In this document: one piece after another, positions 1 through 64,000 of the stretch | How the letters are laid out: every line of letters begins with the position of its first letter | How positions within the stretch are numbered: the first letter of the stretch is position 1 | Assembly (NCBI GenBank): GCA_965214125.1 | Contig: CBDCBA010000011.1 | Span: 1-64,000, forward strand | Direction: 5' to 3' | From: Tepidisphaeraceae bacterium | GTDB lineage: Bacteria; Planctomycetota; Phycisphaerae; Tepidisphaerales; Tepidisphaeraceae | DNA: 64,000 nucleotides | Made by a program: the position numbers and the translations under genes | Notes under the pieces: generated by a model | What the model saw: the letters and a program-made list of their open reading frames with translations, nothing else | What the model was told of the DNA's origin: nothing | Database searches by the model: none

Positions 1-733
1 GCTCTACATCCCGCTGCCGACCGGCGATACCGCGCTGCGCGACGCGGTCCAGGAGATCCTCGCTCGAAATGAACTGTCGGACGCCCGCCTGCGCCTCACG
101 GTCACACGCGGGCGCAGCGACGTGGACCCACTGCACGGCGAGGTCCACCGCCCGACCCTCCTGCTGACGGCCGGCCCGATGACGCCGTACCCCGCGGAGT
201 TCTACGCGAAGGGGATGACCGTCCTGCTCAACAGCGAGCAGAAGGCCAATCCGTACGACCTTCAGGCGGGGCACAAGACGCTGAACTACTTCAGCCGCCT
301 GGCCGCCCTGCGCGAGGCGGCGCGGCGCGGGGCCGGCGAGTCGCTTTGGTTCAACGTCCACAACTTGCTTCAGGGCGGCAGCGTGTGCAACGTGTTCATC
401 GTTGAGGACGGTCGGCTCGTCACCCCGCCGACGAACGACGACCTGACGGAAGAAGCGGTGAAGCGGTCCTGCCCGTATCCCAAGAGCAACGCGTTGCCCG
501 GCGTCGTCCGCGGCTGGGTGATGGAGCGGGCGAAGGCGGACGGCGTGGACGTGCAGCGCCTGCCGATCGACGTCAACCGCCTGCTGGCGGCCCAGGAGGT
601 CTTCCTGACCAACAGCATCATGGGTGTGATGCCCGTGACGCGACTGGAACAAAAGCCGGTGGGCAATGGCGAGCCGGGACCGCTCACGCGGCGGCTGATG
701 GAGGCGTGGGACGGGTTGATCGCCGACGGGTGA
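1..733 (+). CDS. Class IV aminotransferase (branched-chain aa aminotransferase / aminodeoxychorismate lyase family), 5'-partial
   Basis: Frame-2 translation from nt 2 reads LYIPLPTGDTALRDAVQEILARNELSDARLRLTVTRGRSD... continuous with ORF 122..733. The LRLTVTRG and C-terminal IMGVMPV motifs are typical of PLP fold-type IV enzymes. The N-terminus lies upstream of the window. Confidence 0.8.
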   Translation, partial: LYIPLPTGDTALRDAVQEILARNELSDARLRLTVTRGRSDVDPLHGEVHRPTLLLTAGPMTPYPAEFYAKGMTVLLNSEQKANPYDLQAGHKTLNYFSRLAALREAARRGAGESLWFNVHNLLQGGSVCNVFIVEDGRLVTPPTNDDLTEEAVKRSCPYPKSNALPGVVRGWVMERAKADGVDVQRLPIDVNRLLAAQEVFLTNSIMGVMPVTRLEQKPVGNGEPGPLTRRLMEAWDGLIADG

Positions 734-750
734 CGGACGACAATCGACTC

Positions 751-1446
751 ATGGCCGTTCTCGCCCCGCCGCCGCCCGACGCCGCGTCGCCTCAGGACGA
801 ACTTCCTCGCCACCCGCCGGGGCGGACGGGCTTCGTGCCGCGCCGGATCGACCTCGATGCTTTCGTCCGCGGCGACGGGCTGCCACACGAGATCTTCGAG
901 TACGTCGACGGGTATGCCGTCGAGTTTCCGCTAATCTGCTACGGGCACAGCGACCTGCGAACTTGGCTCCTGACCGTTGGTGGTTTTGCTACAGACGGCA
1001 CCAGCTACGTGGCGGGCGAACCCTTTGGCCTCCGCGTGACCGGCGGGAACATTCGGCTGCCGGACGTGTTCTTCTGGTCGCAAGAGCAGAACGCCCGCTG
1101 CACCGACCACTACCTCGACGGGCCGGCCGACCTCGTCATCGAGATCCTCAGCCCGTCGACGCGGCGCATTGATCTGCAGGACAAGTACGCCGAGTACGAG
1201 GCGACCGGCTGCCGCCAATACTGGGTGCTCGACCCCGATCACGGTCGCCACGGCTTCTTCGCCCTCGATGACGCCGGCGTCTACCGGCCGCAGTTGACAA
1301 CGGTTGATGACGAGGGCCGGGAGTTCGTTCGCTCCGCCACGACGCCGTCGATGTGGTTCAACGTCGCATGGTTCACCGACCGCCCGCCGGTCGCCGAGGT
1401 GCTGGCGGCATGGCAGGCCACCGCGCAGCGTGAGTCGTCGACATGA
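751..1446 (+). CDS. Uma2-family (DUF820) putative restriction-endonuclease-like protein
   Basis: ADLVIEILSPSTRRIDLQDKYAEYEATGCRQYWVLDP matches the Uma2 PD-(D/E)xK-like core (E-I-x-SPS ... D ... K ... Y ... EYW). Start placed at M16 (MAVLAPPP) to avoid overlapping the upstream gene; the start is uncertain. Confidence 0.65.
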   Translation: MAVLAPPPPDAASPQDELPRHPPGRTGFVPRRIDLDAFVRGDGLPHEIFEYVDGYAVEFPLICYGHSDLRTWLLTVGGFATDGTSYVAGEPFGLRVTGGNIRLPDVFFWSQEQNARCTDHYLDGPADLVIEILSPSTRRIDLQDKYAEYEATGCRQYWVLDPDHGRHGFFALDDAGVYRPQLTTVDDEGREFVRSATTPSMWFNVAWFTDRPPVAEVLAAWQATAQRESST

Positions 1447-1513
1447 GTCGCCGCGACCCGCCGCCATTCGCCGCCGCAACCCGCCGCGCCACCCTCTGTC
1501 GAGGGAGGCGGCC

Positions 1514-2194
1514 TTGACGCTCGATTGGCTGCTTGGCTGGTGGAACCTGATCTTCCTGGTCCCGCTCGGGCTGGCGATGGCGTACCTGTTCGCCTACGCG
1601 CTCAGCGGCTGGACGTTTGGCGAGGCGGACATCGACGTCGAGGCCGAGCTTGAGGTCGACGCCGACGTGGAGGCGGAGGTCGACGCCGACGCCGATCACC
1701 CCGTCGCGCGGCCGGACATCGACGCCGACTCCGACGTCGGCCAAGCCCATGGATTGATGGCGGCCCTGACGTGGCTGGGCGTGGGCCGGGTGCCGCTATC
1801 GATCGTGCTGATGGTGCTCTTCCTGACGTTTGGGCTGATGGGCTTCGCGACGATGCAACTGCTGCGCGACGTCCTCGGCTCCAACGGGTTTTTCGTCGCG
1901 TTGCCGGTGGCGATTGTCCTGTCGTTCGGGCTGACGAGTGTGGTCAGCCGGCTGATCGCGCGGTACATGCCGTTGAACGAGTCGAGCGCCGAGGCGCGGG
2001 CGTCTTTCGTGGGGCGGCGTGGCGAGGTGATTTTCGCCGTCTCGCCCGAGGGCGGCACCGTGGTCGTCCGCGACGCCGGCGGCGACCTCTACCAGCTTCC
2101 CGCCCGGTCGGACGCGCCCATCGCCCCCGGCACCGCCATCGTGCTCACGAACTACGAGGACGGTACCTTCACGGTCCGGCCCTCTGGCCTCTGA
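1514..2194 (+). CDS. NfeD-like / YqiJ-like membrane protein (flotillin partner)
   Basis: Hydrophobic N-terminus (LDWLLGWWNLIFLVPLGLAMAYLFAY), an acidic D/E-V repeat linker, a second membrane segment pair and a C-terminal soluble beta-rich domain; it lies immediately upstream of a flotillin gene (yqiJ-yqiK-like arrangement). TTG start at 1514 is preceded by GGAGG 5 nt upstream; the longer ORF 1304.. has an Arg/Pro-rich, implausible N-terminus. Confidence 0.6.
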   Translation: MTLDWLLGWWNLIFLVPLGLAMAYLFAYALSGWTFGEADIDVEAELEVDADVEAEVDADADHPVARPDIDADSDVGQAHGLMAALTWLGVGRVPLSIVLMVLFLTFGLMGFATMQLLRDVLGSNGFFVALPVAIVLSFGLTSVVSRLIARYMPLNESSAEARASFVGRRGEVIFAVSPEGGTVVVRDAGGDLYQLPARSDAPIAPGTAIVLTNYEDGTFTVRPSGL

Positions 2195-2219
2195 CTCTAC
2201 CCTTCACCCGTTCCACCCC

Positions 2220-4067
2220 ATGGTCTTCTTCGTCATGCTTCTCGTCGGCGCTGCCCTGGCCGTGGGTCCGTGGTTCGTGCCGAACCTGAGCGGAACGGTG
2301 CAGTTGGGCTTGAGCATCATTGGCCTGCTCGTGCTGATCGCCGCCGCCGTCGCGGCCGTGGTGACCAAGCTTTACCATAAGGCGTCGGCCAACATGGCCT
2401 TCGTCCGCACGGGCATGGGCGGCGCCCGCGTCGTGAAGGACGGCGGCACGATCGTCCTGCCCGTCGTCCACCAGGTCATCCCCGTCTCCCTTGAGACGAT
2501 GCGCCTCAACGTCGAACGCCGCGGCACCCACGCGCTCATCACCAAGGACAACCTGCGCGTCGATCTTTCGGCCGAGTTCTACATTAAGGTCCAGGCTAAC
2601 AGCGACGACATCCTCAACGCCTCGCGCTCCCTTGGCGAGCGATCCATTACGCCCGGCAGCGTGAGCGAGCTTGTGCAGGAAAAGCTCGTCAGCGCCCTGC
2701 GCACCGTCGCCGCCACGCAGGAGCTCGTCGAGCTGCACAGCAAGCGCGACGAGTTCGCCAGCAAGGTGCAGGCAATCGTCACGCACGACCTCGCCAGCAA
2801 CGGCCTGACGCTCGAGAGCGTGACCATCAGCGCCCTCGACCAAACCGACCCAAGCCAGCTACAGGAGCGCAACGTCTTCGACGCCCAGGGCCTGCGCAAG
2901 ATCGCGGAGATCACCCAACGGGCCAAGGTCCAGCGCAACGAGATCGAGCGGCAAAGCGAGCAGGAGATCACGACCCGCGACGTAGCGACGCGGAAGGAAG
3001 TGCTCGATCTTCAGCGGGATCAGGCCGAGTTCGAGGCGGAGCAGCGGATGAAGGTCGCCAACGTGCAGGCGGGGCGCAAGCGCGAGCAGGAGGAGTTCCG
3101 CATCGCCCAGGAGGAGGCGGTCAATCGTCGCGACATTGAGCGGCAGCAGGCGATCGAGGAGGCCGAGGTGCAGCGCAAGCTCGCGGTCGAGCAGGCGGAG
3201 GTGGCCAAGCGGGTGGCGTTGATCGAGAAGCTTCAACAGCAGGAGACGGCCGAGGTGTCGAAGCAGCAGGCGATCGAGGTGGCCGAGCGTCGCCGCGAAT
3301 CTGCGATCGCCGAGCAGGAACAGGAACGTGCCGCCGCCCAGGCGCGGGCGCTGGAGGCCGAGGCCGAGAAGGAGCAGGCGCGACAAGACGTGCTGACCGT
3401 CGAGGTCAAGAGCCAGGCGGACCGGGAGGCCGCGCAGAAGCTTATCGCGGCCCAGCAGATCATCGACGAGAGCCGCATCCGCGAGCAGACCGAGGCCGAG
3501 GTCGACGCGTTCCGGGTCATCAAGAAGGCCGACGCCGAGAAGCAGTCGGCCGAGGCGCAGGCGGAGGCGAAGCTGCGGTTGGCCGAGGCCGACGCCAGCG
3601 CCGAGAGCAAGCGTGCCGAGGGCGAGCGGGCACGTAAGAGCGTGGACGTGCAGATCGAGCGCGAGCGTGTCGCCGTCGAGCGCGAGCGGGTCGAGGTCGA
3701 GCGCCAGGAGCTAGCCAACCGCAGCGAGTTCGAGGTGGCCGCGCTGGAGTTCGAGCTCGACAAGCTGCGCATCGCCGCCGACAAGGAGGCCCGCATCGCG
3801 GCCGCCAACGCCATGGGGAACATGATGGCCAAGGCGAACATGCAGATCTTCGGCGATCCCGAAACCATGGCGAAGATGAGCGGCCGCTTCATGAGCGCCG
3901 CCGGCTTCGGCAACGCTGCCGACGGCCTGCTCCGCAGCCTGCCCCCCGAGGCCAAGCAGTTGGTCGACCAGTTGCAGGGCAAGCTCGCCGACGTGCTCGA
4001 GCCGGAAAAGGAAGACGCTGCCAGTCCCAAGCCGGTCAAGAAGGGCGCGAACGGCAAGGCGACCTGA
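2220..4067 (+). CDS. Flotillin-like SPFH/band-7 domain protein (YqiK family)
   Basis: N-terminal TM segment, then SPFH core (ANMAFVRTGMGGARVVKDGGTIVLPVVHQVIPVSLETMRLNVERRGTHALITKDNLRVDLSAEFYIKV), followed by a very long E/A/R/Q-rich coiled-coil and a C-terminal hydrophobic/amphipathic tail; typical bacterial flotillin architecture. Confidence 0.9.
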   Translation: MVFFVMLLVGAALAVGPWFVPNLSGTVQLGLSIIGLLVLIAAAVAAVVTKLYHKASANMAFVRTGMGGARVVKDGGTIVLPVVHQVIPVSLETMRLNVERRGTHALITKDNLRVDLSAEFYIKVQANSDDILNASRSLGERSITPGSVSELVQEKLVSALRTVAATQELVELHSKRDEFASKVQAIVTHDLASNGLTLESVTISALDQTDPSQLQERNVFDAQGLRKIAEITQRAKVQRNEIERQSEQEITTRDVATRKEVLDLQRDQAEFEAEQRMKVANVQAGRKREQEEFRIAQEEAVNRRDIERQQAIEEAEVQRKLAVEQAEVAKRVALIEKLQQQETAEVSKQQAIEVAERRRESAIAEQEQERAAAQARALEAEAEKEQARQDVLTVEVKSQADREAAQKLIAAQQIIDESRIREQTEAEVDAFRVIKKADAEKQSAEAQAEAKLRLAEADASAESKRAEGERARKSVDVQIERERVAVERERVEVERQELANRSEFEVAALEFELDKLRIAADKEARIAAANAMGNMMAKANMQIFGDPETMAKMSGRFMSAAGFGNAADGLLRSLPPEAKQLVDQLQGKLADVLEPEKEDAASPKPVKKGANGKAT

Positions 4068-4115
4068 CCCTCGCGGGGAAGGCTTTCGCCGCCGCCGCGC
4101 CAACAATGACCGCGG

Positions 4116-5408
4116 ATGACCATCGCCCCGCCCCGCCCGCCTGTTCCCGCGCACGTTGAGCCGGAGGAGGTTCGCCTCCACGCGGCCGACATGGCGGTGG
4201 TCGCGTCGGCGGACGTGACGCTGGGCCAACTCCAAGCTCAGCTCGCCACCGTTGAGCCGCACCCGCAGTGGTTGCCGATCGACGGCGACGAGGACGCAAC
4301 GCTCCGCGAACTTGTTGAGCACGACTCGACGGGCCCGCTGCGCTTGGGTTACGGCGGCTGGCGCGACCGGCTGACGGGCGTGCAACTTCTCGACGGCGAC
4401 GGCCAGCGCATCACCGCCGGCGGGCTGCCAGTCAAGAACGTCGCCGGCTACGACCTCGTCCGCTTCGCCGTTGGCGGGCACGGGTGCTTTGGGCGGGTCG
4501 AAACCATTACCGTCCGCACCGCCCTGCGACCCGAGGCGGGCCTGACGGTCGAACTGCCGATCGAGCAGGGCCAACTAACGACGACAGTAAACCGCCTGCT
4601 CGTCAGCAATGCCCCGCCGCAGTGGATGCTTTGCCGCGCCGGCCTCCTGCGCTGCGGCTGGCTCGGGGACGACGCCGACCTCGACGCGCTCGCCCCGGCC
4701 ATCCGCGCGATTGCGGGCGTCGCTGCGACGCGGCAATCGCTCGCGCAGGACGCCGCCCTGCGTCGCGTCGCGCTGGCGCCGGTCCGGGCGTGGGTGCCGC
4801 CGTCGGGGATCGAGGGGTTGCTGCGCGGGGCTGATCGTCCGGGGTCGGACCCAGCCGCAAGCGACTGGGCGTTCGGAGAAACGGATGGTGAACGGCGTGT
4901 GTGCGGGACACAGAATGCGTTGCCCGCATCGACTCCCGATTCAACGTCCACGTCGAGCCTTGGTCGGACGTCCACATCGAGCCCCGACTCAACATCCACA
5001 TCGACTCCCATTACGTCTCCCACATCGGCGAAAAATCCATTGTCCACGTCGACTCTCGATCCGTCTTCGACGTCGAACCTCGAACCGTTGTCTGCGTCGA
5101 CTTCCAATCCGTCACCCCCGTCGTTATCCGATCCGACGAACGCCCAGTCGCTTGCGGCTGGGTCGGGGCCCGATCCGCACCCCGACCTGTGGGCGGATCC
5201 CATCCACGGCATCGTCTACCTGCCCCACCTGCCTGACGATTGCGACACGATCCTCAACGCCGGCGGCCACGTGACGGCGGTCGAGGGGCACGTGGTGCGG
5301 GTTTGCTCGCCGCACGCCCCATCGCCGTTGCTATCGCCGTTGCTCGCGGCGTTGAAGGCGCGGTTCGATCCTGACGCCAAGCTGCCGGCCTTGCCGACAT
5401 ACGCTTGA
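4116..5408 (+). CDS. GlcE-like FAD-linked oxidase subunit (N-terminally short) carrying an in-frame ~300-bp repeat insertion
   Basis: AADMAVVASADVTLGQLQAQL...LPID and GGLPVKNVAGYDLVRFAVGGHGCFGRVETITVRT resemble the FAD-binding PCMH domain of glycolate oxidase GlcE; the C-terminus ends ...KARFDPDAKL. The next gene is glcF-like (4Fe-4S/CCG). Residues ~245-345 are an S/T/P-rich 8-aa periodic insert encoded by an IR-flanked element (see repeat 4848..5164). Confidence 0.65.
   Translation: MTIAPPRPPVPAHVEPEEVRLHAADMAVVASADVTLGQLQAQLATVEPHPQWLPIDGDEDATLRELVEHDSTGPLRLGYGGWRDRLTGVQLLDGDGQRITAGGLPVKNVAGYDLVRFAVGGHGCFGRVETITVRTALRPEAGLTVELPIEQGQLTTTVNRLLVSNAPPQWMLCRAGLLRCGWLGDDADLDALAPAIRAIAGVAATRQSLAQDAALRRVALAPVRAWVPPSGIEGLLRGADRPGSDPAASDWAFGETDGERRVCGTQNALPASTPDSTSTSSLGRTSTSSPDSTSTSTPITSPTSAKNPLSTSTLDPSSTSNLEPLSASTSNPSPPSLSDPTNAQSLAAGSGPDPHPDLWADPIHGIVYLPHLPDDCDTILNAGGHVTAVEGHVVRVCSPHAPSPLLSPLLAALKARFDPDAKLPALPTYA
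4848..5164. mobile_element. IR-flanked ~317-bp insertion-like element inside the glcE-like CDS (28-bp perfect terminal inverted repeats; interior of degenerate ~24-bp tandem repeats; lower GC)
   Basis: Left arm gacccagccgcaagcgactgggcgttcg (approximately 4848-4875) is the exact reverse complement of the right arm cgaacgcccagtcgcttgcggctgggtc (approximately 5137-5164). The interior contains ~8 degenerate units built on a gtccacgtcgaNcc/cgtcgac core, period ~24 nt. The host reading frame is open on both strands. Confidence 0.6.
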
Positions 5409-7046
5409 GTGTCGACCTGCGTCCTCCAACGGCCTCGCACTCCCGCCGACGTTCGGCGGGAGCTTGCTGGCCGACCCCGCCTCGCCATGCCCAAGACTTA
5501 CCGGCCCAGCGCGAGCGTCGCCCCGCAGCCCGTCCAGCGTGCCGCGCCCGACCCGCCGAGCGTGCCTCCGGGCGACGCTGATGATGCCGCAGCCGCGGTC
5601 GAGCGTTTGGGACCCGCCATCGAACTGAAGCAGGCGGCCCTCGACGCGGGCAACAGTTGCGTGCAGTGCGGCCTGTGCCTGCCGGCGTGCCCGACGTACC
5701 TTGAAACCGGCAACGAGGCCGACTCCCCGCGCGGTCGCATCCGCCTGATGCTCGGGCTGCACAGCGGCGAGGTCGCCCACACCGACGCCGCCCAGACGCA
5801 CCTCGACCGCTGCCTCGACTGCCGCGCCTGCGAGACGGCCTGCCCGAGCGGCGTGCAGTACCACACGCTTATCGAGGACACGCGCGACAAGCTCGCCACC
5901 GACCGGCGCGATGGCGGCGAGCCGGTTGCCCCGCTTTCGCGCTGGCAACGGCGGCTCTTCTTTCACGTGTTCACCAAGCCCCAACGCCTGCGGGCCGCCA
6001 TCGCGGCGGCGCGGGCGGCAGACAAAATCGGGCTGCGTACCGGCCTGCGCGCGATTGGCGTGACCGACCTGTTTGGCTCGCGCGTCAAGCGCATGGAGGC
6101 CCTCCTGCCGATCGACGCCCACGCGAAGGTCTGGCCCAAGCCGCTCAAGCCGTTCTCCCCCGCGGGCGGGCTCGACCTGATTGTCGAGGGCTTCAAGCCG
6201 CCGAAGAAGGACGCGAAGCGCCAATCGAAGGCGCGGCCGACGATCGCATTTTTCGAAGGTTGCGTCAGCCAAGTTATGGCGGGGCACGTCCACCAGATGG
6301 CGGTCGAGCTGCTCAACGCCGCGGGCGCTGACGTGGTCGCCCCGCTCGGCCAGCAGTGCTGCGGGGCCATCCACCAGCACGGCGGCGACCCGGCCCACGC
6401 GCTGAAGCTGGCCAAGTTGAACATCGACGCCTTTCTTCCCGATGACGGCTCGGCCCCCGACGCCATCGTCTCCTGCACCGCCGGCGACGGCGCGATGCTC
6501 CGCCAGTACGCGGAACTGCTCGCCGACGACCCGGCCTACCGCGAGCGGGCCCAGCGCTTCGCGGCGCTCGTGCGTGACGTGACGGAGGTGCTTGTTGACC
6601 TCGGCGTCGGCGACCGAACGCCGGCCCTGGCGCACCCGGTCGCCGTCACCGCCGCCTACCACGATGCCTGTCACCTCGCCCACGGTCAAGGCGTGACGGC
6701 CGCGCCGCGCACGCTCCTGTCGCGCGTGCCGGAACTGACGCTAATCGACCTGCCCGAGAGCGATGTCTGTTGCGGCGCCGCCGGCACCTACAACCTCACG
6801 CAACCGGAGATGGCCAAGGAACTAGCCCACCGCAAGCTCGGCCGTTTCGCCGCGACGGGCGCGGGCGTTCTCGTCAGCGCCAACATCGGCTGCACCCTTC
6901 ACCTGCGGGCGGCGGCGACCGAGCGTGGCGAGCGGCTGCGGATCGCGCACCCGGTGGAACTCGTCCACGCGGCCGCGTTTGGTCGGCGGGCGTCGCGGCC
7001 GGAGCGGTGGAGCGAGCGGCACGGCAAAAATCGGGCGGCGCGATGA
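5409..7046 (+). CDS. glcF: Glycolate oxidase iron-sulfur subunit GlcF-like (4Fe-4S dicluster + two CCG domains)
   Basis: CVQCGLCLPACPTY ... CLDCRACETACPSGV (two ferredoxin-type clusters) followed by two Cys-rich CCG motifs (QQCCGAI, DVCCGAAGTY). The start could instead be M27 (nt 5487); the ATG at 5409 directly abuts the glcE-like stop. Confidence 0.8.
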   Translation: MSTCVLQRPRTPADVRRELAGRPRLAMPKTYRPSASVAPQPVQRAAPDPPSVPPGDADDAAAAVERLGPAIELKQAALDAGNSCVQCGLCLPACPTYLETGNEADSPRGRIRLMLGLHSGEVAHTDAAQTHLDRCLDCRACETACPSGVQYHTLIEDTRDKLATDRRDGGEPVAPLSRWQRRLFFHVFTKPQRLRAAIAAARAADKIGLRTGLRAIGVTDLFGSRVKRMEALLPIDAHAKVWPKPLKPFSPAGGLDLIVEGFKPPKKDAKRQSKARPTIAFFEGCVSQVMAGHVHQMAVELLNAAGADVVAPLGQQCCGAIHQHGGDPAHALKLAKLNIDAFLPDDGSAPDAIVSCTAGDGAMLRQYAELLADDPAYRERAQRFAALVRDVTEVLVDLGVGDRTPALAHPVAVTAAYHDACHLAHGQGVTAAPRTLLSRVPELTLIDLPESDVCCGAAGTYNLTQPEMAKELAHRKLGRFAATGAGVLVSANIGCTLHLRAAATERGERLRIAHPVELVHAAAFGRRASRPERWSERHGKNRAAR

Positions 7047-8029
7047 GCAATGCAAGGGCCGGCGTGACGGGCGACACGATGGTTCTCGCCGGCATCGACG
7101 AGGCGGGTTACGGCCCGGTGCTCGGACCGTTCACCCTCGGCTGCTGCGCCGTCCGCGTCCCGAAGCCCGGCGACGGCCTGCCGGACGTCTGGAACCTGCT
7201 CAAGACGGCCGTCTCCGCCAAGCGTGATCGCACCGGGCGACGTTTGCACGTGAACGACTCGAAGAAGGTCTACTCGCCATCGCTGGGGCTGAAGGAGCTC
7301 GAGAAGTCGATGCTCGCGGTGCGGCCGGCGGCGAGCTTCGACGCGTTTCTTGCCGCCGTTGATCCGGCGGCGCCGGAGCGCTCCCGCGAGGTGCCGTGGT
7401 ACGCCGCCCCGTCGGATGAGCCCCACCCGCACGCCACCGACGCCGCGGCCGTCGCCATTGCCGCCAACGCGTTGAAGCATGCCCGCGAATCGAGCGGCGT
7501 GGGGGCGTTCGAAGTCGGCGGGCGCGTCGTGTTCGAGCCGGAGTACAACCGCCTCTGCGACACCCTGCGCAACAAGTCGGCCGTGGCGCAGACGATCGTC
7601 GCCCAGCTCATCGATGGCCTGCTCCAACGCCACGCGAGCGACGGCTTGACCATAGTGGTTGATCGCCAGGGCGGCCGCTCGCACTACGGCGACTTTCTGC
7701 GGCAGATGTTCGGCGCGTGGGAACTTTCGGTGCTGCGGGAGGACGACGCGCGGGCCGACTACACGCTGTCACGAGGCACTGATTCGGTGCAGATCACGTT
7801 CGCCGAAAAGGCCGAGACGCTGGCGTTGCCAACGGGCTTGGCGTCGATGACGGCCAAGTACCTGCGCGAGCGCCTGATGGGCCGCTTCAACGCTTGGTGG
7901 CGGTCGCACGACCCGTCGCTCAAGCCGACCGCCGGCTACTGGACCGACGGCCACCGCTGGCTTGAGGAGTCGCACGCACTCCGCGACCGCCTCGGCATCG
8001 ATCAATCGACGCTCGTGCGCCGCCGGTGA
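7043..8029 (+). CDS. RNase HII-family-like protein with ~130-aa C-terminal extension
   Basis: MVLAGIDEAGYGPVLGPFTLGC matches the RNase HII catalytic N-terminal motif (G-[IV]-DE-[AV]-G-R-G-P, here Tyr replaces Arg), and HVNDSKKVYS matches the DSKK motif. The ATG at 7043 overlaps the glcF-like stop (ATGA); MVLAG at 7079 is an alternative start. Confidence 0.55.
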   Translation: MSNARAGVTGDTMVLAGIDEAGYGPVLGPFTLGCCAVRVPKPGDGLPDVWNLLKTAVSAKRDRTGRRLHVNDSKKVYSPSLGLKELEKSMLAVRPAASFDAFLAAVDPAAPERSREVPWYAAPSDEPHPHATDAAAVAIAANALKHARESSGVGAFEVGGRVVFEPEYNRLCDTLRNKSAVAQTIVAQLIDGLLQRHASDGLTIVVDRQGGRSHYGDFLRQMFGAWELSVLREDDARADYTLSRGTDSVQITFAEKAETLALPTGLASMTAKYLRERLMGRFNAWWRSHDPSLKPTAGYWTDGHRWLEESHALRDRLGIDQSTLVRRR

Positions 8030-8096
8030 GCGTCGAAGTGGGTGCGGCGGAACGTCGCCATTTCAAGCGGGGGCCAATGTGGGTATCGTGCCCCGC

Positions 8097-8444
8097 ATGC
8101 CCGTGGAATGGAGCGAGAACACGGTGGTCGCCCACCTCGCCGATGAGCCCGCCTTCAGCGATGAGGTGGAGGAGGTCCACCGCGGGTTGGAGGCCGAGCC
8201 GCAGCATTGTGTGCTGGACCTGTCGGCCGTGAGCTTCCTCAATTCGAGCAACCTTGCGCAGCTTTTGGGGCTTCGCAAGATGGTGGCTCCGTCCGGCTGC
8301 CAGATCGTGCTGGCGAGCGTGCCGGCGGCGGTCTGGGAAACGCTCGAAGTCAGCCGCCTCGATCGGCTGTTCCGCCGCGCCGAGAACGTGCCGCTGGCGC
8401 TGGCCACGCTGCAAATCGAGGAGTCGGAACGCCCGGCGCGGTAG
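8097..8444 (+). CDS. STAS-domain protein (anti-sigma-factor antagonist SpoIIAA-like)
   Basis: CVLDLSAVSFLNSSNLAQLLGLRKMV...QIVLASVPAAVWETLEVSRLDRLF is the characteristic STAS fold signature. Start at in-frame ATG (MPVEWSEN); the upstream part of ORF 7962.. overlaps the previous gene. Confidence 0.65.
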   Translation: MPVEWSENTVVAHLADEPAFSDEVEEVHRGLEAEPQHCVLDLSAVSFLNSSNLAQLLGLRKMVAPSGCQIVLASVPAAVWETLEVSRLDRLFRRAENVPLALATLQIEESERPAR

Positions 8445-8453
8445 CGGCCGCAG

Positions 8454-9473
8454 TCACGCCTCCAGCCACGCGGCGATCAGGTCGATGGCGCTCTGCAAGT
8501 CATCTTTGTGGACCATTTCCGTGACGGTGTGAATGTTCCGCGTCGGCACCGCGAGCGTGGCCGTCTTCACGCCGCCGCGGCTGCGTTGGATCGCGCCGGC
8601 GTCGGTTCCGCCGCGCGGCAGAACGCTGAACTGGTACTTCACGCCCTTGCTCTTGGCCGCGGCTTCGAGCTCGTCGACGAAGTCGCGGTTGCTGATGCTT
8701 GAGGAGTCGAGAATCTTAATGGCCACGCCGTCGCCTTGCTTGGTCACGCGCTCCTCGTCCGGCACGCCGGGCGTGTCGACGCAGAGCGTGGTGTCGAGCG
8801 CGATCGCCAAGTCCGGCTCGCTCGCGTAGGCGGCGGGGCCGGCGCCGCGCAGGCCCACTTCCTCCTGCACCGTCGCCGCGAGGATCACTTCGTACTTCGG
8901 GTTCTGGGCTTTCTTCATCGCCTCCAGCACGACCCAGGCGGCCACGCGGTTGTCCATGCACTTGCCGGTGATCGTGTCGCCGACCTCCATGCACTCCTGC
9001 CAGAGCGTGACCGGGTCGCCGACGCGCACGAGCTCCTTCACCTTCTCGCCGGGCAGGCCGAGGTCGATGATGAACTCCTGGATCTCGGGAATCTTCTTCT
9101 TGTCCTCCTCCTTGGCGATATGGATGGGCCGCCCACCGGGGTTCATGACGCCCGGCAGATCGCCGCCCTTGGCCATCACCACGACGCGCCGCGCCAGCAG
9201 ATTGCGCGTGTCGAAGCCGCCGACGTTCTGCACGCGGATGAAACCCTTGTCGTCGACGTGGCGGACGTAGAAGCCGATCTCGTCGATGTGGCAGGCGATC
9301 AACACGCGCGGCTTGCCGGCGTTTTTCTTGACGCCGATCAGGCTGCCCATCGCGTCGACGCTGACGTCGTCGAAGGCCTGGTCGAAGTGGGGGCGGAGCA
9401 CGTCGCGAACACGCTCCTCGCGGCCGGGGACGCCGCCGACTTCCGAAAGCTGCTTGAGCAGGGAGAGATCCAT
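8454..9473 (-). CDS. M42-family metallopeptidase (FrvX/glutamyl aminopeptidase-like)
   Basis: MDLSLLKQLSEVGGVPGREERVRDVL N-terminus and HIDEIGF, ...DNRVAAWVVLEAMK, ...LPRGGTDAGAIQ metal-ligand motifs are typical of M42 peptidases. The start is taken at M37 of the ORF (MDLSLL). Confidence 0.8.
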   Translation of the reverse strand: MDLSLLKQLSEVGGVPGREERVRDVLRPHFDQAFDDVSVDAMGSLIGVKKNAGKPRVLIACHIDEIGFYVRHVDDKGFIRVQNVGGFDTRNLLARRVVVMAKGGDLPGVMNPGGRPIHIAKEEDKKKIPEIQEFIIDLGLPGEKVKELVRVGDPVTLWQECMEVGDTITGKCMDNRVAAWVVLEAMKKAQNPKYEVILAATVQEEVGLRGAGPAAYASEPDLAIALDTTLCVDTPGVPDEERVTKQGDGVAIKILDSSSISNRDFVDELEAAAKSKGVKYQFSVLPRGGTDAGAIQRSRGGVKTATLAVPTRNIHTVTEMVHKDDLQSAIDLIAAWLEA

Positions 9474-9592
9474 GGCCGCACGATAGCGGGGGAAGCAACT
9501 TTGTCCTTCCATCGGAATGGCGTTTGCTGTTAAGCTAAGGCGTCCCGCCCGTGGCGTTTGCGGGCGCGCCGCCTCGATCACCCGGAGGTTTC

Positions 9593-10669
9593 ATGCCGTT
9601 CAATCTGATCCAGACTCCCCTCGCCCTTGCGGCGGCGGCCACGGTGTTGGCCGTCGGCGGCGCAGCGGCACAGACCCAGCCCGGCGGCCAGGCGGCCAGC
9701 CCGTTCTGGCAAAGCGGCAGCGGCAGCGAGGCGGATGCCACGCAGGAATCGAACGGCTTCCCGACGAGCCTCGTCGAGCGCGTGGCACCCGCCCGCGCCG
9801 GTCTCGCGATCGCCCAGGCTGAGCACGATCGGGCGCAGTCCGCGTACGCCGACCGGCTCGAACAACTCAAGCGGGAGTACGCCGAATCGAGCGAGTACCG
9901 CGACGCCCGGCAGGCGATCCTCGACGCCCGCGCCGCCGTCGACGCGGCGGAGACGGACGTGCTCGCCCCGCTCGAAGACGACGCCGATTATCAGGCCGCC
10001 GCAGCGTTGCAAAACGGGCTTGCCAGCCGCATCGCCTACGAGCACCGGCAGGCCGAGCCCGACCACGCGCGCATCCGCCAGTTGAGCGAGGAGGCGTTGC
10101 AGTACGCGCGGCTCCAATCGGATCGCGAGCAGGACCTTCTCGAAAATGCCCCGGAGTACCAGCGGGCGAACGACGATCTACGCGGGGCGGTCACGGCATT
10201 CCGCACGATGGAGCGGGAGCATCTGGAATCGGTGCGAACCGACGACGAGTTGGCGAATCTGCGCGAGGCGGTGACGAACGCTCGGACCACGCTCGCCGCC
10301 GCCGACGCCTACGCCTCGGCGGCCGAGCAGGCGGCGGGGATCGCGGTCGACTACGCCCGCGAACGCCAACGCCTCGAGTACGGCGGCGGCTACGGATCGC
10401 CCTACTGCGGATACGGCGGCGGCGGCGGGTACGGCGTTCCATACGGGTTCGGCTACAGCCCCTACGGCTACTACGGCGGCGGCGGGTACAATGGCGGCTT
10501 CGTCGGCGGCGGCTTCGGCACGTTCCGGCAGGTCGGCACCGTCAACCGCGTGATCCCGACGCTCACGAACTCCGTGACGAACCAGACGCCCGGCGCCCTC
10601 GGCAATGTCGATGCCGGCGGCGCCCCGGACCCGGACATCGCCGCCGGCCGCGTCCGAACGCGCGACTAG
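9593..10669 (+). CDS. Secreted hypothetical protein: signal peptide + coiled-coil + Gly/Tyr-rich C-terminal tail
   Basis: GGAGG 4 nt upstream of the ATG; MPFNLIQTPLALAAAATVLAVGGAAAQ signal peptide; helical E/R/A/D-rich repeats; C-terminus GGGYGSPYCGYGGGGGYGVPYGFGYSPYGYYGGGGYNGGFVGGGFG. Followed by a GC-rich hairpin terminator. Confidence 0.6.
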   Translation: MPFNLIQTPLALAAAATVLAVGGAAAQTQPGGQAASPFWQSGSGSEADATQESNGFPTSLVERVAPARAGLAIAQAEHDRAQSAYADRLEQLKREYAESSEYRDARQAILDARAAVDAAETDVLAPLEDDADYQAAAALQNGLASRIAYEHRQAEPDHARIRQLSEEALQYARLQSDREQDLLENAPEYQRANDDLRGAVTAFRTMEREHLESVRTDDELANLREAVTNARTTLAAADAYASAAEQAAGIAVDYARERQRLEYGGGYGSPYCGYGGGGGYGVPYGFGYSPYGYYGGGGYNGGFVGGGFGTFRQVGTVNRVIPTLTNSVTNQTPGALGNVDAGGAPDPDIAAGRVRTRD

Positions 10670-10726
10670 CGACCGCCGCGACGGCGGGCGCGATTGAACT
10701 TCAAGCGCATCCCGATTACACCGGCA

Positions 10727-10764
10727 CCCGCCGCCCCGCTCCCGCGGGGCGGCGGGTTCTGTTG
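10727..10764 (+). terminator. Rho-independent terminator-like hairpin (cccgccgccccg-ctcc-cggggcggcggg followed by ttctgtt)
   Basis: 12-bp GC stem, 4-nt loop, then a T-rich run, 58 nt after the stop of the secreted-protein gene and before the astA start. Confidence 0.55.
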
Positions 10765-10782
10765 ATCGTCGGAAGGATCGCC

Positions 10783-11856
10783 ATGCTACGGATTCGGCCG
10801 GTCGCCGAGCGCGACCTCGACCCGCTCGCCAACCTGGTCGCCCTCACGCGCGGCGGCATCACCACGTTGCCGACGGATCGCGACCAGCTCGCCAAGCGCA
10901 TTCACCAAAGCTGCGGCGCCTTCGCCCACGAGGCCGACCGGCCCGGTGGGGAGCTCTACAGCTTCGTCCTCGAGGACGACCGCCAGCCCGGCCAACTGCT
11001 CGGCACGAGCAGCATTGTCAGCAAGACCGGCGGGTTCGACCCGTTCTACTGCTACGAGGTGCGCGAGGAGCACTACCAGAGCGACGTGCTGAAGGTCGAC
11101 CGGCTCGTCCGCTCGATTCACCTCGTCGAAGACCACAGCGGCCCTGCGGAGGTCGGCGGACTATTCCTCAGGCCCGGCGTGCGCGGGGGCGGGTTCGGGC
11201 GGCTGCTGAGCGTCGCGCGATTTCTCTTTATGGCCGGTCGGCCTAAGGCCTTCGACCCACACGTCGTCGCCGAGATTCGCGGCGTGGTCGACGAGGCGGG
11301 CAACAGCCCGTTCTGGGACGCGATCGGCCGACACTTTTTCGGGGTCTCCTTCGCCGAGGCCGACCAGCTCAGCGTGAAGGAGAAGCAGATCATCGCCGAC
11401 CTGATGCCCGACCACCCGATTTACCTCGACATGCTGCCGCAAACCGCCCGCGCCGTTGTCGGCGTGGAACACGACTTCTCGCGCCCCGCGCGGCGGCTGC
11501 TCGAAAGCGAAGGGTTCGGCTTCCGCGAGCGCGTCGACATCTTCGACGCCGGCCCGACCATCGAGTGCCCGCTGGCCAACATCCGCGCGGTTCGCGCGAG
11601 CCGTGTCGCCGAGGTGGCGGACCTGTGCGACGCAGACGACGACGCGGCCGACGTGCTGGTTTGCAACGACCGCCTCGACTTCTGCGCCTGTCCGGCCAGC
11701 ATCTTCGAGACGGACGCGGGTGTGCAGATCAGCGCGTCCGCCGCCGCCGCTCTGAATGTCAGGCCCGGTCAGAGCGTTCGCTACGTCTCCCTTCGCCCCC
11801 ACCACCCCCACCATCCCCGCTCGTCGCCGGACCTGACGATCCCGATGGAGGCTTGA
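10783..11856 (+). CDS. astA: Arginine N-succinyltransferase
   Basis: N-terminus MLRIRPVAERDLDPL and overall length/pattern match AstA; followed by astD- and astB-like genes. His-Pro-rich C-terminal tail (RPHHPHHPRSSP). Confidence 0.8.
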   Translation: MLRIRPVAERDLDPLANLVALTRGGITTLPTDRDQLAKRIHQSCGAFAHEADRPGGELYSFVLEDDRQPGQLLGTSSIVSKTGGFDPFYCYEVREEHYQSDVLKVDRLVRSIHLVEDHSGPAEVGGLFLRPGVRGGGFGRLLSVARFLFMAGRPKAFDPHVVAEIRGVVDEAGNSPFWDAIGRHFFGVSFAEADQLSVKEKQIIADLMPDHPIYLDMLPQTARAVVGVEHDFSRPARRLLESEGFGFRERVDIFDAGPTIECPLANIRAVRASRVAEVADLCDADDDAADVLVCNDRLDFCACPASIFETDAGVQISASAAAALNVRPGQSVRYVSLRPHHPHHPRSSPDLTIPMEA

Positions 11857-11877
11857 CGCGACGATACGCTTCCTGAC

Positions 11878-13299
11878 GTGGAACTCCTCTCGAATAATCC
11901 GGCGACGGGCGACGTGGTGTGGCGTGGACCCTCGTCCTCCACATCGGACGTGGCCGATGCCGTCGCAGCCGCCCGCGCGGCCCAGCCGGCGTGGGCAGCG
12001 CGACCGAGCGAGGAGCGCCGCGCGATTCTCACCCGCTTCGCCGAGCTCGCGACGGAGCGCAAGTCGGACCTGGCCGACCTCATTCTCACCGAAGCCGGCC
12101 GCGTGCGGAGCGACGCCAACGCCGAGGCCGGCGCGGTGGCGGGCAAGGTGAAGCTCACGTTCGCCGCCCTCGACGGGCGTCGGGCGGACGAGCGCCACGA
12201 TCTTGGCAACGGCCTTGTCGGCCGGGTGACGCACAAGCCGATCGGCGTCCTGGCGGTGCTCGGGCCGTTCAACTTCCCGATGCACCTCGCCAACGGCCAC
12301 CTCGTGCCGGCCCTGCTGACGGGCAACGCCTGCGTCTTCAAGCCAAGCGAGCTCACGCCCGCGTGCGGCGAACTGCTCGCATCGCTCTTCCACGAAGCCG
12401 GCGTGCCGGAGGACGTGCTGCGCGTCGTCCAGGGCGGTCGGGAGACGGGCGAGGCCCTTGTCGGGGGCGATGTGGACGGCGTGCTGCTCACCGGCAGTGA
12501 CCGCGCTGCCGAGGCTATCTACAAGACGCTGCGCTATGACCAACTGCTAGCGGTCGAGGCCGGCGGAAACAACCCGCTCGTCGTTCACGGGCCCGTCGAC
12601 GTCGAGCAGGCCGTCAAGCTGACGATCGAGTCCGCCTACGTCTCCGCAGGCCAACGATGCACGTGCGCCCGTCGACTAATCGTGACCGATGACGTGCCGA
12701 ACGAGTTTATCGATAAGCTCGTCGCCGCCGTTCGCGAGGTGAGGGTTGATCTGCCGGAGAACGACCCGCTGGTCGGCCCGCTCATTTCGCAGCGTGCCGT
12801 CGATGCCTTGCTCGAGGCGCAGCGTCAGTTGCTTGACGCGGGCGCGACGGCGCTCGTCGCAGGGTCGAGCGCGGCAGACCTGCGACGCGTGGCGTCGCAG
12901 CTACCCGGTGGTGGCGCGTTTGTTTCCCCAGGATTGATGGATACCACAGGTGTCGGTGCGCCCGATGCCGAAGTGTTCGGACCCCTTCTGCAACTCGAAC
13001 GTGTCGACACTTTTGAGGGCGCGATCCACGCGGCGAACGCCACGCGGTACGGCCTTGCGGCCGGCTTAGTTGGCGGCACGCGCGAGGAGTTCGAGCGGTT
13101 CCTACACAAAAGCCGCGCCGGCTGCGTGAACTGGAACCGTCCGCTGACCGGCGCCAGCGGCAAGCTCCCCTTCGGCGGCGTCGGGCGTAGCGGCAACTCC
13201 CGCCCCGCCGGCTCGACGAGCATCGACTACTGCACCTACCCGGTCGCGACGCTCGAAGAAGAAGACTCACCACGGAGGCACGGAGACACGGAGGAGTAA
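11878..13299 (+). CDS. astD: Succinylglutamate-semialdehyde dehydrogenase (aldehyde dehydrogenase family)
   Basis: Aldehyde dehydrogenase fold (GPFNFPMHLANGHLVPALLTGNACVFKPSELTP; catalytic Cys region AGQRCTCARRL); its position between astA and astB supports AstD. GTG start. Confidence 0.8.
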   Translation: MELLSNNPATGDVVWRGPSSSTSDVADAVAAARAAQPAWAARPSEERRAILTRFAELATERKSDLADLILTEAGRVRSDANAEAGAVAGKVKLTFAALDGRRADERHDLGNGLVGRVTHKPIGVLAVLGPFNFPMHLANGHLVPALLTGNACVFKPSELTPACGELLASLFHEAGVPEDVLRVVQGGRETGEALVGGDVDGVLLTGSDRAAEAIYKTLRYDQLLAVEAGGNNPLVVHGPVDVEQAVKLTIESAYVSAGQRCTCARRLIVTDDVPNEFIDKLVAAVREVRVDLPENDPLVGPLISQRAVDALLEAQRQLLDAGATALVAGSSAADLRRVASQLPGGGAFVSPGLMDTTGVGAPDAEVFGPLLQLERVDTFEGAIHAANATRYGLAAGLVGGTREEFERFLHKSRAGCVNWNRPLTGASGKLPFGGVGRSGNSRPAGSTSIDYCTYPVATLEEEDSPRRHGDTEE

Positions 13300-13359
13300 G
13301 CTGTTGCTTCGGCCTCTGAAGCCAATCTCTCCTCTCCGTGTCTCCGTGCTTCCGTGGTG
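13268..13359 (+). promoter_or_regulatory. Imperfect ~29-bp inverted repeat spanning the astD 3' end and the astB translation start
   Basis: caccacggaggcacggagacacggaggag (astD codons for PRRHGDTEE + stop) pairs with ctcctctccgtgtctccgtgcttccgtggtg, whose 3' end contains the GTG GTG start of astB; 32-nt spacer. Confidence 0.5.
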
Positions 13360-14715
13360 AACTACTCCGAATACAACTTCGACGGCCTCGTCGGCCCCAC
13401 GCACAACTACGCCGGGCTCGGCAGCGGGAACCTGGCGTCGATGTCGAGCAAGGCCAGCGTCAGCCACCCGCGGGCGGCGGCGTTGGAGGGCCTCTCGAAG
13501 ATGCGCCTCCTCGCCAACCTCGGCGTGCCGCAGGCGATCCTCCCGCCGCAACGTCGGCCACACCTAGGCTACCTGCGAAGCTGCGGGTACGGCAGTAAAC
13601 CGGCCGAGGTTCTTGAGAATGCCGCAAAGGCCGGCGACGCGGGTCGGCGCGATCTGGCGATTGCCAGCAGCGCCAGCAGCATGTGGGCCGCCAACGCCGC
13701 GACGGTCTCGCCCAGCCCCGACACGGCCAACGGCCGGTGCCACTTCACGATCGCCAACCTCGCCAGCCAGCGCCACCGGGCGCTGGAGTCGTTCGAGCGG
13801 CTGACGATCTTTGAGCACCTGTTCGGCGACGGGCGGTACTTCAAGGTCCACCCGCCACTGCCAAGCACGTTGCCGGACGAGGGGGCGGCGAACCACACGC
13901 GGTTGAGCGGCTTCGATTTTGAACTGGGCTACCACATCTTCACCTACGGGTTCGACGCGACATCCAGCCTAATACAAGGGAAGTTCCAGCCGCGACAATC
14001 GCTTGGTGCTTCGCGGCGGATCGCGGAGCAGCACGGGCATGTTTTCCAGTTTCCGTCGGGTGCCGAGTGCTTCGTGAAGCAGACGCAGGAGGCGATCGAG
14101 GCAGGCGTGTTCCACAACGACGTCATCAGTGTCGGCAACGAGTTCGTGCTGTTGATCCACGAGCATGCGTGGGTCAATCAGCCGACGGCGGCCGATGCCG
14201 TTCACGACGCCATGCACATCGCCGGTGTCGATGAGGTGCGGATGACATTTACAGACAAAGAACTGCCAATAGCGGAAGCGGTTCAGTCTTACCTCTTCAA
14301 CTCGCAGCTCGTCACGCTGCGTGGAATCAAGGGCGAAGACAACTGGGAGTGCAAGATGGTCCTCGTCTACCCCGCCGAGTGCGAGGAGATCCCGTCGGCG
14401 AAGGCGGCGATCGAGCGCATCCTGCGGGAGGACAATCCCGTCCAGCACGCCGTGCGGGCGGACGTCCGCCAGAGCATGCGCAACGGCGGCGGGCCGGCCT
14501 GCTTACGGCTGCGGGTCGTGCTGAGCGACGAGGAGAAGGCTGCTGTCCGCGGGAACGTCTTCTGGACGCCGGCGCTGCACGACACGCTCGTCGATTGGGT
14601 CACGCGGCACTACCGCGAAGCCCTCACGCCCGCCGACTTGGCCGACGTGCGGCTGTACGAAGAGAGCGAGACGGCCCTCGACGAGCTGGCGGAGATTCTG
14701 CAACTGCCGATCTGA
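13354..14715 (+). CDS. astB: N-succinylarginine dihydrolase
   Basis: VNYSEYNFDGLVGPTHNYAGLGSGNLAS closely parallels the AstB N-terminus ([24 protein letters not shown]); full-length ~450 aa. GTG start. Confidence 0.85.
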   Translation: MVNYSEYNFDGLVGPTHNYAGLGSGNLASMSSKASVSHPRAAALEGLSKMRLLANLGVPQAILPPQRRPHLGYLRSCGYGSKPAEVLENAAKAGDAGRRDLAIASSASSMWAANAATVSPSPDTANGRCHFTIANLASQRHRALESFERLTIFEHLFGDGRYFKVHPPLPSTLPDEGAANHTRLSGFDFELGYHIFTYGFDATSSLIQGKFQPRQSLGASRRIAEQHGHVFQFPSGAECFVKQTQEAIEAGVFHNDVISVGNEFVLLIHEHAWVNQPTAADAVHDAMHIAGVDEVRMTFTDKELPIAEAVQSYLFNSQLVTLRGIKGEDNWECKMVLVYPAECEEIPSAKAAIERILREDNPVQHAVRADVRQSMRNGGGPACLRLRVVLSDEEKAAVRGNVFWTPALHDTLVDWVTRHYREALTPADLADVRLYEESETALDELAEILQLPI

Positions 14716-14716
14716 C

Positions 14717-14790
14717 GTAGGGTGGGATTCATCCCACCATCGGCGGCGGGAAGGGTGCGACCACGGATGGTGGGATGAATCCCACCCTAC
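14717..14790. repeat. REP/MITE-like palindromic element, family A copy 1 (GTAGGGTGGGATTCATCCCACC...GGTGGGATGAATCCCACCCTAC)
   Basis: 22-bp arms that are themselves internally palindromic (tgggattcatccca), ~30-nt spacer; starts 2 nt after the astB stop. Confidence 0.85.
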
Positions 14791-14910
14791 GGCGAAAGTC
14801 GCAACAGGGGCTCGACGCTCCTATGGTCAGCGTTCGCCAGCAAAGACGCCCCCCGTCGCCGACCGCGTGCGTCGGCGGCACACGCAACGGAGTCCGGAGA
14901 ACGCCGCCCG

Positions 14911-17900
14911 ATGGATCAGGTCGCCAGCGCCCCACCGCCGTCCGAGTCCCCCGCCGCGCCCGTCCCGGCCGCGACGGCGACCGCCACGCAGTTCACCTGG
15001 CACGACGGCCGCCTCTGGCGCTGGTCCGCCGACGACGCCGGCACCGACCTGCGAGTGGGCTTGCCCGATGGCGAACGCCGTGTGGCCGCGAGCGTCGTCA
15101 CCGGCCGGGCGATGCTTGACGCCGTCACCGACCTTGCCCACGACGCCGCCGACTCCGCCCAATGCCTCGCGACCCTCGCGGAGTTCTCGCGAAACGCAGT
15201 CGCCTTGGAGCAGTTTTACCCGTCGGCCCGGCGCGCAGGTGGGCGGCACGGCGGCGTGGTTGCGTCGTGGCGGCTGCTCGTGGGGGACCCGTCGGACGTG
15301 GAGCGCATCGAGAGCTTTGCCGCCGCAATGCCGGCCGCGTGCTTCTGCGCGGACGAGCCGTTCCACGCGACCGACCGTCTTGAACTTGTCGAAAGCTTCC
15401 TCGACGCCTGCTGCGACACGATTGTGCGGCGAAGCTTGGCGAAGGACGAGTTCTTCGCCGGCGTTCACGAACGCGCGGCGGATCCGGTGGCGGACGTGGA
15501 GGTGCGCTGGGTCTCCGCCCTCGTGGCCGACCCGGATGAGATCGTCGAATCCCCCGAAAAAACGCTCGTTCGCGGTCGCGACAACGAGGTGGCGGAACTG
15601 CTCGACAAGGTGCAGACCTGGACCAGCCGCCTGGGCGACGCTGGCGGCGAGCCGTGGCGGCTGGGCTTCTTGCTCGAAGAACCCGCAAGCGACGACGAGA
15701 ACGGCGTCTGGCCGCTGCGGTGGCAGCTCTTGCCGCCGTTGGAACTTTCGGATCACCACGTGCCGCTACCGGCCGAACAGGTGTGGGAGCAACCCGCCGG
15801 CAGCATCGGCTACGTTGGGCGAAACGCGGTGCGGCTGCGCGAGCGGATGGGGGCCGAGCTCAAGCGGGCGGCCGAGGTGCTGCCACCGCTGAACGATCTT
15901 CTGGGGGAGTGGCCGGGGCGGGGCGGACCGTCGAAGCTGATGCTCGACGGGGGCAACGCCTTCCGCGTCCTGCGCGACCACGCCGAGGCCCTCAGCGACG
16001 CCGGCTTCGACGTGCAACTGCCCGGCTGGGCGAATCAGAAGGAAAACCGGCTGGAAGTGGTGATGGACCTTCAGCCAGCCGCCGGCACCGAGGAGGCGTA
16101 CGCGGCCTCGCAGGGGGCGCTCGGGCTCGACGCGCTCTTGACCTTCAACTGGAAGATCAGCGTCGGCGGGGACCAGATCACGATGGACGAGTTCCGGGCG
16201 CTCGTCGACCGGCAGGTGCCGCTAATCCGGCGCGGCGGGCGGTGGATCGAGGTCGACCCGCAGGCGGCGCTGGCGGCGGCCGAGATGATCGAGCGCCGCC
16301 CGCCGGGCACCATCTCGCTCGGCGAGGCCTTCCGTGCCGGCTTCGGGTTGGGCGAGTTCCGCAGCAGCAACGGCACGTCGCCGGCCATCCGACTTGAAGG
16401 GACCGAGTGGGTCGACAAGCTGCTCGAGCAGGCCCCGGACGACGCGGCCAAGGCGTTGCCGCAGCCCGAGCAGTTCACCGGTGAACTGCGGCCTTACCAG
16501 TTGCGTGGCTTACAGTGGATGGCCTTCCTCGACCGCGTGGGCCTCGGCGGCGTGCTGGCGGACGACATGGGCCTGGGCAAGACGATCCAGCTCATCGCCC
16601 TACTGCTCCACGAGCGCGAGCGCGCCAACGCCGCGAACGAAGCGAATGGCGATCAGGCCGTGCAGACGAAGCCGACGCTGCTGTTCGTCCCCACGAGCGT
16701 GCTGGGCAACTGGGCCCGCGAACTGCGTCGTTTCGCTCCGCTCTTGAAGGTCTTGCCCCACCACGGGCCGGGCCGCTCGCGCGGCGAACGCTTTGCCGAA
16801 GATGCCTCAAAGGCGGACGTGGTCGTCACGAGCTACGCCCTGTCGCATCGCGACCAGGAAGACTTGCGTCGCGTCCGCTGGGGCCGCGTGGCGCTGGACG
16901 AGGCGCAAAAGATCAAGAACCCGCAGGCGGCCAGCAGCATCGCGGTCCGCTCCATCGCCGCTGGCCGCAAGATCGCTCTCACGGGCACGCCCGTCGAGAA
17001 CCACCTCGGCGAGCTGTGGAGCATTATGGACCTGCTCAACCCCGGCCTGCTCGGCACGCAGGGGGAGTTCCGCGAGCGCTTCGCGATCCCGATCGAAAAG
17101 CACGGCGACCGCGCCCGCGGGCGGCGCTTGCGCGAGATGATCCGCCCGTTCGTGCTGCGGCGCACGAAAGACGAGCCAGAGGTCGCGGCCGATTTGCCGG
17201 CAAAGATGGAGATGAGCGTCTTCTGCGGCCTGACCGCTGAACAGGCGGCGATCTACGAGCGCATTACCAGCGATATGCTCGGCCGCATCGATACGGCCAC
17301 CGGCATCCGCCGGCGCGGGCTGATCCTGAGCGTGCTGACGAAGCTCAAGCAGGTCTGCGACCACCCGGCGCTGCTGGCCGAAGAAAATGTCGACAAGAAG
17401 AATCCCGATCAGGCCCAGGTGTCGATCAACCGCAGCGGCAAGGCCCAGCGGTTGGCGGAGATGCTCGAAGAGGTGATCGAGGAAGGGCAAAAGGCCCTGA
17501 TTTTCACGCAGTATCGCAAGATGGGCGATCTGCTCGTGCCGATGCTGGAGAAGGCGCTCAAGCGGCCGGTGCTGTTCCTGCACGGCGGCACGCCGCAGCA
17601 GAAGCGCGACGATATGGTGCAGGATTTCCAGAACATTTCCACGAAGGACGGCGGAGCGCCGATCTTCCTCCTGAGCCTTCGCGCCGGCGGACTGGGCCTG
17701 AACCTGACGGCGGCCAGCCACGTCTTTCACTTCGATCGCTGGTGGAACCCGGCCGTCGAGAACCAGGCAACCGACCGCGCCCACCGCATCGGCCAGACGC
17801 GCCGCGTGCAGGTCCACAAGTTTGTCACGCTCGGCACCGTCGAGGAGCGCATCGACAAGATGCTGGCGGAAAAGAGCGCCCTCGCCCAGAACATCGTCGG

Positions 17901-18057
17901 AAGCGGCGACGAATGGCTGACCGAGCTCTCCACCGGCGAGCTGCGCGAGTACCTGTCGCTGTCGCGGTCGGACCTGAGCGACCTCGACCTGGGTGATGAC
18001 GATGACGACGAAGAACTTCCCTCATCCGCCAGCCTCGCGGGCGTGGAGGCCGCATGA
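14911..18057 (+). CDS. SNF2-family helicase with ~500-aa N-terminal domain (SWIM-like Cys/His patch)
   Basis: [35 protein letters not shown] (motif I), DEAQKIKN (motif II), ...[10 protein letters not shown], and C-terminal helicase motifs ([44 protein letters not shown]). N-terminal [11 protein letters not shown] patch; a conserved [20 protein letters not shown]...[10 protein letters not shown] segment precedes the ATPase. Confidence 0.9.
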   Translation: [1048 protein letters not shown]

Positions 18058-18326
18058 GCGATACGACGAACGACACTGAAACGGGTGCCCCGGCCGCGGA
18101 CGCTGCGACCGATCCCGTGGCCTTCTGGCAAAGCGGCGGCGGGATCGACCAGCTCGCCGACCCGCGTCCGTTCGGGCACGAGAACGCCCTGCAAAAACTC
18201 GGCCGCCCGCCGTTCGACAAGAGCGCCCGCAGCAAGTTCCGCCTGCTCGGCTTCCTCGCGACCGTATACGAACACGTGCGCGACGACGTAAATGAGGATG
18301 GCGGGGCACCAGAAGAAGGTCGATAG
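18054..18326 (+). CDS. Small hypothetical protein, translationally coupled to the SNF2 gene (ATGA overlap)
   Basis: 90-aa ORF whose ATG overlaps the helicase stop by 4 nt; acidic N-terminus, no recognisable domain. Its stop codon is the first nt of a REP-C palindrome. Confidence 0.4.
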   Translation: MSDTTNDTETGAPAADAATDPVAFWQSGGGIDQLADPRPFGHENALQKLGRPPFDKSARSKFRLLGFLATVYEHVRDDVNEDGGAPEEGR

Positions 18327-18398
18327 CCGCGACGCAACGCGGCGCGGTCGGGAGTCGCTGCGACACCGTCAGACCACGCCGCGTTGCGTCGCGGCTAT
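18323..18398. repeat. REP-like element family C copy 1 (22-bp perfect IR atagccgcgacgcaacgcggcg / cgccgcgttgcgtcgcggctat, ~32-nt loop)
   Basis: Between convergent small ORF 18054..18326 and hexokinase; the loop sequence (gtcgctgcgacaccgtcagacca) resembles the loop of copy 2. Confidence 0.75.
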
Positions 18399-18425
18399 CA
18401 CGCGTTTTGTGCAACGCATGCCTGT

Positions 18426-19652
18426 CTACGTTCGCGCCAGCAGCGCGGCGCAGGCGGCGCCGACGAAGTTGGCGCTCGGCTTGCCGGGCTGGTCGTCGTG
18501 CGTGAAGAGCTCGACGCGCACGCCGGGCAACAGCGTGTCGAGACGCGAGCGAACGCGGTCGATGTAGCCGGCGGTTTTGGTCAGGAACGATCCCTCGCCC
18601 AGGACCGCCACGCGGCCGGGGTCGGCGTAGTAGCGGACGAGGCCGGCGATCTTCGCGGCGACGAGGTCGGCCGAGCGATCAACGAGCACTCGGGCGCATC
18701 GGCCGGCAAAGTCATCGCGGGACCGCAGTTCCACCAGGTCCGCCCCGGCGTCGGCGGCGTCGGGATCGAAACCGTCCGGGGCCGCGTCGCGGGCGAGCCG
18801 GGCGAACAGGTGTGGCAGGTAGCTGCCGGCCATCGCCTTCTCGAAGCGCTGCCCGCCGACGTTGCCGCCGCTGTGCGTGCGGTCGAAGTCGTCGTCAAGG
18901 TCGGTCAGGTGGCGCGGGTGGAAGTTGCCGCTTTCGAGGTTGACCGCGATCTCCTCCTCCGCCCAATCGCCCTGGAGCTTGCCGACATCCTTCGCCGAAA
19001 GAAACGCCGCCGTATTCGTGCCGGTGCCGGCGATCAGGCCGATGTAGCGGTCCGCCGTCGGACGATCAACGACGGCAGCGAGCAGCGTGGCGACCGTGTC
19101 GTTGACCGTGAAGATCGACGGCACGTCGCCTTCGACCAGATCATTCAGGCGATTCTTCAGGCGTTCCGCGACGTTCTCGCCTTCGAGGCTTTGCAGTTGC
19201 ACGTCCTTCGTCCAGTGAATCAGCTTGGCCGTGCCGTCGGGCTGGATCTCGGCCGGGTAGCTGAAGCAGTAGCCGACGGGCAGGGCGCGATTGTTCGTCG
19301 CCTTGGCGGCAAGTTGTGCTTGGCGGTCGAAGAAACCGTCGGGCGTGACGTTGCCGGGCTGCTTAGCCTCGGTCATCAGGCGGTCGTCCTTGTTGACGAC
19401 GCCGAGCGAGTCGGCGGTGCCCGGCCCGACGCGCACGCCGCCGGCCCGCAGGTTCGTGCCGCCCAGATCAATGACACACGCCTCCCCCGCCGGCGGCTGG
19501 TCCGGCTTGGGCAGGTACGCCGGCAGGCACTTCAGTTCCGGATTCGCGCCGCTGAGCCCGTCGCGCAGCGTCTGGGTGAAGTCGTCGCGGATGTCGGCAA
19601 GCTGGGCGTCGCTCAGGCGAAACGGCGAAAGGTCGGCGGTGGCGGCGGGCAT
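18426..19652 (-). CDS. Hexokinase-family sugar kinase
   Basis: ACVIDLGGTNLRAGGVRV (phosphate-1 motif LDLGGTNFRV-like), GLIAGTGTNTAAF (phosphate-2), ~400 aa. Confidence 0.75.
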   Translation of the reverse strand: MPAATADLSPFRLSDAQLADIRDDFTQTLRDGLSGANPELKCLPAYLPKPDQPPAGEACVIDLGGTNLRAGGVRVGPGTADSLGVVNKDDRLMTEAKQPGNVTPDGFFDRQAQLAAKATNNRALPVGYCFSYPAEIQPDGTAKLIHWTKDVQLQSLEGENVAERLKNRLNDLVEGDVPSIFTVNDTVATLLAAVVDRPTADRYIGLIAGTGTNTAAFLSAKDVGKLQGDWAEEEIAVNLESGNFHPRHLTDLDDDFDRTHSGGNVGGQRFEKAMAGSYLPHLFARLARDAAPDGFDPDAADAGADLVELRSRDDFAGRCARVLVDRSADLVAAKIAGLVRYYADPGRVAVLGEGSFLTKTAGYIDRVRSRLDTLLPGVRVELFTHDDQPGKPSANFVGAACAALLART

Positions 19653-19666
19653 GGTCGGCGAGTGTA

Positions 19667-20935
19667 GTGGCGTTGCCGCTACTGTCTGCCGTGCCCGATG
19701 CCGCGACCGCCGATCTTCCCTTCGCCACGCCCGATTTGCCCGGCGTGGGCGGCGTCATGCGGCAGCGGCCCGAGGATTTCTTCGTCCAGGAGATTCCGCT
19801 CTACGACGCCAGCGGCGAGGGGGACCACATCCTCTTCGAAATCCAGAAGGTCGGCTTCACCACGCGCGAGGCCGTCAGCCGCATCGCCCGCGAGCTCGGG
19901 CTCTCGCCTCGCGACGTCGGCTACGCGGGGCTGAAGGATCGCCACGCGATCACGCGACAGCACCTGACCGTGCCGATGAAGAACGGTGTCGACGAGGAGC
20001 GCGTGATGCGGCTGGAGCTCGACGACATCATCCCGCAGTGGGCCGACCGGCACGGCAACAAGCTCAAGATGGGCCACCTCGCGGGCAACCGCTTCGCGGT
20101 GCGGCTGCGCGAGGTGGACCCGATGCAGGTCGTCCGTTTGCGGCCGATCCTCGACCGGCTCGCCCGCGACGGCCTGCCCAACTACTACGGCGAGCAACGC
20201 TTTGGCCGTGACCCGCACCGGCCCAATGACAGGCTCGGCCTGCTGCTGCTTCGCGGCGATTTGCAGGGATTCTGCGACGCCTACCTTGGCGGCGAGGACG
20301 ATCGCGAGGACGTTGCAGAGGCGCGGCGGCGCTACGACCAGGAGGGCCCCGCCGCTGCGTTGGAGGTGTGGCCGAAGAACATCCGCTCTGAGCACCGCGT
20401 CCTCGAGGCGCTCGCGCGGACGGGCGATCCCGTCGCGGCGGTGAGGACGCTTGACCGCAAGCTGCGCCAGCTTCTGGAAAATGCGGCACAGTCGGCGGTG
20501 TTTAATGCCGTCGTTGCCGAGCGGGTGACGCGGGGGCAACTCGCGACGGTGTTGGCCGGGGACGTTGCGGTGAAGCACGTGGAGGCTCTCAAGACGAGCG
20601 GGCGCTTAGTTGTGGAGGACGTCGCGGCCGAGCAGCCGCGATGCGTGGCTTGGGAAATCAGCCCGACGGCACCGTTGCCCGGCGGCAAGGTCAAGCCGAC
20701 CCCGACCGGCGACGCCGCAGCGATGGAGGCGGCGGTGCTCGACCGGCTGGGCGTGTCGGCTCGCGACTTCTCCCGCATGCCCGGCGAACGCCGTCCCGCC
20801 CGCGTGCGGCCGGTTGACACAAAGCTCTCCAGCGGCGTCGACGAGCACGGCGGGCAGATCACGGCCGTCTTCACCCTGCCCGCCGGCTCGTTCGCGACCA
20901 CGCTCATGCGTGAGCTGACCAAGTCGTCGGTCTAG
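19667..20935 (+). CDS. truD: tRNA pseudouridine(13) synthase
   Basis: PEDFFVQEIP...GEGDHILFEIQKVGFTTREAV...GYAGLKDRHAITRQHL...NYYGEQRFG...LPAGSFATTLMREL parallels E. coli TruD along its length. The ATG at 19667 is only 14 bp from the divergent hexokinase start; an internal start near MRQRPEDF (~19757) is possible. Confidence 0.8.
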   Translation: MALPLLSAVPDAATADLPFATPDLPGVGGVMRQRPEDFFVQEIPLYDASGEGDHILFEIQKVGFTTREAVSRIARELGLSPRDVGYAGLKDRHAITRQHLTVPMKNGVDEERVMRLELDDIIPQWADRHGNKLKMGHLAGNRFAVRLREVDPMQVVRLRPILDRLARDGLPNYYGEQRFGRDPHRPNDRLGLLLLRGDLQGFCDAYLGGEDDREDVAEARRRYDQEGPAAALEVWPKNIRSEHRVLEALARTGDPVAAVRTLDRKLRQLLENAAQSAVFNAVVAERVTRGQLATVLAGDVAVKHVEALKTSGRLVVEDVAAEQPRCVAWEISPTAPLPGGKVKPTPTGDAAAMEAAVLDRLGVSARDFSRMPGERRPARVRPVDTKLSSGVDEHGGQITAVFTLPAGSFATTLMRELTKSSV

Positions 20936-20960
20936 CCGCGACTCGTTGAGTCGCGGCTAG
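20932..20960. terminator. Bidirectional terminator-like hairpin between convergent truD and nth (ctagccgcgactc-gttg-gagtcgcggctag)
   Basis: Perfect 13-bp stem and 4-nt loop that overlap the truD stop codon and sit 2-3 nt from the nth stop. Confidence 0.5.
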
Positions 20961-21643
20961 GCCGACTTTTCGCATTCCTTCAGGATCTTCGGTCCGGTCG
21001 GGCAGTGCTCGAACAGGGGGCAGGCCTCGCACTTGGGAGACCGTGCCGTGCAGACGCGGCGGCCGTGGTGGATCAGCAGGTGCGACCAGTCCGTCCACTC
21101 CGCTTGCGGCACGATCGCCATTAGGTCGGCCTCGACCTTCAAGGCGTCGTCGTGTTTGGTCAGCCCGAGCCGCCGCGACAGGCGGCCGACGTGGGTGTCG
21201 ACCGTCACGCCAATGTTGATGCCAAAGGCGTTGCCGAGGACGACGTTGGCCGTTTTGCGGCCGACGCCGCGAAGCTGGGTCAGCTCCTCCATCGTCCGCG
21301 GCACCTCGCCGCGGTGCTGCTCGGCGACACTTTGGGCCATGTTGCGAATGCTTTTGGCCTTCTGGCGAAAAAATCCGCAGGAGGCGACGAGCGTTTCGAG
21401 CTCCTCCGGATCGGCCGCGGCGTAGTCGGAGGCGGCGCGGTACTTGGCAAACAGCGCGGGCGTGGTCTTGTTCACGCGCTCGTCGGTGCATTGGGCCGAC
21501 AGGATCGTCGCGACGAGCAGTTCCAGCGGCGAGCGGAAGGTCAGGCTGCACCTCGCATCAGGGTGCTCGGCCTTTAGGATCGGCAGGACCGCGGCCACAC
21601 GCTCGCGGCGCTTCGTCACCGTCGCCGACTCACGCTTGGCCAT
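20957..21643 (-). CDS. nth: Endonuclease III
   Basis: HhH-GPD fold with LTQLRGVGRKTANVVL and C-terminal 4Fe-4S loop CTARSPKCEACPLFEHC. Start at M26 (MAKRESAT). Confidence 0.85.
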   Translation of the reverse strand: MAKRESATVTKRRERVAAVLPILKAEHPDARCSLTFRSPLELLVATILSAQCTDERVNKTTPALFAKYRAASDYAAADPEELETLVASCGFFRQKAKSIRNMAQSVAEQHRGEVPRTMEELTQLRGVGRKTANVVLGNAFGINIGVTVDTHVGRLSRRLGLTKHDDALKVEADLMAIVPQAEWTDWSHLLIHHGRRVCTARSPKCEACPLFEHCPTGPKILKECEKSA

Positions 21644-21668
21644 GCGCCGACAGTAGCCCGCTGCGACA

Positions 21669-21756
21669 CCAAACCGCGTTGCAACGCAACGCTGGTCCGG
21701 CTTTCCGCGTCGCTGCACGTTCGCTCAGACCAGCGTTGCGTTGCAACGCGGTTTGG
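21669..21756. repeat. REP-C copy 2 (29-bp IR ccaaaccgcgttgcaacgcaacgctggtc / gaccagcgttgcgttgcaacgcggtttgg)
   Basis: Lies between nth and the downstream membrane-protein gene on the minus strand; shares the aaccgcgttgc...gcaacgcggtt core with copies 1 and 3. Confidence 0.75.
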
Positions 21757-21764
21757 GGAGCTAA

Positions 21765-22349
21765 TCACGAGAAGTCGAACGTCACGCCGCCGGTCAGGCC
21801 GAGGCCGACGGCGGTGAAGATGACCAGGCCCAGCAGGGTGAAGAGCGTCGTTTGCAGTAGCAGCAGGCTCTCGCGTTGCAGTTCGTCGAAGCGTTCGATG
21901 GCGGGGTTGGCGACGTCGGGCTCGTCGGCATTGTCGACGTAGTCCTGCCGGGCGGCCTCGGCTTTGGGACGCACGGCCCGCGCGTCGTAGACCGTCAGCG
22001 CGGCGGCGAGGACCAGCAGGACCGTCCGCACCAGGGGAAGCACAAAGTCGCGGTTGCCCTGGGCCACCATCGCCCACTCCCCCGCCTGCGCCAGCGCGAG
22101 CGCGACCATGCAGACCAGGCTCACGCGCCACAGCGACCCAAGCAGTTGCGACACGACGTTCGCCGACAGCAGGCTGCTGTGCTGGCGATCGAGGTTGACG
22201 CTCAGCACGGTTGGCAGGGTCGGGTCGGCGTCGCGGACGACGCGGTGGACCACACCGGCGGCGAGCATGACAAAGAGCGTCCCACCGAACCAGGCGCTCA
22301 GCGCCGTCCAGTAGACGATCGAGATCAGCGTCAGCGGCGACAGGTCCAC
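21765..22349 (-). CDS. Hypothetical integral membrane protein (4-5 TM)
   Basis: 194-aa ORF with multiple hydrophobic segments; no recognised motif. Confidence 0.45.
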   Translation of the reverse strand: MDLSPLTLISIVYWTALSAWFGGTLFVMLAAGVVHRVVRDADPTLPTVLSVNLDRQHSSLLSANVVSQLLGSLWRVSLVCMVALALAQAGEWAMVAQGNRDFVLPLVRTVLLVLAAALTVYDARAVRPKAEAARQDYVDNADEPDVANPAIERFDELQRESLLLLQTTLFTLLGLVIFTAVGLGLTGGVTFDFS

Positions 22350-22372
22350 GCCATCACACTACGCCGCGGCCG

Positions 22373-23233
22373 TCACTCGCCCGCGCGGCCGACGACCGCG
22401 ATGCCGAGCCGGTCGGCCATCGCCAGCACTTTGTCGCGCTCGAGTAGAATCACCTGACCAGCCTCCAGGCAGAGGCAGGCGCCACCGGCGGCGTGCAAAT
22501 GCTCGATCGTCCCCACGCCGATCGTCGGCACGTCCATGCGCGGATCGTGCCGCGTGTTGCCACGCTTGACGAGGGTCCAACGCCCGCCGCGGCAGAGTTG
22601 GCCGGCGCGATCGATCATGGCGTTTGTCCCCTCGGTCGCCTCGACGGCAATCACGTCGCGATCGCGGACGGCGACGGCCTGGCCGACATCCTCGGCCGTA
22701 AGCAGGCCGCAGACGCGCCAGCCGCGGTCGATCGAGCGTTGCTGCGCCTCGGTCGGCTGAACCGAACCCATCGTGCCGGCGCTGGCCATCTGCTCGCGGG
22801 TGTAGGCGGTGGAGTCGATCAAGGTAATGCCCCGGTCTTGCAGAAGTTGGGCGGTTTTGAGCAGCACGGTCTCCGAGCGGCGATCGCGGCGTAGGACGGT
22901 GGCCCAGGCCCAGAAGGTCGTCCAGTCGGGCACCTGCCGCAAGGCCCAGAGCCACTCGTGCTTCACGTGCATCGCCTGCTTTTTCACCCGGCCGACCATG
23001 ATCGCCTCGCTCGCCCCGTGACGGCGCAGGAAGCGGGCCCAGCTCGTCAGTCGCACGAAGCTGACGGGCCGGTAGGCGTCGACCTCGCTCGCCAGGGCCG
23101 GGTCGGCGATGCCGTCGAAGCCAACGCACACCACCCGCCGCCCCGCCGCCCGTGCCCCGCGGGCGACGAGGAACGGGAAAACGCCCTCGCCGGCGATTAG
23201 GCCAAGGGGGGCGTTGTCACGGGTCGGCGTCAC
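22373..23233 (-). CDS. LpxI-like (DUF1009) putative UDP-2,3-diacylglucosamine hydrolase
   Basis: PLGLIAGEGVFP N-terminal motif and ~285-aa length fit the LpxI family. The longest ORF (to 23329) would start inside a REP-B palindrome; a GTG at ~23233 (VTPTRDNAPLGLIAG) is more plausible. Confidence 0.5.
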   Translation of the reverse strand: MTPTRDNAPLGLIAGEGVFPFLVARGARAAGRRVVCVGFDGIADPALASEVDAYRPVSFVRLTSWARFLRRHGASEAIMVGRVKKQAMHVKHEWLWALRQVPDWTTFWAWATVLRRDRRSETVLLKTAQLLQDRGITLIDSTAYTREQMASAGTMGSVQPTEAQQRSIDRGWRVCGLLTAEDVGQAVAVRDRDVIAVEATEGTNAMIDRAGQLCRGGRWTLVKRGNTRHDPRMDVPTIGVGTIEHLHAAGGACLCLEAGQVILLERDKVLAMADRLGIAVVGRAGE

Positions 23234-23291
23234 GCGGGCGGCAGCATAACGGGTGCGCGATCTGCGAAGTGGTGCCGCGGTTCTCTTTCGC

Positions 23292-23360
23292 GTTAGCCGC
23301 CCCGCCTCGCGGGGCGAGCGCGTGGCCATCGAGCGCCCCGCGAGGCGGGGCGGCTAAAGG
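23292..23360. repeat. REP-like palindromic element, family B copy 1 (TTAGCCGCCCCGCCTCGCGGGGCG ... CGCCCCGCGAGGCGGGGCGGCTAA)
   Basis: ~23-bp GC-rich arms with ~20-nt spacer, in the divergent region between the lpxI-like (-) and PqqD-like (+) genes. Confidence 0.8.
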
Positions 23361-23441
23361 GGAACCGCCAGATCAGGCGCAGTTCCATCGCTTCCTCAGG
23401 AACAGGCGCAAGCGGGCGCGTCGCGCGTAACGTGACGCCGC

Positions 23442-23837
23442 ATGTTCGGCCGTCGAAAGAAGCTGACGAATCTTGTCCCGCCGGTCGAGGCGATGAAGGC
23501 CAAGCCGGTGCGGGCGGTCGAGGCGACCGTCGAGCGCGACAGCGACCGCGGGGGCAAGGTGACGGTGCCGCTGCGCCCCGACGCCTTCGGCTTCGTGGGC
23601 CGCCTGCTCCGGTTGCCGCCGGGGGCGAGCAAGACCTTCGAGCTCGACGCGGTCGGGTTGTTCGTCTGGGACCGCGTGGACGGCCAGACGAGCGTGCGGG
23701 AGATCGCCCGAAAGCTCGCCGCCGAGTACCAGCTCGACGTGCGCGTGGCCGAGGTGTCAACAGCGCAGTTCCTCAAGACGCTGCTCCGCCGCGGGCTGAT
23801 CGGCATGCCCATGCCGAAGTTGGCCAAGCCGCGGTGA
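23442..23837 (+). CDS. PqqD-family protein (RiPP-recognition-element-like)
   Basis: ELDAVGLFVWDRVDGQTSVREIARKLAAEYQLDVRVAEVSTAQFLKTLLRRGLI matches the PqqD/RRE winged-helix signature (G..IW.LLDG.RTV.EI...L...Y.VD...AE.DV..FL..L...GL). It has a 45-aa basic N-terminal extension. Confidence 0.55.
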   Translation: MFGRRKKLTNLVPPVEAMKAKPVRAVEATVERDSDRGGKVTVPLRPDAFGFVGRLLRLPPGASKTFELDAVGLFVWDRVDGQTSVREIARKLAAEYQLDVRVAEVSTAQFLKTLLRRGLIGMPMPKLAKPR

Positions 23838-23931
23838 GTTCGTGCCGCGACGCACAATCGGGTACGTTGGCGGCGTGACGTCGGCCGCCGTTCCAGGGTC
23901 CGTTGAGGTACGCAAGCAGGTGCGCCTGCCC

Positions 23932-24861
23932 ATGTCCAGGGCGGCGGAGATTGCCTACAAGAACATCCGCCTGCGGCTGGGGCGGTCGGCCCTAGTGGCG
24001 AGTGCCATCGTGCTGGCCTTGGCGTTCTTCGTGAGCATCCAGGTGAACCAGCTCGTGCTCGACGGCATGCGCGGCTGGATCGCCGCGTTTGCCGAGTCGC
24101 CCACGGGGCGCGATCTGCTCGAGCGACGCGATCAACTCCGCGGCGAGCGCGACGCGGCCGTCGATGCGCTGCGTCTCGCGCTCTCGGCCAACCCCGATGG
24201 ACCGGCCGGCGACATCGAGAGGCGCTTCGGCGCCACGCCCGACGTGCTGCGCGAACAAGTTGGCCGGCTGCCCGTGGGCAACGCTGCCTTGGCCCGAGCG
24301 GCCGCCGACGACGGCGCGGCCACGGCCTTCGATCGCTGGCTCGCCGCCTCCCGCGACCTGGCCGCCGTCCGCGATCAACTCGGCCGGCCCGAGCAGCTGC
24401 GCATCACGCTCAGCGAGGGGGGCGTCGCGACCACGCCCGAGAAGATCGCCGGCGATCGCGTTCGGACTCGCTGGCTCAGCGGCCTGGCGTTGCTCGTCGC
24501 GTTTGCGGGGATTCTCAACGCGATGCTGATGAGCGTAACCGAGCGTTTCCGCGAAATCGGCACGATGAAATGCCTGGGCGCCCTCGACGGCTTCATCATC
24601 AAGCTCTTCCTGCTGGAAAGCGCGATCCAGGGCCTGGTCGGCACGCTGCTGGGCGTGACGCTGGGGGTCGGCCTGTCGCTGGCGCTGGCGTGGGGTACGT
24701 ACGGGGGCGACGCCTTCGTGAACCTGCCGTGGGGGGCGGTCGCGATCGTGTCGGGGATCGCGCTGGTGGTCGGCACGCTGCTGACGATTGGCGGCGCATT
24801 GCTGCCCGCGTACCAGGCCGCCCGCATGCCGCCGATTGAGGCGATGCGCACCGACGTTTGA
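23932..24861 (+). CDS. ABC transporter permease, FtsX-like family (4 TM, periplasmic domain)
   Basis: N-terminal EIAYKNIRLRLGRSALVASAIVLALAFFV TM1; C-terminal ERFREIGTMKCLGALDGFIIKLFLLESAIQGLVG FtsX motif, plus 3 more TM. An alternative start at 23842 is directly after the PqqD-like stop. Confidence 0.75.
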   Translation: MSRAAEIAYKNIRLRLGRSALVASAIVLALAFFVSIQVNQLVLDGMRGWIAAFAESPTGRDLLERRDQLRGERDAAVDALRLALSANPDGPAGDIERRFGATPDVLREQVGRLPVGNAALARAAADDGAATAFDRWLAASRDLAAVRDQLGRPEQLRITLSEGGVATTPEKIAGDRVRTRWLSGLALLVAFAGILNAMLMSVTERFREIGTMKCLGALDGFIIKLFLLESAIQGLVGTLLGVTLGVGLSLALAWGTYGGDAFVNLPWGAVAIVSGIALVVGTLLTIGGALLPAYQAARMPPIEAMRTDV

Positions 24862-24871
24862 ACCACTTCCC

Positions 24872-25651
24872 ATGACCGTCGCCACCACGCCACCGCCCGT
24901 CACGCTTGCCGAGACGACCGTCCGCACAATCGACGTGAAGCGCGTCTACAAGATGGGCGGCGAGGAGGTCCACGCGCTGAAGGGCGTCGACGTGAAAATC
25001 GACCGAGGCGAGTACATCTCGATCATGGGGCCCAGCGGCAGCGGCAAGAGCACGCTCTTCAACATGATCGGCGGGCTCGACAAGCCTAGCAGCGGCAAGG
25101 TCTTCATCGACGAGGTCGACATCGCCCAGCTCGACGCTTACGAGCTCGCCTGGATGCGCTGCCACAAGATTGGCTACATCTTCCAGACCTTCAACCTGAT
25201 GCCGGTGCAGACGGCCTTGGAGAACGTGATGCTGCCGATGGTCTTCGCCGGCATGAATCAAAGCGAAGCCCAGGACAAGGCCGCCGACATCCTGAAGCGC
25301 GTGGAGCTCGGGCACCGCCTGTTCAACAAGCCCGGCGAGATGTCGGGCGGCCAGCAGCAGCGCGTGGCGATCGCACGGGCGTTCGCGAACGATCCGAGCA
25401 TCATCCTGGCCGACGAGCCGACGGGAAACCTCGACCTGCACACGGGCAAGCTCATCATCGCCCTGCTGCGCGATTTGAACCAGGAGCGCGGCGTGACGGT
25501 GATTTCCGCCACGCACGACTACAAAATGCTCAAGATCAGCGACCGCATCATCTGGATCGCCGACGGCCGGGTCGACAAGATTCAGAAGGCCGAGGACCTG
25601 AACATCCAGGAAGGCACGATGCAGGGCATCACCGGCGACGCGGAGCAGTGA
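24872..25651 (+). CDS. ABC transporter ATP-binding protein (MacB/LolD-type)
   Basis: Walker [11 protein letters not shown]-loop, signature [13 protein letters not shown], Walker [13 protein letters not shown]-loop ATHD. Confidence 0.85.
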   Translation: MTVATTPPPVTLAETTVRTIDVKRVYKMGGEEVHALKGVDVKIDRGEYISIMGPSGSGKSTLFNMIGGLDKPSSGKVFIDEVDIAQLDAYELAWMRCHKIGYIFQTFNLMPVQTALENVMLPMVFAGMNQSEAQDKAADILKRVELGHRLFNKPGEMSGGQQQRVAIARAFANDPSIILADEPTGNLDLHTGKLIIALLRDLNQERGVTVISATHDYKMLKISDRIIWIADGRVDKIQKAEDLNIQEGTMQGITGDAEQ

Positions 25652-25654
25652 GGC

Positions 25655-26071
25655 TCACGCGGCGGCGCGGTCGGCGCGGCGGGCGAGGTCGGCGACCTGC
25701 CAGGGGGCGAGTTCGAGCAGCGGCATCTCGACGGTCGCCGTCACGCCCAAGCCGTGGGCGACCATGTCGCCGGCGGTGTCGCACCACTCGGCCGCACGGG
25801 CAAAATCCGGGGAATCGAGCCCGAGTTGTAGCGGCAGCAGGATGCGCGTCGCCCCGTGCTCGCGGGCCAGTTCGGCGATGGCGGCAAGGTGGTTGGTGTA
25901 GGCCCGCAGCACATCGGCGGCGTCGCCGTGAGCCGTCAGGGCCGGCATGTCGAAGTGGGTCGCATCGCACCGCCCGCGGCAGACGGCCGCCAACGCCGTC
26001 GCGGCGGGCGTGCCGTCCTGCACGATGATGGCGCGGGCGAGGTCGATCATGCTCACCTGTTCCATCGGCAC
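25655..26071 (-). CDS. Hypothetical protein (weak resemblance to a fragment of xylose-isomerase-like TIM-barrel enzymes)
   Basis: 138-aa ORF 16 nt downstream of the ADH gene on the same strand; contains NHLAAIAELAREHGATRILLPLQLG. Too short for a complete TIM-barrel enzyme. Confidence 0.3.
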   Translation of the reverse strand: MPMEQVSMIDLARAIIVQDGTPAATALAAVCRGRCDATHFDMPALTAHGDAADVLRAYTNHLAAIAELAREHGATRILLPLQLGLDSPDFARAAEWCDTAGDMVAHGLGVTATVEMPLLELAPWQVADLARRADRAAA

Positions 26072-26087
26072 ATTGATCGCCTTCGCA

Positions 26088-27068
26088 TCACCGGCCGTCG
26101 ACGTTCACGATCACCTTCAGCACGCCCGGCGCGGAGGCGGCGCGGAGCAGGTCCGGGCCATCGTCAAGACGCATGCGGCGGCTGATGAGAGAGTGGACGT
26201 CGACCCGCCGCTCCGCCAGCGCCTTGATCGCCGGCTTGAACGGGCCGCAGCGGCTGCCGAGCACCGTGATCTCGTTCACCACCGCCAGCGACAGATTCAG
26301 CGGCGCCCCGGCGGCGACGGTCGACTTGAGCACGACCGTGCCCCGCGGCCGGCACATCGCGACGGCCGCTTCCAGCCCGGCGGCGCTGCCGGTGCAGTCG
26401 ACGACCACGTCCTGGTCCTGCCGCGCCTGAACCTCGCTCGCCAGCCGCGCCTTGATGCCCCACCGCTCGCACAAGGCCAGCTTCGCCTCGTGACGCCCCA
26501 GCACGCGTACGGCGCAGTCGGCATCGTGCAGAACCTGCGCCACGAGCAGCCCGAGCCGGCCGTCACCCAGAACCGTGACCCAGGTTTTGTCCGTCAACGC
26601 CGCCCCAAGCTGCTGGCGCACCTGGAACGCCGCGGCGAGTGGCTCGACGAAGGTGGCCGCGTCGTCGTCGACGGAATCGGGCAGCACGTGCAGGTTCTCG
26701 CGCGGCAGGCGCATCCACTCGGCGAAGCAGCCGTCGTGGCCGGCGATACCCACAACCGTCCGCTGGCGGCAGTGGTTCGACAGGCCGCGCAGGCACAAAT
26801 CGCACCGGCCGCACACGCAGTTGATCTCGCCGACGACGCGCCGGCCGAGCAGCTTGGGGTTGTCGCACTCGTCGACGGTCGCGACGAACTCGTGCCCGAG
26901 CACGCCCGTGAACTTCATGTAGCCGCGGGCGAGCTCGACGTCGGTGCTGCACACGCCGGCCTGGCGAACGCGCAACAGCGCGTCGCCGTCGGCGGCCGCC
27001 GGCATCGGGCGGCGCGGGTCGAGGTTGGGCTTGCCGTCGAGGACGAGTGCGCGCATCTGCTGTGCCAT
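26088..27068 (-). CDS. Zinc-dependent alcohol dehydrogenase family (MDR)
   Basis: GVCSTDVELARG...GHEFVATV (catalytic Zn), CGRCDLCLRGLSNHC (structural Zn), VLGDGRLG (Rossmann). Start at MAQQMRALVL (or MRALVL 12 nt later). Confidence 0.8.
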   Translation of the reverse strand: MAQQMRALVLDGKPNLDPRRPMPAAADGDALLRVRQAGVCSTDVELARGYMKFTGVLGHEFVATVDECDNPKLLGRRVVGEINCVCGRCDLCLRGLSNHCRQRTVVGIAGHDGCFAEWMRLPRENLHVLPDSVDDDAATFVEPLAAAFQVRQQLGAALTDKTWVTVLGDGRLGLLVAQVLHDADCAVRVLGRHEAKLALCERWGIKARLASEVQARQDQDVVVDCTGSAAGLEAAVAMCRPRGTVVLKSTVAAGAPLNLSLAVVNEITVLGSRCGPFKPAIKALAERRVDVHSLISRRMRLDDGPDLLRAASAPGVLKVIVNVDGR

Positions 27069-27140
27069 CGGCGGAACCACGATCTGGCCAGCAACCCGCA
27101 ATTGTTCCCCGGAACATCGGCTTCCGCGAGGGCGGCGCCT

Positions 27141-27923
27141 TTACGACGTGCTGGCGTTCGTCCACGCGGCCGGGTCGAAGCCGCGGTCTTCGCCGAAGAC
27201 GATCGCGAGCGACGCCCGCGCCTGCCAGGCGACGCTGAACTCGTTGTCCTCGAGCAGTTGGGTTAGTTGCTCGACGACCTCCACCTCGTCGCCGTAGTGG
27301 CGAAGGGCGTCGACGGCGGCGATGCGGAGGTCCACGTCCTGCTCGCCGTCGCGGGCGATCGCGACCAGCGCGGGGATGGCTTCGGGATCCGGCGCCTTCG
27401 CCAGCGCCTTGGCGGCCTCGATTCGCACGAGCACGTCGTCATCGGACAAGGCGGCGATATACACCTGCGTGTGCGCAACCGACGCGCTGCGGTTGAGCGC
27501 CCGCAGCGCGGTGGCGCGGACGAGGGCGGCGTCGCTCTCGCGGGCGAGCTGGGCGTAGGCGTCGGTGTACGGCGGCTCCTGGCCGAAGCCGCGGCGGACG
27601 AGGCCGTTGATGCCGACCCGCCGCTGGTCGGGCGTGGCGTTGTCGGCGGCGAGGCGAATCGCGTAGTACTCGGGGCTGTTGCCGAACAGGCCGCTCAGCG
27701 CCTCGGCCGCGTAGCCGATCGTCGCGCCGACGGCGGCGATTGCCCCCTGCACGCTCGGCTGCGCCTGGACGGGCTCGTTCGGATCGCCGAACGGGTCGCC
27801 GTTCGGCGTGGTGTTGCAGCCGACCGCCGAAAAGGCCGCGATCGCCAGCGCCGCCGTCACGAGAACGTTCGCGCTACGCGAGCGCGGCGAGTGCGACGGG
27901 CGATCGTGGCGGGTTGTGGGCAA
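27141..27923 (-). CDS. HEAT/PBS-lyase-repeat lipoprotein
   Basis: Lipobox LAIAAFSAVGC; repeated VRxxAxxALxxxxDxxAIPAL units (VRATALRALN..., VRIEAAKALAKAPDPEAIPALVAIARDGEQDVDLRIAAVDALRHYG). The ATG at 27923 overlaps murI by ~50 nt, so the true start may be internal. Confidence 0.55.
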   Translation of the reverse strand: MPTTRHDRPSHSPRSRSANVLVTAALAIAAFSAVGCNTTPNGDPFGDPNEPVQAQPSVQGAIAAVGATIGYAAEALSGLFGNSPEYYAIRLAADNATPDQRRVGINGLVRRGFGQEPPYTDAYAQLARESDAALVRATALRALNRSASVAHTQVYIAALSDDDVLVRIEAAKALAKAPDPEAIPALVAIARDGEQDVDLRIAAVDALRHYGDEVEVVEQLTQLLEDNEFSVAWQARASLAIVFGEDRGFDPAAWTNASTS

Positions 27924-28812
27924 TCGAAGTCTCGTCGAGGGGCAGCAGTTCAGGGGCGTCGATCGCTTCGCCGAGAAAGCGCGCGGCGAGGCGGGCGAAG
28001 CGCGAGGAGATGTCGGTCGCGAAGACCTGCACGCGCTGCGGGCCTTCCGTGGCGGGGGCCGATTGCAGCAGGTTGGCGCTGGTCAGCCGGGCCACCACAT
28101 CGTCGGCGCAGGCGTCGGCGGAGTCAACGACCGCCGTGCATGGCCCCAGACAGTCGGCAATCGCGCCGCGCAACAGCGGGTAGTGCGTGCAGCCGAGCAC
28201 GAGCACGTCCAGCCGCTTGTTGATCTGCTGCGCCCGCCGAATCATCGGCCGCAGGTACTGCTCGAGCACCAGCGACACGACCGGATCGTCGCGGGTCCGC
28301 CCCTCCTCGACGAGCGGGACCAGCAGCGGCGTCGCCCGCGACAGCACAGCCGCGCGGGGGCGACGGCGACCCAGCGCCTGCTCGTACGCCTTGCTCCGAA
28401 TGGTCGCGTCGGTGGCGATGACTCCAATGGTCGGCCGCTGACGCTGCCCTGCGGCACGTGCGGCGGCGCGGGCGCCGCTTTCGATCACGCCGCTGATGTT
28501 CACGTCGGGGAAGGCCTCGCGCAGGGCTGACATCGCGACGGCGCTGGCGCTGTTGCAGGCGATCACGACGTGTTTGGGCCGCCCGGCGCCTTGGCAATCG
28601 AGCCGGTCGAGCGTGGCGCCCAACACCTGCACGACGGCTGCGCAGATGGCGGCGGGACTTTTGGAGCCGTAGGGCACGCGGGCGGTGTCGCCGACGTAGA
28701 CAAGCTTCTCGTGCGGCAAACGCCGGCGCAGCGCGCGGCCGACCGTTAGTCCGCCCAGGCCGCTGTCGACCAAGACGATCGGCGCGTCGGGCGTGCCCAT
28801 GCCGATCTGCAT
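27874..28812 (-). CDS. murI: Glutamate racemase
   Basis: PIVLVDSGLGGLTV, VIACNSAS (first catalytic Cys) and LGCTHYPLL (second catalytic Cys) motifs. Start chosen at MQIGMG; the longer ORF N-terminus is implausible (Arg/Pro-rich). Confidence 0.85.
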   Translation of the reverse strand: MQIGMGTPDAPIVLVDSGLGGLTVGRALRRRLPHEKLVYVGDTARVPYGSKSPAAICAAVVQVLGATLDRLDCQGAGRPKHVVIACNSASAVAMSALREAFPDVNISGVIESGARAAARAAGQRQRPTIGVIATDATIRSKAYEQALGRRRPRAAVLSRATPLLVPLVEEGRTRDDPVVSLVLEQYLRPMIRRAQQINKRLDVLVLGCTHYPLLRGAIADCLGPCTAVVDSADACADDVVARLTSANLLQSAPATEGPQRVQVFATDISSRFARLAARFLGEAIDAPELLPLDETSIAHNPPRSPVALAALA

Positions 28813-29107
28813 GGGCGGGCGAGGGTGAGATGTGGAGAGCAGGCTCAGGGGCATAACGGGCCATCCGTGGCGGCGAGCCGGTGGCGAGCCGGTGGTGGGC
28901 GGTGGTGGGCGGAGCGAGGGCGTGGCGACGGGCGTCCTCCGTGACGCATCGGTCTGCCGGTGCGCAACATCGGCAGGACCCCGGCGACTTCGTGACCGGC
29001 GACCACAGTAGAACGCCAAACCCGCGCGGAATGTTTCGCACCCGCCGATCGCGGGCATGTTGCGTTGCCGGTTGACTTTGCCCCGTGACCCTGCGGACAA
29101 TCCACCG

Positions 29108-29563
29108 ATGCAGGCCACCGCCCCCAATGTCGATGCCGACGAGACCACCGACTCCGCGCCGGGAGAAAACGCCGGCGACGGCAAGTTGCACGGGAAGACG
29201 ATCCTCCTCGTCGACGACGACCACGACGTGCTGCAAACGCTCCAGGCCGCGTTCGAGCCGACGGGGGCGACGCTTCACACCAGCCGCAACGGCAACAAGG
29301 CGGTCGAGGTGGCCGAGCGCGAAGAGCCGGATCTGATCGTGCTCGACATGATGCTTCCCGGCCGCAGCGGCTTTCTCGTGCTCGAGAAGATCAAGGGCTC
29401 GAAGCTCCCCAGCGATAAGCCGTACGTCATCATGCTGACTGCCAACGAGGGGTTGCGCCACCAGCAGTACGCCGAGGCCCGCGGCGTGAACGATTACTTC
29501 CACAAGCCCGCAAGCCTCGAAAAGCTCCTCGCCCGCGCCGAAGAACTGCTGACAAGCGAGTGA
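29108..29563 (+). CDS. Single-domain response regulator (CheY-like receiver)
   Basis: ILLVDDDHDVLQTL (acidic pocket), LIVLDMMLPGRSG (phospho-Asp), ...YVIMLTA...DYFHKP (Thr/Lys region). Confidence 0.8.
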   Translation: MQATAPNVDADETTDSAPGENAGDGKLHGKTILLVDDDHDVLQTLQAAFEPTGATLHTSRNGNKAVEVAEREEPDLIVLDMMLPGRSGFLVLEKIKGSKLPSDKPYVIMLTANEGLRHQQYAEARGVNDYFHKPASLEKLLARAEELLTSE

Positions 29564-29569
29564 GGACCA

Positions 29570-29660
29570 CCTACGGCCGCGTGCGTCATCACACGCCGCT
29601 CGCGTGGGGTAGCCGCGGATCTTAATCCGCGCTTCGGTTCCCGATCGGTGTGCGGCGCGC
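29570..29660 (+). ncRNA. Candidate structured RNA / regulatory leader in a 460-bp intergenic region (unclassified)
   Basis: ggtagccgcgg ... ccgcggctacc closing stem (11 bp) enclosing the nested hairpins gcggat-ctta-atccgc and ggacc-aa-ggtcc. No match to any ncRNA family I can recognise by eye. Confidence 0.2.
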
Positions 29661-30025
29661 GGACCAAGGTCCGCGGCTACCACCGGACAACAATGATGCA
29701 AGATGGGTGAATGTCGGTGGCACGTGGAAGCCGCGCTGGCGGGAGATTTCCTCGCGCACCGATGCGCCTCGCGGGCGTTTGGATGGGAGACTGGTGCAAT
29801 CGTGCAGCCTCAACCCTTGCCGCCGACGGTCACGCCTGAACCGGCGAGGGCGCGTCGGGCCGGCTGGCACCGGCTTTGCGATCTTCCCGTTCGACCGTCG
29901 CGCTGTTGAACCCCCGCGCAGCGGCCGATGAACGAGTGGCATGCGCCGCCGTTCGCCGACATGAGTCTCGCTCGTCACCACCAAGCGAGGTCGGCACCGT
30001 TTGTTCAAACCCGCGCTTCTTCCCA

Positions 30026-30535
30026 ATGATTTTCGATCCCGCGACCGTACTCGATGATGCCGAGCCCCCGAGTGGCTCGGGGCATCGCTCCCGCCCGCTC
30101 TACGCCTACAGCTTCGACCGCGAGAGCTTTCGAGGCCGATACCACTCGCGCGCCGAGGCCGTCGAGGCGGCCCAGGCGGCGTTGACTAACTACCCGACGA
30201 GCATCGAGGCCATCTACGTCGGCCGCCTCGTTGATCGCGAGGCGCCGGTCGAAGAGCTCAGCGGCTCGGTGATTGAGCAGATCAAGCGCCGCCACCGCGA
30301 GCGTGGCAATGCGTCGGGCCTGACCGACGACCTGTCCACCGTCACGGCCGACAAGGACGCCCGCGAGGAACTCGATGACCGCCTCTTCGTCGTCCTGCGC
30401 GAATGGCTTGCCGACCACGGCTGCCTGTCGGGGCCGGGTTACGAGGAGATCAGCGAGCACGCCCCGCCGCTGGTCAGCCACGTCGCCGCCACCGGCGCAA
30501 CCAGCGAGATTGGCCTGATCGGCACAGTTGGTTAA
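30026..30535 (+). CDS. Hypothetical protein
   Basis: ORF in coding-like codon usage, start at M51 (MIFDPATVLDD); no recognisable motif. Followed by a perfect 31-bp palindrome (REP-C3). Confidence 0.4.
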   Translation: MIFDPATVLDDAEPPSGSGHRSRPLYAYSFDRESFRGRYHSRAEAVEAAQAALTNYPTSIEAIYVGRLVDREAPVEELSGSVIEQIKRRHRERGNASGLTDDLSTVTADKDAREELDDRLFVVLREWLADHGCLSGPGYEEISEHAPPLVSHVAATGATSEIGLIGTVG

Positions 30536-30558
30536 ACCGTCACAACCTGCCCAGAACC

Positions 30559-30589
30559 GCAAACCGCGTTGCGTCGCAACGCGGTTTGC
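30559..30589. repeat. REP-C-related perfect 31-bp palindrome gcaaaccgcgttgcg-t-cgcaacgcggtttgc
   Basis: Between convergent hypothetical gene 30026..30535 and the Fur-family gene; could equally serve as a bidirectional terminator or a protein-binding site. Confidence 0.7.
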
Positions 30590-30601
30590 CTGCGCCCAGG
30601 T

Positions 30602-31057
30602 TTACGACTTCGGCCGTCGCACAAAGGCGTGGAACTGGTGGCGGACCGGCTCGTAACCGAGTTCGGCGCAGAGAGCATCCCGCGCGGCGCGGAGGGCGTC
30701 GCTTTGCACGGGAATCACCTCGCCCGTCTCCACGTCCACGAGGTAGTCGTGCGTCTCGCGCCCGCCGACGATCACCTCGTAAAACGCCTGCGCGTTCCCG
30801 AAGACGACCTGGCGCAGCAGCCCCGCCTCCTGGAGACTGGCCAGGGTGCGGTAGACGGTTGCCCGGCTGCCGCGGTGGCCCTCGTCGCGGATAGCGTTGA
30901 CAATCGCCTCGGCGTCGAACAGGCTCGGCTGGCGCAGCACGGCATCGAGCACGGCGGCGCGTTCGCGGGTGAACTTCAAGCCGTTGCGGCGTAGGTGGCT
31001 GCGAAAGATGGCGCACGCCGGGGCGAACGGGGTGATGGTGCGACCGCCGTCGGGCAT
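30602..31057 (-). CDS. Fur-family transcriptional regulator
   Basis: RERAAVLDAVLRQPSLFDAEAIVNAIRDEGHRGSRATVYRTLASLQEAGLL (winged helix) and a metal-binding C-terminal HxxH region. 151 aa from M106 of the ORF; the longer N-terminus would overlap the divergent SBP gene. Confidence 0.7.
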   Translation of the reverse strand: MPDGGRTITPFAPACAIFRSHLRRNGLKFTRERAAVLDAVLRQPSLFDAEAIVNAIRDEGHRGSRATVYRTLASLQEAGLLRQVVFGNAQAFYEVIVGGRETHDYLVDVETGEVIPVQSDALRAARDALCAELGYEPVRHQFHAFVRRPKS

Positions 31058-31233
31058 CTTCGGCAACGGGCGCAGGCGCAGCCGGGGCGGCGGGTTGAGT
31101 TGCCCGTCGGGCTGGACATCGTTAACGCTGCCGGCGTCCGACCCGTTGTCGGTCTTTGGGGAGCGGGTTGAGGCAGTCGTTCGGGCCATAGCACACCATA
31201 CCCGAGGTGAAGCGAACGCGGTAGCATCGCCTT

Positions 31234-32568
31234 GTGCGACCGGCTTGGCTGTTGTCGATTTTGACGCTCCTGGCATGGGGTGGGCTAGCCCTCCAGCGGC
31301 CCCCGGACCGGCCGGATCAGCGCATCTGGACCTTTGGCCAATCCCACGCCGACGCCCTGCTTGACGCGGCACCGGGTGGGCGCTCGCCCATTGATGTCTA
31401 CGAGCAGCGAACCGGTCGCACGGTGGCCGTGGAGGTGCTCGATCGCCGCGCGATGGAGCTTCGCCTGCTCGCCCTCACCCGCGCCGGGAGTGACATGCTG
31501 CCGGATGTCGTCCAGCTTGAACTCGCGTCGGCCGCCAAGTTTCTGGATCCCGCCACCGGCCGCGTGCCGCTGTTGCCAATCGATCCCGCCGCGACGGCCG
31601 AAGACCTTGCCGTCCGGCGGACGCTGTGGGAGCGAAACGGCATCAGCTACGGCCTGCCGCTGGACGTCCACCCGACGCTGCTGGCCTACCGCGTAGATTT
31701 GTGGGAGCAGGTGGGTGTCGACCCCGCGGACGCGAAGACGTGGCCGGAGTTCCGCCGGGCGGCCGAGCGGTACGTGGCATTCTGGCGGGCAAACGGGCAC
31801 CCGGAGCGTAGGGCGTTGGAGCTCTCGCGGTCGAGCAGCGAGCACCTCGCGTTGATGCTTCAGCAGCAGGGTGTGCTTCCGCAAGCGTTCGAGGACGATC
31901 GGGTGCGGGGTACATTGGCGTTCGTGGCGCGGCTGGCGGCCGGGCCGGATGCGGTGGCGCGGCCGACGAGTCGCGGGCACGGCCGGTGGGCGGCGGACTT
32001 TGTGGCGGGCGACGTCGGCATGCTCTGGATGCCGGATTGGCGGGTGGCGTACCTGAAGCGGGCCGCGCCGTCGCTCGCCGGCAAGGTGGCGCTGATGCCG
32101 CTGCCGCGTTTCGCCGAGTCGGATGCCCCCACCGCGAGCTGGGGCGGCACGATGCTGGGCGTGCCGGTGGGGGTCGCCGATCCCAAGGCGGCCATCGATT
32201 TGGCGGAGTTCGTCGCGTCCTCCCCGGAGGTTCTGGCAACGCGGCGTCGCGGGACGGCCATCCTTCCGCCGCGTGTCGGGCAGTGGCAGACGGCGGCAAC
32301 GGACGACGGCTACTTCACCAACGGCCCGGCCGCGACCCGCTACGCGGAGGTGGCCGCCGCCGTGCGGTCGCCGCGCGTCGACCCGACCTTTCTCGCCGCC
32401 GCCGGCCACCTGGCCGTGGTGCTGAGCGTCACGGCGGCCGACCTCGACGCCGGTCGCAGCGATGTCGAACAACGCCTTCGACGACGATTATCGGCGGCGG
32501 CGGACGACGTCAGCCGTTATGCTCGACGCAGCCGGAGGCTCACTGGAACGCCCGTTGCAACACCTTGA
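31234..32568 (+). CDS. ABC transporter substrate-binding protein (extracellular solute-binding family 1-like)
   Basis: GTG start with signal-peptide-like VRPAWLLSILTLLAWGGLALQ; ...MLWMPDWRVAYLK... segment typical of family-1 SBPs; ~440 aa. Divergent from the Fur-family gene. Confidence 0.6.
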   Translation: MRPAWLLSILTLLAWGGLALQRPPDRPDQRIWTFGQSHADALLDAAPGGRSPIDVYEQRTGRTVAVEVLDRRAMELRLLALTRAGSDMLPDVVQLELASAAKFLDPATGRVPLLPIDPAATAEDLAVRRTLWERNGISYGLPLDVHPTLLAYRVDLWEQVGVDPADAKTWPEFRRAAERYVAFWRANGHPERRALELSRSSSEHLALMLQQQGVLPQAFEDDRVRGTLAFVARLAAGPDAVARPTSRGHGRWAADFVAGDVGMLWMPDWRVAYLKRAAPSLAGKVALMPLPRFAESDAPTASWGGTMLGVPVGVADPKAAIDLAEFVASSPEVLATRRRGTAILPPRVGQWQTAATDDGYFTNGPAATRYAEVAAAVRSPRVDPTFLAAAGHLAVVLSVTAADLDAGRSDVEQRLRRRLSAAADDVSRYARRSRRLTGTPVATP

Positions 32569-32658
32569 CGTGAAGGGGCCGCACCCGGACCTGGTTCGCG
32601 GGCTCAGGTGGACCCCGCGACCTGCCGATGTCGCACGACGAGGAGTGGGAGCTTGATC

Positions 32659-33204
32659 ATGACCAACATTCGCCCAAATCGAATTCGTATCGCCCTGATC
32701 GCGTGCGTTCTGTGCCTGGCCTTGCCGGCGGCGGCGTCGGCAAACGTCTCGGCCCGCAACGAGTTGCTGCGGATCCGCGACCAGATCGAGAACGAGCTGC
32801 GCAACAGCCCGGAGATGCGGCGGGCCGTGCTCGACGCGCGGGATGCCCGGCGGGAGTACGTCCTCGCACGGCGGGCAGCGACGGCAGCGCTCGAGAAAGA
32901 TTCCGATTACCTCGCCTCCCGCCTGGAGTCCGATCAATTGCAGGAGGAGCTCGACGCGATTTACCACCGGTATCGCTACGGCGTCGCCCCGATTGAGCGG
33001 ACGCATCCGCTCGCGAAGCGCATCCTCGCCATCCGGAGCGAAGCCACCGAAATGCGGGCCGAGGCGATGATCCAGCACGTGGCGACGCAGGAGACGCGGG
33101 CCCGCTTCGTCGAGGCCGGTCGCCGACTGGCGGCGTTGCGGCGCTCGATCCCGGACGCGATCCGGCGCGACCCCCGCTTCCAACGCCTGCGCGGAACTCG
33201 ATAG
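32659..33204 (+). CDS. Secreted coiled-coil hypothetical protein (paralog-like to 9593..10669 N-region)
   Basis: MTNIRPNRIRIALIACVLCLALPAAASA signal peptide (AGGAG/GGGAG upstream); shares the E-x-R-R/D-A-x-LDAR-x-A-x-x-EY pattern with the protein at 9593. Confidence 0.55.
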   Translation: MTNIRPNRIRIALIACVLCLALPAAASANVSARNELLRIRDQIENELRNSPEMRRAVLDARDARREYVLARRAATAALEKDSDYLASRLESDQLQEELDAIYHRYRYGVAPIERTHPLAKRILAIRSEATEMRAEAMIQHVATQETRARFVEAGRRLAALRRSIPDAIRRDPRFQRLRGTR

Positions 33205-33259
33205 CCCACAACGCGGAAAGCGCTTCAGCCCATCAACGCCCACGCCCGATAAGAGGGGC

Positions 33260-34666
33260 GTGCCGGCGATCGCTCTTGTTTCCATGCTTCACGAGGTCGG
33301 CGCCGGAAGCGCCGCCCGAGCCTGCTGGGGTCGCCCGGTGCTGGCGTCAACGCTCGCGCGGCTGGGTCGCTGCGAGCACCTCGACGGCATCGCCGTTCTC
33401 TGCCGCGACGATCAACACGAGGTCGCCCTCCGGGCCGTGGGCGACGCGGCCACGGTCGTGCCGGTTGCGGTGGACGCGAACGACCCGGAACTTCGCACGA
33501 TCGCGAACGCACAACGCTGGGCCGACGGCTGGCGCGGCGGCCTGCTCGGCACCACGCCCGCCGACGCCGGCTGGCACGCCGAGGCGGCCCTTGCGGTTGC
33601 CGACGCGACTGATGCCAACCTGGTCGTCCCCGTGCCCGCCAGCTTCGCCCTGATCGACCCGACGTTGGTCGATCGTCTGCTTAAGCACGCCAGCTCGCAG
33701 AACGACGGCGGCCAAGGAGAACCCGTCTTCTTTCTACCGACGCCGCCCGGCTTGTGCGGCTTGGCCGTGACCCGCGAGCACGTGGAGACACTGGCGGCGG
33801 CCCCGCCCCGCCAGCGGCATCCCGGCCGTGTGCTGCACTACCTGCCCGACGCGCCGCGCATCGACCCGATTGGTCTCGCCGCGTGTCCCGGCGGGGTTTC
33901 GCCGCTCGTCAGCCAGAGTGTCGCCGACTTCCGACTCGAGACCTCCCGCAGCACCGCGTGGGCGGAACTGTCGCTGAGAAACGCCGACAGCGCTGACGCC
34001 GAAACGCTGTGCCAGCAGGCCCGGTCGTGCCCGAACCCGCCGCGCGACGCGAGCATCGACCTCGTAGACACCCGGACCGCCTTGCCCATCTGGCAACCGA
34101 AGTCGACGGCTGCGCCGTTGCGCCCGGACGTCGTGAAGGCGTTGGCCACCCGTGCCGACGACGGCCGCCTGACGCTGGCGGGTCGCGGCGATCCGCTGCG
34201 GTCGCCGGACCTGTTCGCGACGATCCAATCGGCGACCGAAGCCGGACTTTCGGTCCACCTCGAGACGGACCTGCTCGACGCCGACGCCGAGACATTGCAG
34301 CGTCTCGCCACCAGCGGCGTGGCAGTCGTGAGCGTCCACGTGCCGGCCATGACGAGCCAGACCTACGCCAGCGTGATGGGCGTCAACGCGATGGCCACGG
34401 CCCTGCGCAACCTGCTCACGCTGCACGCCCTGTCGCTGCGCGTCGGCGGGCCGATCGTCGTGCCGACCTTAGTGAAGGTTCGCCAGAACGTGGCCGAGAT
34501 GGAGGCCTGGTACGACCACTGGCTGCGCGCCTGCGGCGCGGCGGTGATCCGCGGGCCCGACTTCTTCGCCAACGAGCCCGCCCGGCCAAACCTCGCGACG
34601 GCGCCGCTGCTGCGAACAGATCGCCACCCGCTCGACGCCGTGACCGAATCTCCGCTTGCCGCCTGA
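33260..34666 (+). CDS. Two-domain protein: N-terminal nucleotidyltransferase (GT-A/MobA-like, cytidylyltransferase-like) region + C-terminal radical-SAM/TIM-barrel-like region lacking a CxxxCxxC motif
   Basis: N-terminus AIALVSML...GAGSAARAC.GRPVLASTLARL...LDGIAVLCRDDQHEV resembles the NTP-transferase P-loop region; C-terminal half has LTLAGRGDPLRSPDLFATIQSATEAGLSVHLETDLL...VAVVSVHVPAM, reminiscent of radical-SAM barrel layout but without the Cys triad. First gene of the neuA-neuB-neuC operon. Confidence 0.5.
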   Translation: MPAIALVSMLHEVGAGSAARACWGRPVLASTLARLGRCEHLDGIAVLCRDDQHEVALRAVGDAATVVPVAVDANDPELRTIANAQRWADGWRGGLLGTTPADAGWHAEAALAVADATDANLVVPVPASFALIDPTLVDRLLKHASSQNDGGQGEPVFFLPTPPGLCGLAVTREHVETLAAAPPRQRHPGRVLHYLPDAPRIDPIGLAACPGGVSPLVSQSVADFRLETSRSTAWAELSLRNADSADAETLCQQARSCPNPPRDASIDLVDTRTALPIWQPKSTAAPLRPDVVKALATRADDGRLTLAGRGDPLRSPDLFATIQSATEAGLSVHLETDLLDADAETLQRLATSGVAVVSVHVPAMTSQTYASVMGVNAMATALRNLLTLHALSLRVGGPIVVPTLVKVRQNVAEMEAWYDHWLRACGAAVIRGPDFFANEPARPNLATAPLLRTDRHPLDAVTESPLAA

Positions 34667-34680
34667 TCTTCCCCCGAACC

Positions 34681-35427
34681 ATGACTCACCTTCCGCAAAC
34701 GCTCGGCGTCGTCCTCGCCCGCGCCGGTAGCCAGGGGCTGCCGGGCAAGCACCTGCGCGCCCTCCTGGGCCGCCCGGTGATCGCGCACGCCTTCGACCAC
34801 GCCGTCGCGGCCGAGACGTTGTCGCGCGTGGTCGTCACGAGCGACTGCCCGACGATTCGCCGCCTCGCCGCGGAGCGCCGGCTGCCGAGCGTGGAGCGTC
34901 CGCCGGAGCTTTGCACGAGCGACGCGAGCGTGCAGGACACGCTGCTGCACGCCCTTGACGCCGTCGAAGCCCGCACGAGTTGGCGGGCGGAGGCGATCGT
35001 GATTCTCTACGGCAACGTGCCGGTGCGACCGGTCGGCGCGATCGACCGCTGCGTGCGCCACTTGGCCGAGACCGGCTGTTGCAGCGTCCGGACGTTCGCC
35101 CCGGTCGGCAAGTGGCACCCCGGCTGGATGGCCGCCCTCGACGGCGACGTGGTCCGCCCGACGCGGCCCGGCAGCATCCACCGGCGGCAGGATTTGGAGC
35201 CGTTGTTCCTTCACGATGGCGGCTGCGTCGCGATGAGCCGCGCCGCCCTCGAGCGTGGCCGGAGTGAGCCAGGTGACCCGCACGCGATGTTCGGGGTCGA
35301 CCGCCGCGGCGTGCAGGTGGAGGCGGGCGCAACGGTGGAGGTCGATTGCGAGCGCGACCTGTTCCTCGCCGAAGCCGCCCTGCGGGCGCGGGGCTCGGCC
35401 GGGATGGCGATTCGCATGGCCGCTTGA
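34681..35427 (+). CDS. neuA: Acylneuraminate (CMP-nonulosonic acid) cytidylyltransferase
   Basis: LGVVLARAGSQGLPGKHLRALLGRPVIAHAF...VVVTSD matches the NeuA/KdsB-type motif (AR.GSKG.P.KN...L.GKPLI). Confidence 0.8.
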   Translation: MTHLPQTLGVVLARAGSQGLPGKHLRALLGRPVIAHAFDHAVAAETLSRVVVTSDCPTIRRLAAERRLPSVERPPELCTSDASVQDTLLHALDAVEARTSWRAEAIVILYGNVPVRPVGAIDRCVRHLAETGCCSVRTFAPVGKWHPGWMAALDGDVVRPTRPGSIHRRQDLEPLFLHDGGCVAMSRAALERGRSEPGDPHAMFGVDRRGVQVEAGATVEVDCERDLFLAEAALRARGSAGMAIRMAA

Positions 35428-35452
35428 GTCGATTCGGCCGATCAACCGTACC

Positions 35453-36532
35453 ATGCCGCCCGATTCTTCCGATCCCGTTCTGCGCCTCGGCGACCGCAAC
35501 GTCGGCATCGGTGCGCCGGCTTTTGTAATCGCGGAGATCGGCGTCAACCACGATGGCAGCGTCACGCGCGCCCTCGAGCTTGTCGGCCACGCCCGCGACG
35601 CCGGGGCAGACGCGATCAAGCTGCAACTCTTTTCTGCGGGCCGCCTCGTTCACCCCTGCGCGGGCTTGGCCGATTACCAGCGGACCGCGGGCGAGACGGA
35701 CCAAACGGCCATGCTGCGTCGCTTCGAGCTGGCCGCGGGCGAGGTGCAACGCATCGTCGACGCCGCCCGCGATGCCGGCCTCGTGCCGCTGGCAACGCCG
35801 TTCTCTCCTGAAGATTTGGAGCAAATCGAGCGGCTGGATTTGCCGGCGATCAAGCTGGCGTCGCCGGACCTCGTCAACCCGCTGTTGCTCGATGCGGCGG
35901 CCGACTCGGGCCGGGCCATCCTCGCCAGTACGGGCGCGGCGGACGAGGCGGAGATTATCTGGGCGGCCGACCGGCTGCGCGGCCGTCACGCCCCGTTCGC
36001 CCTGCTGCACTGCGTCAGCAGCTACCCCACGCCCGACCCCGCGGCGCAGCTGCGGCGGGTCGACACGCTTCGCCGCACAGGCGAGTGGGTCGTCGGGCTG
36101 AGCGACCACACGCAGAGTGAACTCGCCGGTGCGCTTGCGGTCGCGGCGGGCGCGAGCGTGATCGAGAAGCACCTGACCCACGACCGCCGCGCCGCCGGTC
36201 CCGACCACGCGGCCAGTGCCGACCCGTTGATGTTCCGCCGCTACGTCGAGGCCATTCGTCAGGCCGAGGTCTTGCTCGGCGACGGCCGCGGCGAGCGTGT
36301 GCCACAAGCGTGTGAGGCGGACGTGCGCCGGGAAAGCCGCCAATCTCTCGTTGCCCGCGTTGACATTTCGGCCGGGGCGACAATTGCGCGGTGGATGCTC
36401 ACCTGTCAGCGGCCGGGGACCGGTTTGCCGGCGGCAATGCTCGATGCCGTAATCGGCCAGCGAACTGCGCGACCGCTGCTCGCGGGCGCGATGCTTCAGT
36501 CGGACGACCTTGTCCGCCGGGAGGCCGCGTGA
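35453..36532 (+). CDS. neuB: N-acetylneuraminate (nonulosonic acid) synthase
   Basis: AFVIAEIGVNHDGSVTRALELVGHARDAGADAIKLQ (NeuB TIM-barrel N-terminus) and a C-terminal SAF/antifreeze-like domain. Confidence 0.85.
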   Translation: MPPDSSDPVLRLGDRNVGIGAPAFVIAEIGVNHDGSVTRALELVGHARDAGADAIKLQLFSAGRLVHPCAGLADYQRTAGETDQTAMLRRFELAAGEVQRIVDAARDAGLVPLATPFSPEDLEQIERLDLPAIKLASPDLVNPLLLDAAADSGRAILASTGAADEAEIIWAADRLRGRHAPFALLHCVSSYPTPDPAAQLRRVDTLRRTGEWVVGLSDHTQSELAGALAVAAGASVIEKHLTHDRRAAGPDHAASADPLMFRRYVEAIRQAEVLLGDGRGERVPQACEADVRRESRQSLVARVDISAGATIARWMLTCQRPGTGLPAAMLDAVIGQRTARPLLAGAMLQSDDLVRREAA

Positions 36533-37725
36533 TTTCACCGGCGCCCACGTCTGTTCGCGAGCAGCCGACGATCGCCGCGCCGCCGCGCGTGCGTCGGCGG
36601 GTCTGCTTCGTCACCGGCACCCGCGCCGAGTACGGCCTGATGCGGACCACGCTCGACGCGCTCGACCAGCACGCGGGCATCGAGCCGCAGTTGATCGCGA
36701 CGGGCACGCACCTCGACCCGTCCCACGGCCGCACGGTCGCCGACATTCGCGGCGAGGGGCGGCGCGTTCACGCGGAAGTCTCGTGGCCAGCGACAAGCGA
36801 CCGCTTCGCCTACGCCGCCGCAGTCGGGCGGGCGACGGCCGATCTTGCCGCCGCTTACGCGAAGGTTCGGCCCGACGTCGTGCTGGTCGTCGGCGACCGC
36901 GTGGAGGCCTTTGCCGCGGCGCAGGCGGCGCACCTGGCGGGCGTTGCCGTCGCACATGTCCACGGCGGCGACCGCGCGACGGGACAGGCCGATGACGCGC
37001 TGCGTCACGCGACCACCAAGCTCGCCCACCTCCACCTCGCCGCGACACCGACCAGCGCCGAACGCATCCTGAAACTCGGCGAGGACCCGTGGCGGGTCCA
37101 CGCCGTTGGCGCGCCTGGGATCGACGGGATCACCGAGCACGCCGCCGCCCGTTCGGAGGTCGCGGTGGCGGTCGGCGATGGGCCCTTCGCCTTACTGATT
37201 TATCACCCGACGCGCGACGACGACGCGGGCGAGTGGGCGGGCACGCGGCGACTGCTCGACGCGCTGCTCCGTGCGGGCGTTCCGAAGGTGGTGGCAATTG
37301 GGCCCAACAACGATCCGGGCCACCGCGGCATCGCCGGCTGCCTGTCCCGCGCGGCCGCGACCGACCGGCGGGTCCGGCTCTTCGCCAACCTGCCGCGCCC
37401 GCTGCTGCTGGGCCTGATGCGCGATGCGGCGCTGATGATCGGCAACAGCAGCAGCGGCATCATTGAGGCTGCCAGCTTCGGCCTACCCGTGATCGACGTC
37501 GGCCCCCGCCAACACGGCCGCGAACGCGGCGGCAACGTGTGCCACGTCGACGATCGCCCCGCCGACCTGTCGTCGGCCGTCCAAGCCATCTGGAACGACG
37601 GCCGACCCCAGCGATGGGCCGGCACCAACGTCTACGGCGGCACCGGCGCCGGCGAACGGATCGCCCAACTGCTCGCGACCACGCCGATCACCCCGGCATT
37701 TTTACGGAAGACCATCGCGTACTGA
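36529..37725 (+). CDS. neuC: UDP-N-acetylglucosamine 2-epimerase (hydrolysing), NeuC-type
   Basis: RRVCFVTGTRAEYGLM...(GDRVEAFAAAQAAHLAGVAVAHVHGGD)...HLAATPTSAERI matches non-hydrolysing/hydrolysing UDP-GlcNAc 2-epimerase family. A GTG at 36529 overlaps the neuB stop (GTGA); a GTG ~60 nt later is an alternative start. Confidence 0.8.
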   Translation: MISPAPTSVREQPTIAAPPRVRRRVCFVTGTRAEYGLMRTTLDALDQHAGIEPQLIATGTHLDPSHGRTVADIRGEGRRVHAEVSWPATSDRFAYAAAVGRATADLAAAYAKVRPDVVLVVGDRVEAFAAAQAAHLAGVAVAHVHGGDRATGQADDALRHATTKLAHLHLAATPTSAERILKLGEDPWRVHAVGAPGIDGITEHAAARSEVAVAVGDGPFALLIYHPTRDDDAGEWAGTRRLLDALLRAGVPKVVAIGPNNDPGHRGIAGCLSRAAATDRRVRLFANLPRPLLLGLMRDAALMIGNSSSGIIEAASFGLPVIDVGPRQHGRERGGNVCHVDDRPADLSSAVQAIWNDGRPQRWAGTNVYGGTGAGERIAQLLATTPITPAFLRKTIAY

Positions 37726-37804
37726 AGCAACACAGGTAACGTTCCCCCGCGTCGATGTCCCGCTAGTCGCGGAGCTTGCCCCACGCAGGACCTTTAAACA
37801 GCTA

Positions 37805-38077
37805 CTAGATCACCACCTCGATCGTCAGCCCGGCGATCCGCTCCACGTCGAACGGGATGCGCTGTTCGAACACGTCGTCCGCGAGGACGGCGGTGCCGAT
37901 CGCGATGATCCAACCTTCCTCGATCACGAGATCGCGTACGAGTTCTCCACCGCTGAGGGTGGCGGTGGCGACGACCGTGCATTTGCGCGGCGGAACGTCT
38001 TGGCCGCGCAGCCAGTCGCGCCAACGGGACGGCAATAGTTTGGCCAGCCGGTTGCGGGGCGGCGTGCGGTGAGCCAT
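37805..38077 (-). CDS. Small hypothetical protein (second gene of a two-gene minus-strand pair)
   Basis: 90-aa ORF 9 nt downstream of 38086..38577 on the same strand; no recognisable motif. Confidence 0.3.
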   Translation of the reverse strand: MAHRTPPRNRLAKLLPSRWRDWLRGQDVPPRKCTVVATATLSGGELVRDLVIEEGWIIAIGTAVLADDVFEQRIPFDVERIAGLTIEVVI

Positions 38078-38085
38078 GCCGGCAC

Positions 38086-38577
38086 CTACGGCGAGACACG
38101 CTCGGCGCGGACGCCGTCACGCTCGGGGATCTTGATGATGGCCTGACCCTCCCTGGTGTACACGTCGTGCCACTGGTCGGTGCCGGGGGCCGCCACCTCG
38201 CGGGACTGCGCTTCCATCTGGTTCACCTGCATCCCAGCCCTTGCGTCGTCGGCGTTCTGGCTCCGGAGCATCATCTCCAGCGCCTGCGGGTTGAAGCGCT
38301 CGAGGTAGGCCACCGTCGGCTCGTCACCGGGGAACTGGAAGACGTGCGCCTGCACGACGGGCTGGCCATCGGCTCCTTTGGCCCGCAACGCCTGACGCTC
38401 GGCGGGCTCGTACGTCTGGCCTTTGTCGGAGGTGATGAAGATCTCGCCCGACCCGGTGCTCGGGCCGCCGAACACGCCGAAGTTCCAAAGCAGCAGGAGG
38501 ATGCCGAGCACCACCAGAACGCCGAAAATGGCGTAGGCGACGGCGGGCTTCTCGTTGATTGTGTCGCGTAGACCCAT
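38086..38577 (-). CDS. Hypothetical membrane-anchored protein (N-terminal TM, periplasmic domain)
   Basis: KPAVAYAIFGVLVVLGILLLLWNFGV TM anchor followed by a soluble ~120-aa domain. Confidence 0.45.
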   Translation of the reverse strand: MGLRDTINEKPAVAYAIFGVLVVLGILLLLWNFGVFGGPSTGSGEIFITSDKGQTYEPAERQALRAKGADGQPVVQAHVFQFPGDEPTVAYLERFNPQALEMMLRSQNADDARAGMQVNQMEAQSREVAAPGTDQWHDVYTREGQAIIKIPERDGVRAERVSP

Positions 38578-38806
38578 CGGGGCGATTGTTGTCGTGAAAG
38601 CTTAGGGGAAGGTACAACTGGGGCTGGCGACCAGGCGACACGCGCAAAGGCCGTCCGTTGCCGATTGTGACGGATCGGCCGCGGCGTGTCATCTTCGATT
38701 GCCAAAATGTTCGCGAAATCTGTCCGGCCGGCGATCGCGTGCGGGGGAAGCGCTGTTCGCCTTTGACGGTTCCTTGGTTCGCCGGGCCCCGGTAGGTTCG
38801 TCAGCC

Positions 38807-39109
38807 GTGACGACGGCTCAGCCCCAACCTTCGCCCCCACCCCCTCCGCCACCTTCGGCCGAACCTTCGGCTCGATCCGCGCCCACCGTCGGCGTCCCCG
38901 GCTCGTCTTCGATCGACCCGACGACGGCAGCGGCGATGGACGCCTCGCGGGACCGTCCGGCGCGAGTCGACGGCGACGCCGGTGTGGCGTCGGCGGTCGA
39001 GCACGCTCGCGGCGTGGCCTACGAGTGGATCCGGGAGCGGCCCGTTGTGGCCGTTGCCGCCGCGGCGGGCGTCGGAGCGGCCCTCGCCTGGCTCGCCCGT
39101 CGCAGTTGA
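38807..39109 (+). CDS. DUF883 (ElaB/YqjD-like) C-terminal-anchored membrane protein
   Basis: C-terminus EWIRERPVVAVAAAAGVGAALAWLARRS matches the YqjD/ElaB tail-anchor motif; Pro-rich N-terminal region. GTG start chosen; the start is uncertain (ORF extends to 38699). Confidence 0.45.
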   Translation: MTTAQPQPSPPPPPPPSAEPSARSAPTVGVPGSSSIDPTTAAAMDASRDRPARVDGDAGVASAVEHARGVAYEWIRERPVVAVAAAAGVGAALAWLARRS

Positions 39110-39190
39110 CGCTCGACCCGCCGTTCGCCCGACGCCCGTCCGACGCGCCAGACGTTCTTCCCTCCCCGCAGCCCTCGGCCCCCGATCCCG

Positions 39191-39862
39191 TTGACGCAGC
39201 GCACGCCCCCTGTTCCCCCGACCGCCGTCCGCGACGGTTCCGCCCGGCCCACCGACGCTCCCCGCTCGCAAGCCGCCCCGCCGCCTCCTCCCCCGCCGGC
39301 GTCGCCGCCTCCGCCGGAGCCAGAAGCGGCGACCGGCCCAGGCGTTGGCGCTGACGCGGTGCGCGAACTCAAGGCGGCCGCGGGCAACTTGGGCGAGGTG
39401 GCCGCCTACGCGCAGCAGTTTGTCGAGGCGAAGGTGTCGGGCGTCGCCTACATGATCCGCAAGGTCGTGATGATGGCGGTCCTGGGCGTGGTCGCGGGAC
39501 TGGCGGGCGTGAGCATCGTCGTAACGGCGGCCGCGCTGCTGGTGATCGGGCTCGGCCAGGCAATCGCGACGATCATGCCGGCGGGCTTCGCCTGGGCCGG
39601 CAACGTCATCGTCGGGCTGCTCGGCGTCATCATTTCGGCTGGCGGGGCGTGGCTGATTGTCCGTCGCGCCGCCGCCGCCGGCCGCGAGGCTGCCGCCCAG
39701 CACTACCGCGAACGATTGCAAGAGCAGCGTAAGAACCTCGGCATCGACGCCATGACGCGCGTCGCCCAGCACGAGCAACGCACCGGCAAGAGCGAGCGCA
39801 AGCATCAGGATTCTCACCCCGCCGACGTCAGCGGCGACGCGGAAGCACTCCGGAACGAGTAG
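39191..39862 (+). CDS. YqjE-like (DUF1469, holin-X superfamily) membrane protein
   Basis: Two TM hairpin (MMAVLGVVAGLAGVSIVVTAAALLVIGL ... WAGNVIVGLLGVIISAGGAWLIV) followed by a basic C-terminus; Pro-rich N-terminus. It sits between the DUF883 and YqjK-like genes, mirroring E. coli yqjD-yqjE-yqjK. Confidence 0.5.
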   Translation: MTQRTPPVPPTAVRDGSARPTDAPRSQAAPPPPPPPASPPPPEPEAATGPGVGADAVRELKAAAGNLGEVAAYAQQFVEAKVSGVAYMIRKVVMMAVLGVVAGLAGVSIVVTAAALLVIGLGQAIATIMPAGFAWAGNVIVGLLGVIISAGGAWLIVRRAAAAGREAAAQHYRERLQEQRKNLGIDAMTRVAQHEQRTGKSERKHQDSHPADVSGDAEALRNE

Positions 39863-39900
39863 TCAAATCCAGCCCGCCCCGCGGGCAACAGGACGAACCC

Positions 39901-40458
39901 ATGGGCCTATTCAAGCCAAAAGTTGATCGCGACGAGGTGAACCCGGACGAGCCGCAGTCGCCGGCGATGGCGGTGCTGGACACCGTGCAGCCGCTTCAGG
40001 TCGAGGGCGGCGAGGGCAAGATCCACGAAATGCAGGCGCGGCACGCCCGCGTGGCGATGACGCAGGCGATCGCCGAGGCCAAGCAGCATCTTGCCGCCGC
40101 CGCCGATCCCCGGCCGGTTGTCAAACGTTACCCGATGGCCGCCGTCGGCGGCGCGGCGGTTGTGGGCTTCCTGGGCACGTACCTTGCCATCCCAAGCGAC
40201 AAGCAGAAGGCCGCCGATCGGCTGCTTGCGATCGAGAAGGCCCTGCGGGCCGAGTCCGCCTGGGGCGGGCGCGGCCAGGCGGGCGGCAGCCCGTCGCTCG
40301 GCAAGCGAATTGTCAACATCGGCTTGCGCTACGCCAAGCCGACGTTGCTGAGCTTCGTCACGAGTGCCCTCACCGGCGCCGCCGGCGGAGCCGCGGTGGC
40401 CGACAACGACGCGAGCGGCCCAGTCGGACCGCCTCCCCCCGCACCGCCAGCCGTTTGA
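39901..40458 (+). CDS. Hypothetical protein (YqjK-position; one TM)
   Basis: 185-aa ORF with a central hydrophobic segment (YPMAAVGGAAVVGFLGTYLAI) and a Gly/Ala/Pro-rich C-terminus. Confidence 0.4.
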   Translation: MGLFKPKVDRDEVNPDEPQSPAMAVLDTVQPLQVEGGEGKIHEMQARHARVAMTQAIAEAKQHLAAAADPRPVVKRYPMAAVGGAAVVGFLGTYLAIPSDKQKAADRLLAIEKALRAESAWGGRGQAGGSPSLGKRIVNIGLRYAKPTLLSFVTSALTGAAGGAAVADNDASGPVGPPPPAPPAV

Positions 40459-40571
40459 ATGGCTGTGCCAGGCGCGGTTTATGGTTGCGAAGCAGCCCGA
40501 AACGGGGTATTCATATGGGGTCGCCCGCCTCCCGCGAGCGACTTGACTTCTTGCCCGTTATTGGACCTGCC

Positions 40572-40769
40572 ATGACCCGACTCCTGCTTGCCCTCGTTCC
40601 GGTCATGTGCCTTTTGCCGCTTGGTGTAAACCCATCCGTCAAGCCGGCCGAGCCGCTTCCGCAGGTCGAGGTACAACAAGAGGTTGCCGAGACCGGCCGC
40701 CTGCGCAAGTTACATCTGGTGCGGCCCGACCTGATCCCGTATCCCGTGGCGTACGACATCTATTGCTAG
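40572..40769 (+). CDS. Possible small secreted peptide (65 aa) in a lower-GC islet
   Basis: MTRLLLALVPVMCLLPLGVNPSVKPAEP signal-peptide-like start; no SD; local GC clearly below surroundings. Weak. Confidence 0.2.
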   Translation: MTRLLLALVPVMCLLPLGVNPSVKPAEPLPQVEVQQEVAETGRLRKLHLVRPDLIPYPVAYDIYC

Positions 40770-40784
40770 AGCGTCTGTGGTTGT

Positions 40785-40845
40785 AGGGTGAGCACGGCCC
40801 ACCTCCGGATCCCGATGTTGGGCCGTGCCCACCCTCCGGCTCATC
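40785..40845. repeat. Hairpin/REP-like variant (gtagggtgagcacggcccacctccgg ... ggccgtgcccaccctccgg)
   Basis: 17-bp imperfect IR beginning with the same gtagggtg as family A; lies between a small + ORF and the convergent GH144-like gene. Confidence 0.45.
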
Positions 40846-40897
40846 GTGGTTGCTTCAACGTCCAATCTAGACTTCAGCGTGTCAAGCCGAGTTTGAT

Positions 40898-42301
40898 CTA
40901 CCCCTCCAACCACCCGCCGGTGAAGCCTGCCCGGCGTAAGCCGCGTGCCATCGGGATGCTTTGCCGCGCGTGACGCCAGACGGCGTCGCAGAGGTGATTG
41001 CCGGCCATCATCGTGATCGGCGCCTGCTCGATCGCCAGGTCGTGTTCGTCGACCCAGCCGTGGGGGCAGTCGGGGTCGATGTACGTCTGGTTGTAGCTCC
41101 CCAGGAACCCGCTCCAGCCCGGCTTGCAGAGCGTGACGTCGCGATGTGCCCGAATGGCAGCGATGGTCTCGATCGGCAGGAACGGCAGGCTCGCAGCGGC
41201 GGCCCACGGAGCGAGGGTGCCGTCGTCGACCACCCCACCCGGCGGCGACAGCCCACGCTCGACGTAGCCGTGAAACCGCAACTTTCGACCGTCGCGGCGG
41301 AGCTGCGTCGCGTGCTCGATGCCCGGCCCGTTGCTGGCGCTCAGACCCCAGAGGGTGGGGCCATAGCCGTCGAAACCTTGTGGATTACGGGTCGCGTAGT
41401 GAATCTGCGCGAGCGTGCCCCGCCGGGCGTTCTCCATGTAGTCGAAGCCGCGGTCGCGGAAAAAGGGGTCGACGATTCCGCGTAGGTCGAGGAACGCGTG
41501 CGGGAACTGATGGGCGAACAGCGGCGGGCAGTGCAGGTGCTCGACGCCCTCCACCGTTGCCCAATCCCGCTCGTACGTTGCACACCAGGCGGTGTAGCTT
41601 TCGGGCGGGACCGCGTGGGTGGTCGAGCCGAGGGCGAGGATGTACAGCAGCAGCCCTTCACTGTAGCCGTCCCATTCGCACCGGAGAAACCCGTCGCGGC
41701 CGTGCCCCGCACGCTGCCGCCCGACCGCCTCGGGCCGCCAACCGTGGGAGAGGCGGCCGCCGGGGCGCAGCATGAACCCGAAGTCGACGCGGTCGTAGAT
41801 CGTTGCCACACCGGCCCGCAACTCGACGGCGTCGGCCTCGTCCTGATCGAAGGCCGCGGCGGCGATCAGCAGGCCCGCCAGGAGCAACGCCGTGTCGATC
41901 GTGCTGAGCTCGCTTCGCCACTCGCGATTTCCCTTGTCACGGCCATCCGCTTTGAGAAAGTGGTAGTACCAGCCGCGGTATCCCGCCGCCGTCACGGCCA
42001 CCGTCCGCGTGTCGGCCATGGGCAGGGCGAGGATGCGGCGGACGATCGCCGCGCATCGTCGCTTGGCCTCTTGGCGCGAGACGAGATTCAGCTCCATCGC
42101 CGCCACGTAGGCCGCCGCCGCAAACCCGCAGGCGGCGATGCTGCACGGGCTGTCCCGTTTGGCCGAATCGCGGATCAGCCCACCGTTGAAGGCGTGGTCG
42201 GTGAAGTACCCCATCGCCTCGCCCGCGGTGAGCCGGATGAGCGTGTCATCATCCTCCACCAAGCCAATTTCGGGAAGCGGGACGGGTTCGGTTGGCGGCA
42301 C
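40898..42301 (-). CDS. Glucoamylase-like (alpha/alpha)6-barrel protein, GH144 (endo-beta-1,2-glucanase)-like family
   Basis: DTLIRLTAGEAMGYFTDHAFNGGLIRD...SIAACGFAAAAY...GWYYHFL...GYGPTLWGLSASNGP segments resemble the PF10091 'putative glucoamylase' family. Start placed at a GTG ~42301 to keep the conserved N-terminal region; the upstream part of the 682-aa ORF is a Val/Ala/Gly-rich antisense shadow of gene 42344..42850. Confidence 0.55.
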   Translation of the reverse strand: MPPTEPVPLPEIGLVEDDDTLIRLTAGEAMGYFTDHAFNGGLIRDSAKRDSPCSIAACGFAAAAYVAAMELNLVSRQEAKRRCAAIVRRILALPMADTRTVAVTAAGYRGWYYHFLKADGRDKGNREWRSELSTIDTALLLAGLLIAAAAFDQDEADAVELRAGVATIYDRVDFGFMLRPGGRLSHGWRPEAVGRQRAGHGRDGFLRCEWDGYSEGLLLYILALGSTTHAVPPESYTAWCATYERDWATVEGVEHLHCPPLFAHQFPHAFLDLRGIVDPFFRDRGFDYMENARRGTLAQIHYATRNPQGFDGYGPTLWGLSASNGPGIEHATQLRRDGRKLRFHGYVERGLSPPGGVVDDGTLAPWAAAASLPFLPIETIAAIRAHRDVTLCKPGWSGFLGSYNQTYIDPDCPHGWVDEHDLAIEQAPITMMAGNHLCDAVWRHARQSIPMARGLRRAGFTGGWLEG

Positions 42302-42343
42302 GACGCTTGCATGGTATCCGGCTCCCCCTTTCCAGGAGTCACC

Positions 42344-42850
42344 ATGGCAACTCAAACCGATCCAAAGCACGAGCCCGACCGCAACGAAGACCCCATCACC
42401 GGCTCGCCCGGCAGCCACCCGGCCGGCACGGGCATTGGCGCCGCCAGCGGCGCGGCAACGGGCGCGGCCGTGGGCGCGATTGGCGGCCCGGTCGGCGCCG
42501 TCATCGGCGGCGTGAGCGGCGCGATCGTCGGCGGCCTGATCGGCCACGGCATCGGCGAGGCCGTCGATCCGACCGAAGACGCCTACTGGCGCGAAAACCA
42601 CGCCAGCCGCGACTACTACGACAAAGGCTACGGCTACGACGACTACGAGCCCGCGTACCGCCTCGGCTACAACGCCGCCGAGGCTCGCCGTGGCGACGAC
42701 AAGTACGTTCCGGCCTACGACGACGACACCGACAAGGCCCTTGGCGAGCACTACGACAAGTCGTTCCGCGGCGAGAGCAAGCTCGACTGGGACCGCGCCC
42801 GCCACGCCACCCGCGACGCCTACGAACGCCGCGCTCAGGCCAGCGCGTAA
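42344..42850 (+). CDS. Glycine-zipper membrane protein with charged Tyr/Asp-rich C-terminal domain
   Basis: AGGAG 5 nt before the ATG; GIGAASGAATGAAVGAIGGPVGAVIGGVSGAIVGGLIGHGIG glycine-zipper; C-terminus YWRENHASRDYYDKGYGYDDYEPAYRLGYN. Confidence 0.7.
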   Translation: MATQTDPKHEPDRNEDPITGSPGSHPAGTGIGAASGAATGAAVGAIGGPVGAVIGGVSGAIVGGLIGHGIGEAVDPTEDAYWRENHASRDYYDKGYGYDDYEPAYRLGYNAAEARRGDDKYVPAYDDDTDKALGEHYDKSFRGESKLDWDRARHATRDAYERRAQASA

Positions 42851-42931
42851 CCTTGATCGCGCCATTGCCCCATCGCAATCGGCCGCCCGCCGTCGCACCC
42901 GCGGCGGCGGGCGGCTTCTAAACTTGCAGCC

Positions 42932-44008
42932 ATGTCGGAGCACCACACTCGCGTTGTCATCGTCGGCGGCGGGCCGATTGGCATCGAATTGTCCGTCGCA
43001 TTACGCCGCGCGACCGTGGACCACGTCGTCCTCGAGGCCAAGCAGATCGGCCACACGATGTCGTGGTGGGCGCCGCAGACAAAGTGGTTCAGCAGCAACG
43101 AACGCATCGCCATCGCCGGCGTGCCGCTTATCACGCCCGATCAGCAGAAGGCGACCCGCGAGCAGTACCTAGCCTACCTCCGCGGCGTCGTCGAGCAGTT
43201 CGACCTGCCGATCCGTCCCTACGCGCCGGTCGTGTCGATCGAGCGCCGGGACGATGGCGGATTCCTCGTGACGGCGGCCCCGCGTGGGCGGCGCGAGGTG
43301 TTTCGGTGCGAGTCCGTCGTGCTCGCGGTGGGCGGCACGGACTTCCCCCGCGAGCTCGGCATCGAGGGCGAAGATTTGCCACACGTCGACGGCTACCTGC
43401 GGGAGCCGCATAACTATTTCGGCCGGCGCGTGCTGGTCATCGGCGGGCGAAACAGTGCGGTCGAGGCCGCTCTGCGTTGCCACCATGCCGGGGCGAAAGT
43501 GGCCTTGAGCTATCGCGGCGAGGAACTGCCGGGCAAGAGCATCAAATACTGGCTGCTGCCGGAGATTCAGGGTCTCCTTAAGAGTGGCCGCATCGAGAGC
43601 CACTTCGACACAGTGCCCGTACGCATCACGCCGACGCACGTGGAGCTAGAGCGGGGCGGCGGCGAGCGGTACAAGGTCGAGGCCGACGAGGTCCTCAGCC
43701 TGATCGGGTACGCCCAGGATCAGCGCCTCCTCAAGCGGAGTGGCGTCGACCTGATCGGCAAGTCGCAGCACCCGGACTTCGACCCGCGCACGATGGAGAC
43801 CAACGTGCCCGGCCTGTACATCGCGGGGACCGCCGTCGCGGGAACGCAGAGCAGCCACTACAAGATTTTCCTGGAAAACTGCCACATCCACGTCGATCGC
43901 ATCCTCGCCCACCTGCGCGGCGAGCCCGCCCCCGACGACGGCACCGCCGGCCTGCCCGCGGCCATGCAGCACCTCGCCGATGAGGTCGCTGCGACACCCG
44001 AAAGCTGA
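42932..44008 (+). CDS. FAD/NAD(P)-binding pyridine-nucleotide-disulfide-type oxidoreductase (YpdA/TrxB-like)
   Basis: VVIVGGGPIGIELSVAL (FAD GxGxxG) and RVLVIGGRNSAVEAAL (NAD(P) GxGxxA); no CxxC redox pair obvious. Confidence 0.7.
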   Translation: MSEHHTRVVIVGGGPIGIELSVALRRATVDHVVLEAKQIGHTMSWWAPQTKWFSSNERIAIAGVPLITPDQQKATREQYLAYLRGVVEQFDLPIRPYAPVVSIERRDDGGFLVTAAPRGRREVFRCESVVLAVGGTDFPRELGIEGEDLPHVDGYLREPHNYFGRRVLVIGGRNSAVEAALRCHHAGAKVALSYRGEELPGKSIKYWLLPEIQGLLKSGRIESHFDTVPVRITPTHVELERGGGERYKVEADEVLSLIGYAQDQRLLKRSGVDLIGKSQHPDFDPRTMETNVPGLYIAGTAVAGTQSSHYKIFLENCHIHVDRILAHLRGEPAPDDGTAGLPAAMQHLADEVAATPES

Positions 44009-44010
44009 CG

Positions 44011-45399
44011 CTACAGGCTTGCTTCAACGATCTTGCGCACCTCGCTCACCCGCGCCTCGGCCGCGTCGCGCTCGGGGGCCTCGGCGATAATTCGCAGGAT
44101 CGGCTCCGTGTTGCTCGCGCGCACGCTCACCCAGCCGTCGGGCCAATCGACGCGCAGGCCGTCGCTCGTGTCGATGTTCTCGTTGTCGTACTTCTTCGCG
44201 ACGAGGTCGATGGCGGGCTCGGCGTCCTCCTTCTTCGGCAGGGGGAGCTTGTCCTTGACGATCACGTAGCTGGGAATCTCCGCAACAAGTTCACTGAGCG
44301 TCTTGCCACTTTCGGCCATGAGTTGCAGGACGTACGCCATTGCTACGAGTGAGTCGCGGCCGGGGACGATGCGCGGGTCGATCACTCCGCCGTTGCCCTC
44401 GCCGCCGATAACGGCGTCGTTCTCCAGCATCGCGTTGATGACGTTCGCCTCCCCCACCGCCGACCGCACGACCGTCGCGCCGTTTTCGGCGGCGATGTCG
44501 TTGAGCATCCGGCTGGTCGACTGGTTCGTGCCGGCGACGGCGTTCTGCCCCTTCTTCTTTCCGAGCACGAACTTTGCCGCGAGGGCAAGCGTGTACTCCT
44601 CGCCGATGTACCGGCCGTTCTCGTCGACGATCGCCAAACGGTCGGCGTCGGGGTCCTGCGCGAACCCGACCGCCGCCTTCTGCCGCCGCACTTCTTCGCA
44701 CAACCCCTGGAGGTTCGCCTCCGTCGGCTCGGGCTCGTGCGGGAACTGACCGTTGGGCGTGTTGTGCATGTGAACCAGCCGCACGCCAAGCTTGCTGAGC
44801 AGCGTCGCACAACTCACACATCCGGCCCCGTTGACACTGTCGACCACGACCTTGAATGCCTGAGTCGAAATCCCCAGCACGTCGACGCGGTCGAGCACCT
44901 TCTTGATGTGAACCGCGTGCGCCGTCGGGTCGTGCTGCGGGCTGGCAAGCTGCTCGACCGAGACTGTCGGCAGGACCTCGTCGTCGTAAAACTCGCGGAT
45001 GGCGGCGACGTCTTCGGGAGGCGGCGCGACGCTGCGGTCGGTCAGGAACTTGAGCCCGTTCCATTCGATCGGGTTGTGGCTGGCCGTCGCGACGACGCCG
45101 GCGTCGGCCTTCAGGTGCTGCACCATGATCGCGACGGCCGGCGTGGTGACGACGGCTAGATCAATCACCTCGATCCCCGCCGCGGTCAGCGTGCCGAGCA
45201 CGGTGTCGCGGACCCACATGCCGCTGGGCCGACTGTCGCGCCCAAAGACCACGACCGGCCGCCTGTCGCCGCACCGCTGTTTCAGCCACGCGGCGAACGC
45301 CCCGCTCATCCGCTGGACCACGCGCGGCGTCAGGCTTCCGCCGATCGTCCCGCGCATCCCGCTCACGCCGATCATCAGTGCGTCGCTCATTGCCGGCAT
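44011..45399 (-). CDS. Phosphoglucomutase/phosphomannomutase family protein (PMM/PGM or GlmM-like)
   Basis: GVSGMRG (active-site Ser loop), ATASHNP (phosphoserine motif TASHNP), DPDADR (Mg loop), GGEGNGG (sugar-binding), RASNTEP (phosphate-binding). Start at MPAMSDALMIG with GAGGTG 10 nt upstream. Confidence 0.85.
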   Translation of the reverse strand: MPAMSDALMIGVSGMRGTIGGSLTPRVVQRMSGAFAAWLKQRCGDRRPVVVFGRDSRPSGMWVRDTVLGTLTAAGIEVIDLAVVTTPAVAIMVQHLKADAGVVATASHNPIEWNGLKFLTDRSVAPPPEDVAAIREFYDDEVLPTVSVEQLASPQHDPTAHAVHIKKVLDRVDVLGISTQAFKVVVDSVNGAGCVSCATLLSKLGVRLVHMHNTPNGQFPHEPEPTEANLQGLCEEVRRQKAAVGFAQDPDADRLAIVDENGRYIGEEYTLALAAKFVLGKKKGQNAVAGTNQSTSRMLNDIAAENGATVVRSAVGEANVINAMLENDAVIGGEGNGGVIDPRIVPGRDSLVAMAYVLQLMAESGKTLSELVAEIPSYVIVKDKLPLPKKEDAEPAIDLVAKKYDNENIDTSDGLRVDWPDGWVSVRASNTEPILRIIAEAPERDAAEARVSEVRKIVEASL

Positions 45400-45413
45400 T
45401 CTTAGGCAACACC

Positions 45414-46526
45414 TCAGGCACCAAAATATCGTGCGTGCGCAGAGCGGGCCGCCGACAGGTCGGTCGTGCCCTGCACGATCACGCGGGCGTCGCGGAAGGC
45501 GGTCATGCGGATCGATGGTCGATCGGCCGGCGTAAAGCGGAGCATCATCGGCGTCTGCGACACCTCGCCGAGCGGGCGGAGTTTCGCGGCGAGAATGTCC
45601 AGCTTCCACGTCGCGTTGGGCGTGCGAAGTTGGACCGCACCGCGGCCGCACAGGGCGACGGCGTCGCCTGCGGGTTGGTCGAGGAAAGGGAACTCGTGGC
45701 GGGCGCAGCAGGGACAAGTTGGGTCTTTCGCGGACGACAGGTCGATTGTGCGGAACTCGCCCGTCCAGACGTCGAACGCTTGCAACGCGCGCGGCGGGTC
45801 GCCGCTGACGAGCGTGCGAATCGCGAGGGCGGCCTGTAGATTGCCGACAATTCCCGACGCCGCCGCGAGGATGCCGGCGGTGTCGCACGTCTCCAACTCC
45901 CCCGGCGGCGGCGGATCGCGGAAGACGCAGCGCAGGCAAGGACCCGCCTCCGCCGTAGGGTGGGATTTATCCCACCTCTGGTTCGATTGATCCGACTCGC
46001 CGGATGGTGGGATGAATCCCACCCTACCCAGAGCCATCGCCCTTCCCTCCGTGCCGACGGCGGCGCCGTAGATCCACGGCTTGCCACGCTTCACCGCAGC
46101 GTCGTTGAGCAGGTACCGCGTGGCGGCGTTGTCGGTGCCGTCAACGATCAGGTTGGCCTCCTCGACGAGGGCGAGGACGTTGTCGACATCGACGTCGACT
46201 GGCCGCGGTTCGAGGGAAATCGAAGAGTTGACGCGCTGCAACCGCTCGGCGGCGGCGACGGCCTTGGGGCGGCTGTCGGTCGCGTCGGCTTCGTCGTACA
46301 GGGTTTGACGTTGGAGATTGGTCACCTCGACCAAATCGCGATCGATCAAGATCAGCCGGCCGACGCCGGCGCGGGCGAGCGAGTCGGCGGCAACGGTGCC
46401 GAGCGCCCCGCAGCCGAGGATGGCGACGGTAGCCTCCGCGAGCCGAGCCTGGCCGGCGTCGCCGATCTGCGGGAGAAGGGTTTGGCGGTGGTAGCGGTCC
46501 GGCACGGGTTCATAGGATACGGGCAA
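45414..46526 (-). CDS. ThiF/MoeB/HesA-family E1-like adenylyltransferase with in-frame REP insertion and ~100-aa C-terminal extension
   Basis: RYHRQTLLPQIGDAGQARLAEATVAILGCGALGT (Rossmann GxGxxG), LILIDRDLVEVTNLQRQ and two CxxC pairs (CLRC ... CPCC). Residues GRVGFIPPSGESDQSNQRWDKSHPT are encoded by REP-A2 (45955..46027). TTG start at 46526, or GTG at ~46505. Confidence 0.75.
   Translation of the reverse strand: MPVSYEPVPDRYHRQTLLPQIGDAGQARLAEATVAILGCGALGTVAADSLARAGVGRLILIDRDLVEVTNLQRQTLYDEADATDSRPKAVAAAERLQRVNSSISLEPRPVDVDVDNVLALVEEANLIVDGTDNAATRYLLNDAAVKRGKPWIYGAAVGTEGRAMALGRVGFIPPSGESDQSNQRWDKSHPTAEAGPCLRCVFRDPPPPGELETCDTAGILAAASGIVGNLQAALAIRTLVSGDPPRALQAFDVWTGEFRTIDLSSAKDPTCPCCARHEFPFLDQPAGDAVALCGRGAVQLRTPNATWKLDILAAKLRPLGEVSQTPMMLRFTPADRPSIRMTAFRDARVIVQGTTDLSAARSAHARYFGA
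45955..46027. repeat. REP-A copy 2, inserted in-frame within the ThiF/MoeB-like CDS
   Basis: gtagggtgggatttatcccacc...ggtgggatgaatcccaccctac; translated in the host frame as GRVGFIPPSGESDQSNQRWDKSHPT. Confidence 0.85.
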
Positions 46527-46957
46527 TGGCAGACGACACCCTCGACAAGGACATCCTCGACGCCGCCCAAACGCTCGGCGATCTCATCGCCAAGCACCCG
46601 GCGATCGAGAAGTATGCCGACGCCCAGAAGGCCCTGCGCGACGACAAGGACGCCGGCCGCATGCTCCAGCAGTTCGAGCAAAAGGCGATGGTCCTGGCCC
46701 GCAACGAGCAGTACGGCCAGCCCGTCAGCGCCGCCGACCGGCAGGAGCTCGAAACGATGCAGGCCAACCTCGCGAGCAACCTGCGCGTGAAGGCGTTCAG
46801 CATCGCCCAGACCGACATGACCGATTTGCTCCGCAAGGTCAGCCAGACGTGGCAGAAGCCCGTCGCCAAGGCACAGGGCGAAGACGATCAGCCGCAAGGC
46901 CAGGACGAGTTTGGCGGCGTCAGCGGCGGCGGTATGGGCGGGTTGCAGATGCCGTAG
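46526..46957 (+). CDS. YlbF/YmcA-like (DUF964) regulatory protein
   Basis: LDAAQTLGDLIAKHPAIEKYADAQKALRDDKDAGRMLQQFEQKAMVL...ELETMQANLASNLRVKAFSIAQTDMTDLLRKV follows the YlbF-family helical pattern; Gly-rich C-terminus. Its ATG abuts or overlaps the divergent ThiF-like start. Confidence 0.5.
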   Translation: MADDTLDKDILDAAQTLGDLIAKHPAIEKYADAQKALRDDKDAGRMLQQFEQKAMVLARNEQYGQPVSAADRQELETMQANLASNLRVKAFSIAQTDMTDLLRKVSQTWQKPVAKAQGEDDQPQGQDEFGGVSGGGMGGLQMP

Positions 46958-47025
46958 GGTGGGATTCATCCCACCATCGGGTCAACAAGTTGCTGCATTC
47001 GGAGGTGGGTTGAAACCCACCCTAC
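46954..47025. repeat. REP-A copy 3 (variant right arm ggtgggttgaaacccaccctac)
   Basis: Begins at or overlaps the stop of the YlbF-like gene; 9 nt before the EVE gene start. Confidence 0.8.
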
Positions 47026-47034
47026 ATTGTCGAC

Positions 47035-47436
47035 ATGGCCTACTGGTTGTTGAAGACGGAGCCGGATGTCTACTCGATCAACGACCTCGAGCGCGACAAG
47101 TCGACCGTTTGGGACGGCGTGACGAACAACGCCGCGCTGAAGAACATCCGCGCCATGCACCGCGGCGACGGGTGCCTGATCTACCACACGGGCAAAGAAC
47201 GCGCGGCCGTCGGTATCGCGAAGGTCACGAAGGGGCCGCACCCGGACCCGGCAGAGGACGACGAGAAGCTGGTCATCGTGACCGTGAAGTTTGTGAAGAA
47301 GTTTGAGGCGCCTGTCACTCTTGCGATGGTGAAGGCCGAGGAGCAACTCGCCGATTGGGACCTTGTCCGACAGTCGCGACTGAGCGTGGTGCCGGTGTCG
47401 GACGAGCAGTGGAAGTGGGTGTGTGAGAAAGGATGA
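47035..47436 (+). CDS. EVE-domain (PUA-like, DUF55) protein
   Basis: MAYWLLKTEPDVYSINDL...VWDGVTNNAALKNIRAMHRGDGCLIYHTG is the canonical EVE N-terminal pattern. Confidence 0.7.
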   Translation: MAYWLLKTEPDVYSINDLERDKSTVWDGVTNNAALKNIRAMHRGDGCLIYHTGKERAAVGIAKVTKGPHPDPAEDDEKLVIVTVKFVKKFEAPVTLAMVKAEEQLADWDLVRQSRLSVVPVSDEQWKWVCEKG

Positions 47437-47529
47437 AGGCAGAAGGATGAAGGATGAACCCGACCCGGAGCCGAGGCAGACGTCTCCGGTTCGGGCTCAG
47501 GTTCATCCTTCATCCTTCTGCCTTCATCC
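47431..47529. repeat. Large AT-richer hairpin: perfect 30-bp inverted repeat (ggatgaaggcagaaggatgaaggatgaacc / ggttcatccttcatccttctgccttcatcc) with a 39-nt loop that contains its own hairpin
   Basis: Left arm starts in the EVE-gene stop codon; right arm ends ~10 nt from the stop of the convergent MacB permease gene. The arms contain internal gaagga(t) direct repeats. Confidence 0.8.
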
Positions 47530-47538
47530 TTTCCGCGC

Positions 47539-48834
47539 TCACTCGTGCCGCAACGCTTGAATCGGATCGAGGTTCGCGGCGCGGACGGCTGGGTAGAGAC
47601 CGAAGACGATGCCAACGAACATGCTGATGCCGACGCTGACGATTAGGCTCCACGGCGTCACGACCGTGCGCATGTCCGTGTAATGCTCGATAATCTCCGG
47701 GATCAGCACGCCCAGCCCCATGCCGATGAGGCCGCCGATCGTGGAGAGCACCACGGTTTCGATCAAAAACTGCTGGATGATCACGCTCCGCCGAGCCCCA
47801 ATGGCGCGGCGAATACCGATCTCGCGCGTCCGCTCAGTCACGCTCGCGAGCATGATGTTCATAATGCCAATGCCGCCGACGAGCAGGCTGATGCCGGCGA
47901 TGCTGCCGAGGACGATGTTGTTGCGGCGCTTCGTCTCCTCAGCCTGGCGGAGCAGTTCAAGCGGGACGGTCATCTTGTAATCGACCTTGTCGTGAAACCG
48001 CTCGAACATCCGCCGTGTCGCGTTGGCGACGAGGGGCACGTCCTCCATGTCGTCGACCTCGACGATCACCTGGTGCAACTCGATCTCCTCGCGGCTGAAG
48101 TTGCCGGAGCTGATCTCGACGATCAGGTCGCCGAGGCGTTCGCGCAGGAGCGGAAGGGGAACGTAGGCATCGACGTTTTCGTCGGGCGTCGGCAGGCCGC
48201 TGTTGCCGGCGTCGACGCCGTCGCGCCCGTTGTTGCCGCCGCCGGCACTTTCGACGATGCCGATCACCTCATAACTTCCCCCGCCGATGCTCACCTGGCT
48301 GCCGACGGTCGCCCGCGTCGCGAGCAGCTTGCGCGCGCCCTGCTCGGTCAGGACGACCACGTCGTTGTAGCCGCTCATGTCGCCGGGCGCGAGGTGTCGG
48401 CCGGCGACGAGGTTGCGCTTGACGATCTCGCTCCATTGCGGCGTGGTGCCGACGAGGCGGAGCTCTTCAACGTTGGTGCCCAATCGCCCCTGCTTGCGAA
48501 CGGCCTTGGCGGGCACCACGCGGCTGATGCCGGGGATCGTCTCGCGGAGCCGGCCGACGTCCTCGTACTTCACGCCGTAGTTGCTCATCCGCTGCCGCTG
48601 TCCGCCGCTGTTGGCGGCCGTCTCGACGGGCTCCTGGCTCGTGACGAGGATGTTGCGGCTGCCGAGCTTTTCGATCTGCGCCATCGCCTCGGCGCTGGCC
48701 CCCTCGCCGACGCTCAGCATCGCGACGACGCTGCCCACGCCGAAGACCACGCCGAGCATCGTCAAGAGCGACCGCAACTTGTGCAGCAGCAGGTTCTTGG
48801 TGCCGAGGCGGACATTCTTGAGGAAACGTCTCAT
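47539..48834 (-). CDS. MacB-type ABC transporter permease (FtsX family with periplasmic MacB_PCD)
   Basis: N-terminal TM (LRSLLTMLGVVFGVGSVVAMLSVG), large periplasmic domain, C-terminal FtsX 3-TM bundle (ERTREIGIRRAIGARRSVIIQQFLIETVVLS). Confidence 0.85.
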   Translation of the reverse strand: MRRFLKNVRLGTKNLLLHKLRSLLTMLGVVFGVGSVVAMLSVGEGASAEAMAQIEKLGSRNILVTSQEPVETAANSGGQRQRMSNYGVKYEDVGRLRETIPGISRVVPAKAVRKQGRLGTNVEELRLVGTTPQWSEIVKRNLVAGRHLAPGDMSGYNDVVVLTEQGARKLLATRATVGSQVSIGGGSYEVIGIVESAGGGNNGRDGVDAGNSGLPTPDENVDAYVPLPLLRERLGDLIVEISSGNFSREEIELHQVIVEVDDMEDVPLVANATRRMFERFHDKVDYKMTVPLELLRQAEETKRRNNIVLGSIAGISLLVGGIGIMNIMLASVTERTREIGIRRAIGARRSVIIQQFLIETVVLSTIGGLIGMGLGVLIPEIIEHYTDMRTVVTPWSLIVSVGISMFVGIVFGLYPAVRAANLDPIQALRHE

Positions 48835-48841
48835 GCGAGGG

Positions 48842-49615
48842 TCAGGCGTGGGCTCGGGCGGCGTGGCGTTCGTCGCGCTCGATGAGCCCGTCGCGCATGT
48901 GGATCTGCCGGCCGGCGTAGGCGGCGATGTCGGGCTCGTGCGTGACCATCACGATGGTCTTGCCGGCTCGGTTGAGCTCGATCAGCACATCCATGATCGA
49001 CTCGGTGGTGGTCGAGTCGAGGTTGCCGGTGGGCTCGTCGGCGAGAATCAGCGGCGGGTTGTTCGCAAGGCTGCGCGCGATGGCGACGCGCTGCTGCTGA
49101 CCGCCGGACAACTCGGTGGGCCGGTGGTCGAGCCGGTCGCCAAGGCCGACGCGGTTGGCGAGCTCGGTCGCCCGCTCGTGCATCGCGTCGGGATCCTGGT
49201 CGAGATAGAACATCGGCAATTCGATGTTCTCGCGCACGGTCAACTGCGGGATCAGGTTGAAGCTTTGGAAGATAAAGCCCAGCGCATCGAGGCGAAAGTC
49301 GCTGAGCTCGTCGTCGTCGAGCTCGCTCACGTCCTGCCCGTGGAGCACGTATCGGCCGTTGCTGGGGCGGTCGAGGGTGCCGAGCAGGTTGAGCATCGTG
49401 CTCTTGCCGCTGCCGCTGGGGCCCATCAGGCTGACGAACTCGCCCTCGCGGATGGTCAGCGTCACGCCGGCGAGGGCGCGGACGATCTGGTCGCCCATCA
49501 CGTAGGTTTTCATCACGTCGAAGAGCTCGACAACCGGCTTTAAGCCCGCGTGTGCCGACGACTCCGCGAGCGGGCCGGCCTCCCTCGCGTCGACCGGTTC
49601 AGCCTCCAACGTCAC
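48842..49615 (-). CDS. MacB-type ABC transporter ATP-binding protein
   Basis: Walker [10 protein letters not shown], signature [13 protein letters not shown], Walker [13 protein letters not shown]-loop VTHE. GTG start overlaps the MFP stop (GTGA). Confidence 0.85.
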
Positions 49616-51681
49616 TGGCCACCCCCACCACCGCCACCACTGCCACCACCACCGCCGCGTCGCCCGCCCCGCTCGGGGAGCTCGATGCCGTACTTCTTGC
49701 CGAGGGTTTGCATATAGGTGCCCATCTGCTCCCACTCGCCGTCTTCGCGGTACTTGGTGAGCTTGTCGCGCTCGTCGTCGGTGAGCTTGGCCATCAGCGC
49801 CTGCATCGCCTGGCGCGGGTCGGCCGCAGCGCCGGCATCGCCTTCCTCTTCGGCCGGCTTGGCTTCGGCGTCGCCGCCTGACTCGCCGTCGCCCATGGAG
49901 ATGCCGTACTTGGTGGCGAGTTCTTGGGAGTACGTTTGCAGGCCCTGCCAATCCTGCTCGGACATGTAGTCCTGAAGCTTCTTCTTTTCCTCGTCGGTTG
50001 CCTTGGCCTGGATCTCGCGGAACGCCTTCATCATCGCCTCGCGACCGCCGCCGCCGGCGTTGGCTTGCGGCTGGGCCGACTCGGTCTGCTCCTGCGCCGT
50101 CGGCTGCGTCTCGCGGGCCTCGGCGGCCTTCTGCTTCTGCTCCTCGGGCACGTCCTCGGGACGGAGCGTCTCGATGTTGGCCGTCTGGCCCAGCGGCGGC
50201 GCGAGCAGCACCTCCTCGCCCGGCTCGATGCCGGATTCGACCACCACCATGCGGTTGTTGTCGAGCCCGATCTCCACCTCGCGCTGCTCGGGCGCCTGCC
50301 CGCCCGGCCGCTTCACGAAGACGAAGGGCCGCCCGCTGATGCGGACCACGCTCTGCACCGGGACGTACATCACGTCGTCGTAGGTCTCGACAATGATCTC
50401 CGCCTGGCAGCTCATGCCGGTCTTGAGTTCCTCGTTGATGCCGGGGATGAGGATTTCGGTCGCGTAGACCTTCAGGTCGGGGTTCATCCACGACACCGAG
50501 GCGTCCGGGAGTGGCGCGATCTTGGTGACGGTGCCCCAGAACTCGCGGTTGGGCAGCGCGTCGATCGTCACGCGGGCCGGCAGGCCGACGCGGGCTTTGT
50601 CGAGGCTGCTCTCGTGGATCTTGACCTCGGCGATGCGGTCCCTTGGGGTCGGCAGGTAGATCAGGTCCTGGCGTTCGCGGACCTCCTGGCCGACGTCCAT
50701 CGGCTCGTCGTTGCCGCGCCAGCCGCCGCGGCCGGTGGTGGCGTAGACGACCAGACCATTCGTCGGCGCGTAGATCTTGCCCTTGCCGATCTGGTCGATC
50801 ACCTTCGCGAGCTTGTCCTTTTGCCGGGCGAGCTCGCTCTCCTTGGCCTTGAGCTCCGCCACCGCCTGGGCCTTGTCGGCCAGGGCCTTGCGCTCGGCGC
50901 GTTCGAGGGCCAGCTCCGTCTGTTCGACGTTGCTCTCGAACTCCTGCATCTTGCGCTTGTAGTCCCATTCCTTCAGCAGCGCCAGCTCCTGCTGGGCGAG
51001 CTCGTAGGCGAGCTGCGCCTTCTTCTCCGCAAGCACGTCGGCACGCAGTTCGGTCTCGCTGATGAACTTGCTGTCGGCGAGCTTCTCGCTGCCGATCCGC
51101 TTGTCTTGGGCACGCTTGAGCTCCTCGTCGGCGATGGTGATCGTGTTCTCGGCCTCCTTGAGCTCCTTCGGGAAGTCGCCCTGCTGGTACTTTTTGATGT
51201 CCTCCAGCGCGAAATCCCGTTCCAGCTTCGCGGCTGACACATCCGCGATCGCCTGGTTCTCCGCGACGGCGAGCTCTTCGGTCGCGCGAATGAAGGCGGC
51301 CTCGGCGTTCTGGACGGCGATCTCGTGGTCGACCTTGTCGTCCTGAAGCCCGCTGACGTCGAGCTCCACCAGCAACGCGCCCTTCTCGACCATCTGCCCC
51401 TCAGGCGCCAGTTGGAGAATGGCGGCCTGACCCTCAATGGCGCTCTTGAGCACCTCCTGCTGGGCGGCGCGGATGGTGCCGCTCTCGGTCACACTCACGA
51501 CGATCTCGCCGCGACGCACCTCGAACGTGCTGGCGTCGGTCGTGCCCTGGCCCGAGCCGTCGCTCAGGTAGAAGAACGCCCCCGCCGAGCCCGCCACCGC
51601 CAGCAGGCCGATGACGACGACGATCGGAACCAGCGGGCTGCGGCCCTTGCGCGACGGTGTGGATGGCGTGGAATTGCTCAT
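49612..51681 (-). CDS. HlyD/MacA-family periplasmic adaptor (MFP) with C-terminal duplicated ~45-aa modules and poly-Gly tail
   Basis: N-terminal TM, long coiled-coil hairpin, lipoyl/beta-barrel segments (TNGLVVYATTG..., VTIDALPNREFWGTVTKIAP); the C-terminal ~150 aa contains two related modules (MKAFREIQAKATDEEKKKLQDYMSEQDWQGLQTYSQELATKYGI / MQALMAKLTDDERDKLTKYREDGEWEQMGTYMQTLGKKYGIE) and [18 protein letters not shown]. Confidence 0.8.
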   Translation of the reverse strand: MSNSTPSTPSRKGRSPLVPIVVVIGLLAVAGSAGAFFYLSDGSGQGTTDASTFEVRRGEIVVSVTESGTIRAAQQEVLKSAIEGQAAILQLAPEGQMVEKGALLVELDVSGLQDDKVDHEIAVQNAEAAFIRATEELAVAENQAIADVSAAKLERDFALEDIKKYQQGDFPKELKEAENTITIADEELKRAQDKRIGSEKLADSKFISETELRADVLAEKKAQLAYELAQQELALLKEWDYKRKMQEFESNVEQTELALERAERKALADKAQAVAELKAKESELARQKDKLAKVIDQIGKGKIYAPTNGLVVYATTGRGGWRGNDEPMDVGQEVRERQDLIYLPTPRDRIAEVKIHESSLDKARVGLPARVTIDALPNREFWGTVTKIAPLPDASVSWMNPDLKVYATEILIPGINEELKTGMSCQAEIIVETYDDVMYVPVQSVVRISGRPFVFVKRPGGQAPEQREVEIGLDNNRMVVVESGIEPGEEVLLAPPLGQTANIETLRPEDVPEEQKQKAAEARETQPTAQEQTESAQPQANAGGGGREAMMKAFREIQAKATDEEKKKLQDYMSEQDWQGLQTYSQELATKYGISMGDGESGGDAEAKPAEEEGDAGAAADPRQAMQALMAKLTDDERDKLTKYREDGEWEQMGTYMQTLGKKYGIELPERGGRRGGGGGSGGGGGGGQ

Positions 51682-51792
51682 GTGCAGGCTCGAAAGCGTC
51701 GGGATCAGCCCCCATCCCCTCCCGTACCCCTTACCCAGAACGCCACCCGACCATGTTTGTTGCGACAGGAAATCGGGCCCCGATTCAACACC

Positions 51793-54033
51793 TTAGTTGG
51801 GGAGAAGCGACTCGAAGAACTCGGACTCCTCGTACAGCCCGTCTTGGCTGACGCGCAGCAGGCCGAGGTCGCGTTGGAGCGTCAGTTCGGCGACGCGCAG
51901 GTCGACCAGGGAGCTGGTGAAGGCGTTCTGGGCGTCGACCAGGTCGGCCTCGGCCTCGGTCACGTCGCGCGTTTCGCCGCGGCCGAGATCGAGCAGTTCG
52001 TTCGCGAGATTCAGCCGCCGCTGCGCCACCTCGATGGCAAGGGCCTGCACCCGCAGATCCTCGGCGGCGACACGGATGTTCCGCAGCGCGTCGATGATGT
52101 TCAGCTTGACCCGGTCCTCCGCCTCCTGCGCCGTGCGGACAGCACGCTCCATCGCAATCAGCGCGTTGCGATAGGCGTTGCGTTCGGCCGTGCGCTCGAT
52201 CGGCAGCGACAGCCGCAGGCCGGCCGCGTAGCTGCCCTCGTCGAAGCGCAGGTTCGTGTCCGGCAAATTACCCGACAATGCCCCGCGACCGCCGCCGACG
52301 TTCACGCTGCCGACGAGGTCGATCACGCCTTCAAGTCCGTTGGCCGCGACGACGATGCGACGCTGGGCGTCAACCACCTCACCGTACGTGGCCGCCAGGT
52401 CGAGGCGGTTGTTCAGCGCCACCCGAATCGCCTTGCTGCGAAACGCGAGGTCGAGCGGGACCACGGGCACGCCCAGCGGGGAGGCGGTGTCGCCCTCGAT
52501 CTGCCGCTGGATCTCGCGCGGGTTGCCCGGCAGGTTCGTTTCATCAGTTGGGCCGGGCTGCTCGGTTGGATCGATCGCCTCCTCGAGCGCCTGCTCGTCG
52601 AGCGCGGCGTTGGGTTCAGGTGGAGTGGTGGGCGGGGTGGTAGGCTGCGTGGTGGGCGGGCCGAGGCTGTTGGTGTACTGCCGGAGCAGGCCGCCCTCGG
52701 CGACATCGCCGAGCACGCGCGTCGCCAGGGGCTGCAACTCCTCAAGCTCCTCGGGATCGAGCAACACGGCCGCGTCCGGCGGCAGGCCGAGGAAGAGCTT
52801 GAACTGGTCGAGCTGGTCCTCGTACGCCTGCTCCGCCCGGATGAGCCGGCCGTAGGCGCTAAGCTCGTTGCTGAGCACCTGGTCGACCTGCACCGCCGGC
52901 AACTCGCCCGCCTCAAAGAGCGCGTACGACCGGCGGCTGTTGAGCTTCAGCCGCTCGTACGTGCCGCGGGCGTTGGCGATGCGGTCGAGCGCCTGCAGCA
53001 CGTTGAAGTACCGCCCGATCACGTCGACCGCGAAGGTCTGCTTGAAGCGTTCGAAATCCCAGATCGCGTAGATTACGTCGCGCTCGGCCTGCTGCAACGG
53101 CTCGGCGACCACCTCCACGCCCGCACCCTGCAAGAGCGGGATCGTGATGCTCGCGTCGGCGAGCAGGCCGAGCGATTCGGCCTCGTTGCCGCTGAGTAGC
53201 TTCGCCAAATCCAGGCCGATGCGGCTGGTGAGAATCGCCCCGCTCTTGAACAGCTTGTTGACCCCGATGGCCGGCGACACGACCACGCCGCTGGTGTCGT
53301 CGCCCTCCAACTCGCTCTGGAAGTCCGCGTCGAGGGTGGCGTTGAAGCGGAACTCGAACTGGTCTCGCTCAAGGTCGAGCGACAGGGCCGTTTGGTAGAG
53401 CAGTTCCTTTTGGGTCTGGTAGTCGCGGCTGTTGCGGGCGCCAATGGTCAAGGCTTCGACGAGGGAGATCACCAGCGGCTCGATTGCGTCGAAGTCGCCC
53501 GGCGCCGGCGGGCCGAGCGTGACGCCGATGCCGGCCGGCTCGGCGACGACACGGCGAACCGTGCCGCGCGGGCCAAGCTGCACCAGGAACAAGTCGGTCG
53601 ACAGCGACGGCGCGTTGACGCCGGGCGTTGGGGCAACGCGGGTGCCGACGATCTGCTCGCGTGCCCCGGCCGGAAGCGCGTCGGGGCCGTCGGTGACGCC
53701 GTCGGGCTGCTTGGGAACCGGCGGCAGGTAAAGGCTGCCGAAGCTGGCGGGGCCGGCGGCGGGCAGGTTTTGGTCGAGCAGGAGCTTGCGGCGCAGCTCA
53801 TCCTCGGGCGTGTCGATGGTGAACGGCTCGGCGCGGCCGAGGGCGGCGAGCTGTTTTTCCTCGAGAATGCTGTACGCCGCGGCGTCGGCAGCCTCGACGG
53901 CCTGCTCTGGCGGCAGGCACCCGGACCCCGCCGTCAGCAGGCCGACGCACGCGAGGGCGCTGGCGCGGCGAAGAGCAGCGGCGGAGCGGGTCGGGCGGCT
54001 GCATCGTCGGCCCGGCTGCGACATCAAGGTCAT
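51793..54033 (-). CDS. TolC-family outer-membrane efflux protein (long)
   Basis: Signal peptide with lipobox-like LLTAGSGC; two OEP repeats with coiled-coil/beta-strand alternation; ~745 aa, with an inserted Pro/Thr-rich segment (TTQPTTPPTTPPEP). Start at MTLMSQPG. Confidence 0.7.
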   Translation of the reverse strand: MTLMSQPGRRCSRPTRSAAALRRASALACVGLLTAGSGCLPPEQAVEAADAAAYSILEEKQLAALGRAEPFTIDTPEDELRRKLLLDQNLPAAGPASFGSLYLPPVPKQPDGVTDGPDALPAGAREQIVGTRVAPTPGVNAPSLSTDLFLVQLGPRGTVRRVVAEPAGIGVTLGPPAPGDFDAIEPLVISLVEALTIGARNSRDYQTQKELLYQTALSLDLERDQFEFRFNATLDADFQSELEGDDTSGVVVSPAIGVNKLFKSGAILTSRIGLDLAKLLSGNEAESLGLLADASITIPLLQGAGVEVVAEPLQQAERDVIYAIWDFERFKQTFAVDVIGRYFNVLQALDRIANARGTYERLKLNSRRSYALFEAGELPAVQVDQVLSNELSAYGRLIRAEQAYEDQLDQFKLFLGLPPDAAVLLDPEELEELQPLATRVLGDVAEGGLLRQYTNSLGPPTTQPTTPPTTPPEPNAALDEQALEEAIDPTEQPGPTDETNLPGNPREIQRQIEGDTASPLGVPVVPLDLAFRSKAIRVALNNRLDLAATYGEVVDAQRRIVVAANGLEGVIDLVGSVNVGGGRGALSGNLPDTNLRFDEGSYAAGLRLSLPIERTAERNAYRNALIAMERAVRTAQEAEDRVKLNIIDALRNIRVAAEDLRVQALAIEVAQRRLNLANELLDLGRGETRDVTEAEADLVDAQNAFTSSLVDLRVAELTLQRDLGLLRVSQDGLYEESEFFESLLPN

Positions 54034-54129
54034 GCGGTGTCTCTGTCTGAAGGCAAGTGCGTGCCGGAGGGCAAGCCGGCGTCCGCGCGACGCCGGCACG
54101 CAGCCCAACGCCACCCACGCCGGATTGTT

Positions 54130-54942
54130 TCAGGCGAAATCGACCACGATGCGGGCCGCCTGCTGCACATCCTCCACCCGGCGGTCGCCTGCCTCCCGCT
54201 CGATCGCGAACGGGCCGGCAAACCCCGACGCCCGCAGCGTCGCGAAGAAGCGACGCCAGTCCACTTCCCCCTCGCCCAGCGCCACCTCCGTGCCCCACTC
54301 GCCGGGCGTGCCGCTCGAGACGGCATCCTTCAGGTGGACCTGCCGGACGTGCGGCAGGAGCTTGCCGATCGCCTTGATCGGGTCTCCGCTGCCGTACAAC
54401 AGCATGTTCGCCGGGTCGAAGTTCACGCCAAACCAGTCCCCGGCCGTTGCCAGCATCGCCAGCAGCGCGTCGGCGGATTCCTGCCCGGTTTCCAGCGCGA
54501 TTCTCACGCCGTGGTCCTCGAAGATGCCCGCCGCGTCGGAGAGGCGTTCCTGCACTTTGTCGAACGCGGGGTCGGCCGAATCATCGGCGATGAACCCGGC
54601 GTGGAACGTGACGAGCGACACGCCGTGCCGGCCAGCCAGTGCCGCCGCCTTCTTCATGTTCTCTCGCGTTTGCGGCCACGTCGCGTCCGGAACGACGCCG
54701 CCCGTCTCCTCGATGCGGGCGACCGTCGAGTAGTCCTCGCCAACCGCGCCGACCATGCCGCTCACGACGGCGATGCCCGCAGTCTCCAACGCCTCGAAGG
54801 TGGCGTCGGTCGCGTCATCAAGGGCGAGCTGCACGCGATCGAGCCCCGTCGCCTGGACGAGCCGGACGAGGTCGGCGTCATCCTTTGGCTGAAGCGACCA
54901 AGAGCAGACGGCGGGACGATCGAGCGGAGCGTCGGCGGGCAC
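54130..54942 (-). CDS. Sugar phosphate isomerase/epimerase (xylose-isomerase-like TIM barrel)
   Basis: ...GVSLVTFHAGF..., RIALETGQESADAL, HLKD...GEGEVDW pattern typical of AP-endonuclease-2/xylose-isomerase-like TIM-barrel proteins. Confidence 0.7.
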   Translation of the reverse strand: MPADAPLDRPAVCSWSLQPKDDADLVRLVQATGLDRVQLALDDATDATFEALETAGIAVVSGMVGAVGEDYSTVARIEETGGVVPDATWPQTRENMKKAAALAGRHGVSLVTFHAGFIADDSADPAFDKVQERLSDAAGIFEDHGVRIALETGQESADALLAMLATAGDWFGVNFDPANMLLYGSGDPIKAIGKLLPHVRQVHLKDAVSSGTPGEWGTEVALGEGEVDWRRFFATLRASGFAGPFAIEREAGDRRVEDVQQAARIVVDFA

Positions 54943-54967
54943 GGGCGATGCTACGCCGGCACACCTT

Positions 54968-55963
54968 TCAAATGCGGTGTTCGATCATCGGCATCGCGCG
55001 ACTGCACGGCAGGCGGCCGAGGTCGAGCATGGTGCGCAGCCCCGATTGGCAGCCTGGCAGGATGCGGGCGGCGTTGACCAACGCGGCCGCCGTCGCGGAC
55101 TCGCCGGGGGTGCCGCCGCTGATCTTCAGCCGCAGCGGGACCGGGCCGCCCAGCTCGACCAGATCCACCTCGTCGGGCCAGCCGCAGCTCATGATGAGGT
55201 CGAGCTCGACGTCCAGCCCCTCGCCGCGCCACCGGCCGACGTTGTGGATGCCCGCGACGTGGCCGGGCTTGATGTCGCCGAGGGCGCTCTTCATGGAACG
55301 CTCGGCGAGGATGGGGTGGAGCGTCTCCTGCACGCTGCCCGGCCGCGCCTCGCCGCCGAGGCCGGCGACGACCATCGCCACGCTCTCGGCCAAACCCTTG
55401 TGGCCGATTGTGCCGAGGTCACGGCGGTGCTCGAACTGGTCGACCGTCAGCGTCGCCCCGACCTTCGCCTGCAACGGCTTGCGGCGGCGCAGCGCATCCA
55501 CTCGCCGCACGGCCCGAACGCGCTGCACTTCGGGAAGAACGAAGCTCGCCACGAGCGGCAGGAAATCAAGGACAAAGCCGGGGTTCACGCCCGTGCCGAG
55601 CAGCGCGACGTTCGCCTCCGCCGCGCGGGCGTCGAGCGCGTCGGCCAGGTCGGCGTGGCGGTAGCGCGGCCAGAGCATCTCCTCGCAGCTTGTGACGGCG
55701 TGGGTGCCCGACGCGCAGCAGAGTTCCAGCAGTGGCCCAAGGTCGGGAAGGCGGCTGGTTGTGCAGAGGATGGCCACGTCGACCGCGGCCAAGGCGGCGT
55801 CGGCCTCCGCGACGACCTCGGGCCCGTCCTCCAGCGGCCGCGTGCCGGCGAGCGCCTCGTCCTGATCGACCAGCGCCGCCAGCTCGATGCGCGGATCGAG
55901 CTGCACCAGCCGCGCCGCGTTGAGACCGACCGGCCCGAGCCCGATGACGCACGCCTTAAGCAT
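54968..55963 (-). CDS. Dihydrodipicolinate-reductase-like NAD(P)-dependent (amine) dehydrogenase family protein
   Basis: MLKACVIGLGPVGLNAARLV N-terminal Rossmann; ...DVAILCTTS...; C-terminal domain layout as in DapB-N/ornithine-type amine dehydrogenases. Confidence 0.55.
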   Translation of the reverse strand: MLKACVIGLGPVGLNAARLVQLDPRIELAALVDQDEALAGTRPLEDGPEVVAEADAALAAVDVAILCTTSRLPDLGPLLELCCASGTHAVTSCEEMLWPRYRHADLADALDARAAEANVALLGTGVNPGFVLDFLPLVASFVLPEVQRVRAVRRVDALRRRKPLQAKVGATLTVDQFEHRRDLGTIGHKGLAESVAMVVAGLGGEARPGSVQETLHPILAERSMKSALGDIKPGHVAGIHNVGRWRGEGLDVELDLIMSCGWPDEVDLVELGGPVPLRLKISGGTPGESATAAALVNAARILPGCQSGLRTMLDLGRLPCSRAMPMIEHRI

Positions 55964-55994
55964 CGCACAACGCTACCGCAATTTGTCCCAAACC

Positions 55995-56630
55995 TCACGC
56001 GGTGGCAGATTGAACGTCGTTGTCGATGACCACGTCGAACGACTCGGGCGGGCAGACCTGGGCGAAATAGTGCCGCTCGACCGGCGGCCAGACCTCCCGC
56101 CAAGCGCCAAGGTCGAGGTAGTCGGCGTCGCCGCGACCCTCGACCCGCCGCCGCCGCTCGGCTTCGGGCTGCCGCACGAGCACCCGCAAATCGACCAGAT
56201 CTACCAGCGGCGGCGAGCAGGAATAGGAACCCTCCATCACCACAATCGGCCGTGGCGCAAGCTCGCTCGGCTCGTCCCGCAGCGCGTACGTGCCGCGTTG
56301 GCTTAACCCGGCGAGGAAGTCGAACGCATGCCACCGCGCGGCCCGGCCTTCGCGGAGGGGGCGCAGCACGTCGTCGCGCACGCGCTGCCAGTCGAAGACG
56401 TTTTGCAACCGATCTTCGATCGACAGCTTCAGCAGGTCGGACTCGGGAATGCTCGTCTGGTAGAAGTCGTCGAGCGTGAAGAGTGCGGCGTCGAGCCGCC
56501 GCGCGAGCGCCGCCCCAAGCGTCGATTTGCCCGCCCCGCTGCCGCCGTCGATCGCGACGACGAGCGGCCGACCGAGCAAGGCCCGCCGGTCGGCGATCAA
56601 GTCGAGGAGATGGCCGATGCCGGTGGGCAT
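55995..56630 (-). CDS. P-loop kinase (uridine-kinase/AAA-like NTPase)
   Basis: LVVAIDGGSGAGKSTLGAALARRL Walker A; DDFYQTS; ~210 aa. The ATG shares one nt with the upstream GNAT gene stop. Confidence 0.6.
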   Translation of the reverse strand: MPTGIGHLLDLIADRRALLGRPLVVAIDGGSGAGKSTLGAALARRLDAALFTLDDFYQTSIPESDLLKLSIEDRLQNVFDWQRVRDDVLRPLREGRAARWHAFDFLAGLSQRGTYALRDEPSELAPRPIVVMEGSYSCSPPLVDLVDLRVLVRQPEAERRRRVEGRGDADYLDLGAWREVWPPVERHYFAQVCPPESFDVVIDNDVQSATA

Positions 56631-57475
56631 CACGTTGCCTCGCCCTTCGGCCGCGCGCGGACCTCGGCTCTCACTGAGGACATCATGCCGCCGCACGAGA
56701 TGAACCCGCGGCCCCAGTGCAGGCCGACCGAGCCGGGGTTCGCCAGCATCGCGTTGCTGGCCAGGTAACGGTGGCCGTCCTCCCGAAGCGCCGCCGCCAC
56801 CTCGTGCAGCAGCCGGCCGGCGATGCCGTGCTCGCGGAACAGCCAGTGGACGAAGATCCAATCGAGCATCGGCGGCTCCGTCCTCGCGACGTCGTCGGGC
56901 AGCCCCCACATCTTCGCGTCACGAACCACCAACGCGGCGCCGACCGGCACCGCGGTCTGCGACGTTTCCCCGTCCTTCTCTCGCGTCATGTGCAGGATCG
57001 CGAGCCGACACGCCCGCGGAACCAGCGGCCCATCGCCGCCGTTGCGCACATCGTGGATGACCCGCGTGGCGATGCGGTCGTGCAGCCGTCGGTGCCACAT
57101 GCTCAGCGGCATCTCGTTGTGCATCGCCAGGTGGAACGCCTCGGCGACCGACGGCCAGTCGTCGTCGCCGATCATCCTGGTCTCGAGCCGGCCGTGACTC
57201 GTGGCGTCGTCGGCCGGCTCGTCGGCGAGGCGGTCGAGGGGCAGGTAGCACGGCATCTGCTTCGGCCGCGCGGTGTAGCGGGCCACGCCGTCCCAATACT
57301 CGTTCTTGTAGTCGGCGACGCGGGGGAAGCGCTGCCATTGCCGCCAGGTCATTGGCTGCCTGCGATACCGCCACAACCGCCAGTAGAAGGACTCCGCCAT
57401 CGCCGTCACATCGTACCCGTGCTCGTTGTGTGCGGAACACCCCGTGTTGACGCGACCGAGGGCGCGACGAGACAT
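56630..57475 (-). CDS. GNAT-family N-acetyltransferase with ~150-aa N-terminal domain
   Basis: C-terminal LDWIFVHWLFREHGIAGRLLHEVAAALREDGHRYLASNA carries GNAT motif A (R-x-x-G-x-A). The longest ORF would begin inside REP-B2; the start is chosen at MSRRALG. Confidence 0.55.
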   Translation of the reverse strand: MSRRALGRVNTGCSAHNEHGYDVTAMAESFYWRLWRYRRQPMTWRQWQRFPRVADYKNEYWDGVARYTARPKQMPCYLPLDRLADEPADDATSHGRLETRMIGDDDWPSVAEAFHLAMHNEMPLSMWHRRLHDRIATRVIHDVRNGGDGPLVPRACRLAILHMTREKDGETSQTAVPVGAALVVRDAKMWGLPDDVARTEPPMLDWIFVHWLFREHGIAGRLLHEVAAALREDGHRYLASNAMLANPGSVGLHWGRGFISCGGMMSSVRAEVRARPKGEAT

Positions 57476-57485
57476 CCGCGTGTCC

Positions 57486-57554
57486 GTTAGCCGCCCCGCC
57501 TTGCGGGGCGCGTGGCCGGCCACCGAGCGCCCCGCGAGGCGGGGCGGCTAAAGG
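57486..57554. repeat. REP-B copy 2
   Basis: Near-identical to copy 1 (gttagccgccccgccttgcggggcg ... cgccccgcgaggcggggcggctaaagg), in the divergent region between the GNAT gene (-) and the membrane-protein gene (+). Confidence 0.8.
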
Positions 57555-57606
57555 CGCCACACGCGAGGACGCGGCCGACTGATCGTGTTGTCGGTACGTT
57601 GGCGGC

Positions 57607-58305
57607 ATGTCGTCGCGATCGGTCGATCCGGAACTGTTGCACCGCACGGTGGTCCGCCTCGAACAGCGGGTGGCGGTGCTGTTTCCGAAGGCGGGGCTGC
57701 GCACGGTGGCACGCGAGCTGATCGACGTCACCGCCTGCGCCAAGTCCACCTGCCGGCGTCTGGGCAAGCCGATTTACCTGCTGCGCGTGCCAACCATTCT
57801 GCTGTTGCTGGGCGTCTTCGCCCTGATCGTCTTCGAACTGGCGATCCACCGCTTCGGGGAGGTGTCGACCGCGCTCGACTTCATCCAGGTGCTCGAGCCG
57901 ACGCTCGGGGCAATTTTTTTCCTGGCGGCGCTCGTCGCGTTCATGCTGTCGCTCGAGACGCGGTGGAAGCGCGCCCGCGCCCTCGACGCCCTGCACGAGC
58001 TGCGCGCGATGGCCCACGTGGTCGACCTGCACCAGCTCTCGAAGGACCCGACCGACCCCAACATGGGCGAAAGCCGCATGCCGCCCGACAATCGCCCGCT
58101 CACGCCCGAAGAGTTGACGCGCTACCTCGACTTTTGCGGCGAGATGCTGAGCCTGATCGCGAAGGTGGCCGTGCTGTACATCCAGAACTTCCCCGACAAC
58201 GTCGCCGTCGCGACGGTCGACGAGATCGAGTCGCTGACGAACGGCATCAGCCGGAAAATCTGGCAGAAGATCACGCTGATCCGGCCGGCTCATCACCGCT
58301 CGTAG
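57607..58305 (+). CDS. Hypothetical membrane protein (2-3 TM)
   Basis: 232-aa ORF with hydrophobic segments (PTILLLLGVFALIVFELAI; GAIFFLAALVAFMLSL) and a cytoplasmic helical C-terminal domain. Confidence 0.45.
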   Translation: MSSRSVDPELLHRTVVRLEQRVAVLFPKAGLRTVARELIDVTACAKSTCRRLGKPIYLLRVPTILLLLGVFALIVFELAIHRFGEVSTALDFIQVLEPTLGAIFFLAALVAFMLSLETRWKRARALDALHELRAMAHVVDLHQLSKDPTDPNMGESRMPPDNRPLTPEELTRYLDFCGEMLSLIAKVAVLYIQNFPDNVAVATVDEIESLTNGISRKIWQKITLIRPAHHRS

Positions 58306-58556
58306 TGCCCGCGACAGGCGACGACGCGAATGCGATCCTCCGACACTTCGTAGACCAGGCGATGCTCCGCGTTGATTCGTCGCGACCAGTAGCCGCGTAG
58401 ATCGCCCTTGAGCGGCTCGGGCTTGCCGATGCCGGTGAACGGCGTCCGTGCAGCTTCAGTCATCAACGCGAAGGCTTTGGCCACCAAGCTGCGGTCGCTT
58501 GCCGAGAGCTTCGCGAGATCGTCGATTGCAACCGGCGATAGCTCAATCGTCCTCAA
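58293..58556 (-). CDS. yoeB: Type II toxin, YoeB/Txe (RelE/ParE superfamily)
   Basis: ...FTGIGKPEPLKGDLRGYWSRRINAEHRLVYEVSEDRIRVVACRGHYER closely matches the YoeB consensus. Confidence 0.8.
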   Translation of the reverse strand: MRTIELSPVAIDDLAKLSASDRSLVAKAFALMTEAARTPFTGIGKPEPLKGDLRGYWSRRINAEHRLVYEVSEDRIRVVACRGHYER

Positions 58557-58809
58557 GCTTCACCTCCTCGATCTCCGCTCGCGTAAAGCCGAACTGCCGC
58601 AGCGCCTCGTCAAACGAGATCGACTCCGACGCCGGGCTGTTGATCGCCGTCATCAGCCGCTCACGCATGGCGGGGTTGTCGAGCAGGAACCGCGTCTCCA
58701 CCTCCGACGAGATCTCCCGCCACAGGTCGATCGGCACGACGGCGTCGGTCTGCTTGCCGTCGGCGTCGGCGAGGTAGCGGATCGCGGCGTGGTCGATGCT
58801 CTTGGTCAT
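58543..58809 (-). CDS. yefM: Type II antitoxin, YefM/Phd family
   Basis: MTKSIDHAAIRYLADAD...PAMRERLMTAINSP matches the Phd/YefM fold; overlaps yoeB by 14 nt. Start at M13 of the ORF. Confidence 0.75.
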   Translation of the reverse strand: MTKSIDHAAIRYLADADGKQTDAVVPIDLWREISSEVETRFLLDNPAMRERLMTAINSPASESISFDEALRQFGFTRAEIEEVKLEDD

Positions 58810-58992
58810 GGCCGGCTCATCATACAAGATGCCGAAGCAAGACATCTTCGGCGTCCGTCAGCGGGTGTGCATGTGGTTGTAAGCTCGCCCCGTCTCGCGG
58901 TCATACGCGGCGTGAACGCCTTGATCCCCCTCCAGCCAATCGTAAGACTTGATCGGCAGGTCGATGGTGGGCCGAGTCCAAACTTACCTAGC

Positions 58993-59181
58993 TCACTTTC
59001 GACTTTTGCGGGTAGTCAACCGCTCTATGCCGCTGCCGATGATCCACACGGCGGCACCAACTAGGCCGATGAACGCGAACCGACCGCCGCCGTCTTCGCT
59101 GAAGCCGCCGGAGAAGTGCAGGTACATTCCAATCTCGGCCCAGAGGACAAGTAAGCCGAGGCAGCCGATTCGAGTTGCCAT
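58993..59181 (-). CDS. Possible small membrane peptide (62 aa) in a lower-GC islet
   Basis: Two hydrophobic segments (IGCLGLLVLWAEIGMYL; FIGLVGAAVWIIGSGI); no SD assessed. Weak. Confidence 0.2.
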   Translation of the reverse strand: MATRIGCLGLLVLWAEIGMYLHFSGGFSEDGGGRFAFIGLVGAAVWIIGSGIERLTTRKSRK

Positions 59182-59214
59182 AGCGGTGTCGCTACCTCAA
59201 TAAAGCGTGAGCAA

Positions 59215-60492
59215 CTAACTTACCACCGGCAACGCACCACGCGTCGCTTCTTTGATCTTCTCCCACCCGCTGCCAAGCTCGCCGATGGGGTCCGGCGGCT
59301 TGACCTCGACGACCTTGTCGCCCAGCTTCGCCTCGCCGGCCTGCACCTTCGTCTGAAAGGCTTTGCACTCGTGCAGCAAACGGTCGAGGATGTCGGCCTC
59401 GGGGATGTTAGCGACTTTCTCGCCCTGCACGTAAATGATTCCTTTCTTGTTGCCCGCAAAGATGGCAACGTCGGCCCCCTCGGCCTCGCCGGGGCCGTTG
59501 ACGACGCAGCCCATCACGGCCACCTTCATCGGAACCGTGATCTCGCTCGCGAGCATCTTGCGGACGTCCTGCGTCAGCGTGAACAAATCGACCTGAATTC
59601 GCCCGCACGTCGGGCAGGCGATGAGCTCGGCCCCGACGCGCTCGCGAAGGCCGAGGGTATAAAGCAGTTCGAGACCATCCTCGACTTCATAGATCGGGTC
59701 GTTCGCGTATGAAATGCGAATCGTGTCGCCAATGCCGCTCGCGAGCAAATGGCCCAGCGGGACAACGCTGCGGATCGTCCCCGTCTCCTTCGGCCCGGCG
59801 TGCGTGACGCCCAGGTGCAGCGGGTAATCGAACCGCTTGCTGATCTCCGTGTACGCCGCGATGACGAGCTGCGCGTCGATGCTCTTGGCGCTGATGGCGA
59901 TGTCGTGGAAATCTTCTTTGTGGAAGATGTCGAGGTACTCCTCGAGCTTCGTAATCATGATCGCCAGCAGGTGGCCGTGCTTGCTATCGCTGAAGTACCC
60001 GCCGAGTTCCTTCAGGCGGCGCTGCTTGTCCTTGCGCTCGATGATCGACCCCTCGTTGACGCCCACGCGGATGGGCAGCTTGCGCTCCTTGCACGCCTGG
60101 ATCACGTCGATCACCTGCTTGCGATCGTTGATGTTCCCAGGATTCAGGCGAATCTTGTGGACGCCCGCCTCGACGGCTTCGAGGGCGCGCTTAAAGTGGA
60201 AATGCACATCCGCCACGATCGGCACGGGTGAGGCGGGGATGATCTCCTTCAGCGCTTCCGTGTCCTTGCGCTCCGGCACGGCAACGCGCACCACGTCGGC
60301 GCCGGCGTCGGCGAGCTTTTGCACCTCGGCGATGCAGTTGGCGACGTCCCACGTGTAGCCGCTGGTCATCGTCTGGACGACCACGGGGGCGGGCTCCGTG
60401 CCGTCGAGACCGCCGCCGATTTTGACGGGGCCGCGGGGGTGGTGGGCGTCGCCGCCGAGCGTGATCTGTCGGGTGGGTTTGCGCGGGAACAT
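59215..60492 (-). CDS. ispG: 4-hydroxy-3-methylbut-2-en-1-yl diphosphate synthase (GcpE)
   Basis: TMTSGYTWDV, VVRVAVP, IVADVHFHF, IRLNPGNI, and Fe-S ligands ACPTCGRIQ ... MGCVVNGPGE. The C-terminal ~60 aa extends beyond the enterobacterial form. Confidence 0.9.
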   Translation of the reverse strand: MFPRKPTRQITLGGDAHHPRGPVKIGGGLDGTEPAPVVVQTMTSGYTWDVANCIAEVQKLADAGADVVRVAVPERKDTEALKEIIPASPVPIVADVHFHFKRALEAVEAGVHKIRLNPGNINDRKQVIDVIQACKERKLPIRVGVNEGSIIERKDKQRRLKELGGYFSDSKHGHLLAIMITKLEEYLDIFHKEDFHDIAISAKSIDAQLVIAAYTEISKRFDYPLHLGVTHAGPKETGTIRSVVPLGHLLASGIGDTIRISYANDPIYEVEDGLELLYTLGLRERVGAELIACPTCGRIQVDLFTLTQDVRKMLASEITVPMKVAVMGCVVNGPGEAEGADVAIFAGNKKGIIYVQGEKVANIPEADILDRLLHECKAFQTKVQAGEAKLGDKVVEVKPPDPIGELGSGWEKIKEATRGALPVVS

Positions 60493-60582
60493 GGCGAGAC
60501 GGGGCGAGAGTGTCGTGGGAAGGAGCGGGCAAGCAACGATAGCGGCCGCGCCGTATGATGTGGACGCCCCCGAGGCCGACCC

Positions 60583-62034
60583 ATGCGACGCTTTTGCCTC
60601 CATCTCGCGATCGCCGCCGTGGCGTGTCCCGCGGCCCTCGCCTCCGCGCAGACCACGACGCCGTCGCTGGCCGACCTGGGCGACTTCGAGGACGCGGTGC
60701 GGGCATCGCGCGACGACCTGGTGCGTGCCGCCCGCGCGGACGCGGTGGACCGGCTCTTCCTGGCCGTCAAAGCCGAGGCGCTGGCGCCGGGATTGACCGT
60801 CGGCGGGATGCTCGGCCAGCTCAACGATGGCGCGGCCCGGCGCGTGCGGCAGGCGCTCGAGGACGCGCCGCAGATCGGTGGCCCACGGTTCGCAGCGCCC
60901 GGCACGGCGCAGGTGCAGCTTCAAGCCGGCGGCGAGTTGGTGGCCGCGGCGCTGCGGCGCGAGCTGGCCCGCGATGGCGCTGCCGATCGGCTGCCGGAAA
61001 GCGTCTCGTTCGCCCACATCGAGCGCACCCTGCGCCGCTGGACAGGCCGAAACTTCGTCGCGCTCGGCCGCAGCGTGACGCCGGAGATGGCGCTGGGTGC
61101 CCTGCCGCGCGACGGGGCGGGCACCAACTCGCGGATCGAGCCGCTCGACCCCGAAACCGGCTGGCCCGCCGTTCCCGATGAGGCGCGGCAGCGGGCGTTC
61201 GTCGAGGCGCGACGCGAGGTGATGGAGCGCCTGATGACCGCCGCCCGGCCGGTGCCGCTGGCGAGCGAGTCCGACGACCCCGAGTCGTCGCAGGAAGTTC
61301 CGGCCGGCACGCTCGGCGACCTCTTCGACCTCGGCCGCGTCGGCGAGCAGTCGCGTCGCTACCTCGCCGCCCGACCGGTCACGCGGATCGCCTTCGCCGA
61401 CGAGCGCCAGATCCGCGTGAGCCTGTCCCTCGACCCGGCGGACTGGGTGGCGCGGCTCCGCGGCGATTTGGAGGAGATTCCCAATGCCCCGGCGCTCGAC
61501 GACCGCCAGTGGGCGGAGGTCATCACACGCCTCGCCGCGGCGCTGCCGGAGGAGGTCACGGGCACCGCCGTCGCGGAGGCGCCCGGCGACGGATCGCCGC
61601 GGGTGGCCGATCCGGAGGCGAACACTTTGGTCGCGGCGTTGCGGCCGCTCGTCGATCCAACCGACGCCGCCGCCGTCGTGCCGCAGTGGTCCCGCCAGCT
61701 CATCGCCGCGACGGGGCAGGCGGGCTACGCAATCGAAGCGGACGAGCCGGATTGGCAGCAGTCGCGCAAGCGCCTGATCGCCGCACGTGCCGCCGAGCGC
61801 GACGCCCGCGCGGCACTGGTGGAGGCGTTGCGGGCGTTGCCGCTGGGCGAGCAGAGCACGCTCGGCGCCGTTGCCGACACCCACACGCCCACGAGCCTGC
61901 TGCTGGCCGCCGCGGCAGAATCGGCCACCGTCAAGGGCAGCGCCTACGACGACGCCAGCGGCCGTGTCGAGGTCTCGCTCACCGCCGACGGCCGCGCGCT
62001 GTGGCAGCAACTGATCTCCCTTGGCGGCAACTAA
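60583..62034 (+). CDS. Secreted hypothetical protein
   Basis: Signal peptide MRRFCLHLAIAAVACPAALASAQ; 483 aa, Ala/Arg/Asp-rich, no recognised domain. Lies between ispG and ispH. Confidence 0.5.
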   Translation: MRRFCLHLAIAAVACPAALASAQTTTPSLADLGDFEDAVRASRDDLVRAARADAVDRLFLAVKAEALAPGLTVGGMLGQLNDGAARRVRQALEDAPQIGGPRFAAPGTAQVQLQAGGELVAAALRRELARDGAADRLPESVSFAHIERTLRRWTGRNFVALGRSVTPEMALGALPRDGAGTNSRIEPLDPETGWPAVPDEARQRAFVEARREVMERLMTAARPVPLASESDDPESSQEVPAGTLGDLFDLGRVGEQSRRYLAARPVTRIAFADERQIRVSLSLDPADWVARLRGDLEEIPNAPALDDRQWAEVITRLAAALPEEVTGTAVAEAPGDGSPRVADPEANTLVAALRPLVDPTDAAAVVPQWSRQLIAATGQAGYAIEADEPDWQQSRKRLIAARAAERDARAALVEALRALPLGEQSTLGAVADTHTPTSLLLAAAAESATVKGSAYDDASGRVEVSLTADGRALWQQLISLGGN

Positions 62035-62083
62035 CGCCGATGTCGGACAAGCCTCGATCCGCTCGCGGCCGTACCGTCTGAGC

Positions 62084-63025
62084 ATGCGCATCTTGCTCGC
62101 CAACCCCCGCGGATTCTGCGCCGGCGTGCGGATGGCAATCGACGTGGTCGACCACGTCCTGCGCCACCAGGGGCCGCCGGTGTTCGTCTACCACGCGATC
62201 GTCCACAACAAGCACGTCGTCGACGACTTCGTCAGCCGTGGCGTGCGCTTCGTCGAGGACGTGGCCGCCGTGCCACGTGGAGCAACGGTCGTCTTCAGCG
62301 CCCACGGCATTCCCCCCGCCGTCCGTCAGCAGGCGGCCGAGCGGGATCTGGTCGTTCACGACGCGACGTGCCCGCTCGTTACGAAGGTTCACAACGAGGT
62401 CGTCCGCTACGCCCGCGAGGGATACCACATCATCTTCATCGGCCACCGCAACCACCAGGAGGCGATCGGCACGGTGGGCGAGGCGCCCGACGCAATGACG
62501 ATTGTTGAGACGCCCGAGGAGGCCGCGGTGTTGGACATCCCGCTCGACCAGAAGCTCGCGTACGCGACGCAGACGACGCTGAGCGTGACGGACGCGCAGC
62601 GGGTGATCGACGTGCTCGTGGAGCGTTTCCCGCACATTCGCCGGCCGCCGCGGGAGGACATCTGCTACGCGACGACCAACCGCCAGGACGCCGTGGGCGC
62701 TTGGGCGGCCGAGGCGGACGTCGTGCTCGTGGTCGGCAGCAAGAACAGCTCGAACAGCAATCGCCTCGTCGACCGCGCCGTCGAACTCGGCACGCCCGGC
62801 CATCTGGTGGATGATGAATCGGAGATCGACCCGCGGTGGCTCGATGGGGCCAAGACCGTGCTCGTCACCGCCGGCGCCAGCGCCCCGGAGGCGTACGTGG
62901 AGGGCGTTCTGGCCCGGCTCCAACAGGAGTTTGGTGCCCGCGTCGAAGAGCGCTCGCTGGCGGAGGAGAACGTGCAGTTCGCGCTACCGCGTACCGTTCG
63001 CAAGCTGGCGGTGGTGGGGTCGTAG
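62084..63025 (+). CDS. ispH: 4-hydroxy-3-methylbut-2-enyl diphosphate reductase (LytB)
   Basis: MRILLANPRGFCAGVRMAIDVV (Cys1), ...HDATCPLVTKVH (Cys2), ...DICYATTNRQ (Cys3), SSNSNRL. Start at M22 of the ORF. Confidence 0.9.
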   Translation: MRILLANPRGFCAGVRMAIDVVDHVLRHQGPPVFVYHAIVHNKHVVDDFVSRGVRFVEDVAAVPRGATVVFSAHGIPPAVRQQAAERDLVVHDATCPLVTKVHNEVVRYAREGYHIIFIGHRNHQEAIGTVGEAPDAMTIVETPEEAAVLDIPLDQKLAYATQTTLSVTDAQRVIDVLVERFPHIRRPPREDICYATTNRQDAVGAWAAEADVVLVVGSKNSSNSNRLVDRAVELGTPGHLVDDESEIDPRWLDGAKTVLVTAGASAPEAYVEGVLARLQQEFGARVEERSLAEENVQFALPRTVRKLAVVGS

Positions 63026-63042
63026 ACGTCGCCCAATTGCCC

Positions 63043-63105
63043 GTAGGGTGGGATTCATCCCACCTCCGGGTCCTCGTTCCGATGGTGGGATGAATCCCAC
63101 CCTAC
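63043..63105. repeat. REP-A copy 4 (shorter spacer)
   Basis: gtagggtgggattcatcccacctccgggtcctcgttccgatggtgggatgaatcccaccctac between convergent ispH and the HTH-receiver gene. Confidence 0.8.
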
Positions 63106-63122
63106 GGGTTGCGAAACATCAT

Positions 63123-63707
63123 TCAGTACCGCACCTGCGTGGCTTTCTCGACGGCTTCGACGACGCGGCGGATGTGGAAGGGCTTCTTCAGGAAGGCGTC
63201 GAAGCCTTGATGGGTAAGGCGTTCGCCCTCTTCCTCGCTGAGTTGGCTGCTCATCGCGACGAGCTTGGTGAGCTGCAAATCGAGCGTGTGGCGGACAAGC
63301 TCCACCATCGCCTTGGGCTCGACGTCGGCGAGGTGAACGTCCACGAGGATGACGTGCGGCTTGGTCCGCCCCGCCGACACGCCGGCGGCGAAGGCGCTTT
63401 CGACGACCTCCACCTCGTACCGGGCCTCGTCCTCGAGGATCTTCTCGAGCACCTCCGTGACCTCGCGTTCGCGGTCGAGGATGAGCACGCGGGTGTTGCC
63501 GGTCTTGAGGCCGTTCAGCGGGATCGAGTGCTCCTTCATGAAGCGCACGAGCTGGTTGAGCGGGATGCGGCGATCCTTGGAGCCGGGAATGCGGTAGCCC
63601 TGGAGGCTGCCGGAGTCGAACCACTTGCTGACGGTGCGGGGGGCGACGTTGCAGATCTTGGCCACTTCGCCGGTGGTGAGCACGTCTTTGGCCTTGAGTT
63701 CTTGCAT
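63123..63707 (-). CDS. Response regulator with N-terminal MerR/excisionase-type HTH and C-terminal receiver domain
   Basis: LTTGEVAKICNVAPRTVSKWFDSGSLQGYRIPGSKDRRI (Xis/MerR-like HTH), then RVLILDREREVTEV...HVILVDVHLADVE...MSS...KP receiver. Start at M77 (GGAG 9 nt upstream); M39 at 63821 is an alternative. Confidence 0.65.
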   Translation of the reverse strand: MQELKAKDVLTTGEVAKICNVAPRTVSKWFDSGSLQGYRIPGSKDRRIPLNQLVRFMKEHSIPLNGLKTGNTRVLILDREREVTEVLEKILEDEARYEVEVVESAFAAGVSAGRTKPHVILVDVHLADVEPKAMVELVRHTLDLQLTKLVAMSSQLSEEEGERLTHQGFDAFLKKPFHIRRVVEAVEKATQVRY

Positions 63708-64000
63708 GGTCTTGGGCTCCGGTTCCGCGGCTTGCCGAGAGCGGCGTGCTGCGCCTCCATCGGCGGCGCCGTCGGCGTCGCTGTCGTGAGCGGGGGCGGT
63801 TGTCTCGGCGGGCTCCGGCATGGTTCTGGGGACACACGAGCGGCGGCATAGGTAGGCGTAGTTGCCCCTGCCGACGCAAACAGTTCGGCCGACCGGAGAA
63901 TCCCTCGCGATCGGGCCCCGCCGACTAGACGGCACGGGCGTTACCGTCCAAACCTACGACACGCCGGGCCGTCGTGCGGCGGGGAACACGCGAGCCTGCC

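What the first reader, a model, noticed from the sequence alone, without database searches (positions are those of the whole stretch)
4848..5164. IR-flanked, tandem-repeat-filled, lower-GC ~317-bp insertion kept in-frame inside a glcE-like gene
Perfect 28-bp terminal inverted repeats bracket ~260 bp of degenerate 24-nt tandem units that are visibly lower in GC than the host gene. The glcE-like frame stays open through it, adding an S/T/P-rich 8-aa-periodic segment (DSTSTSSL GRTSTSSP DSTSTSTP ITSPTSAK ...) between the FAD-binding region and the conserved C-terminus (...KARFDPDAKL). The opposite strand is also stop-free (VDV-rich). This looks like a MITE-like element with internal VNTR that has been domesticated as a disordered linker, or like an intervening element.
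Basis: seen in the sequence. Interest (0 to 1): 0.65.

Follow-up and report, generated by a model that had tools for sequence, protein, structure and literature searches.

The report
Orphan inverted-repeat insertion inside glcE-like gene
A 317-bp piece of compositionally foreign DNA, bounded by perfect 28-bp inverted repeats and filled with nine degenerate 24-nt repeats, sits in a tolerant surface loop of a glycolate-oxidase-like gene and is read through as a floppy serine/threonine-rich loop; it looks like a one-off MITE-like insertion rather than a new kind of system.

Summary
Perfect 28-bp inverted repeats (4848-4875 and 5137-5164) bracket nine degenerate 24-nt units (4917-5132). GC is about 0.58 against about 0.70 for the host. 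The GlcE-like ORF (4116-5408) stays open through the insert.

The insert is lineage-specific. The 120 best of 473 homologues are 242-350 aa long, and the 68 aligned lack it, including a 76%-identical orthologue whose locus was read. It lies in the most indel-prone loop of the family. AlphaFold models it as disordered (pLDDT below 50 for residues 248-350) between well-folded domains.

Its in-frame GC3 is 0.60, against a gene median of 0.885. The arms are perfect but the units are only 59% alike. The simplest reading is a recent arrival of a pre-formed element. Domestication and an active VNTR are not supported.

No second copy was found: none in the window, 185,579 species genomes, JGI metagenomes, viral contigs, plasmids or phages. 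The peptide searches returned only the source protein. I found no clean target-site duplication and no transposase or recombinase in the 64 kb.

MITE membership is therefore unproven. It behaves like in-frame palindromic elements (RPE, intragenic ERIC/REP).

Flipping the segment between its arms also keeps the ORF open, so an untested "recoding inverton" reading remains.

The parts
4116..5408 (+). Host gene: GlcE-like FAD-linked oxidoreductase subunit, 430 aa including the insert and about 322-324 aa without it.
   Evidence: NCBIfam GlcE PRK11282 gives a partial match, E 3e-21, below the curated cutoff. Pfam FAD_binding_4 is weak. There are 473 homologues; the 120 listed are 242-350 aa. The AF2 model matches D-lactate dehydrogenase / VAO-fold structures.
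4848..4875 (+). Left 28-bp inverted-repeat arm, translated as DPAASDWAF. It is itself an imperfect stem-loop.
   Evidence: Exact reverse complement of 5137-5164.
4876..4916 (+). 41-nt unique subterminal segment. It is partly complementary to 5113-5136 and contains a small hairpin (TGCGGG...CCCGCA).
   Evidence: The 60-nt, 78% extension of the inverted repeat, and the sequence read.
4917..5132 (+). Nine direct, degenerate 24-nt units, consensus CCGTCGTCCACGTCGACTCCCGAT. They encode the 8-aa periodic S/T/P-rich peptide; the antisense reading is a D/V/G-rich repeat.
   Evidence: mean pairwise identity 59%; positions C8, C11, T13, C14, G15 invariant. The weight-matrix scan shows that the array stops at these limits.
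5133..5136 (+). 4-nt spacer (CCGA) between the last unit and the right arm.
   Evidence: Sequence read.
5137..5164 (-). Right 28-bp inverted-repeat arm, translated as NAQSLAAGS. It forms a 9-bp stem with a 4-nt loop, and its unpaired head CGAAC faces inward.
   Evidence: arm-arm RNA duplex -63.8 kcal/mol; arm hairpin -15.3 kcal/mol.
4840..4847 (.). Left flank CGGGGTCG. It is weakly complementary to 5165-5172 and is a possible part of the inserted DNA, because at least 1 extra nt is needed to keep the frame.
5165..5172 (.). Right flank GGGGCCCG. It matches the left flank 5 of 7 as a direct repeat, so it is not a clean target-site duplication.
5487..7046 (+). Downstream glcF-like iron-sulfur subunit (the longest ORF starts at 5409). 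This is operon context and shows that the host locus is intact.
   Evidence: NCBIfam GlcF E 6e-86; Pfam CCG and 4Fe-4S domains.

Best explanation
This is a recently acquired, non-autonomous, IR-bounded piece of foreign or non-coding repeat DNA. It is MITE-like: two REP-like stem-loop arms face each other around a 24-nt tandem array. It landed in the most length-variable surface loop of a GlcE-like protein.

Translation simply continues through it for two reasons. The inserted length (IR unit plus 1, 4 or 7 extra nt) is a multiple of three, and the frame that happens to be read has no stop codon. The result is about 106 extra residues of S/T/P-rich disordered loop between helix 229-238 and strand 359-361, with both flanking domains still foldable.

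I read it as a tolerated passenger, not an adapted linker. Its only strong structure is the 28-bp arm duplex, which could form in the mRNA or as a cruciform in DNA.

Shown: the anatomy, lineage specificity, compositional foreignness, predicted disorder and open frame. Inferred: arrival by transposition, recency, and neutrality.
For: - A perfect 28-bp inverted repeat bounds a discrete unit. The repeat array is strictly confined between the arms.
- The 120 best homologues are 242-350 aa and the 68 aligned lack the insert, including the 76%-identical P0002/P0121 and its locus L004.
- The insertion point falls in the least conserved, most gapped columns of the family alignment.
- AF2 gives 265 residues at pLDDT 90 or more. 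Residues 248-350 are below 50 and have no secondary structure.
- GC by codon position is 0.40/0.74/0.60 in the insert interior (4876-5136), against 0.79/0.52/0.86 in the upstream part of the host gene. The interior GC3 of 0.598 lies below the 1st percentile of windows in the other genes, whose median is 0.885.
- The arms have 0 of 28 mismatches while the internal units are only 59% alike. The units therefore diverged before the present arm pair came to be identical, which fits a recent insertion of a pre-formed element.
- Three of six frames are stop-free, so roughly half of random insertion phases and orientations would be read through. No special 'domestication' is needed.
- In-frame intragenic MITE/RPE/REP insertions are documented (PMC10969869, PMC3733652, PMC5896051).
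Against: - No second copy of the arm or the element was found anywhere accessible: the window, 185,579 species-representative genomes (3 single hits that do not extend and have no partner arm), JGI metagenomes, viral contigs, and plasmids and phages.
- The in-frame peptide has no relative among 1.84 billion cluster representatives.
- The arm and subterminal translations in all six frames hit only the source protein among 5.8 billion clusters.
- No target-site duplication of 2 nt or more abuts the repeats.
- No transposase or recombinase domain was found in the 50 ORFs scanned across the window.
- The rest of the source genome could not be examined.
Confidence: 0.5

Rival explanations
1. Intragenic 'recoding' inverton. 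The perfect 28-bp inverted repeats are recombination sites, and flipping the 261-bp interior toggles the loop between an S/T/P-rich version and an acidic D/V/G-rich version of the same length.
For: Reverse-complementing 4848-5164 in silico leaves a complete 430-aa ORF with unchanged N- and C-terminal parts. The antisense frame -0 is stop-free, with 23% D+E. The arms are perfectly identical although they encode different peptides, which is what recombination or gene conversion between them would maintain. Recoding intragenic invertons exist in other bacteria (PMC10028968).
Against: No invertase or recombinase domain was found in the 64-kb window. With 3 of 6 frames open, the second open orientation has a chance probability of roughly 0.4. 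The whole cassette, arms included, is missing from every aligned relative, so there is no sign of a conserved switch. The loop is predicted to be disordered in the reference orientation, so a functional difference between the two states is not evident. No read data could be examined.
Confidence: 0.08
2. In-situ origin. A native linker expanded by slippage of a 24-nt unit, and the inverted repeat arose by a template-switch or fold-back repair event. No mobile element was involved.
For: The element is single-copy in everything searched, and no target-site duplication was found. There is a 15/16-nt identity between native sequence at 4653-4668 (coding CGWLG) and the right arm/flank junction at 5153-5168, which might hint at local templating (D2). 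The genome has other 24-nt-period coding repeats, for example 1621-1695.
Against: No unit-like sequence exists in the flanks or in the orthologue's linker. An in-frame GC3 of 0.60 is far from host usage, which is unexpected for sequence grown from native DNA. If the units had diverged in place to 59% identity, the arms should have accumulated about 10 mismatches, yet they have none. The 16-nt match has blastn E = 1 within the window.
Confidence: 0.15
3. Assembly artefact. A fragment from another, lower-GC organism or a hairpin-type chimera was spliced into a metagenome-assembled contig.
For: The source appears to be an environmental assembly: a single 74.5-kb contig, a cluster of one protein, and named relatives that are MAGs. 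The insert has a GC content and codon usage unlike the host. It has no relative anywhere.
Against: The junctions are not shared k-mers with the host gene, because the orthologue has nothing like the arms. The insert preserves the frame and lacks stops, with a prior of roughly 1/6 for random DNA. It lies exactly in the structurally permissive loop. Its architecture is organised (arms, subterminal complementarity, a confined array) rather than a random splice.
Confidence: 0.12
4. Removable intervening sequence: an intein, a group I/II intron, or an RNase III-excised IVS that is taken out of the RNA or the protein.
For: The 28-bp perfect stem (-63.8 kcal/mol) brings the two borders together in the RNA, as the helices flanking rRNA intervening sequences do (established knowledge).
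Against: No Rfam family matches, even at E up to 10. The interior RNA is no more structured than shuffles (z = +0.33). No Pfam or intein domain is found, and the 106 aa are low-complexity without splicing blocks. Removing exactly the IR-bounded 317 nt would break the reading frame. RNase III cutting of an mRNA is not followed by religation (established knowledge).
Confidence: 0.02

Closest known systems
Rickettsia palindromic elements (RPE) and other intragenic MITEs (intragenic ERIC, Coxiella QMITE1)
   Same: A small palindromic or IR-bounded element without a transposase. It is inserted inside a housekeeping gene, read through in frame, and adds a peptide at a structurally tolerant surface position (PMC10969869; PMC5896051).
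   Different: Those are multi-copy families (tens of copies per genome) with recognisable consensus peptides. RPEs are about 100-150 bp and some carry a CGTC tag. This element is a singleton in all data searched, is 317 bp, has no CGTC or GTAG tag, contains an internal 24-nt tandem array, and shows no sequence similarity to anything.
REP inverted dimers / REPINs (GTAG- and CGTC-tagged palindromic repeats)
   Same: Each arm is a REP-sized stem-loop (9-bp stem, 4-nt loop, short unpaired head and tail), and the two are arranged head-to-head in inverted orientation. Such repeats occur in Planctomycetes and sometimes inside genes (PMC3733652). The same window carries a genuine GTAG-headed REP family in inverted doublets.
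   Different: The head is CGAAC, neither GTAG nor CGTC. The arms are 261 bp apart, and the literature examined gave no figure for typical dimer spacing. The arms are unrelated to the window's own REP family. No RAYT gene is in the window.
Pneumococcal BOX elements (boxA-(boxB)n-boxC)
   Same: Modular architecture: partly complementary terminal modules enclose a variable number of tandem internal modules. The large forms carry ORFs (architecture from my own knowledge; the ORF point is from PMC10969869).
   Different: BOX is a multi-copy, mostly intergenic, Streptococcus-specific family with 45-nt internal modules. No homology was found, and here there is only one copy.
Recoding intragenic invertons (PMC10028968)
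   Same: An inverted-repeat pair lies entirely inside a gene, and both orientations keep the reading frame open.
   Different: No evidence of flipping is available, no invertase is nearby, and the cassette is itself a lineage-specific insertion rather than part of the conserved gene.

Membership tests
MITE | Terminal inverted repeats. | tested here: met
   28/28 perfect, extending to 60 nt at 78%.
MITE | Small size (under about 600 bp) and no transposase ORF. | tested here: met
   317 bp. None of the three stop-free frames has a Pfam hit at E up to 10.
MITE | Target-site duplication flanking the inverted repeats. | tested here: not met
   No direct repeat of 2 nt or more abuts the arms. Only shifted 4-mers (GGGG, GATC, TCCG) are found, as expected by chance.
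MITE | Multiple dispersed copies. | tested here: inconclusive
   No second copy in the 64-kb window, species-representative genomes, JGI metagenomes, viral contigs, plasmids or phages, or protein space.
MITE | A cognate autonomous IS with matching inverted repeats. | tested here: inconclusive
   No transposase domain in the 50 ORFs scanned in the window. The genome-wide search was not possible.
RPE / CGTC-tagged REP | An unpaired CGTC tag next to an 8-9-bp stem whose first two positions are almost invariably complementary A/T residues (PMC3733652). | tested here: not met
   The head is CGAAC and the stem starts GCCC (compared).
RPE / CGTC-tagged REP | In-frame residence inside protein-coding genes. 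| tested here: met
   The ORF is open through the element.
GTAG REP / REPIN | A GTAG head and an associated RAYT. | tested here: not met
   The arms have no GTAG. No RAYT-like domain is in the window. The window's true GTAG REPs have a different sequence.
Intragenic inverton (recoding type) | An inverted-repeat pair within one gene, with both orientations keeping the ORF. | tested here: met
   The in-silico inversion gives an uninterrupted 430-aa product.
Intragenic inverton (recoding type) | Reads supporting both orientations, and an invertase. | not testable with these tools
   No read data are available. No recombinase is in the window.
VNTR / minisatellite | Near-identical tandem units prone to copy-number change. 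| tested here: not met
   Mean pairwise unit identity is 59%, range 42-75%. Length polymorphism itself is not testable, because no close strain exists in the protein collection.
Intein / self-splicing intron | Conserved splicing blocks, or a catalytic RNA fold. | tested here: not met
   No Pfam hit. No Rfam hit at E up to 10. The interior RNA is unstructured.
GlcE (host gene) | Full-length match to the GlcE equivalog model. | tested here: not met
   75.5 bits against a cutoff of 284. Only profile positions 57-200 are matched, hence 'GlcE-like'.
GlcE (host gene) | A VAO/PCMH FAD-linked oxidase fold, with glcF next to it. | tested here: met
   Foldseek top hits are D-lactate dehydrogenases, E about 1e-12. 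GlcF lies immediately downstream.

The most novel reading that the evidence does not exclude
The cassette is a self-contained invertible coding module. A pair of REP-like stem-loops brought in a stop-free repeat array that can be flipped in place. One gene would then make either a neutral S/T/P-rich loop (possibly glycosylatable) or a strongly acidic D/V/G-rich loop in a glycolate-oxidase subunit. In other words, a recoding intragenic inverton would have been created by a mobile-element insertion.
Probability: 0.06. Interest if true: 0.7.

Novelty: new member of a known kind. Interest (0 to 1): 0.33.

Why it matters
If the insertion is real, it is a clean example, outside Rickettsia, Coxiella and the enterics, of selfish or foreign palindromic DNA being absorbed into a metabolic enzyme as a disordered loop. 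It occurs in a Planctomycetota-like, 70% GC genome.

It shows how such events survive: a permissive loop, an element with stop-free frames, and an inserted length divisible by three. The contrast between perfect arms and diverged internal units gives a relative clock for the event.

Its wider importance is limited. It is a singleton with no detectable relatives, so no family, mechanism or function can be generalised from it. The only reading that would raise its importance is an invertible recoding cassette, and that needs read-level data.

Tried and rejected
1. Concatenated sense and antisense peptides joined with X residues as one protein query. It returned nothing, not even the source protein, so it is uninformative. 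It was replaced by the exhaustive search and by a six-frame arm/subterminal pseudo-protein whose self-hit served as the positive control.
2. Arm 20-mer in species genomes. This gave three single hits, in a Bacteroidia MAG, Elainella and a Planctomycetia MAG. They stop at 20-22 nt and have no inverted partner, so I treat them as chance.
3. The 18-nt arm core in viral contigs. This gave six single hairpin or terminator-like coincidences.
4. Two-unit core pattern in metagenomes. There were at least 120 hits, and only L084 showed weak similarity. L084 is a 35-copy (TCCACG)-based 24-nt array encoding S/T-rich repeats, which is generic low complexity and not a homologue.
5. MAFFT DNA alignment to the orthologous locus failed to place the gap. 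The boundaries were taken from the protein alignment instead. The loop is too diverged to reconstruct an exact empty site.
6. Looking up the source contig or near-identical strains by exact neighbouring proteins found nothing on record.
7. A Tn3-type terminal repeat (the outer GGGGTC at 4841) was considered from memory. The inner TAAG motif is absent and the GGGG flank is not symmetric, so this lead was dropped.
8. A Xer/dif-like 28-bp site was considered from memory. The arm has no 6-8-bp central spacer between half-sites, so this lead was dropped.
9. I asked which frame the units evolved in. Conservation by codon position is 0.71/0.81/0.69, with no clear third-position relaxation, so the result is not informative.

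Full report
**1. What is there**

- GACCCAGCCGCAAGCGACTGGGCGTTCG lies at 4848-4875. Its exact reverse complement lies at 5137-5164.
- There is no other match in the 64-kb window at up to 3 mismatches, and none in 100 dinucleotide shuffles.
- Complementarity decays but remains detectable for about 24 nt further inward and 8 nt outward (60 nt at 78%).
- Between the arms lie, in order: a 41-nt unique segment; nine direct 24-nt units at 4917-5132 (consensus CCGTCGTCCACGTCGACTCCCGAT; mean pairwise identity 59%; five invariant positions forming the core TCCACRTCGA); and 4 nt of spacer.
- A weight matrix built from the units finds no further unit in either flank. The array is therefore confined to the IR-bounded unit.
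- GC falls to 0.57 in a 0.70-0.80 background.
- Three of the six reading frames are stop-free, which none of 2000 shuffles achieved.
- As RNA, the only structure beyond chance is the arm duplex (-63.8 kcal/mol). The interior folds no better than shuffles, z = +0.33.
- Each arm is itself a REP-like stem-loop with a 9-bp stem and a 4-nt loop. The unpaired heads (CGAAC) face each other.

**2. The host gene**

- ORF 4116-5408 (430 aa) gives a partial, sub-threshold match to the GlcE model (NCBIfam E 3e-21, profile positions 57-200).
- A clear glcF follows it (E 6e-86).
- With a 68-sequence alignment, AlphaFold2 gives a confident model, with 265 residues at pLDDT 90 or more. Its best PDB matches are D-lactate dehydrogenases and other VAO-fold flavoenzymes.
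- The named relatives are Planctomycetota/Tepidisphaeraceae MAG proteins.

**3. The segment is a lineage-specific insertion in a permissive loop**

- The protein search returned 473 homologues. The 120 best are 242-350 aa long.
- None of the 17 and then 68 sequences aligned contains the segment.
- The closest relative is P0002/P0121, at 76% local identity. It has GLLEQLTAAHEADLWADP where the window has GLLRGADRPGS[106 aa]GPDPHPDLWADP. Reading its locus L004 confirms the absence at the DNA level.
- The insertion point lies in the least conserved, most indel-rich columns of the family.
- In the model it lies between helix 229-238 and strand 359-361. Residues 248-350 have pLDDT below 50 and no secondary structure.

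**4. It is compositionally foreign and probably young**

- In the gene frame, GC at codon positions 1/2/3 is 0.79/0.52/0.86 in the upstream part of the gene and 0.72/0.49/0.86 downstream. In the insert interior (4876-5136) it is 0.40/0.74/0.60.
- Among 87-codon windows in the other genes of the window, the median GC3 is 0.885 and the 1st percentile is 0.678. The insert scores 0.598.
- The arms have no mismatch, yet the internal units are only 59% alike. If the units had diverged in place, the arms should carry about ten mismatches.
- The simplest reading is that an already-diverged array arrived together with its arms not long ago. Neither feature fits a long-domesticated linker or an active VNTR.

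**5. Search for relatives**

Nothing was found.
- The arm 20-mer in 185,579 species-representative genomes gave three single matches in unrelated organisms. They end at 20-22 nt and have no partner arm.
- An arm 22-mer gave no match in JGI metagenomes.
- The 18-nt core gave six isolated hairpin coincidences in viral contigs.
- blastn against plasmids and phages gave nothing.
- Sensitive blastn of the element against the window itself gave only matches of 19 nt or less, at E 0.25 or higher.
- An exhaustive phmmer search with the in-frame peptide against 1.84 billion cluster representatives returned only the source protein.
- A pseudo-protein made of the arm and subterminal translations in all six frames returned only the source protein among 5.8 billion clusters. 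That self-hit served as the positive control.
- Rfam and Pfam in three frames gave nothing.
- A two-unit core pattern hit many metagenome contigs. The only weakly similar one, L084, is a generic (TCCACG)n-based S/T-coding array.
- The source contig and close strains are not in the positional index, so presence/absence or orientation polymorphism could not be tested.

**6. Tests of mobility hallmarks**

- No direct repeat of 2 nt or more abuts the arms. Only displaced 4-mers occur.
- 317 is not divisible by three. Deleting exactly the IR-bounded unit truncates the protein at residue 268. Deleting 318 or 324 nt restores a 322-324-aa protein of normal size.
- The real insertion is therefore 1, 4 or 7 nt larger than the IR unit, but its edges cannot be fixed because the loop is too diverged from the orthologue.
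- Pfam scans of 50 ORFs in the window (47 picked by GC3 plus the RNase HII-like ORF at 6770-8029) found only housekeeping functions, with no transposase, RAYT or invertase.

**7. Interpretation**

The best explanation (confidence about 0.5) is a one-off, recent insertion of a non-autonomous, IR-bounded element or captured repeat fragment. It survived for three reasons:
- it hit a permissive loop;
- its inserted length keeps the frame;
- the frame read has no stop codon.

With 3 of 6 frames open, about half of all insertion phases and orientations would be read through, so no adaptive 'domestication' needs to be invoked.

It works like the in-frame palindromic elements of Rickettsia (RPE) and like intragenic ERIC, QMITE and REP insertions (PMC10969869, PMC5896051, PMC3733652). 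Its modular layout recalls pneumococcal BOX elements. I cannot claim membership of the MITE class: the target-site duplication test failed and the multi-copy test is unmet in all accessible data.

The rivals are:
- an in-situ origin (0.15), weakened by the foreign codon usage, the absence of units in the flanks, and the perfect arms;
- an assembly chimera (0.12), weakened by the frame preservation, the organised architecture and the permissive location, but not excluded without reads;
- a recoding intragenic inverton (0.08);
- a spliced intervening sequence (0.02).

**8. The most novel reading still allowed**

Reverse-complementing the segment between its arms leaves a complete 430-aa ORF. In it, the S/T/P-rich loop becomes an acidic D/V/G-rich loop with 23% D+E. 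That is the architecture of a 'recoding intragenic inverton' (PMC10028968), and recombination between the arms would explain their perfect identity. However, the second open frame has a chance probability of roughly 0.4, no invertase is nearby, and no reads are available. I give this reading about 6%.

**9. Verdict**

This is a new, orphan sequence of a known kind: an IR-bounded miniature insertion read through in frame. Interest is moderate to low (0.33), because it is a singleton without relatives, mechanism or evidence of function. Read-level data from the source sample would settle reality, polymorphism and orientation quickly.

Noticed in passing
window 14716-14791, 45955-46027, 46954-47025, 63040-63108: A GTAG-headed REP family (GTAGGGTGGGATTCATCCCACC) gives 13 hits at up to 3 mismatches, against 0 in shuffles. 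The copies are arranged as inverted doublets (REPIN-like) in intergenic spaces. The family is unrelated in sequence to the arms of the finding. It resembles the GTAG-tagged REPs reported in Planctomycetes (PMC3733652). No RAYT gene was seen in the window.
   Followed up: partly
window 23286-23364 and 57484-57554; also 18322-18399, 21669-21756, 13267-13360, 29608-29681, 47427-47533: Several further intergenic palindromes with 25-47-nt arms at 88-100% complementarity. Two of them share the arm GTTAGCCGCCCCGCCTYGCGGGGCG, which would make a second repeat family. The one at 47427-47533 is unusually AT-rich for this genome.
   Followed up: no
window 4116-5408 and homologues P0002-P0120: The whole GlcE-like clade is short (about 290-330 aa). 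It matches only positions 57-200 of the 358-position GlcE profile, far below the curated cutoff. Here it sits between an SPFH/flotillin-like gene (2220-4067) and glcF, with no glcD adjacent. It may be a distinct two-subunit variant of the glycolate/lactate oxidase system.
   Followed up: no
window 4653-4668 versus 5153-5168: A 15/16-nt identity links native gene sequence (TGCGGCTGGCTCGGGG, coding the conserved CGWLG motif) to the right arm/flank junction (TGCGGCTGGGTC|GGGG). It spans the element boundary. A match of this size is expected about once per window by chance (blastn E = 1), but this one lies only 500 bp away in the same gene. It remains unexplained.
   Followed up: partly
window 1621-1695 (in the YqiJ-like gene 1304-2194): A native 24-nt-period coding repeat gives an acidic D/V/E/A stretch (DIDVEAELEVDADVEAEVDADAD) with normal host codon usage. 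It resembles the antisense translation of the element in composition only, with no DNA similarity beyond 10 nt. Other 24-nt-period arrays lie at 42482-42557 and 60687-60747.
   Followed up: partly
window 44011-45939 (-), N-terminal about 190 codons: This is the lowest GC3 window in the whole region, 0.53. It lies upstream of the first phosphoglucomutase domain, which starts at residue 190. It probably reflects an over-extended ORF start running into the REP-bearing intergenic region, not coding sequence.
   Followed up: no
L084 563-1417 (metagenome contig OJIS01009924.1): A 35-copy, 24-nt-period array (TCGACTTCCACGTCCACGTCCGCC) built on the hexamer TCCACG. Its longest ORF, 470 aa, is on the opposite strand and reads as ADVEVEVE-type repeats. 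It shows that S/T-coding and antisense D/V-coding 8-aa-period arrays of this type arise elsewhere independently.
   Followed up: partly

Follow-up and report, generated by a model that had tools for sequence, protein, structure and literature searches.

REP-associated tyrosine transposases (RAYTs) are HUH/Y1 enzymes related to the TnpA transposase of the IS200/IS605 family. In Escherichia coli, REP/BIME sequences are bound and cleaved by TnpA_REP and, when located in 3′ UTRs, are able to stabilise the upstream mRNA, while BIMEs also recruit IHF and gyrase via specific spacer motifs. REPs and REPINs are reportedly mobilised by RAYTs, as is said to follow from the work of Bertels & Rainey in 2011 and of Ton-Hoang/Messing in 2012 (PDB 4ER8). 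In several published accounts, a REPIN is a pair of REPs in inverted orientation with a short spacer between them, a unit thought to be RAYT-mobilised (PMC2817692; PMC3116915; PMC3337134; PMC5581495). Among the REPs described so far, that of Haemophilus influenzae Rd (GTAGGGTGGGCTTcAGCCCACC / ...CTTtAG...) is linked to the RAYT NP_438385 (Nunvar et al. 2010, PMC2817692 Table 1), with close variants in Haemophilus parasuis (GTAGGGTGGGTCTTGACCCACC; PMC2817692 Table 1) and Cardiobacterium hominis (GTAGGGTGGGGCTTGCCCCACC; PMC4690160). Di Nocera et al. 2013 (PMC3733652) already report GTAG REPs from Planctomycetes, as well as REPs located within genes.

Here we analysed four inverted doublets in a 64-kb stretch of DNA (the whole stretch is referred to below as the window) with a GC content of 68.5%. 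Like the H. influenzae, H. parasuis and C. hominis REPs, the arms of these doublets carry a 5′ GTAG, an identical GGTGGG/CCCACC stem and a similar, T-rich 4-nt loop; as in the H. influenzae-type class, they form short-spacer inverted doublets, lie for the most part extragenically at gene 3′ ends, and recur beside RAYT genes of family NF047646 (in loci L123 and L147, described below). The loop-proximal base pair is the only part of the arm that differs, being C:G in the published class (CTTCAG) and A:T in the window (ATTCAT), and the hosts differ as well, with gammaproteobacteria on the one hand and a Phycisphaerae-like planctomycete of high GC content on the other. Judged by sequence, the window arm is a compensated variant of the published stem GTAGGGTGGG...CCCACC in which C:G has been replaced by A:T, and what is new here is this A:T variant of the REP class in a Planctomycetota genome.

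Other described families resemble the window elements in part. The repeats that Di Nocera et al. 2013 (PMC3733652) surveyed across phyla, the PVC superphylum among them, are likewise GTAG stem-loops, often in head-to-head pairs downstream of unidirectional or convergent ORFs, with occasional copies inside ORFs that are thought to be tolerated in loops; the searched portion of that text contains neither a Phycisphaerae host nor a GGTGGG string, and it emphasises repair and replication genes, whereas the window copy is hosted by a MoeB/ThiF-like E1 enzyme. Rickettsia palindromic elements offer the parallel of a selfish palindrome residing in frame in a coding gene, adding a peptide while keeping the ORF, but PMC3733652 describes them as longer, Rickettsia-specific, CGTC-tagged and of undemonstrated RAYT association, and the window element does not belong to that family. 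E. coli REP/BIME sequences are also GTAG palindromes in alternating orientation, but with a longer stem and an unrelated sequence (GTAGGxxGGATAAGGCG...).

Anatomy and gene context of the four doublets

Using the 22-mer GTAGGGTGGGATTCATCCCACC with up to three mismatches allowed, we found exactly 8 matches in the 64-kb window, which form four inverted pairs (Table 1), compared with none in 100 of 100 dinucleotide-preserving shuffles (0 expected by chance vs. 8 arms observed). Five arms are exact, one carries a single mismatch (ATTTAT) and one carries two (TTTCAA, a compensated pair), and no degenerate solo arms were found in the window beyond the four doublets. Each arm consists of GTAG followed by a perfect 18-nt palindrome (GGTGGGAT, TC and ATCCCACC in succession), with GTAG plus GGTGGGnTTnAnCCCACC being the reading of 8 of 8 window arms. 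Complementarity continues about 5 nt inward into the otherwise variable spacer (ATCGG...CCGAT), while the outer GTAG/CTAC ends mark a sharp limit of similarity among the copies, the sole exception in the alignment being one conserved C before GTAG. Folded alone, an arm takes the form ....(((((((....))))))) at -7.0 kcal/mol, with a 7-bp stem, a 4-nt loop and GTAG unpaired, and the doublets folded as single-stranded DNA reach -19.8 to -33.3 kcal/mol (z = -4.8 to -10.2). A search of the whole window against Rfam 15 at gathering score returned 0 matches.

Table 1 The four doublets of the window and the genes around them
Feature	Coordinates	Strand	Arms	Remarks
REPIN copy 1	14717-14790		14717-14738 (+), 14769-14790 (-)	both arms exact; 30-nt spacer
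AstB gene	13354-14715	+		Pfam; copy 1 starts 2 nt past the stop (14715)
SNF2 helicase gene	14911-18057	+		Pfam; copy 1 lies 120 nt upstream; same strand as AstB
REPIN copy 2	45955-46027		45955-45976 (+, ATTTAT variant), 46006-46027 (-)	29-nt spacer; intragenic
ThiF/MoeB-like adenylyltransferase gene	45414-46505 (363 aa, database call); ORF 45414-46526	-		Pfam; host of copy 2
REPIN copy 3	46954-47025		46954-46975 (+), 47004-47025 (-, compensated TTTCAA variant)	28-nt spacer
YlbF/YmcA-like gene	46526-46957	+		Pfam; stop codon is the TAG (46955-46957) in the GTAG of copy 3
EVE-domain gene	47035-47436	+		Pfam; ATG (47035) 9 nt past the end of copy 3
REPIN copy 4	63043-63105		63043-63064 (+), 63084-63105 (-)	both arms exact; 19-nt spacer; 17 nt from either stop of the convergent IspH and response-regulator genes
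IspH/LytB gene	62021-63025	+		Pfam; convergent with the response-regulator gene; stop 63025
Response-regulator gene	63123-63935	-		Pfam; stop 63123

A GTAG tag with a palindrome in each arm is the defining anatomy of a REP, and a doublet with GTAG facing outward and a 19-30 nt spacer is a REPIN. REPs are expected to number tens to hundreds of copies per genome and to be over-represented and mainly extragenic, and at the level of the window we find 8 arms in 64 kb, with 3 of 4 doublets extragenic. These observations bear out a preliminary description of this DNA, which had listed four copies with 22-bp nested-palindrome arms at these positions and had placed three copies at gene ends and one inside a gene: copies 1, 3 and 4 lie within 0-17 nt of stop codons, and copy 2 lies inside the ThiF/MoeB-like gene. 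The family it had called REP-like can now be named as GTAG-tagged REP doublets, or REPINs, of the published RAYT-associated class, the exact arm flanking RAYT genes in relatives. Where homologues of the window's IspH and ThiF-like proteins are named, they belong to Planctomycetota, Phycisphaerae, Tepidisphaeraceae and Humisphaera, so that the source is a Phycisphaerae-like planctomycete. It is probably a MAG, as the window's own ThiF protein is recorded on a 74.5-kb contig (NCBI and ENA).

Arm covariation, distribution and RAYT linkage

For the analysis of covariation, we assembled partner arms by their similarity to the anchor arm and not by the search pattern. Stem pair 11-16 is C:G in 63 partner arms, A:T in 23, T:A in 5 and G:C in 4 (95% Watson-Crick), pairs 7-20 and 12-15 show switches from T:A to C:G, and GTAG is kept in 80 of 100 partner arms, a pattern which shows that the small hairpin is maintained by compensatory substitutions. 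With the window and the loci collected up to that point (L numbers) pooled, an inverted partner with GTAG outward is found downstream of 135 of 229 arms and upstream of 30 of 229, with median spacers of 22-23 nt.

A scan of species-representative genomes with the degenerate arm GTAGGGTGGGnTTnAnCCCACC yielded at least 117 stretches, and the exact window 22-mer was found in 26 stretches of a metagenome scan. Among the matches listed from the degenerate scan, hosts include Pseudomonas/Stutzerimonas, Xanthomonadales, Neisseria, Acetobacteraceae, Rhodobacteraceae, Acidobacteriota and Planctomycetota-labelled contigs, most arms are of the CTTCAG (112) or CTTTAG (30) type, and none is of the ATTCAT type. 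We also observed the stem GTAGGGTGGG...CCCACC in loci L001-L117 and L153-L176, which span Gamma-, Beta- and Alphaproteobacteria, Acidobacteriota, Planctomycetota and predicted viral/prophage contigs. Phage carriage of the window variant is unsupported, because the viral contigs hold only CTTCAG and CTTTAG arm variants and no RAYT. A different arrangement was seen in a Sulfomarinibacteraceae MAG (L014, 5729-6242), where five same-strand CTTCAG arms recur every 123 nt exactly, as a tandem array and not as doublets.

No RAYT-like ORF is present in the 64-kb window. Candidate RAYTs in the fetched loci were picked up by a bait screen that served as a lead only, using a sequence we took to be that of a RAYT, and their identity was assigned by NCBIfam NF047646 (cut-off 80 bits) and by homology to PDB 4ER8, the alignment to 4ER8 confirming RAYT identity independently of the bait. 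Pfam Y1_Tnp barely detects these ORFs (1 of 5, at 23.1 bits), and the RAYTs beside CTTCAG arms in L067, L080 and L075 score 178-200 bits against NF047646. One candidate, L049, which had been taken as a RAYT with arms 1.27 kb apart, was rejected, the interval between its arms being a run of N.

The exact window arm itself accompanies RAYT genes in related genomes. In the metagenome contig L123, the ORF at 576-1145 is a RAYT (NF047646 170.5 bits; E = 5e-32 to E. coli TnpA_REP, PDB 4ER8) with intact HUH (DHLHLL) and Y..NPVKHG motifs, whose nearest named homologues come from Tepidisphaeraceae and Phycisphaerae, and exact ATTCAT arms lie on both sides of this ORF, at 426+, 508-, 1172-, 1208+, 1245+, 1289+ and 1327+. 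In a Tepidisphaeraceae MAG (L147, GCA_035998445.1), the RAYT gene is flanked by GTAGGGTGGGATTCATCCCACC (ATTCAT) and GTAGGGTGGGATTTATCCCACC (ATTTAT), both of which are variants found in the window, and the locus also holds a GGGGTTCATCCCC arm variant. In both loci, then, the same REP flanks the RAYT gene, which is the arrangement of a REPtron. Sister RAYT loci carry GGGGTTCATCCCC (L145, L148/L149) or GGGCGTACCCGCCC (L146). The planctomycete-type RAYTs share 62-69% identity with one another (51-59% for L146), with co-varying REPs, compared with about 43% identity to proteobacterial RAYTs (Pseudomonas, Xanthomonadales). Note additionally that the four exact same-strand REPs downstream of the L123 RAYT (1208-1348, with a spacing of 37-44 nt) make up a BIME-like cluster at this REPtron.

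Copy turnover in the sister lineage and neighbouring repeat families

The preliminary description had proposed a presence/absence comparison across related loci, and this comparison distinguishes a polymorphic copy 2 from a conserved copy 3. A 4.9-kb contig from a sister lineage (L118) has the same EVE-YlbF-ThiF-PGM gene order as the window. Copy 2 is missing from the orthologous site, where the DNA alignment has a clean 72-nt gap and the empty site shows no target-site duplication; the exact junction is ambiguous at this divergence, since the arm-bounded element measures 73 nt and the net insertion 72 nt. L118 does carry copy 3, at the orthologous YlbF/EVE junction, where its TAG again serves as the stop codon; the arm reads ATTCAT in L118 vs. 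TTTCAA in the window, a double compensatory change. Copy 2 was gained after the split from the sister lineage and is the only clear gain event seen; copy 3 was in place before that split and has been retained.

For copy 4, we used a 12.9-kb contig from the same sample as L118 (L150), which is syntenic with 51.4-63.0 kb of the window, encodes an IspH 91% identical to that of the window, and contains no arm of the family formed by the four window copies anywhere in its 12.9 kb. Copy 4 has no counterpart there, a comparison confounded by the fact that synteny stops exactly at the IspH stop. The region downstream of IspH holds a different palindrome in L150, yet other GTAG hairpins in a further relative (L152), and copy 4 sits at a rearrangement-prone hot spot. 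One gain, one retention and one hot-spot copy fit what has been described for REPINs, which persist for long periods and are copied from time to time.

Copy 2 keeps the reading frame of the ThiF/MoeB-like gene into which it is inserted and adds about 24 residues to the protein (GRVGFIPPSGESDQSNQRWDKSHP), its minus-strand reading being G RVGFIPPSGESDQSNQRWDKSHP T. The added peptide separates the strand that ends in ...EGRAMA from the zinc-motif cysteines of PCLRC, at a point where the alignments with E. coli MoeB (1JW9) and Uba4 (6YUB) are interrupted or gapped. The window protein has 363 aa, compared with 339 aa for its closest homologue (P0002, on L118; 79% identity); the orthologues, which lack the insert, are 335-349 aa long, most of the other listed homologues are around 340 aa, and all ten aligned homologues have a 24-residue gap at the element-encoded peptide. 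In an AlphaFold2 model of the host protein (mean pLDDT 79.5, pTM 0.76), the E1-like core is predicted to be well folded, while the insert (approximately residues 164-184) has pLDDT <50 and lacks secondary structure, as would fit a tolerated surface loop that is predicted to be disordered. Copy 2 can be read without a stop in three of its six frames, and its in-frame survival is therefore plausible under purifying selection. We propose that copy 2 survives because of its length and frame, as a net 72 nt with an open frame would add a stop-free disordered surface loop to the MoeB/ThiF-like enzyme.

We also observed palindromic repeats of other kinds in the window and in its relatives. A second REPIN-like doublet family occupies 23286-23364 and 57484-57554, with arms TTAGCCGCCCCGCCT(C/T)GCGGGGCG forming an 8-bp stem and a 3-nt loop; its tag is TTAG instead of GTAG, and L151 and L152 hold the similar GTAGCCGCGGGGCC(T/C)GCCCCGCG. 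The roughly 1-kb segment containing the 57.5-kb copy of this family (56577-57593) has no counterpart in the sister contig L150. A third inverted doublet, GTAG-tagged and present as a single copy in the window (29609-29680; GTAGCCGCGGATCTTAATCCGCG / GTAGCCGCGGACCTTGGTCCGCG), suggests that several REP families, possibly with several RAYTs, are present in this genome. A solo GTAG hairpin at 12880-12904 on the minus strand (GTAGCTGCGACGCCACGCGTCGCAG), inside the ORF at 11878-13299, belongs to a family that forms doublets in L152, and could be either chance or a second intragenic REP.

Further inverted repeats are found as well. Directly after the EVE-gene stop, between convergent genes, 47427-47533 forms an inverted repeat with 47-nt arms (91% complementary, GGATGAAGG-rich) that is absent from the orthologous L118 junction, and is thus a polymorphic palindromic insertion of a non-GTAG type. 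A perfect 29-nt inverted repeat with a 30-nt spacer lies at 21669-21756 (CCAAACCGCGTTGCAACGCAACGCTGGTC), and a similar GCGTTGC...GCAACGC core palindrome is found in L150 (approximately 10960-11060) downstream of IspH, where the window has copy 4. Within the ORF at 4116-5408, a 60-nt inverted repeat (4840-4899 / 5113-5172) is 78% complementary, with its arms 213 nt apart. Finally, the 20.9-kb relative L152, whose IspH gene has 80% nucleotide identity, contains about 17 GTAG hairpins from at least three other families, such as GTAGGGCCGGCACTGCCGGCC and GTAGCTGCGGTCCTGCGGACCGCAG, so that REP content in this clade is dense and families turn over between lineages.

Competing readings and what the doublets mean

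We consider it highly probable that the four elements are REPINs, that is, non-autonomous mobile doublets of GTAG REPs moved in trans by a single-copy RAYT. Such a RAYT would recognise GTAG and the adjacent small hairpin on single-stranded DNA; the cognate enzyme would be encoded elsewhere in the source genome, and transposition would proceed through ssDNA. Where the hairpins at gene 3′ ends are transcribed, they would act as neutral or mildly useful 3′ structures and not as canonical terminators.

An improbable alternative, though the best placed of those we weighed, holds that the doublets are host-encoded regulatory hairpins (terminators, attenuators or 3′-end mRNA stabilisers) that are under selection and immobile. 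The position of 3 of 4 copies within 0-17 nt of stop codons, the very stable doublet folds, the retention of copy 3 between the YlbF and EVE genes in both lineages, accompanied by a compensatory change, and the roles of REPs in mRNA stability that PMC3733652 recounts would all fit such hairpins. However, copy 2 is intragenic, in the coding frame and a lineage-specific insertion, and the exact arm brackets transposase genes elsewhere. Canonical intrinsic termination in particular, the terminator role that the preliminary description had raised, is unsupported: a T-run follows none of the copies on either strand, terminator scans were empty at all four, and there is no U-tract or Rho-independent terminator at any of the 4 copies. 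Transcript 3′-end protection, or a modulation of cistron coupling at copy 3, is possible, and such a secondary transcript effect is compatible with the REPIN reading while being no substitute for it.

It is very unlikely that the elements are classical MITEs, i.e., deletion derivatives of IS elements with a DDE transposase, which move via their terminal inverted repeats and leave target-site duplications. They share with MITEs a short length (63-74 nt), a non-coding nature, terminal inverted repeats (22-31 nt), dispersal and presence/absence polymorphism, but no direct duplication flanks any copy (TGAC/GGCG, CGCC/CCAG, TGCC/ATTG and GCCC/GGGT for copies 1-4), and the empty site in L118 is also without one. 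Each of the supposed terminal repeats is moreover a GTAG-tagged hairpin, the signature of a REP, and the sole transposase found beside the arms belongs to the Y1/HUH RAYTs instead of the DDE enzymes. The earlier label "MITE-like" is true only if it loosely means any element that is not autonomous; it fails in the sense of a classical MITE, since target-site duplications are absent and the ends are GTAG hairpins, not the terminal inverted repeats of a DDE-type IS.

We give equally little credence to the view that the doublets are relics, meaning vertically inherited REPINs that lost their RAYT and are now decaying and immobile. Such a history could account for the lack of a RAYT in 64 kb, for the two arm substitutions of an old copy 3 and the one of copy 2, and for the finding of one copy only in about 18 kb of the sister lineage. 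Against it, 5 of 8 arms match the consensus 22-mer, both arms being perfect in copies 1 and 4, and this argues for recent copying or active maintenance; copy 2, furthermore, was gained after the sister-lineage split, and RAYTs flanked by the exact arm exist in the same clade. A reading as a CRISPR-like array was rejected.

With the REPIN reading preferred, no accepted view is overturned, and an unannotated repeat family is filed correctly; the published REP class and its RAYT partners are extended into Phycisphaerae-like Planctomycetota. Only three points go beyond the routine: a copy that sits in frame, a stop codon donated by the element and a REP stem conserved from phylum to phylum. More speculatively, and in our estimate with the odds clearly against it, the GTAG-GGTGGG-loop-CCCACC REP and its RAYT may represent one ancient or occasionally horizontally transferred cognate pair, whose hairpin would have stayed near-unchanged across Pasteurellaceae, Pseudomonas, Xanthomonadales, Neisseria, Phycisphaerae and Acidobacteriota as the RAYTs diverged to about 43% identity, with planctomycete exaptation into coding sequence (the 24-aa MoeB/ThiF-like loop and the conserved stop of the YlbF-like gene). 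If true, this would fit poorly with the view that REPIN-RAYT systems are confined to their lineages and passed on strictly vertically.

For annotation, these elements explain over-long ThiF-like calls and mark synteny breakpoints and intergenic hot spots. They also provide a natural example of a REPIN tolerated in frame in an enzyme gene and of a REP donating a conserved stop codon, and a REP stem that is nearly identical in different phyla, alongside strongly diverged RAYTs, offers a handle on the co-evolution of RAYT-DNA recognition.

Follow-up and report, generated by a model that had tools for sequence, protein, structure and literature searches.

The window analysed here, a 64,000-nucleotide stretch of DNA, carries four co-directional open reading frames on the + strand between positions 33260 and 37725, all with a coding-type GC3 of 0.82–0.86. 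The first, hereafter the lead gene (33260..34666; 468 aa), is followed after a 14-nt gap (34666 to 34681) by a neuA-like gene for a CMP-nonulosonate synthetase (34681..35427, +; PF02348, 5.7e-14, 52.9 bits, threshold 22.6), whose product retains an intact P-loop, LARAGSxGLPGK, that is invariant across 10 orthologues. After a further 25 nt (35427 to 35453) lies a neuB-like gene encoding a nonulosonate synthase with NeuB and SAF domains (35453..36532, +; PF03102, 8.8e-63, 212 bits; PF08666). The neuC-like gene (36529..37725, +) encodes a hydrolysing UDP-GlcNAc 2-epimerase (TIGR03568, 336 bits, above the cutoff of 235.9) and is translationally coupled to neuB through a 4-nt GTGA overlap, which is preceded by GGGAGG. 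The four genes, their gaps and their overlap are just as an earlier note on this DNA had described them, and with an epimerase of the NeuC type, a synthase of the NeuB type and a synthetase of the NeuA type, neuABC constitutes a sialic-acid-type operon. Because the NeuB product scores 274 bits against TIGR03569 (the NeuB_NnaB equivalog), below the cutoff of 399.65, the sugar may be Neu5Ac or another nonulosonic acid (NulO).

In the database copy of the lead protein (P0001), translation begins at Met9. Residues N-terminal of this Met are conserved among homologues, and a Shine-Dalgarno-like sequence, AAGAGGGG, lies 4 nt upstream of the GTG at 33260; this position is thus the better start. Directly upstream lies a small gene (32659..33204, +) whose ATG at 32659 gives a product of ~181 aa; this protein has a signal-peptide-like N-terminus, a helical body and no Pfam match. 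Homologues with 27–48% identity, sharing 22 invariant columns, precede the lead gene in three related loci (L086, L087 and L005), and the small protein was not found in the Maf-linked loci described below. In the sub-lineage of the window, this gene may form part of the operon.

As modelled by AlphaFold2 (pLDDT 91, pTM 0.91), the lead protein consists of a cytidylyltransferase-fold N-terminal domain joined to a radical-SAM partial barrel. The N-terminal domain (approximately aa 1–218; 33260..33913, +) adopts the Rossmann-like nucleotidyltransferase fold of the PF02348 family and carries the family motifs WRGG (aa 91–94), D102, LIDP (aa 131–134) and F..PPG (aa 158–164). The earlier note had proposed such a fold from the sequence, correctly, and had viewed the domain as a second CMP-transferase-like module beside NeuA. 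Remote sequence homology does connect the domain to 6oew (a "cytidylyltransferase" from Leptospira borgpetersenii), KdsB, IspD and the operon's own NeuA, as would be expected of a second, active CMP-nucleotidyltransferase; however, the catalytic motifs have been lost. When the lead protein is aligned with NeuA by hhalign, Lys23 of NeuA falls opposite Ser17, and Arg14, Gly16 and Ser17, the other invariant residues of the NeuA P-loop, have no counterpart. The family consensus places non-acidic residues opposite the GDCP of 6oew and the GDEP of KdsB, the Asp of GDxP thus being lost, whereas 6oew itself has both GDCP and a canonical ARMGSTRLPGK loop. Identity between the lead family and 6oew, KdsB (1gq9) or NeuA (1eyr, 6ifd and 9ftb) is only ~12–14%, and the half of NeuA that serves sugar binding and dimerisation could not be aligned. 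A Pfam search with aa 1–260 of the window protein returned no match at E values up to 1; the sole N-domain Pfam signal is a sub-threshold NTP_transf_3 match in a distant relative (P0081). Because the P-loop Arg and Lys and the GDxP Asp are gone, a second CMP-synthetase is scarcely credible.

The second half of the lead protein is a radical-SAM-derived partial (β/α)6 TIM barrel (approximately aa 259–432; 34034..34555, +) of the PF04055 superfamily, which it matches with 19.2 bits, below the gathering cutoff of 29.5. As had been suspected, CxxxCxxC is absent, and this holds throughout the 468-aa protein; IDLVDTRTALPIWQ occupies the position of the cluster loop. The motifs that contact SAM in radical-SAM enzymes (GGE and the ribose motif) appear here as conserved variants, which may or may not bind SAM, with GRGDPL at the GGE-motif position, ETD at the TNG position and SVHVPA at the SxDG position; GLGEPLL and ETNG stand for the first two in relatives with canonical cysteines. 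Most homologues continue into a SPASM domain (PF13186) with 4–5 Cys in a C...C...CxxC pattern; in SPASM/Twitch domains (PF13186/TIGR04085), conserved cysteines serve at least one auxiliary [4Fe-4S] cluster. In the window, this four-cysteine domain is replaced by a short, low-confidence tail (approximately aa 433–468; 34556..34663, +), with pLDDT below 50 over aa 458–468. The protein has no Cys after position 445 and ends ~35 aa beyond the barrel without a SPASM domain. In the alignment, truncation occurs after RTDR, with a terminal AA, a form common to P0003–P0005 and loci L003–L005.

Comparison with known families places the lead protein outside the canonical Neu5Ac, legionaminic and pseudaminic acid pathways, in agreement with the earlier note. 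The curated model closest to the window protein, and to every relative, is TIGR04321 ("spiro-SPASM"), an NCBIfam subfamily model for which no experimental characterisation was found. Scores all fall below the 250-bit cutoff, at 48.6 for the window protein, 54–137 for relatives (typically about 137) and about 198–209 for relatives with canonical cysteines. In full-length relatives, the match extends from ~77–90 to 506 of 510 profile positions, and the architecture is the same: a portion of the N-domain is followed by a core resembling radical SAM and then by a SPASM domain, the last of which the window copy lacks. One relative (P0277) was indeed annotated by JGI as a "spiro-SPASM protein". The name points to spirochetes, to which we take the model to be restricted, whereas the organisms carrying the lead family are Phycisphaerae.

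Among solved structures, the best sequence match to the family profile (1.2e-10) is BtrN (PDB 4m7t), a dehydrogenase of the radical-SAM type that carries an auxiliary cluster in a Twitch domain. Both have compact radical-SAM cores; the barrels align through the cluster loop, and the Twitch region of BtrN aligns with the C-terminal four-cysteine domain of the family. In the lead family, the equivalent of the BtrN loop CNRTCWYC is cysteine-free, all three Cys being replaced, and the window copy lacks the Twitch domain. BtrN, in turn, has no nucleotidyltransferase-like N-domain. A curated precedent for a pseudo-radical-SAM protein with a SPASM domain exists in Halobacteria (TIGR04347, "pseudo-SAM/SPASM protein"); it weakly matches relatives with canonical cysteines and P0063 (18–48 bits against a cutoff of 525), but lacks a nucleotidyltransferase-like domain and belongs to another lineage. 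The ancestor of the lead family was a true radical-SAM/Twitch enzyme, a form that survives in the few members with CxxxCxxC described below.

The fusion, which the earlier note had called unusual, is not unique to the window; it represents a large family of Phycisphaerae, with up to 737 cluster representatives, related to the curated yet uncharacterised TIGR04321. P0001 matches the family profile at 1e-139, and 84 homologues share 26–50% identity with the lead protein, nearly all over 87–99% of the query (at least three cover 54–78%). The cluster loop is Cys-free in 169 of 217 members; of the 217, only P0195 and P0202 retain CxxxCxxC there. Conserved family motifs include GDP, ETD and SVHLPA, and the barrel contains invariant or near-invariant polar residues (R272, D311, E335-T336-D337, Y369, K406 and E415) as well as W421. 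The window copy retains nearly all family-conserved residues and the linkage to neuABC; leaving aside the missing tail, it differs at only three positions conserved in at least 85% of the family (D227E, E267D and D355A), and one further conserved Arg is missing in the cluster-loop region. The stepwise loss of cluster cysteines, Twitch cysteines and finally the whole domain, together with loss of the cytidylyltransferase motifs, might suggest that the lead gene is a decaying vestige of its radical-SAM ancestor, retained in the operon without any function. This is very unlikely, however, given an intact frame with a coding-type GC3 of 0.86, the conservation just described and a compact, confident model (pTM 0.91). 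Moreover, five or more separate assemblies carry the truncated form, conserved at ~50% identity and in the same operon position.

The genomic neighbourhood of the family proved informative. Among 62 related loci with enough downstream sequence, the lead gene is followed by neuA in 61, neuB in 58 and neuC in 52; the linkage to neuABC on which the earlier note depended is thus maintained in relatives. Of 75 assessable loci, 71 have a maf gene (identified by PF01973 plus Maf_flag10_N) immediately upstream in the same orientation; ORF clustering found 64 of these 71, and tblastn recovered the seven that clustering had missed. The interval between the Maf stop and the projected lead start, measured in those 64 loci, is −3 nt in 16 of them and 0 in 19, and L083, L084, L089 and L090 have called genes with a 4-nt overlap. 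Many independent contigs, from several lineages, encode Maf-lead fusion proteins of 1,209–1,253 aa; in L088, such a fusion precedes neuA-neuB-neuC-HDOD within the same operon. The few members that keep CxxxCxxC reside in a flagellin/FliD/FliS glycosylation island, ordered flagellin-FlaG-FliD-FliS-DUF8042-Maf-lead-neuA-neuB-neuC in L083 and L084 and accompanied by NulO-modifying genes. The lead family, with its two or three domains, belongs to the Maf-type NulO protein-glycosylation loci of Phycisphaerae, a link for which no description was found in the literature searched. One study describes Maf enzymes as able to transfer Neu5Ac to flagellin (10.1101/2020.06.03.131540), and Tepidisphaeraceae are motile by means of one flagellum (PMC13514998).

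From synteny, fusion and lost catalytic motifs, we infer that the lead protein is a non-radical and probably non-catalytic CMP-sugar-binding partner in NulO glycosylation, derived from a true radical-SAM ancestor; we assign this sequence-based reading a probability of about 0.5. Probably capable of neither radical chemistry nor CTP-dependent activation, the protein would most likely serve as a ligand-binding partner. The dead synthetase-like domain and the conserved barrel pocket could hold the CMP-NulO made by the neighbouring NeuA, and the protein may then pass or present it to a transferase. The earlier note had left open whether the gene specifies a modified nonulosonic acid or its transfer. 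Transfer is favoured because the gene in relatives overlaps or is fused to that of the Maf glycosyltransferase, and a modified sugar is the less favoured option.

In logic, the proposed role would be comparable to that of GlfM, an accessory factor of Maf-2 systems. Some Mafs require a cis-encoded accessory protein, and GlfM, an 89-residue four-helix bundle, binds flagellin (10.1101/2023.12.03.569772). In both cases, the gene in question adjoins maf in a flagellin glycosylation locus, the lead homologue going further by overlapping or fusing with maf. However, the lead protein (470–550 aa, with two or three enzyme-derived domains) bears no sequence or fold relation to GlfM, and whereas published work has established the need of some Mafs for such a partner, the partnership of the lead protein with Maf is deduced from gene arrangement.

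Alternatively, the barrel, despite its missing cysteines and either by itself or jointly with the N-domain, may have been repurposed to catalyse a non-radical change of NulO or CMP-NulO, such as an epimerisation, a dehydration or an acyl- or methyl-type step, so that the operon would yield a modified sialic-acid-like sugar, as first proposed. Indeed, the conserved polar barrel residues (R272, D311, D337, Y369, K406 and E415) fit a non-radical catalytic site equally well as a binding site, and together with E335, T336 and W421 they lie at the barrel motifs. The nearest radical-SAM structural relatives, BtrN by sequence and viperin, BlsE, DesII and AprD4 by fold, include enzymes acting on sugar, nucleotide and cytidine substrates, and the island of the canonical-cysteine relatives is rich in NulO-tailoring genes (methyltransferase, acetyltransferase, dehydratase and aminotransferase). 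Known radical-SAM chemistry nevertheless requires a [4Fe-4S] cluster, which is absent here, and fusion to Maf indicates a physical partnership. Furthermore, the gene occurs with simple neuABC, with Leg/Pse-like sets or, as in L089 and L021, where the Maf-lead pair is present without neuABC, with no NulO synthesis genes; this distribution is easier to reconcile with a role linked to Maf than with one linked to a single sugar structure. On balance, a repurposed catalyst is possible but somewhat unlikely.

Should the binding-partner reading hold more widely, Maf-type protein sialylation in Planctomycetota, and perhaps also in spirochetes via TIGR04321, might have the lead family as an obligate third component that has so far gone unrecognised, a pseudoenzyme of enzymatic origin taking up CMP-nonulosonate from NeuA and offering it to Maf. 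The iron-sulfur-free form in the window's lineage may then operate with no Maf beside it, perhaps alongside a new partner or as a carrier serving some non-flagellar glycan. This extension is doubtful at present; if true, the family could be the missing component where Maf, flagellin and donor sugar fail to reconstitute some Maf systems.

The window copy itself is a reduced form that, like its nearest relatives, has lost both the SPASM/Twitch cysteine domain and the adjacent Maf while keeping neuABC. Because tblastn detected no Maf homologue anywhere in the 64-kb window, and none lies within 10 kb in L003–L005, its three closest relatives, the partner in this sub-lineage may differ; the transferase served by the lead protein could be a Maf encoded elsewhere in the genome or another NulO transferase. 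A more far-reaching possibility, which we consider quite unlikely, is that the sub-lineage has become uncoupled from Maf and flagellin, the lead protein working with NulO biosynthetic enzymes or a different transferase to feed a capsule or another surface glycan; the small secreted protein encoded upstream, a new acquisition, would act alongside it. Against this, these genomes may simply carry a Maf gene at another site, no sialyltransferase-like gene was identified among the window ORFs scanned against Pfam, and L006, with a degenerate Twitch tail, still has a Maf 6 kb away. Uncoupling would nonetheless be consistent with several features of this group. Absence of Maf beside the lead gene is confined to the window and its nearest relatives, L003–L006, and this loss of adjacency coincides with loss of the Twitch domain; the conserved signal-peptide protein lies directly upstream in the closest relatives; and in L087, genes for epimerases/dehydratases and GT4 glycosyltransferases come right after neuC.

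The operon comprises four co-directional genes on the forward strand, each with coding-type GC3. The lead gene (33260-34666; 468 aa) is followed by neuA (34681-35427), encoding a NeuA-type cytidylyltransferase with an intact P-loop (PF02348, 5.7e-14), neuB (35453-36532), encoding a NeuB-type synthase with a SAF domain (PF03102, 8.8e-63), and neuC (36529-37725), encoding a NeuC-type epimerase whose TIGR03568 score of 336 bits exceeds that model's cutoff. The tight spacing described in an earlier note on this DNA was recovered, with gaps of 14 and 25 nt and then a GTGA overlap between neuB and neuC, preceded by GGGAGG within the final neuB codons. The start that the note had assigned to the lead gene was preferred over the database start: a Shine-Dalgarno-like sequence, AAGAGGGG, lies 4 nt upstream of the GTG at 33260, and the eight residues preceding Met9 are conserved among homologues, making this start preferable to that of the 460-aa database copy (P0001). 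A promoter and terminator scan was uninformative, yielding no promoter-like sites and a single terminator-like site, inside neuB, fewer than expected from shuffling. Two minus-strand ORFs over neuA and neuB (34363-35619, 418 aa; 34835-36538, 567 aa) were treated as shadow ORFs arising from a genomic GC content of 70%, the window itself having ~68-70%. Proteins ending in -AA (PLAA, RMAA, REAA) are common in these operons, among them the window's lead protein, NeuA and NeuB, and the Maf glycosyltransferases of three related loci (L011, L036 and L002). At the neuB/neuC junction (36515-36532), the REAA codons (CGG GAG GCC GCG TGA) hold both the GGGAGG ribosome-binding site and the GTGA start/stop overlap for neuC; thus, coupled translation seems to have shaped some of these C-termini at least.

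An AlphaFold2 model of the lead protein, built from 82 homologues, is confident (pLDDT 91.4, pTM 0.91). The N-terminal half adopts a cytidylyltransferase fold, as had been anticipated from the sequence. Taken alone, the window's N-terminal domain found no match in Pfam or, with phmmer, in the PDB; a 15-sequence profile of the domain was needed to detect relatives, and matched 6oew (E = 0.0027) and KdsB (0.0044). This profile aligned with the operon's own NeuA family at 91% probability. In the alignments, the invariant R14, G16, S17 and K23 of NeuA have no counterpart, K23 standing opposite Ser17, and where 6oew and KdsB have GDxP, the lead family has non-acidic residues. The motifs WRGG, D102, LxDP and FxQAPPG are invariant and specific to the lead family. 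Judged from these alignments, the catalytic signature of the domain is lost, and the lead protein shares the fold of the cytidylyltransferase family but fails its catalytic motifs. The earlier suggestion of a second CMP-transferase-like module beside NeuA therefore holds for the fold and fails for the activity, and an active second cytidylyltransferase appears extremely improbable. Second nucleotidyltransferases of the PtmE type are part of the legionaminic acid pathway; since the lead protein lacks the catalytic motifs, this identity was not adopted.

The C-terminal half folds as a partial barrel of the radical-SAM type that carries the GRGDPL and SVHVPAM segments and lacks CxxxCxxC, just as had been read from the sequence. 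The best PDB sequence match of the family profile is BtrN (1.2e-10), whose CNRTCWYC motif aligns opposite the cysteine-free loop of the family, and whose Twitch domain, which holds an auxiliary cluster, aligns opposite the four-cysteine region at the C-terminus of full-length members. The GGE, TNG and SxDG motifs persist as the conserved variants GDP, ETD and SVHLPA. The lead protein shares the radical-SAM fold but fails the defining cluster motif of the superfamily. Such a barrel, with its variant motifs conserved and its cluster motif gone, might belong to a repurposed, non-radical enzyme that modifies the nonulosonic acid (NulO) itself, a main alternative to the partner role proposed below, though a less likely one.

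Of the curated models, TIGR04321 ("spiro-SPASM protein") is the nearest; it has no assigned function itself. The window protein scores 48.6 bits, typical full-length relatives ~137 and relatives with the canonical cysteines 198-209, all below the 250-bit cutoff, so that the lead protein is homologous to this family without being a scoring member. An exhaustive HMMER search gave 737 cluster representatives at E ≤1e-30, the best 150 all below 1e-98. Homologues are from Phycisphaerae, mostly Tepidisphaerales, and include the cultured Fontivita pretiosa (strain B-254, locus L036). Homologue searches seeded with the canonical-cysteine clade returned the same few metagenomic proteins and did not reach the spirochete members of TIGR04321; the link to spirochetes thus comes solely from the HMM scores. 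Should the spirochete members prove to be Maf-linked, a function found here could suggest one for TIGR04321.

Among 217 members in a local alignment, CxxxCxxC occurs at the right position (VEVTNRCKMQCSFCPR) only in the database homologues P0195 and P0202, and the cluster loop is devoid of cysteine in 169. Near the C-terminus, four to five cysteines remain in most members; ~20 have none. The window protein is further reduced, being truncated directly after the barrel, as are three database homologues (P0003-P0005) and the lead proteins of three related loci (L003-L005); at a fourth locus, L006, the tail is degenerate, with remnants of Twitch sequence still visible. The family displays successive stages of enzyme decay, from an intact radical-SAM/Twitch protein, through loss of the cluster cysteines, to proteins with no iron-sulfur sites at all, and offers a natural series for studying the conversion of a radical-SAM enzyme into a pseudoenzyme. 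The reduced window copy could be taken for a relic; outside the missing tail, however, it deviates from the positions with ≥85% conservation at only three sites, with one further conserved Arg of the cluster-loop region absent, which argues against a decaying gene and renders this explanation very unlikely.

The linkage of the lead gene to neuABC holds in relatives, and the order lead-neuA-neuB-neuC is strongly conserved across 82 related loci. Among the 62 with at least 4.5 kb downstream, neuA lies 3' in 61, neuB in 58 and neuC in 52, with all three in order in 51. All-against-all clustering of neighbouring ORFs identified the most conserved neighbour as a ~650-aa protein encoded immediately upstream of the lead gene, a Maf glycosyltransferase (PF01973, 1e-38, plus Maf_flag10_N). 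With genes missed by the ORF filter recovered by tblastn, Maf is encoded on the same strand, directly 5' of the lead homologue, in 71 of 75 assessable loci. The public gene call at 5996-7996 of locus L001 is on the wrong strand for the Maf region (666-aa product, no Pfam match); tblastn places Maf on the + strand at 6074-8002. The spacing between the Maf stop and the start projected for the lead gene is -3 nt in 16 and 0 in 19 of the 64 loci measured, and the called genes share a 4-nt overlap in four loci (L083, L084, L089 and L090). Seven representatives of 1,208-1,253 aa match the family in their C-terminal part; the four of these that were examined with Pfam all proved to be Maf-lead fusions, and two fusion clusters contain full-length copies on many independent contigs. 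P0174 is a natural fusion of 1,209 aa. At one fusion locus, L088, neuA-neuB-neuC-HDOD follow. At L089 (7100-10635) and L021 (4629-8155) the Maf-lead pair stands without neuABC, and at L090 (7088-13553) an AP_endonuc_2 protein (a xylose-isomerase-like TIM barrel) and a BNR (sialidase-like) protein are encoded between the lead and a NeuA-like gene, which suggests that the same Maf-lead module draws its sugar from different routes.

Two further genes recur at these loci; the first is absent 3' of neuC in the window, and the second is absent from the window altogether. An HDOD protein (PF08668, 5e-56) is encoded 3' of neuC in 36 related loci (L014:14576-15514, L036:14757-15782, L088:7399-8286 and 33 others) and may provide a signalling link to motility. 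In 55 loci (L011:7281-7916, -; L036:7338-7901, -; and ~53 others), a gene divergent from maf and just 5' of it encodes a ~197-aa membrane protein that has two hydrophobic helices at its N-terminus and that Pfam does not confidently match.

The canonical-cysteine member P0195 is encoded in a classic island for flagellin glycosylation, comprising flagellin, FlaG, FliD, FliS, DUF8042, Maf, lead, neuA, neuB and neuC, followed by a methyltransferase, an acetyltransferase, a dehydratase and an aminotransferase. In more divergent loci, the DUF8042 protein (PF26154, with a weak match to TP0873_N, named for a Treponema pallidum protein) is encoded immediately before maf (L083:5340-5948 and L084:4371-4979, in both between fliS and maf; L090:6413-7045) and is another candidate accessory component. 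Tepidisphaeraceae are motile by a single flagellum (PMC13514998), and Maf enzymes are known to place NulOs, Neu5Ac included, on flagellin (10.1101/2020.06.03.131540). Some Mafs need a cis-encoded accessory factor, GlfM (10.1101/2023.12.03.569772). We propose a non-radical and probably non-catalytic role for the lead protein, as a partner that would bind a cytidine-nucleotide sugar and cooperate with the NulO transferase. We put this at about even odds (0.5), since interaction and binding are inferred and the window lineage has lost the adjacent Maf. In its working such a partner would most resemble GlfM, a functional analogue to which it is unrelated; neither the lead protein nor any of its small neighbours was taken to be GlfM itself, which is an 89-aa four-helix bundle.

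No Maf homologue was found in the window's 64 kb, where the surroundings are housekeeping in character (ABC transporters, Fur, a solute-binding protein, glucoamylase, phosphoglucomutase, the ast operon and IspG/IspH). An adjacent Maf is missing only in the window's closest relatives: within 10 kb, L003-L005 show none, and in L006 it lies 6 kb off on the opposite strand. It is in these loci, too, that the Twitch domain is lost or degraded. At the related locus L087, epimerases and GT4 glycosyltransferases follow neuC. The lead protein may have been uncoupled from Maf in this lineage, toward another glycan; we count this among the main alternatives but consider it unlikely. Directly upstream of the lead gene, where Maf sits in other loci, the window encodes a small (~180-aa) helical protein with a signal-peptide-like N-terminus and no Pfam match (32659-33204, +). 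It is conserved only in this Maf-less, Twitch-less sub-lineage (L086:9451-9993, L087:5684-6250, L005:9487-9924), at 27-48% identity with 22 invariant columns and a C-terminal IRxDPRFQR.

Literature searches on spiro-SPASM, on NulO with radical SAM and cytidylyltransferase, and on flagellin glycosylation with radical SAM and Maf retrieved nothing relevant, and no description of the lead-protein family or its Maf linkage was found in the literature searched; neither a paper on Leptospira NulOs nor one on Treponema flagella mentions such a gene. The lead proteins represent an uncharacterised curated family within flagellin-glycosylation loci, large in size and overlapped with or fused to maf ahead of neuABC across Phycisphaerae. 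Little is understood of how Mafs choose their CMP-sugar donors and take them up, and the published work suggests that accessory components are missing; the family supplies a specific candidate partner in protein sialylation that can be put to the test.

Elsewhere in the window, a complete-looking arginine succinyltransferase block (10762-14715, +) encodes AstA (PF04958, 5e-115), an AstD-like aldehyde dehydrogenase and AstB (PF04996, 1e-151). A 408-aa protein (18426-19652, -) carries eukaryote-type hexokinase domains (PF00349, 4e-25; PF03727, 2e-23), which are uncommon in bacteria. A 962-aa ORF (59215-62103, -) contains a GcpE/IspG domain only at residues 571-913; its 5' part is overlapped by a 483-aa ORF (60583-62034, +) with a still higher GC3 of 0.89, and LytB/IspH (62021-63025) comes after the IspG ORF.
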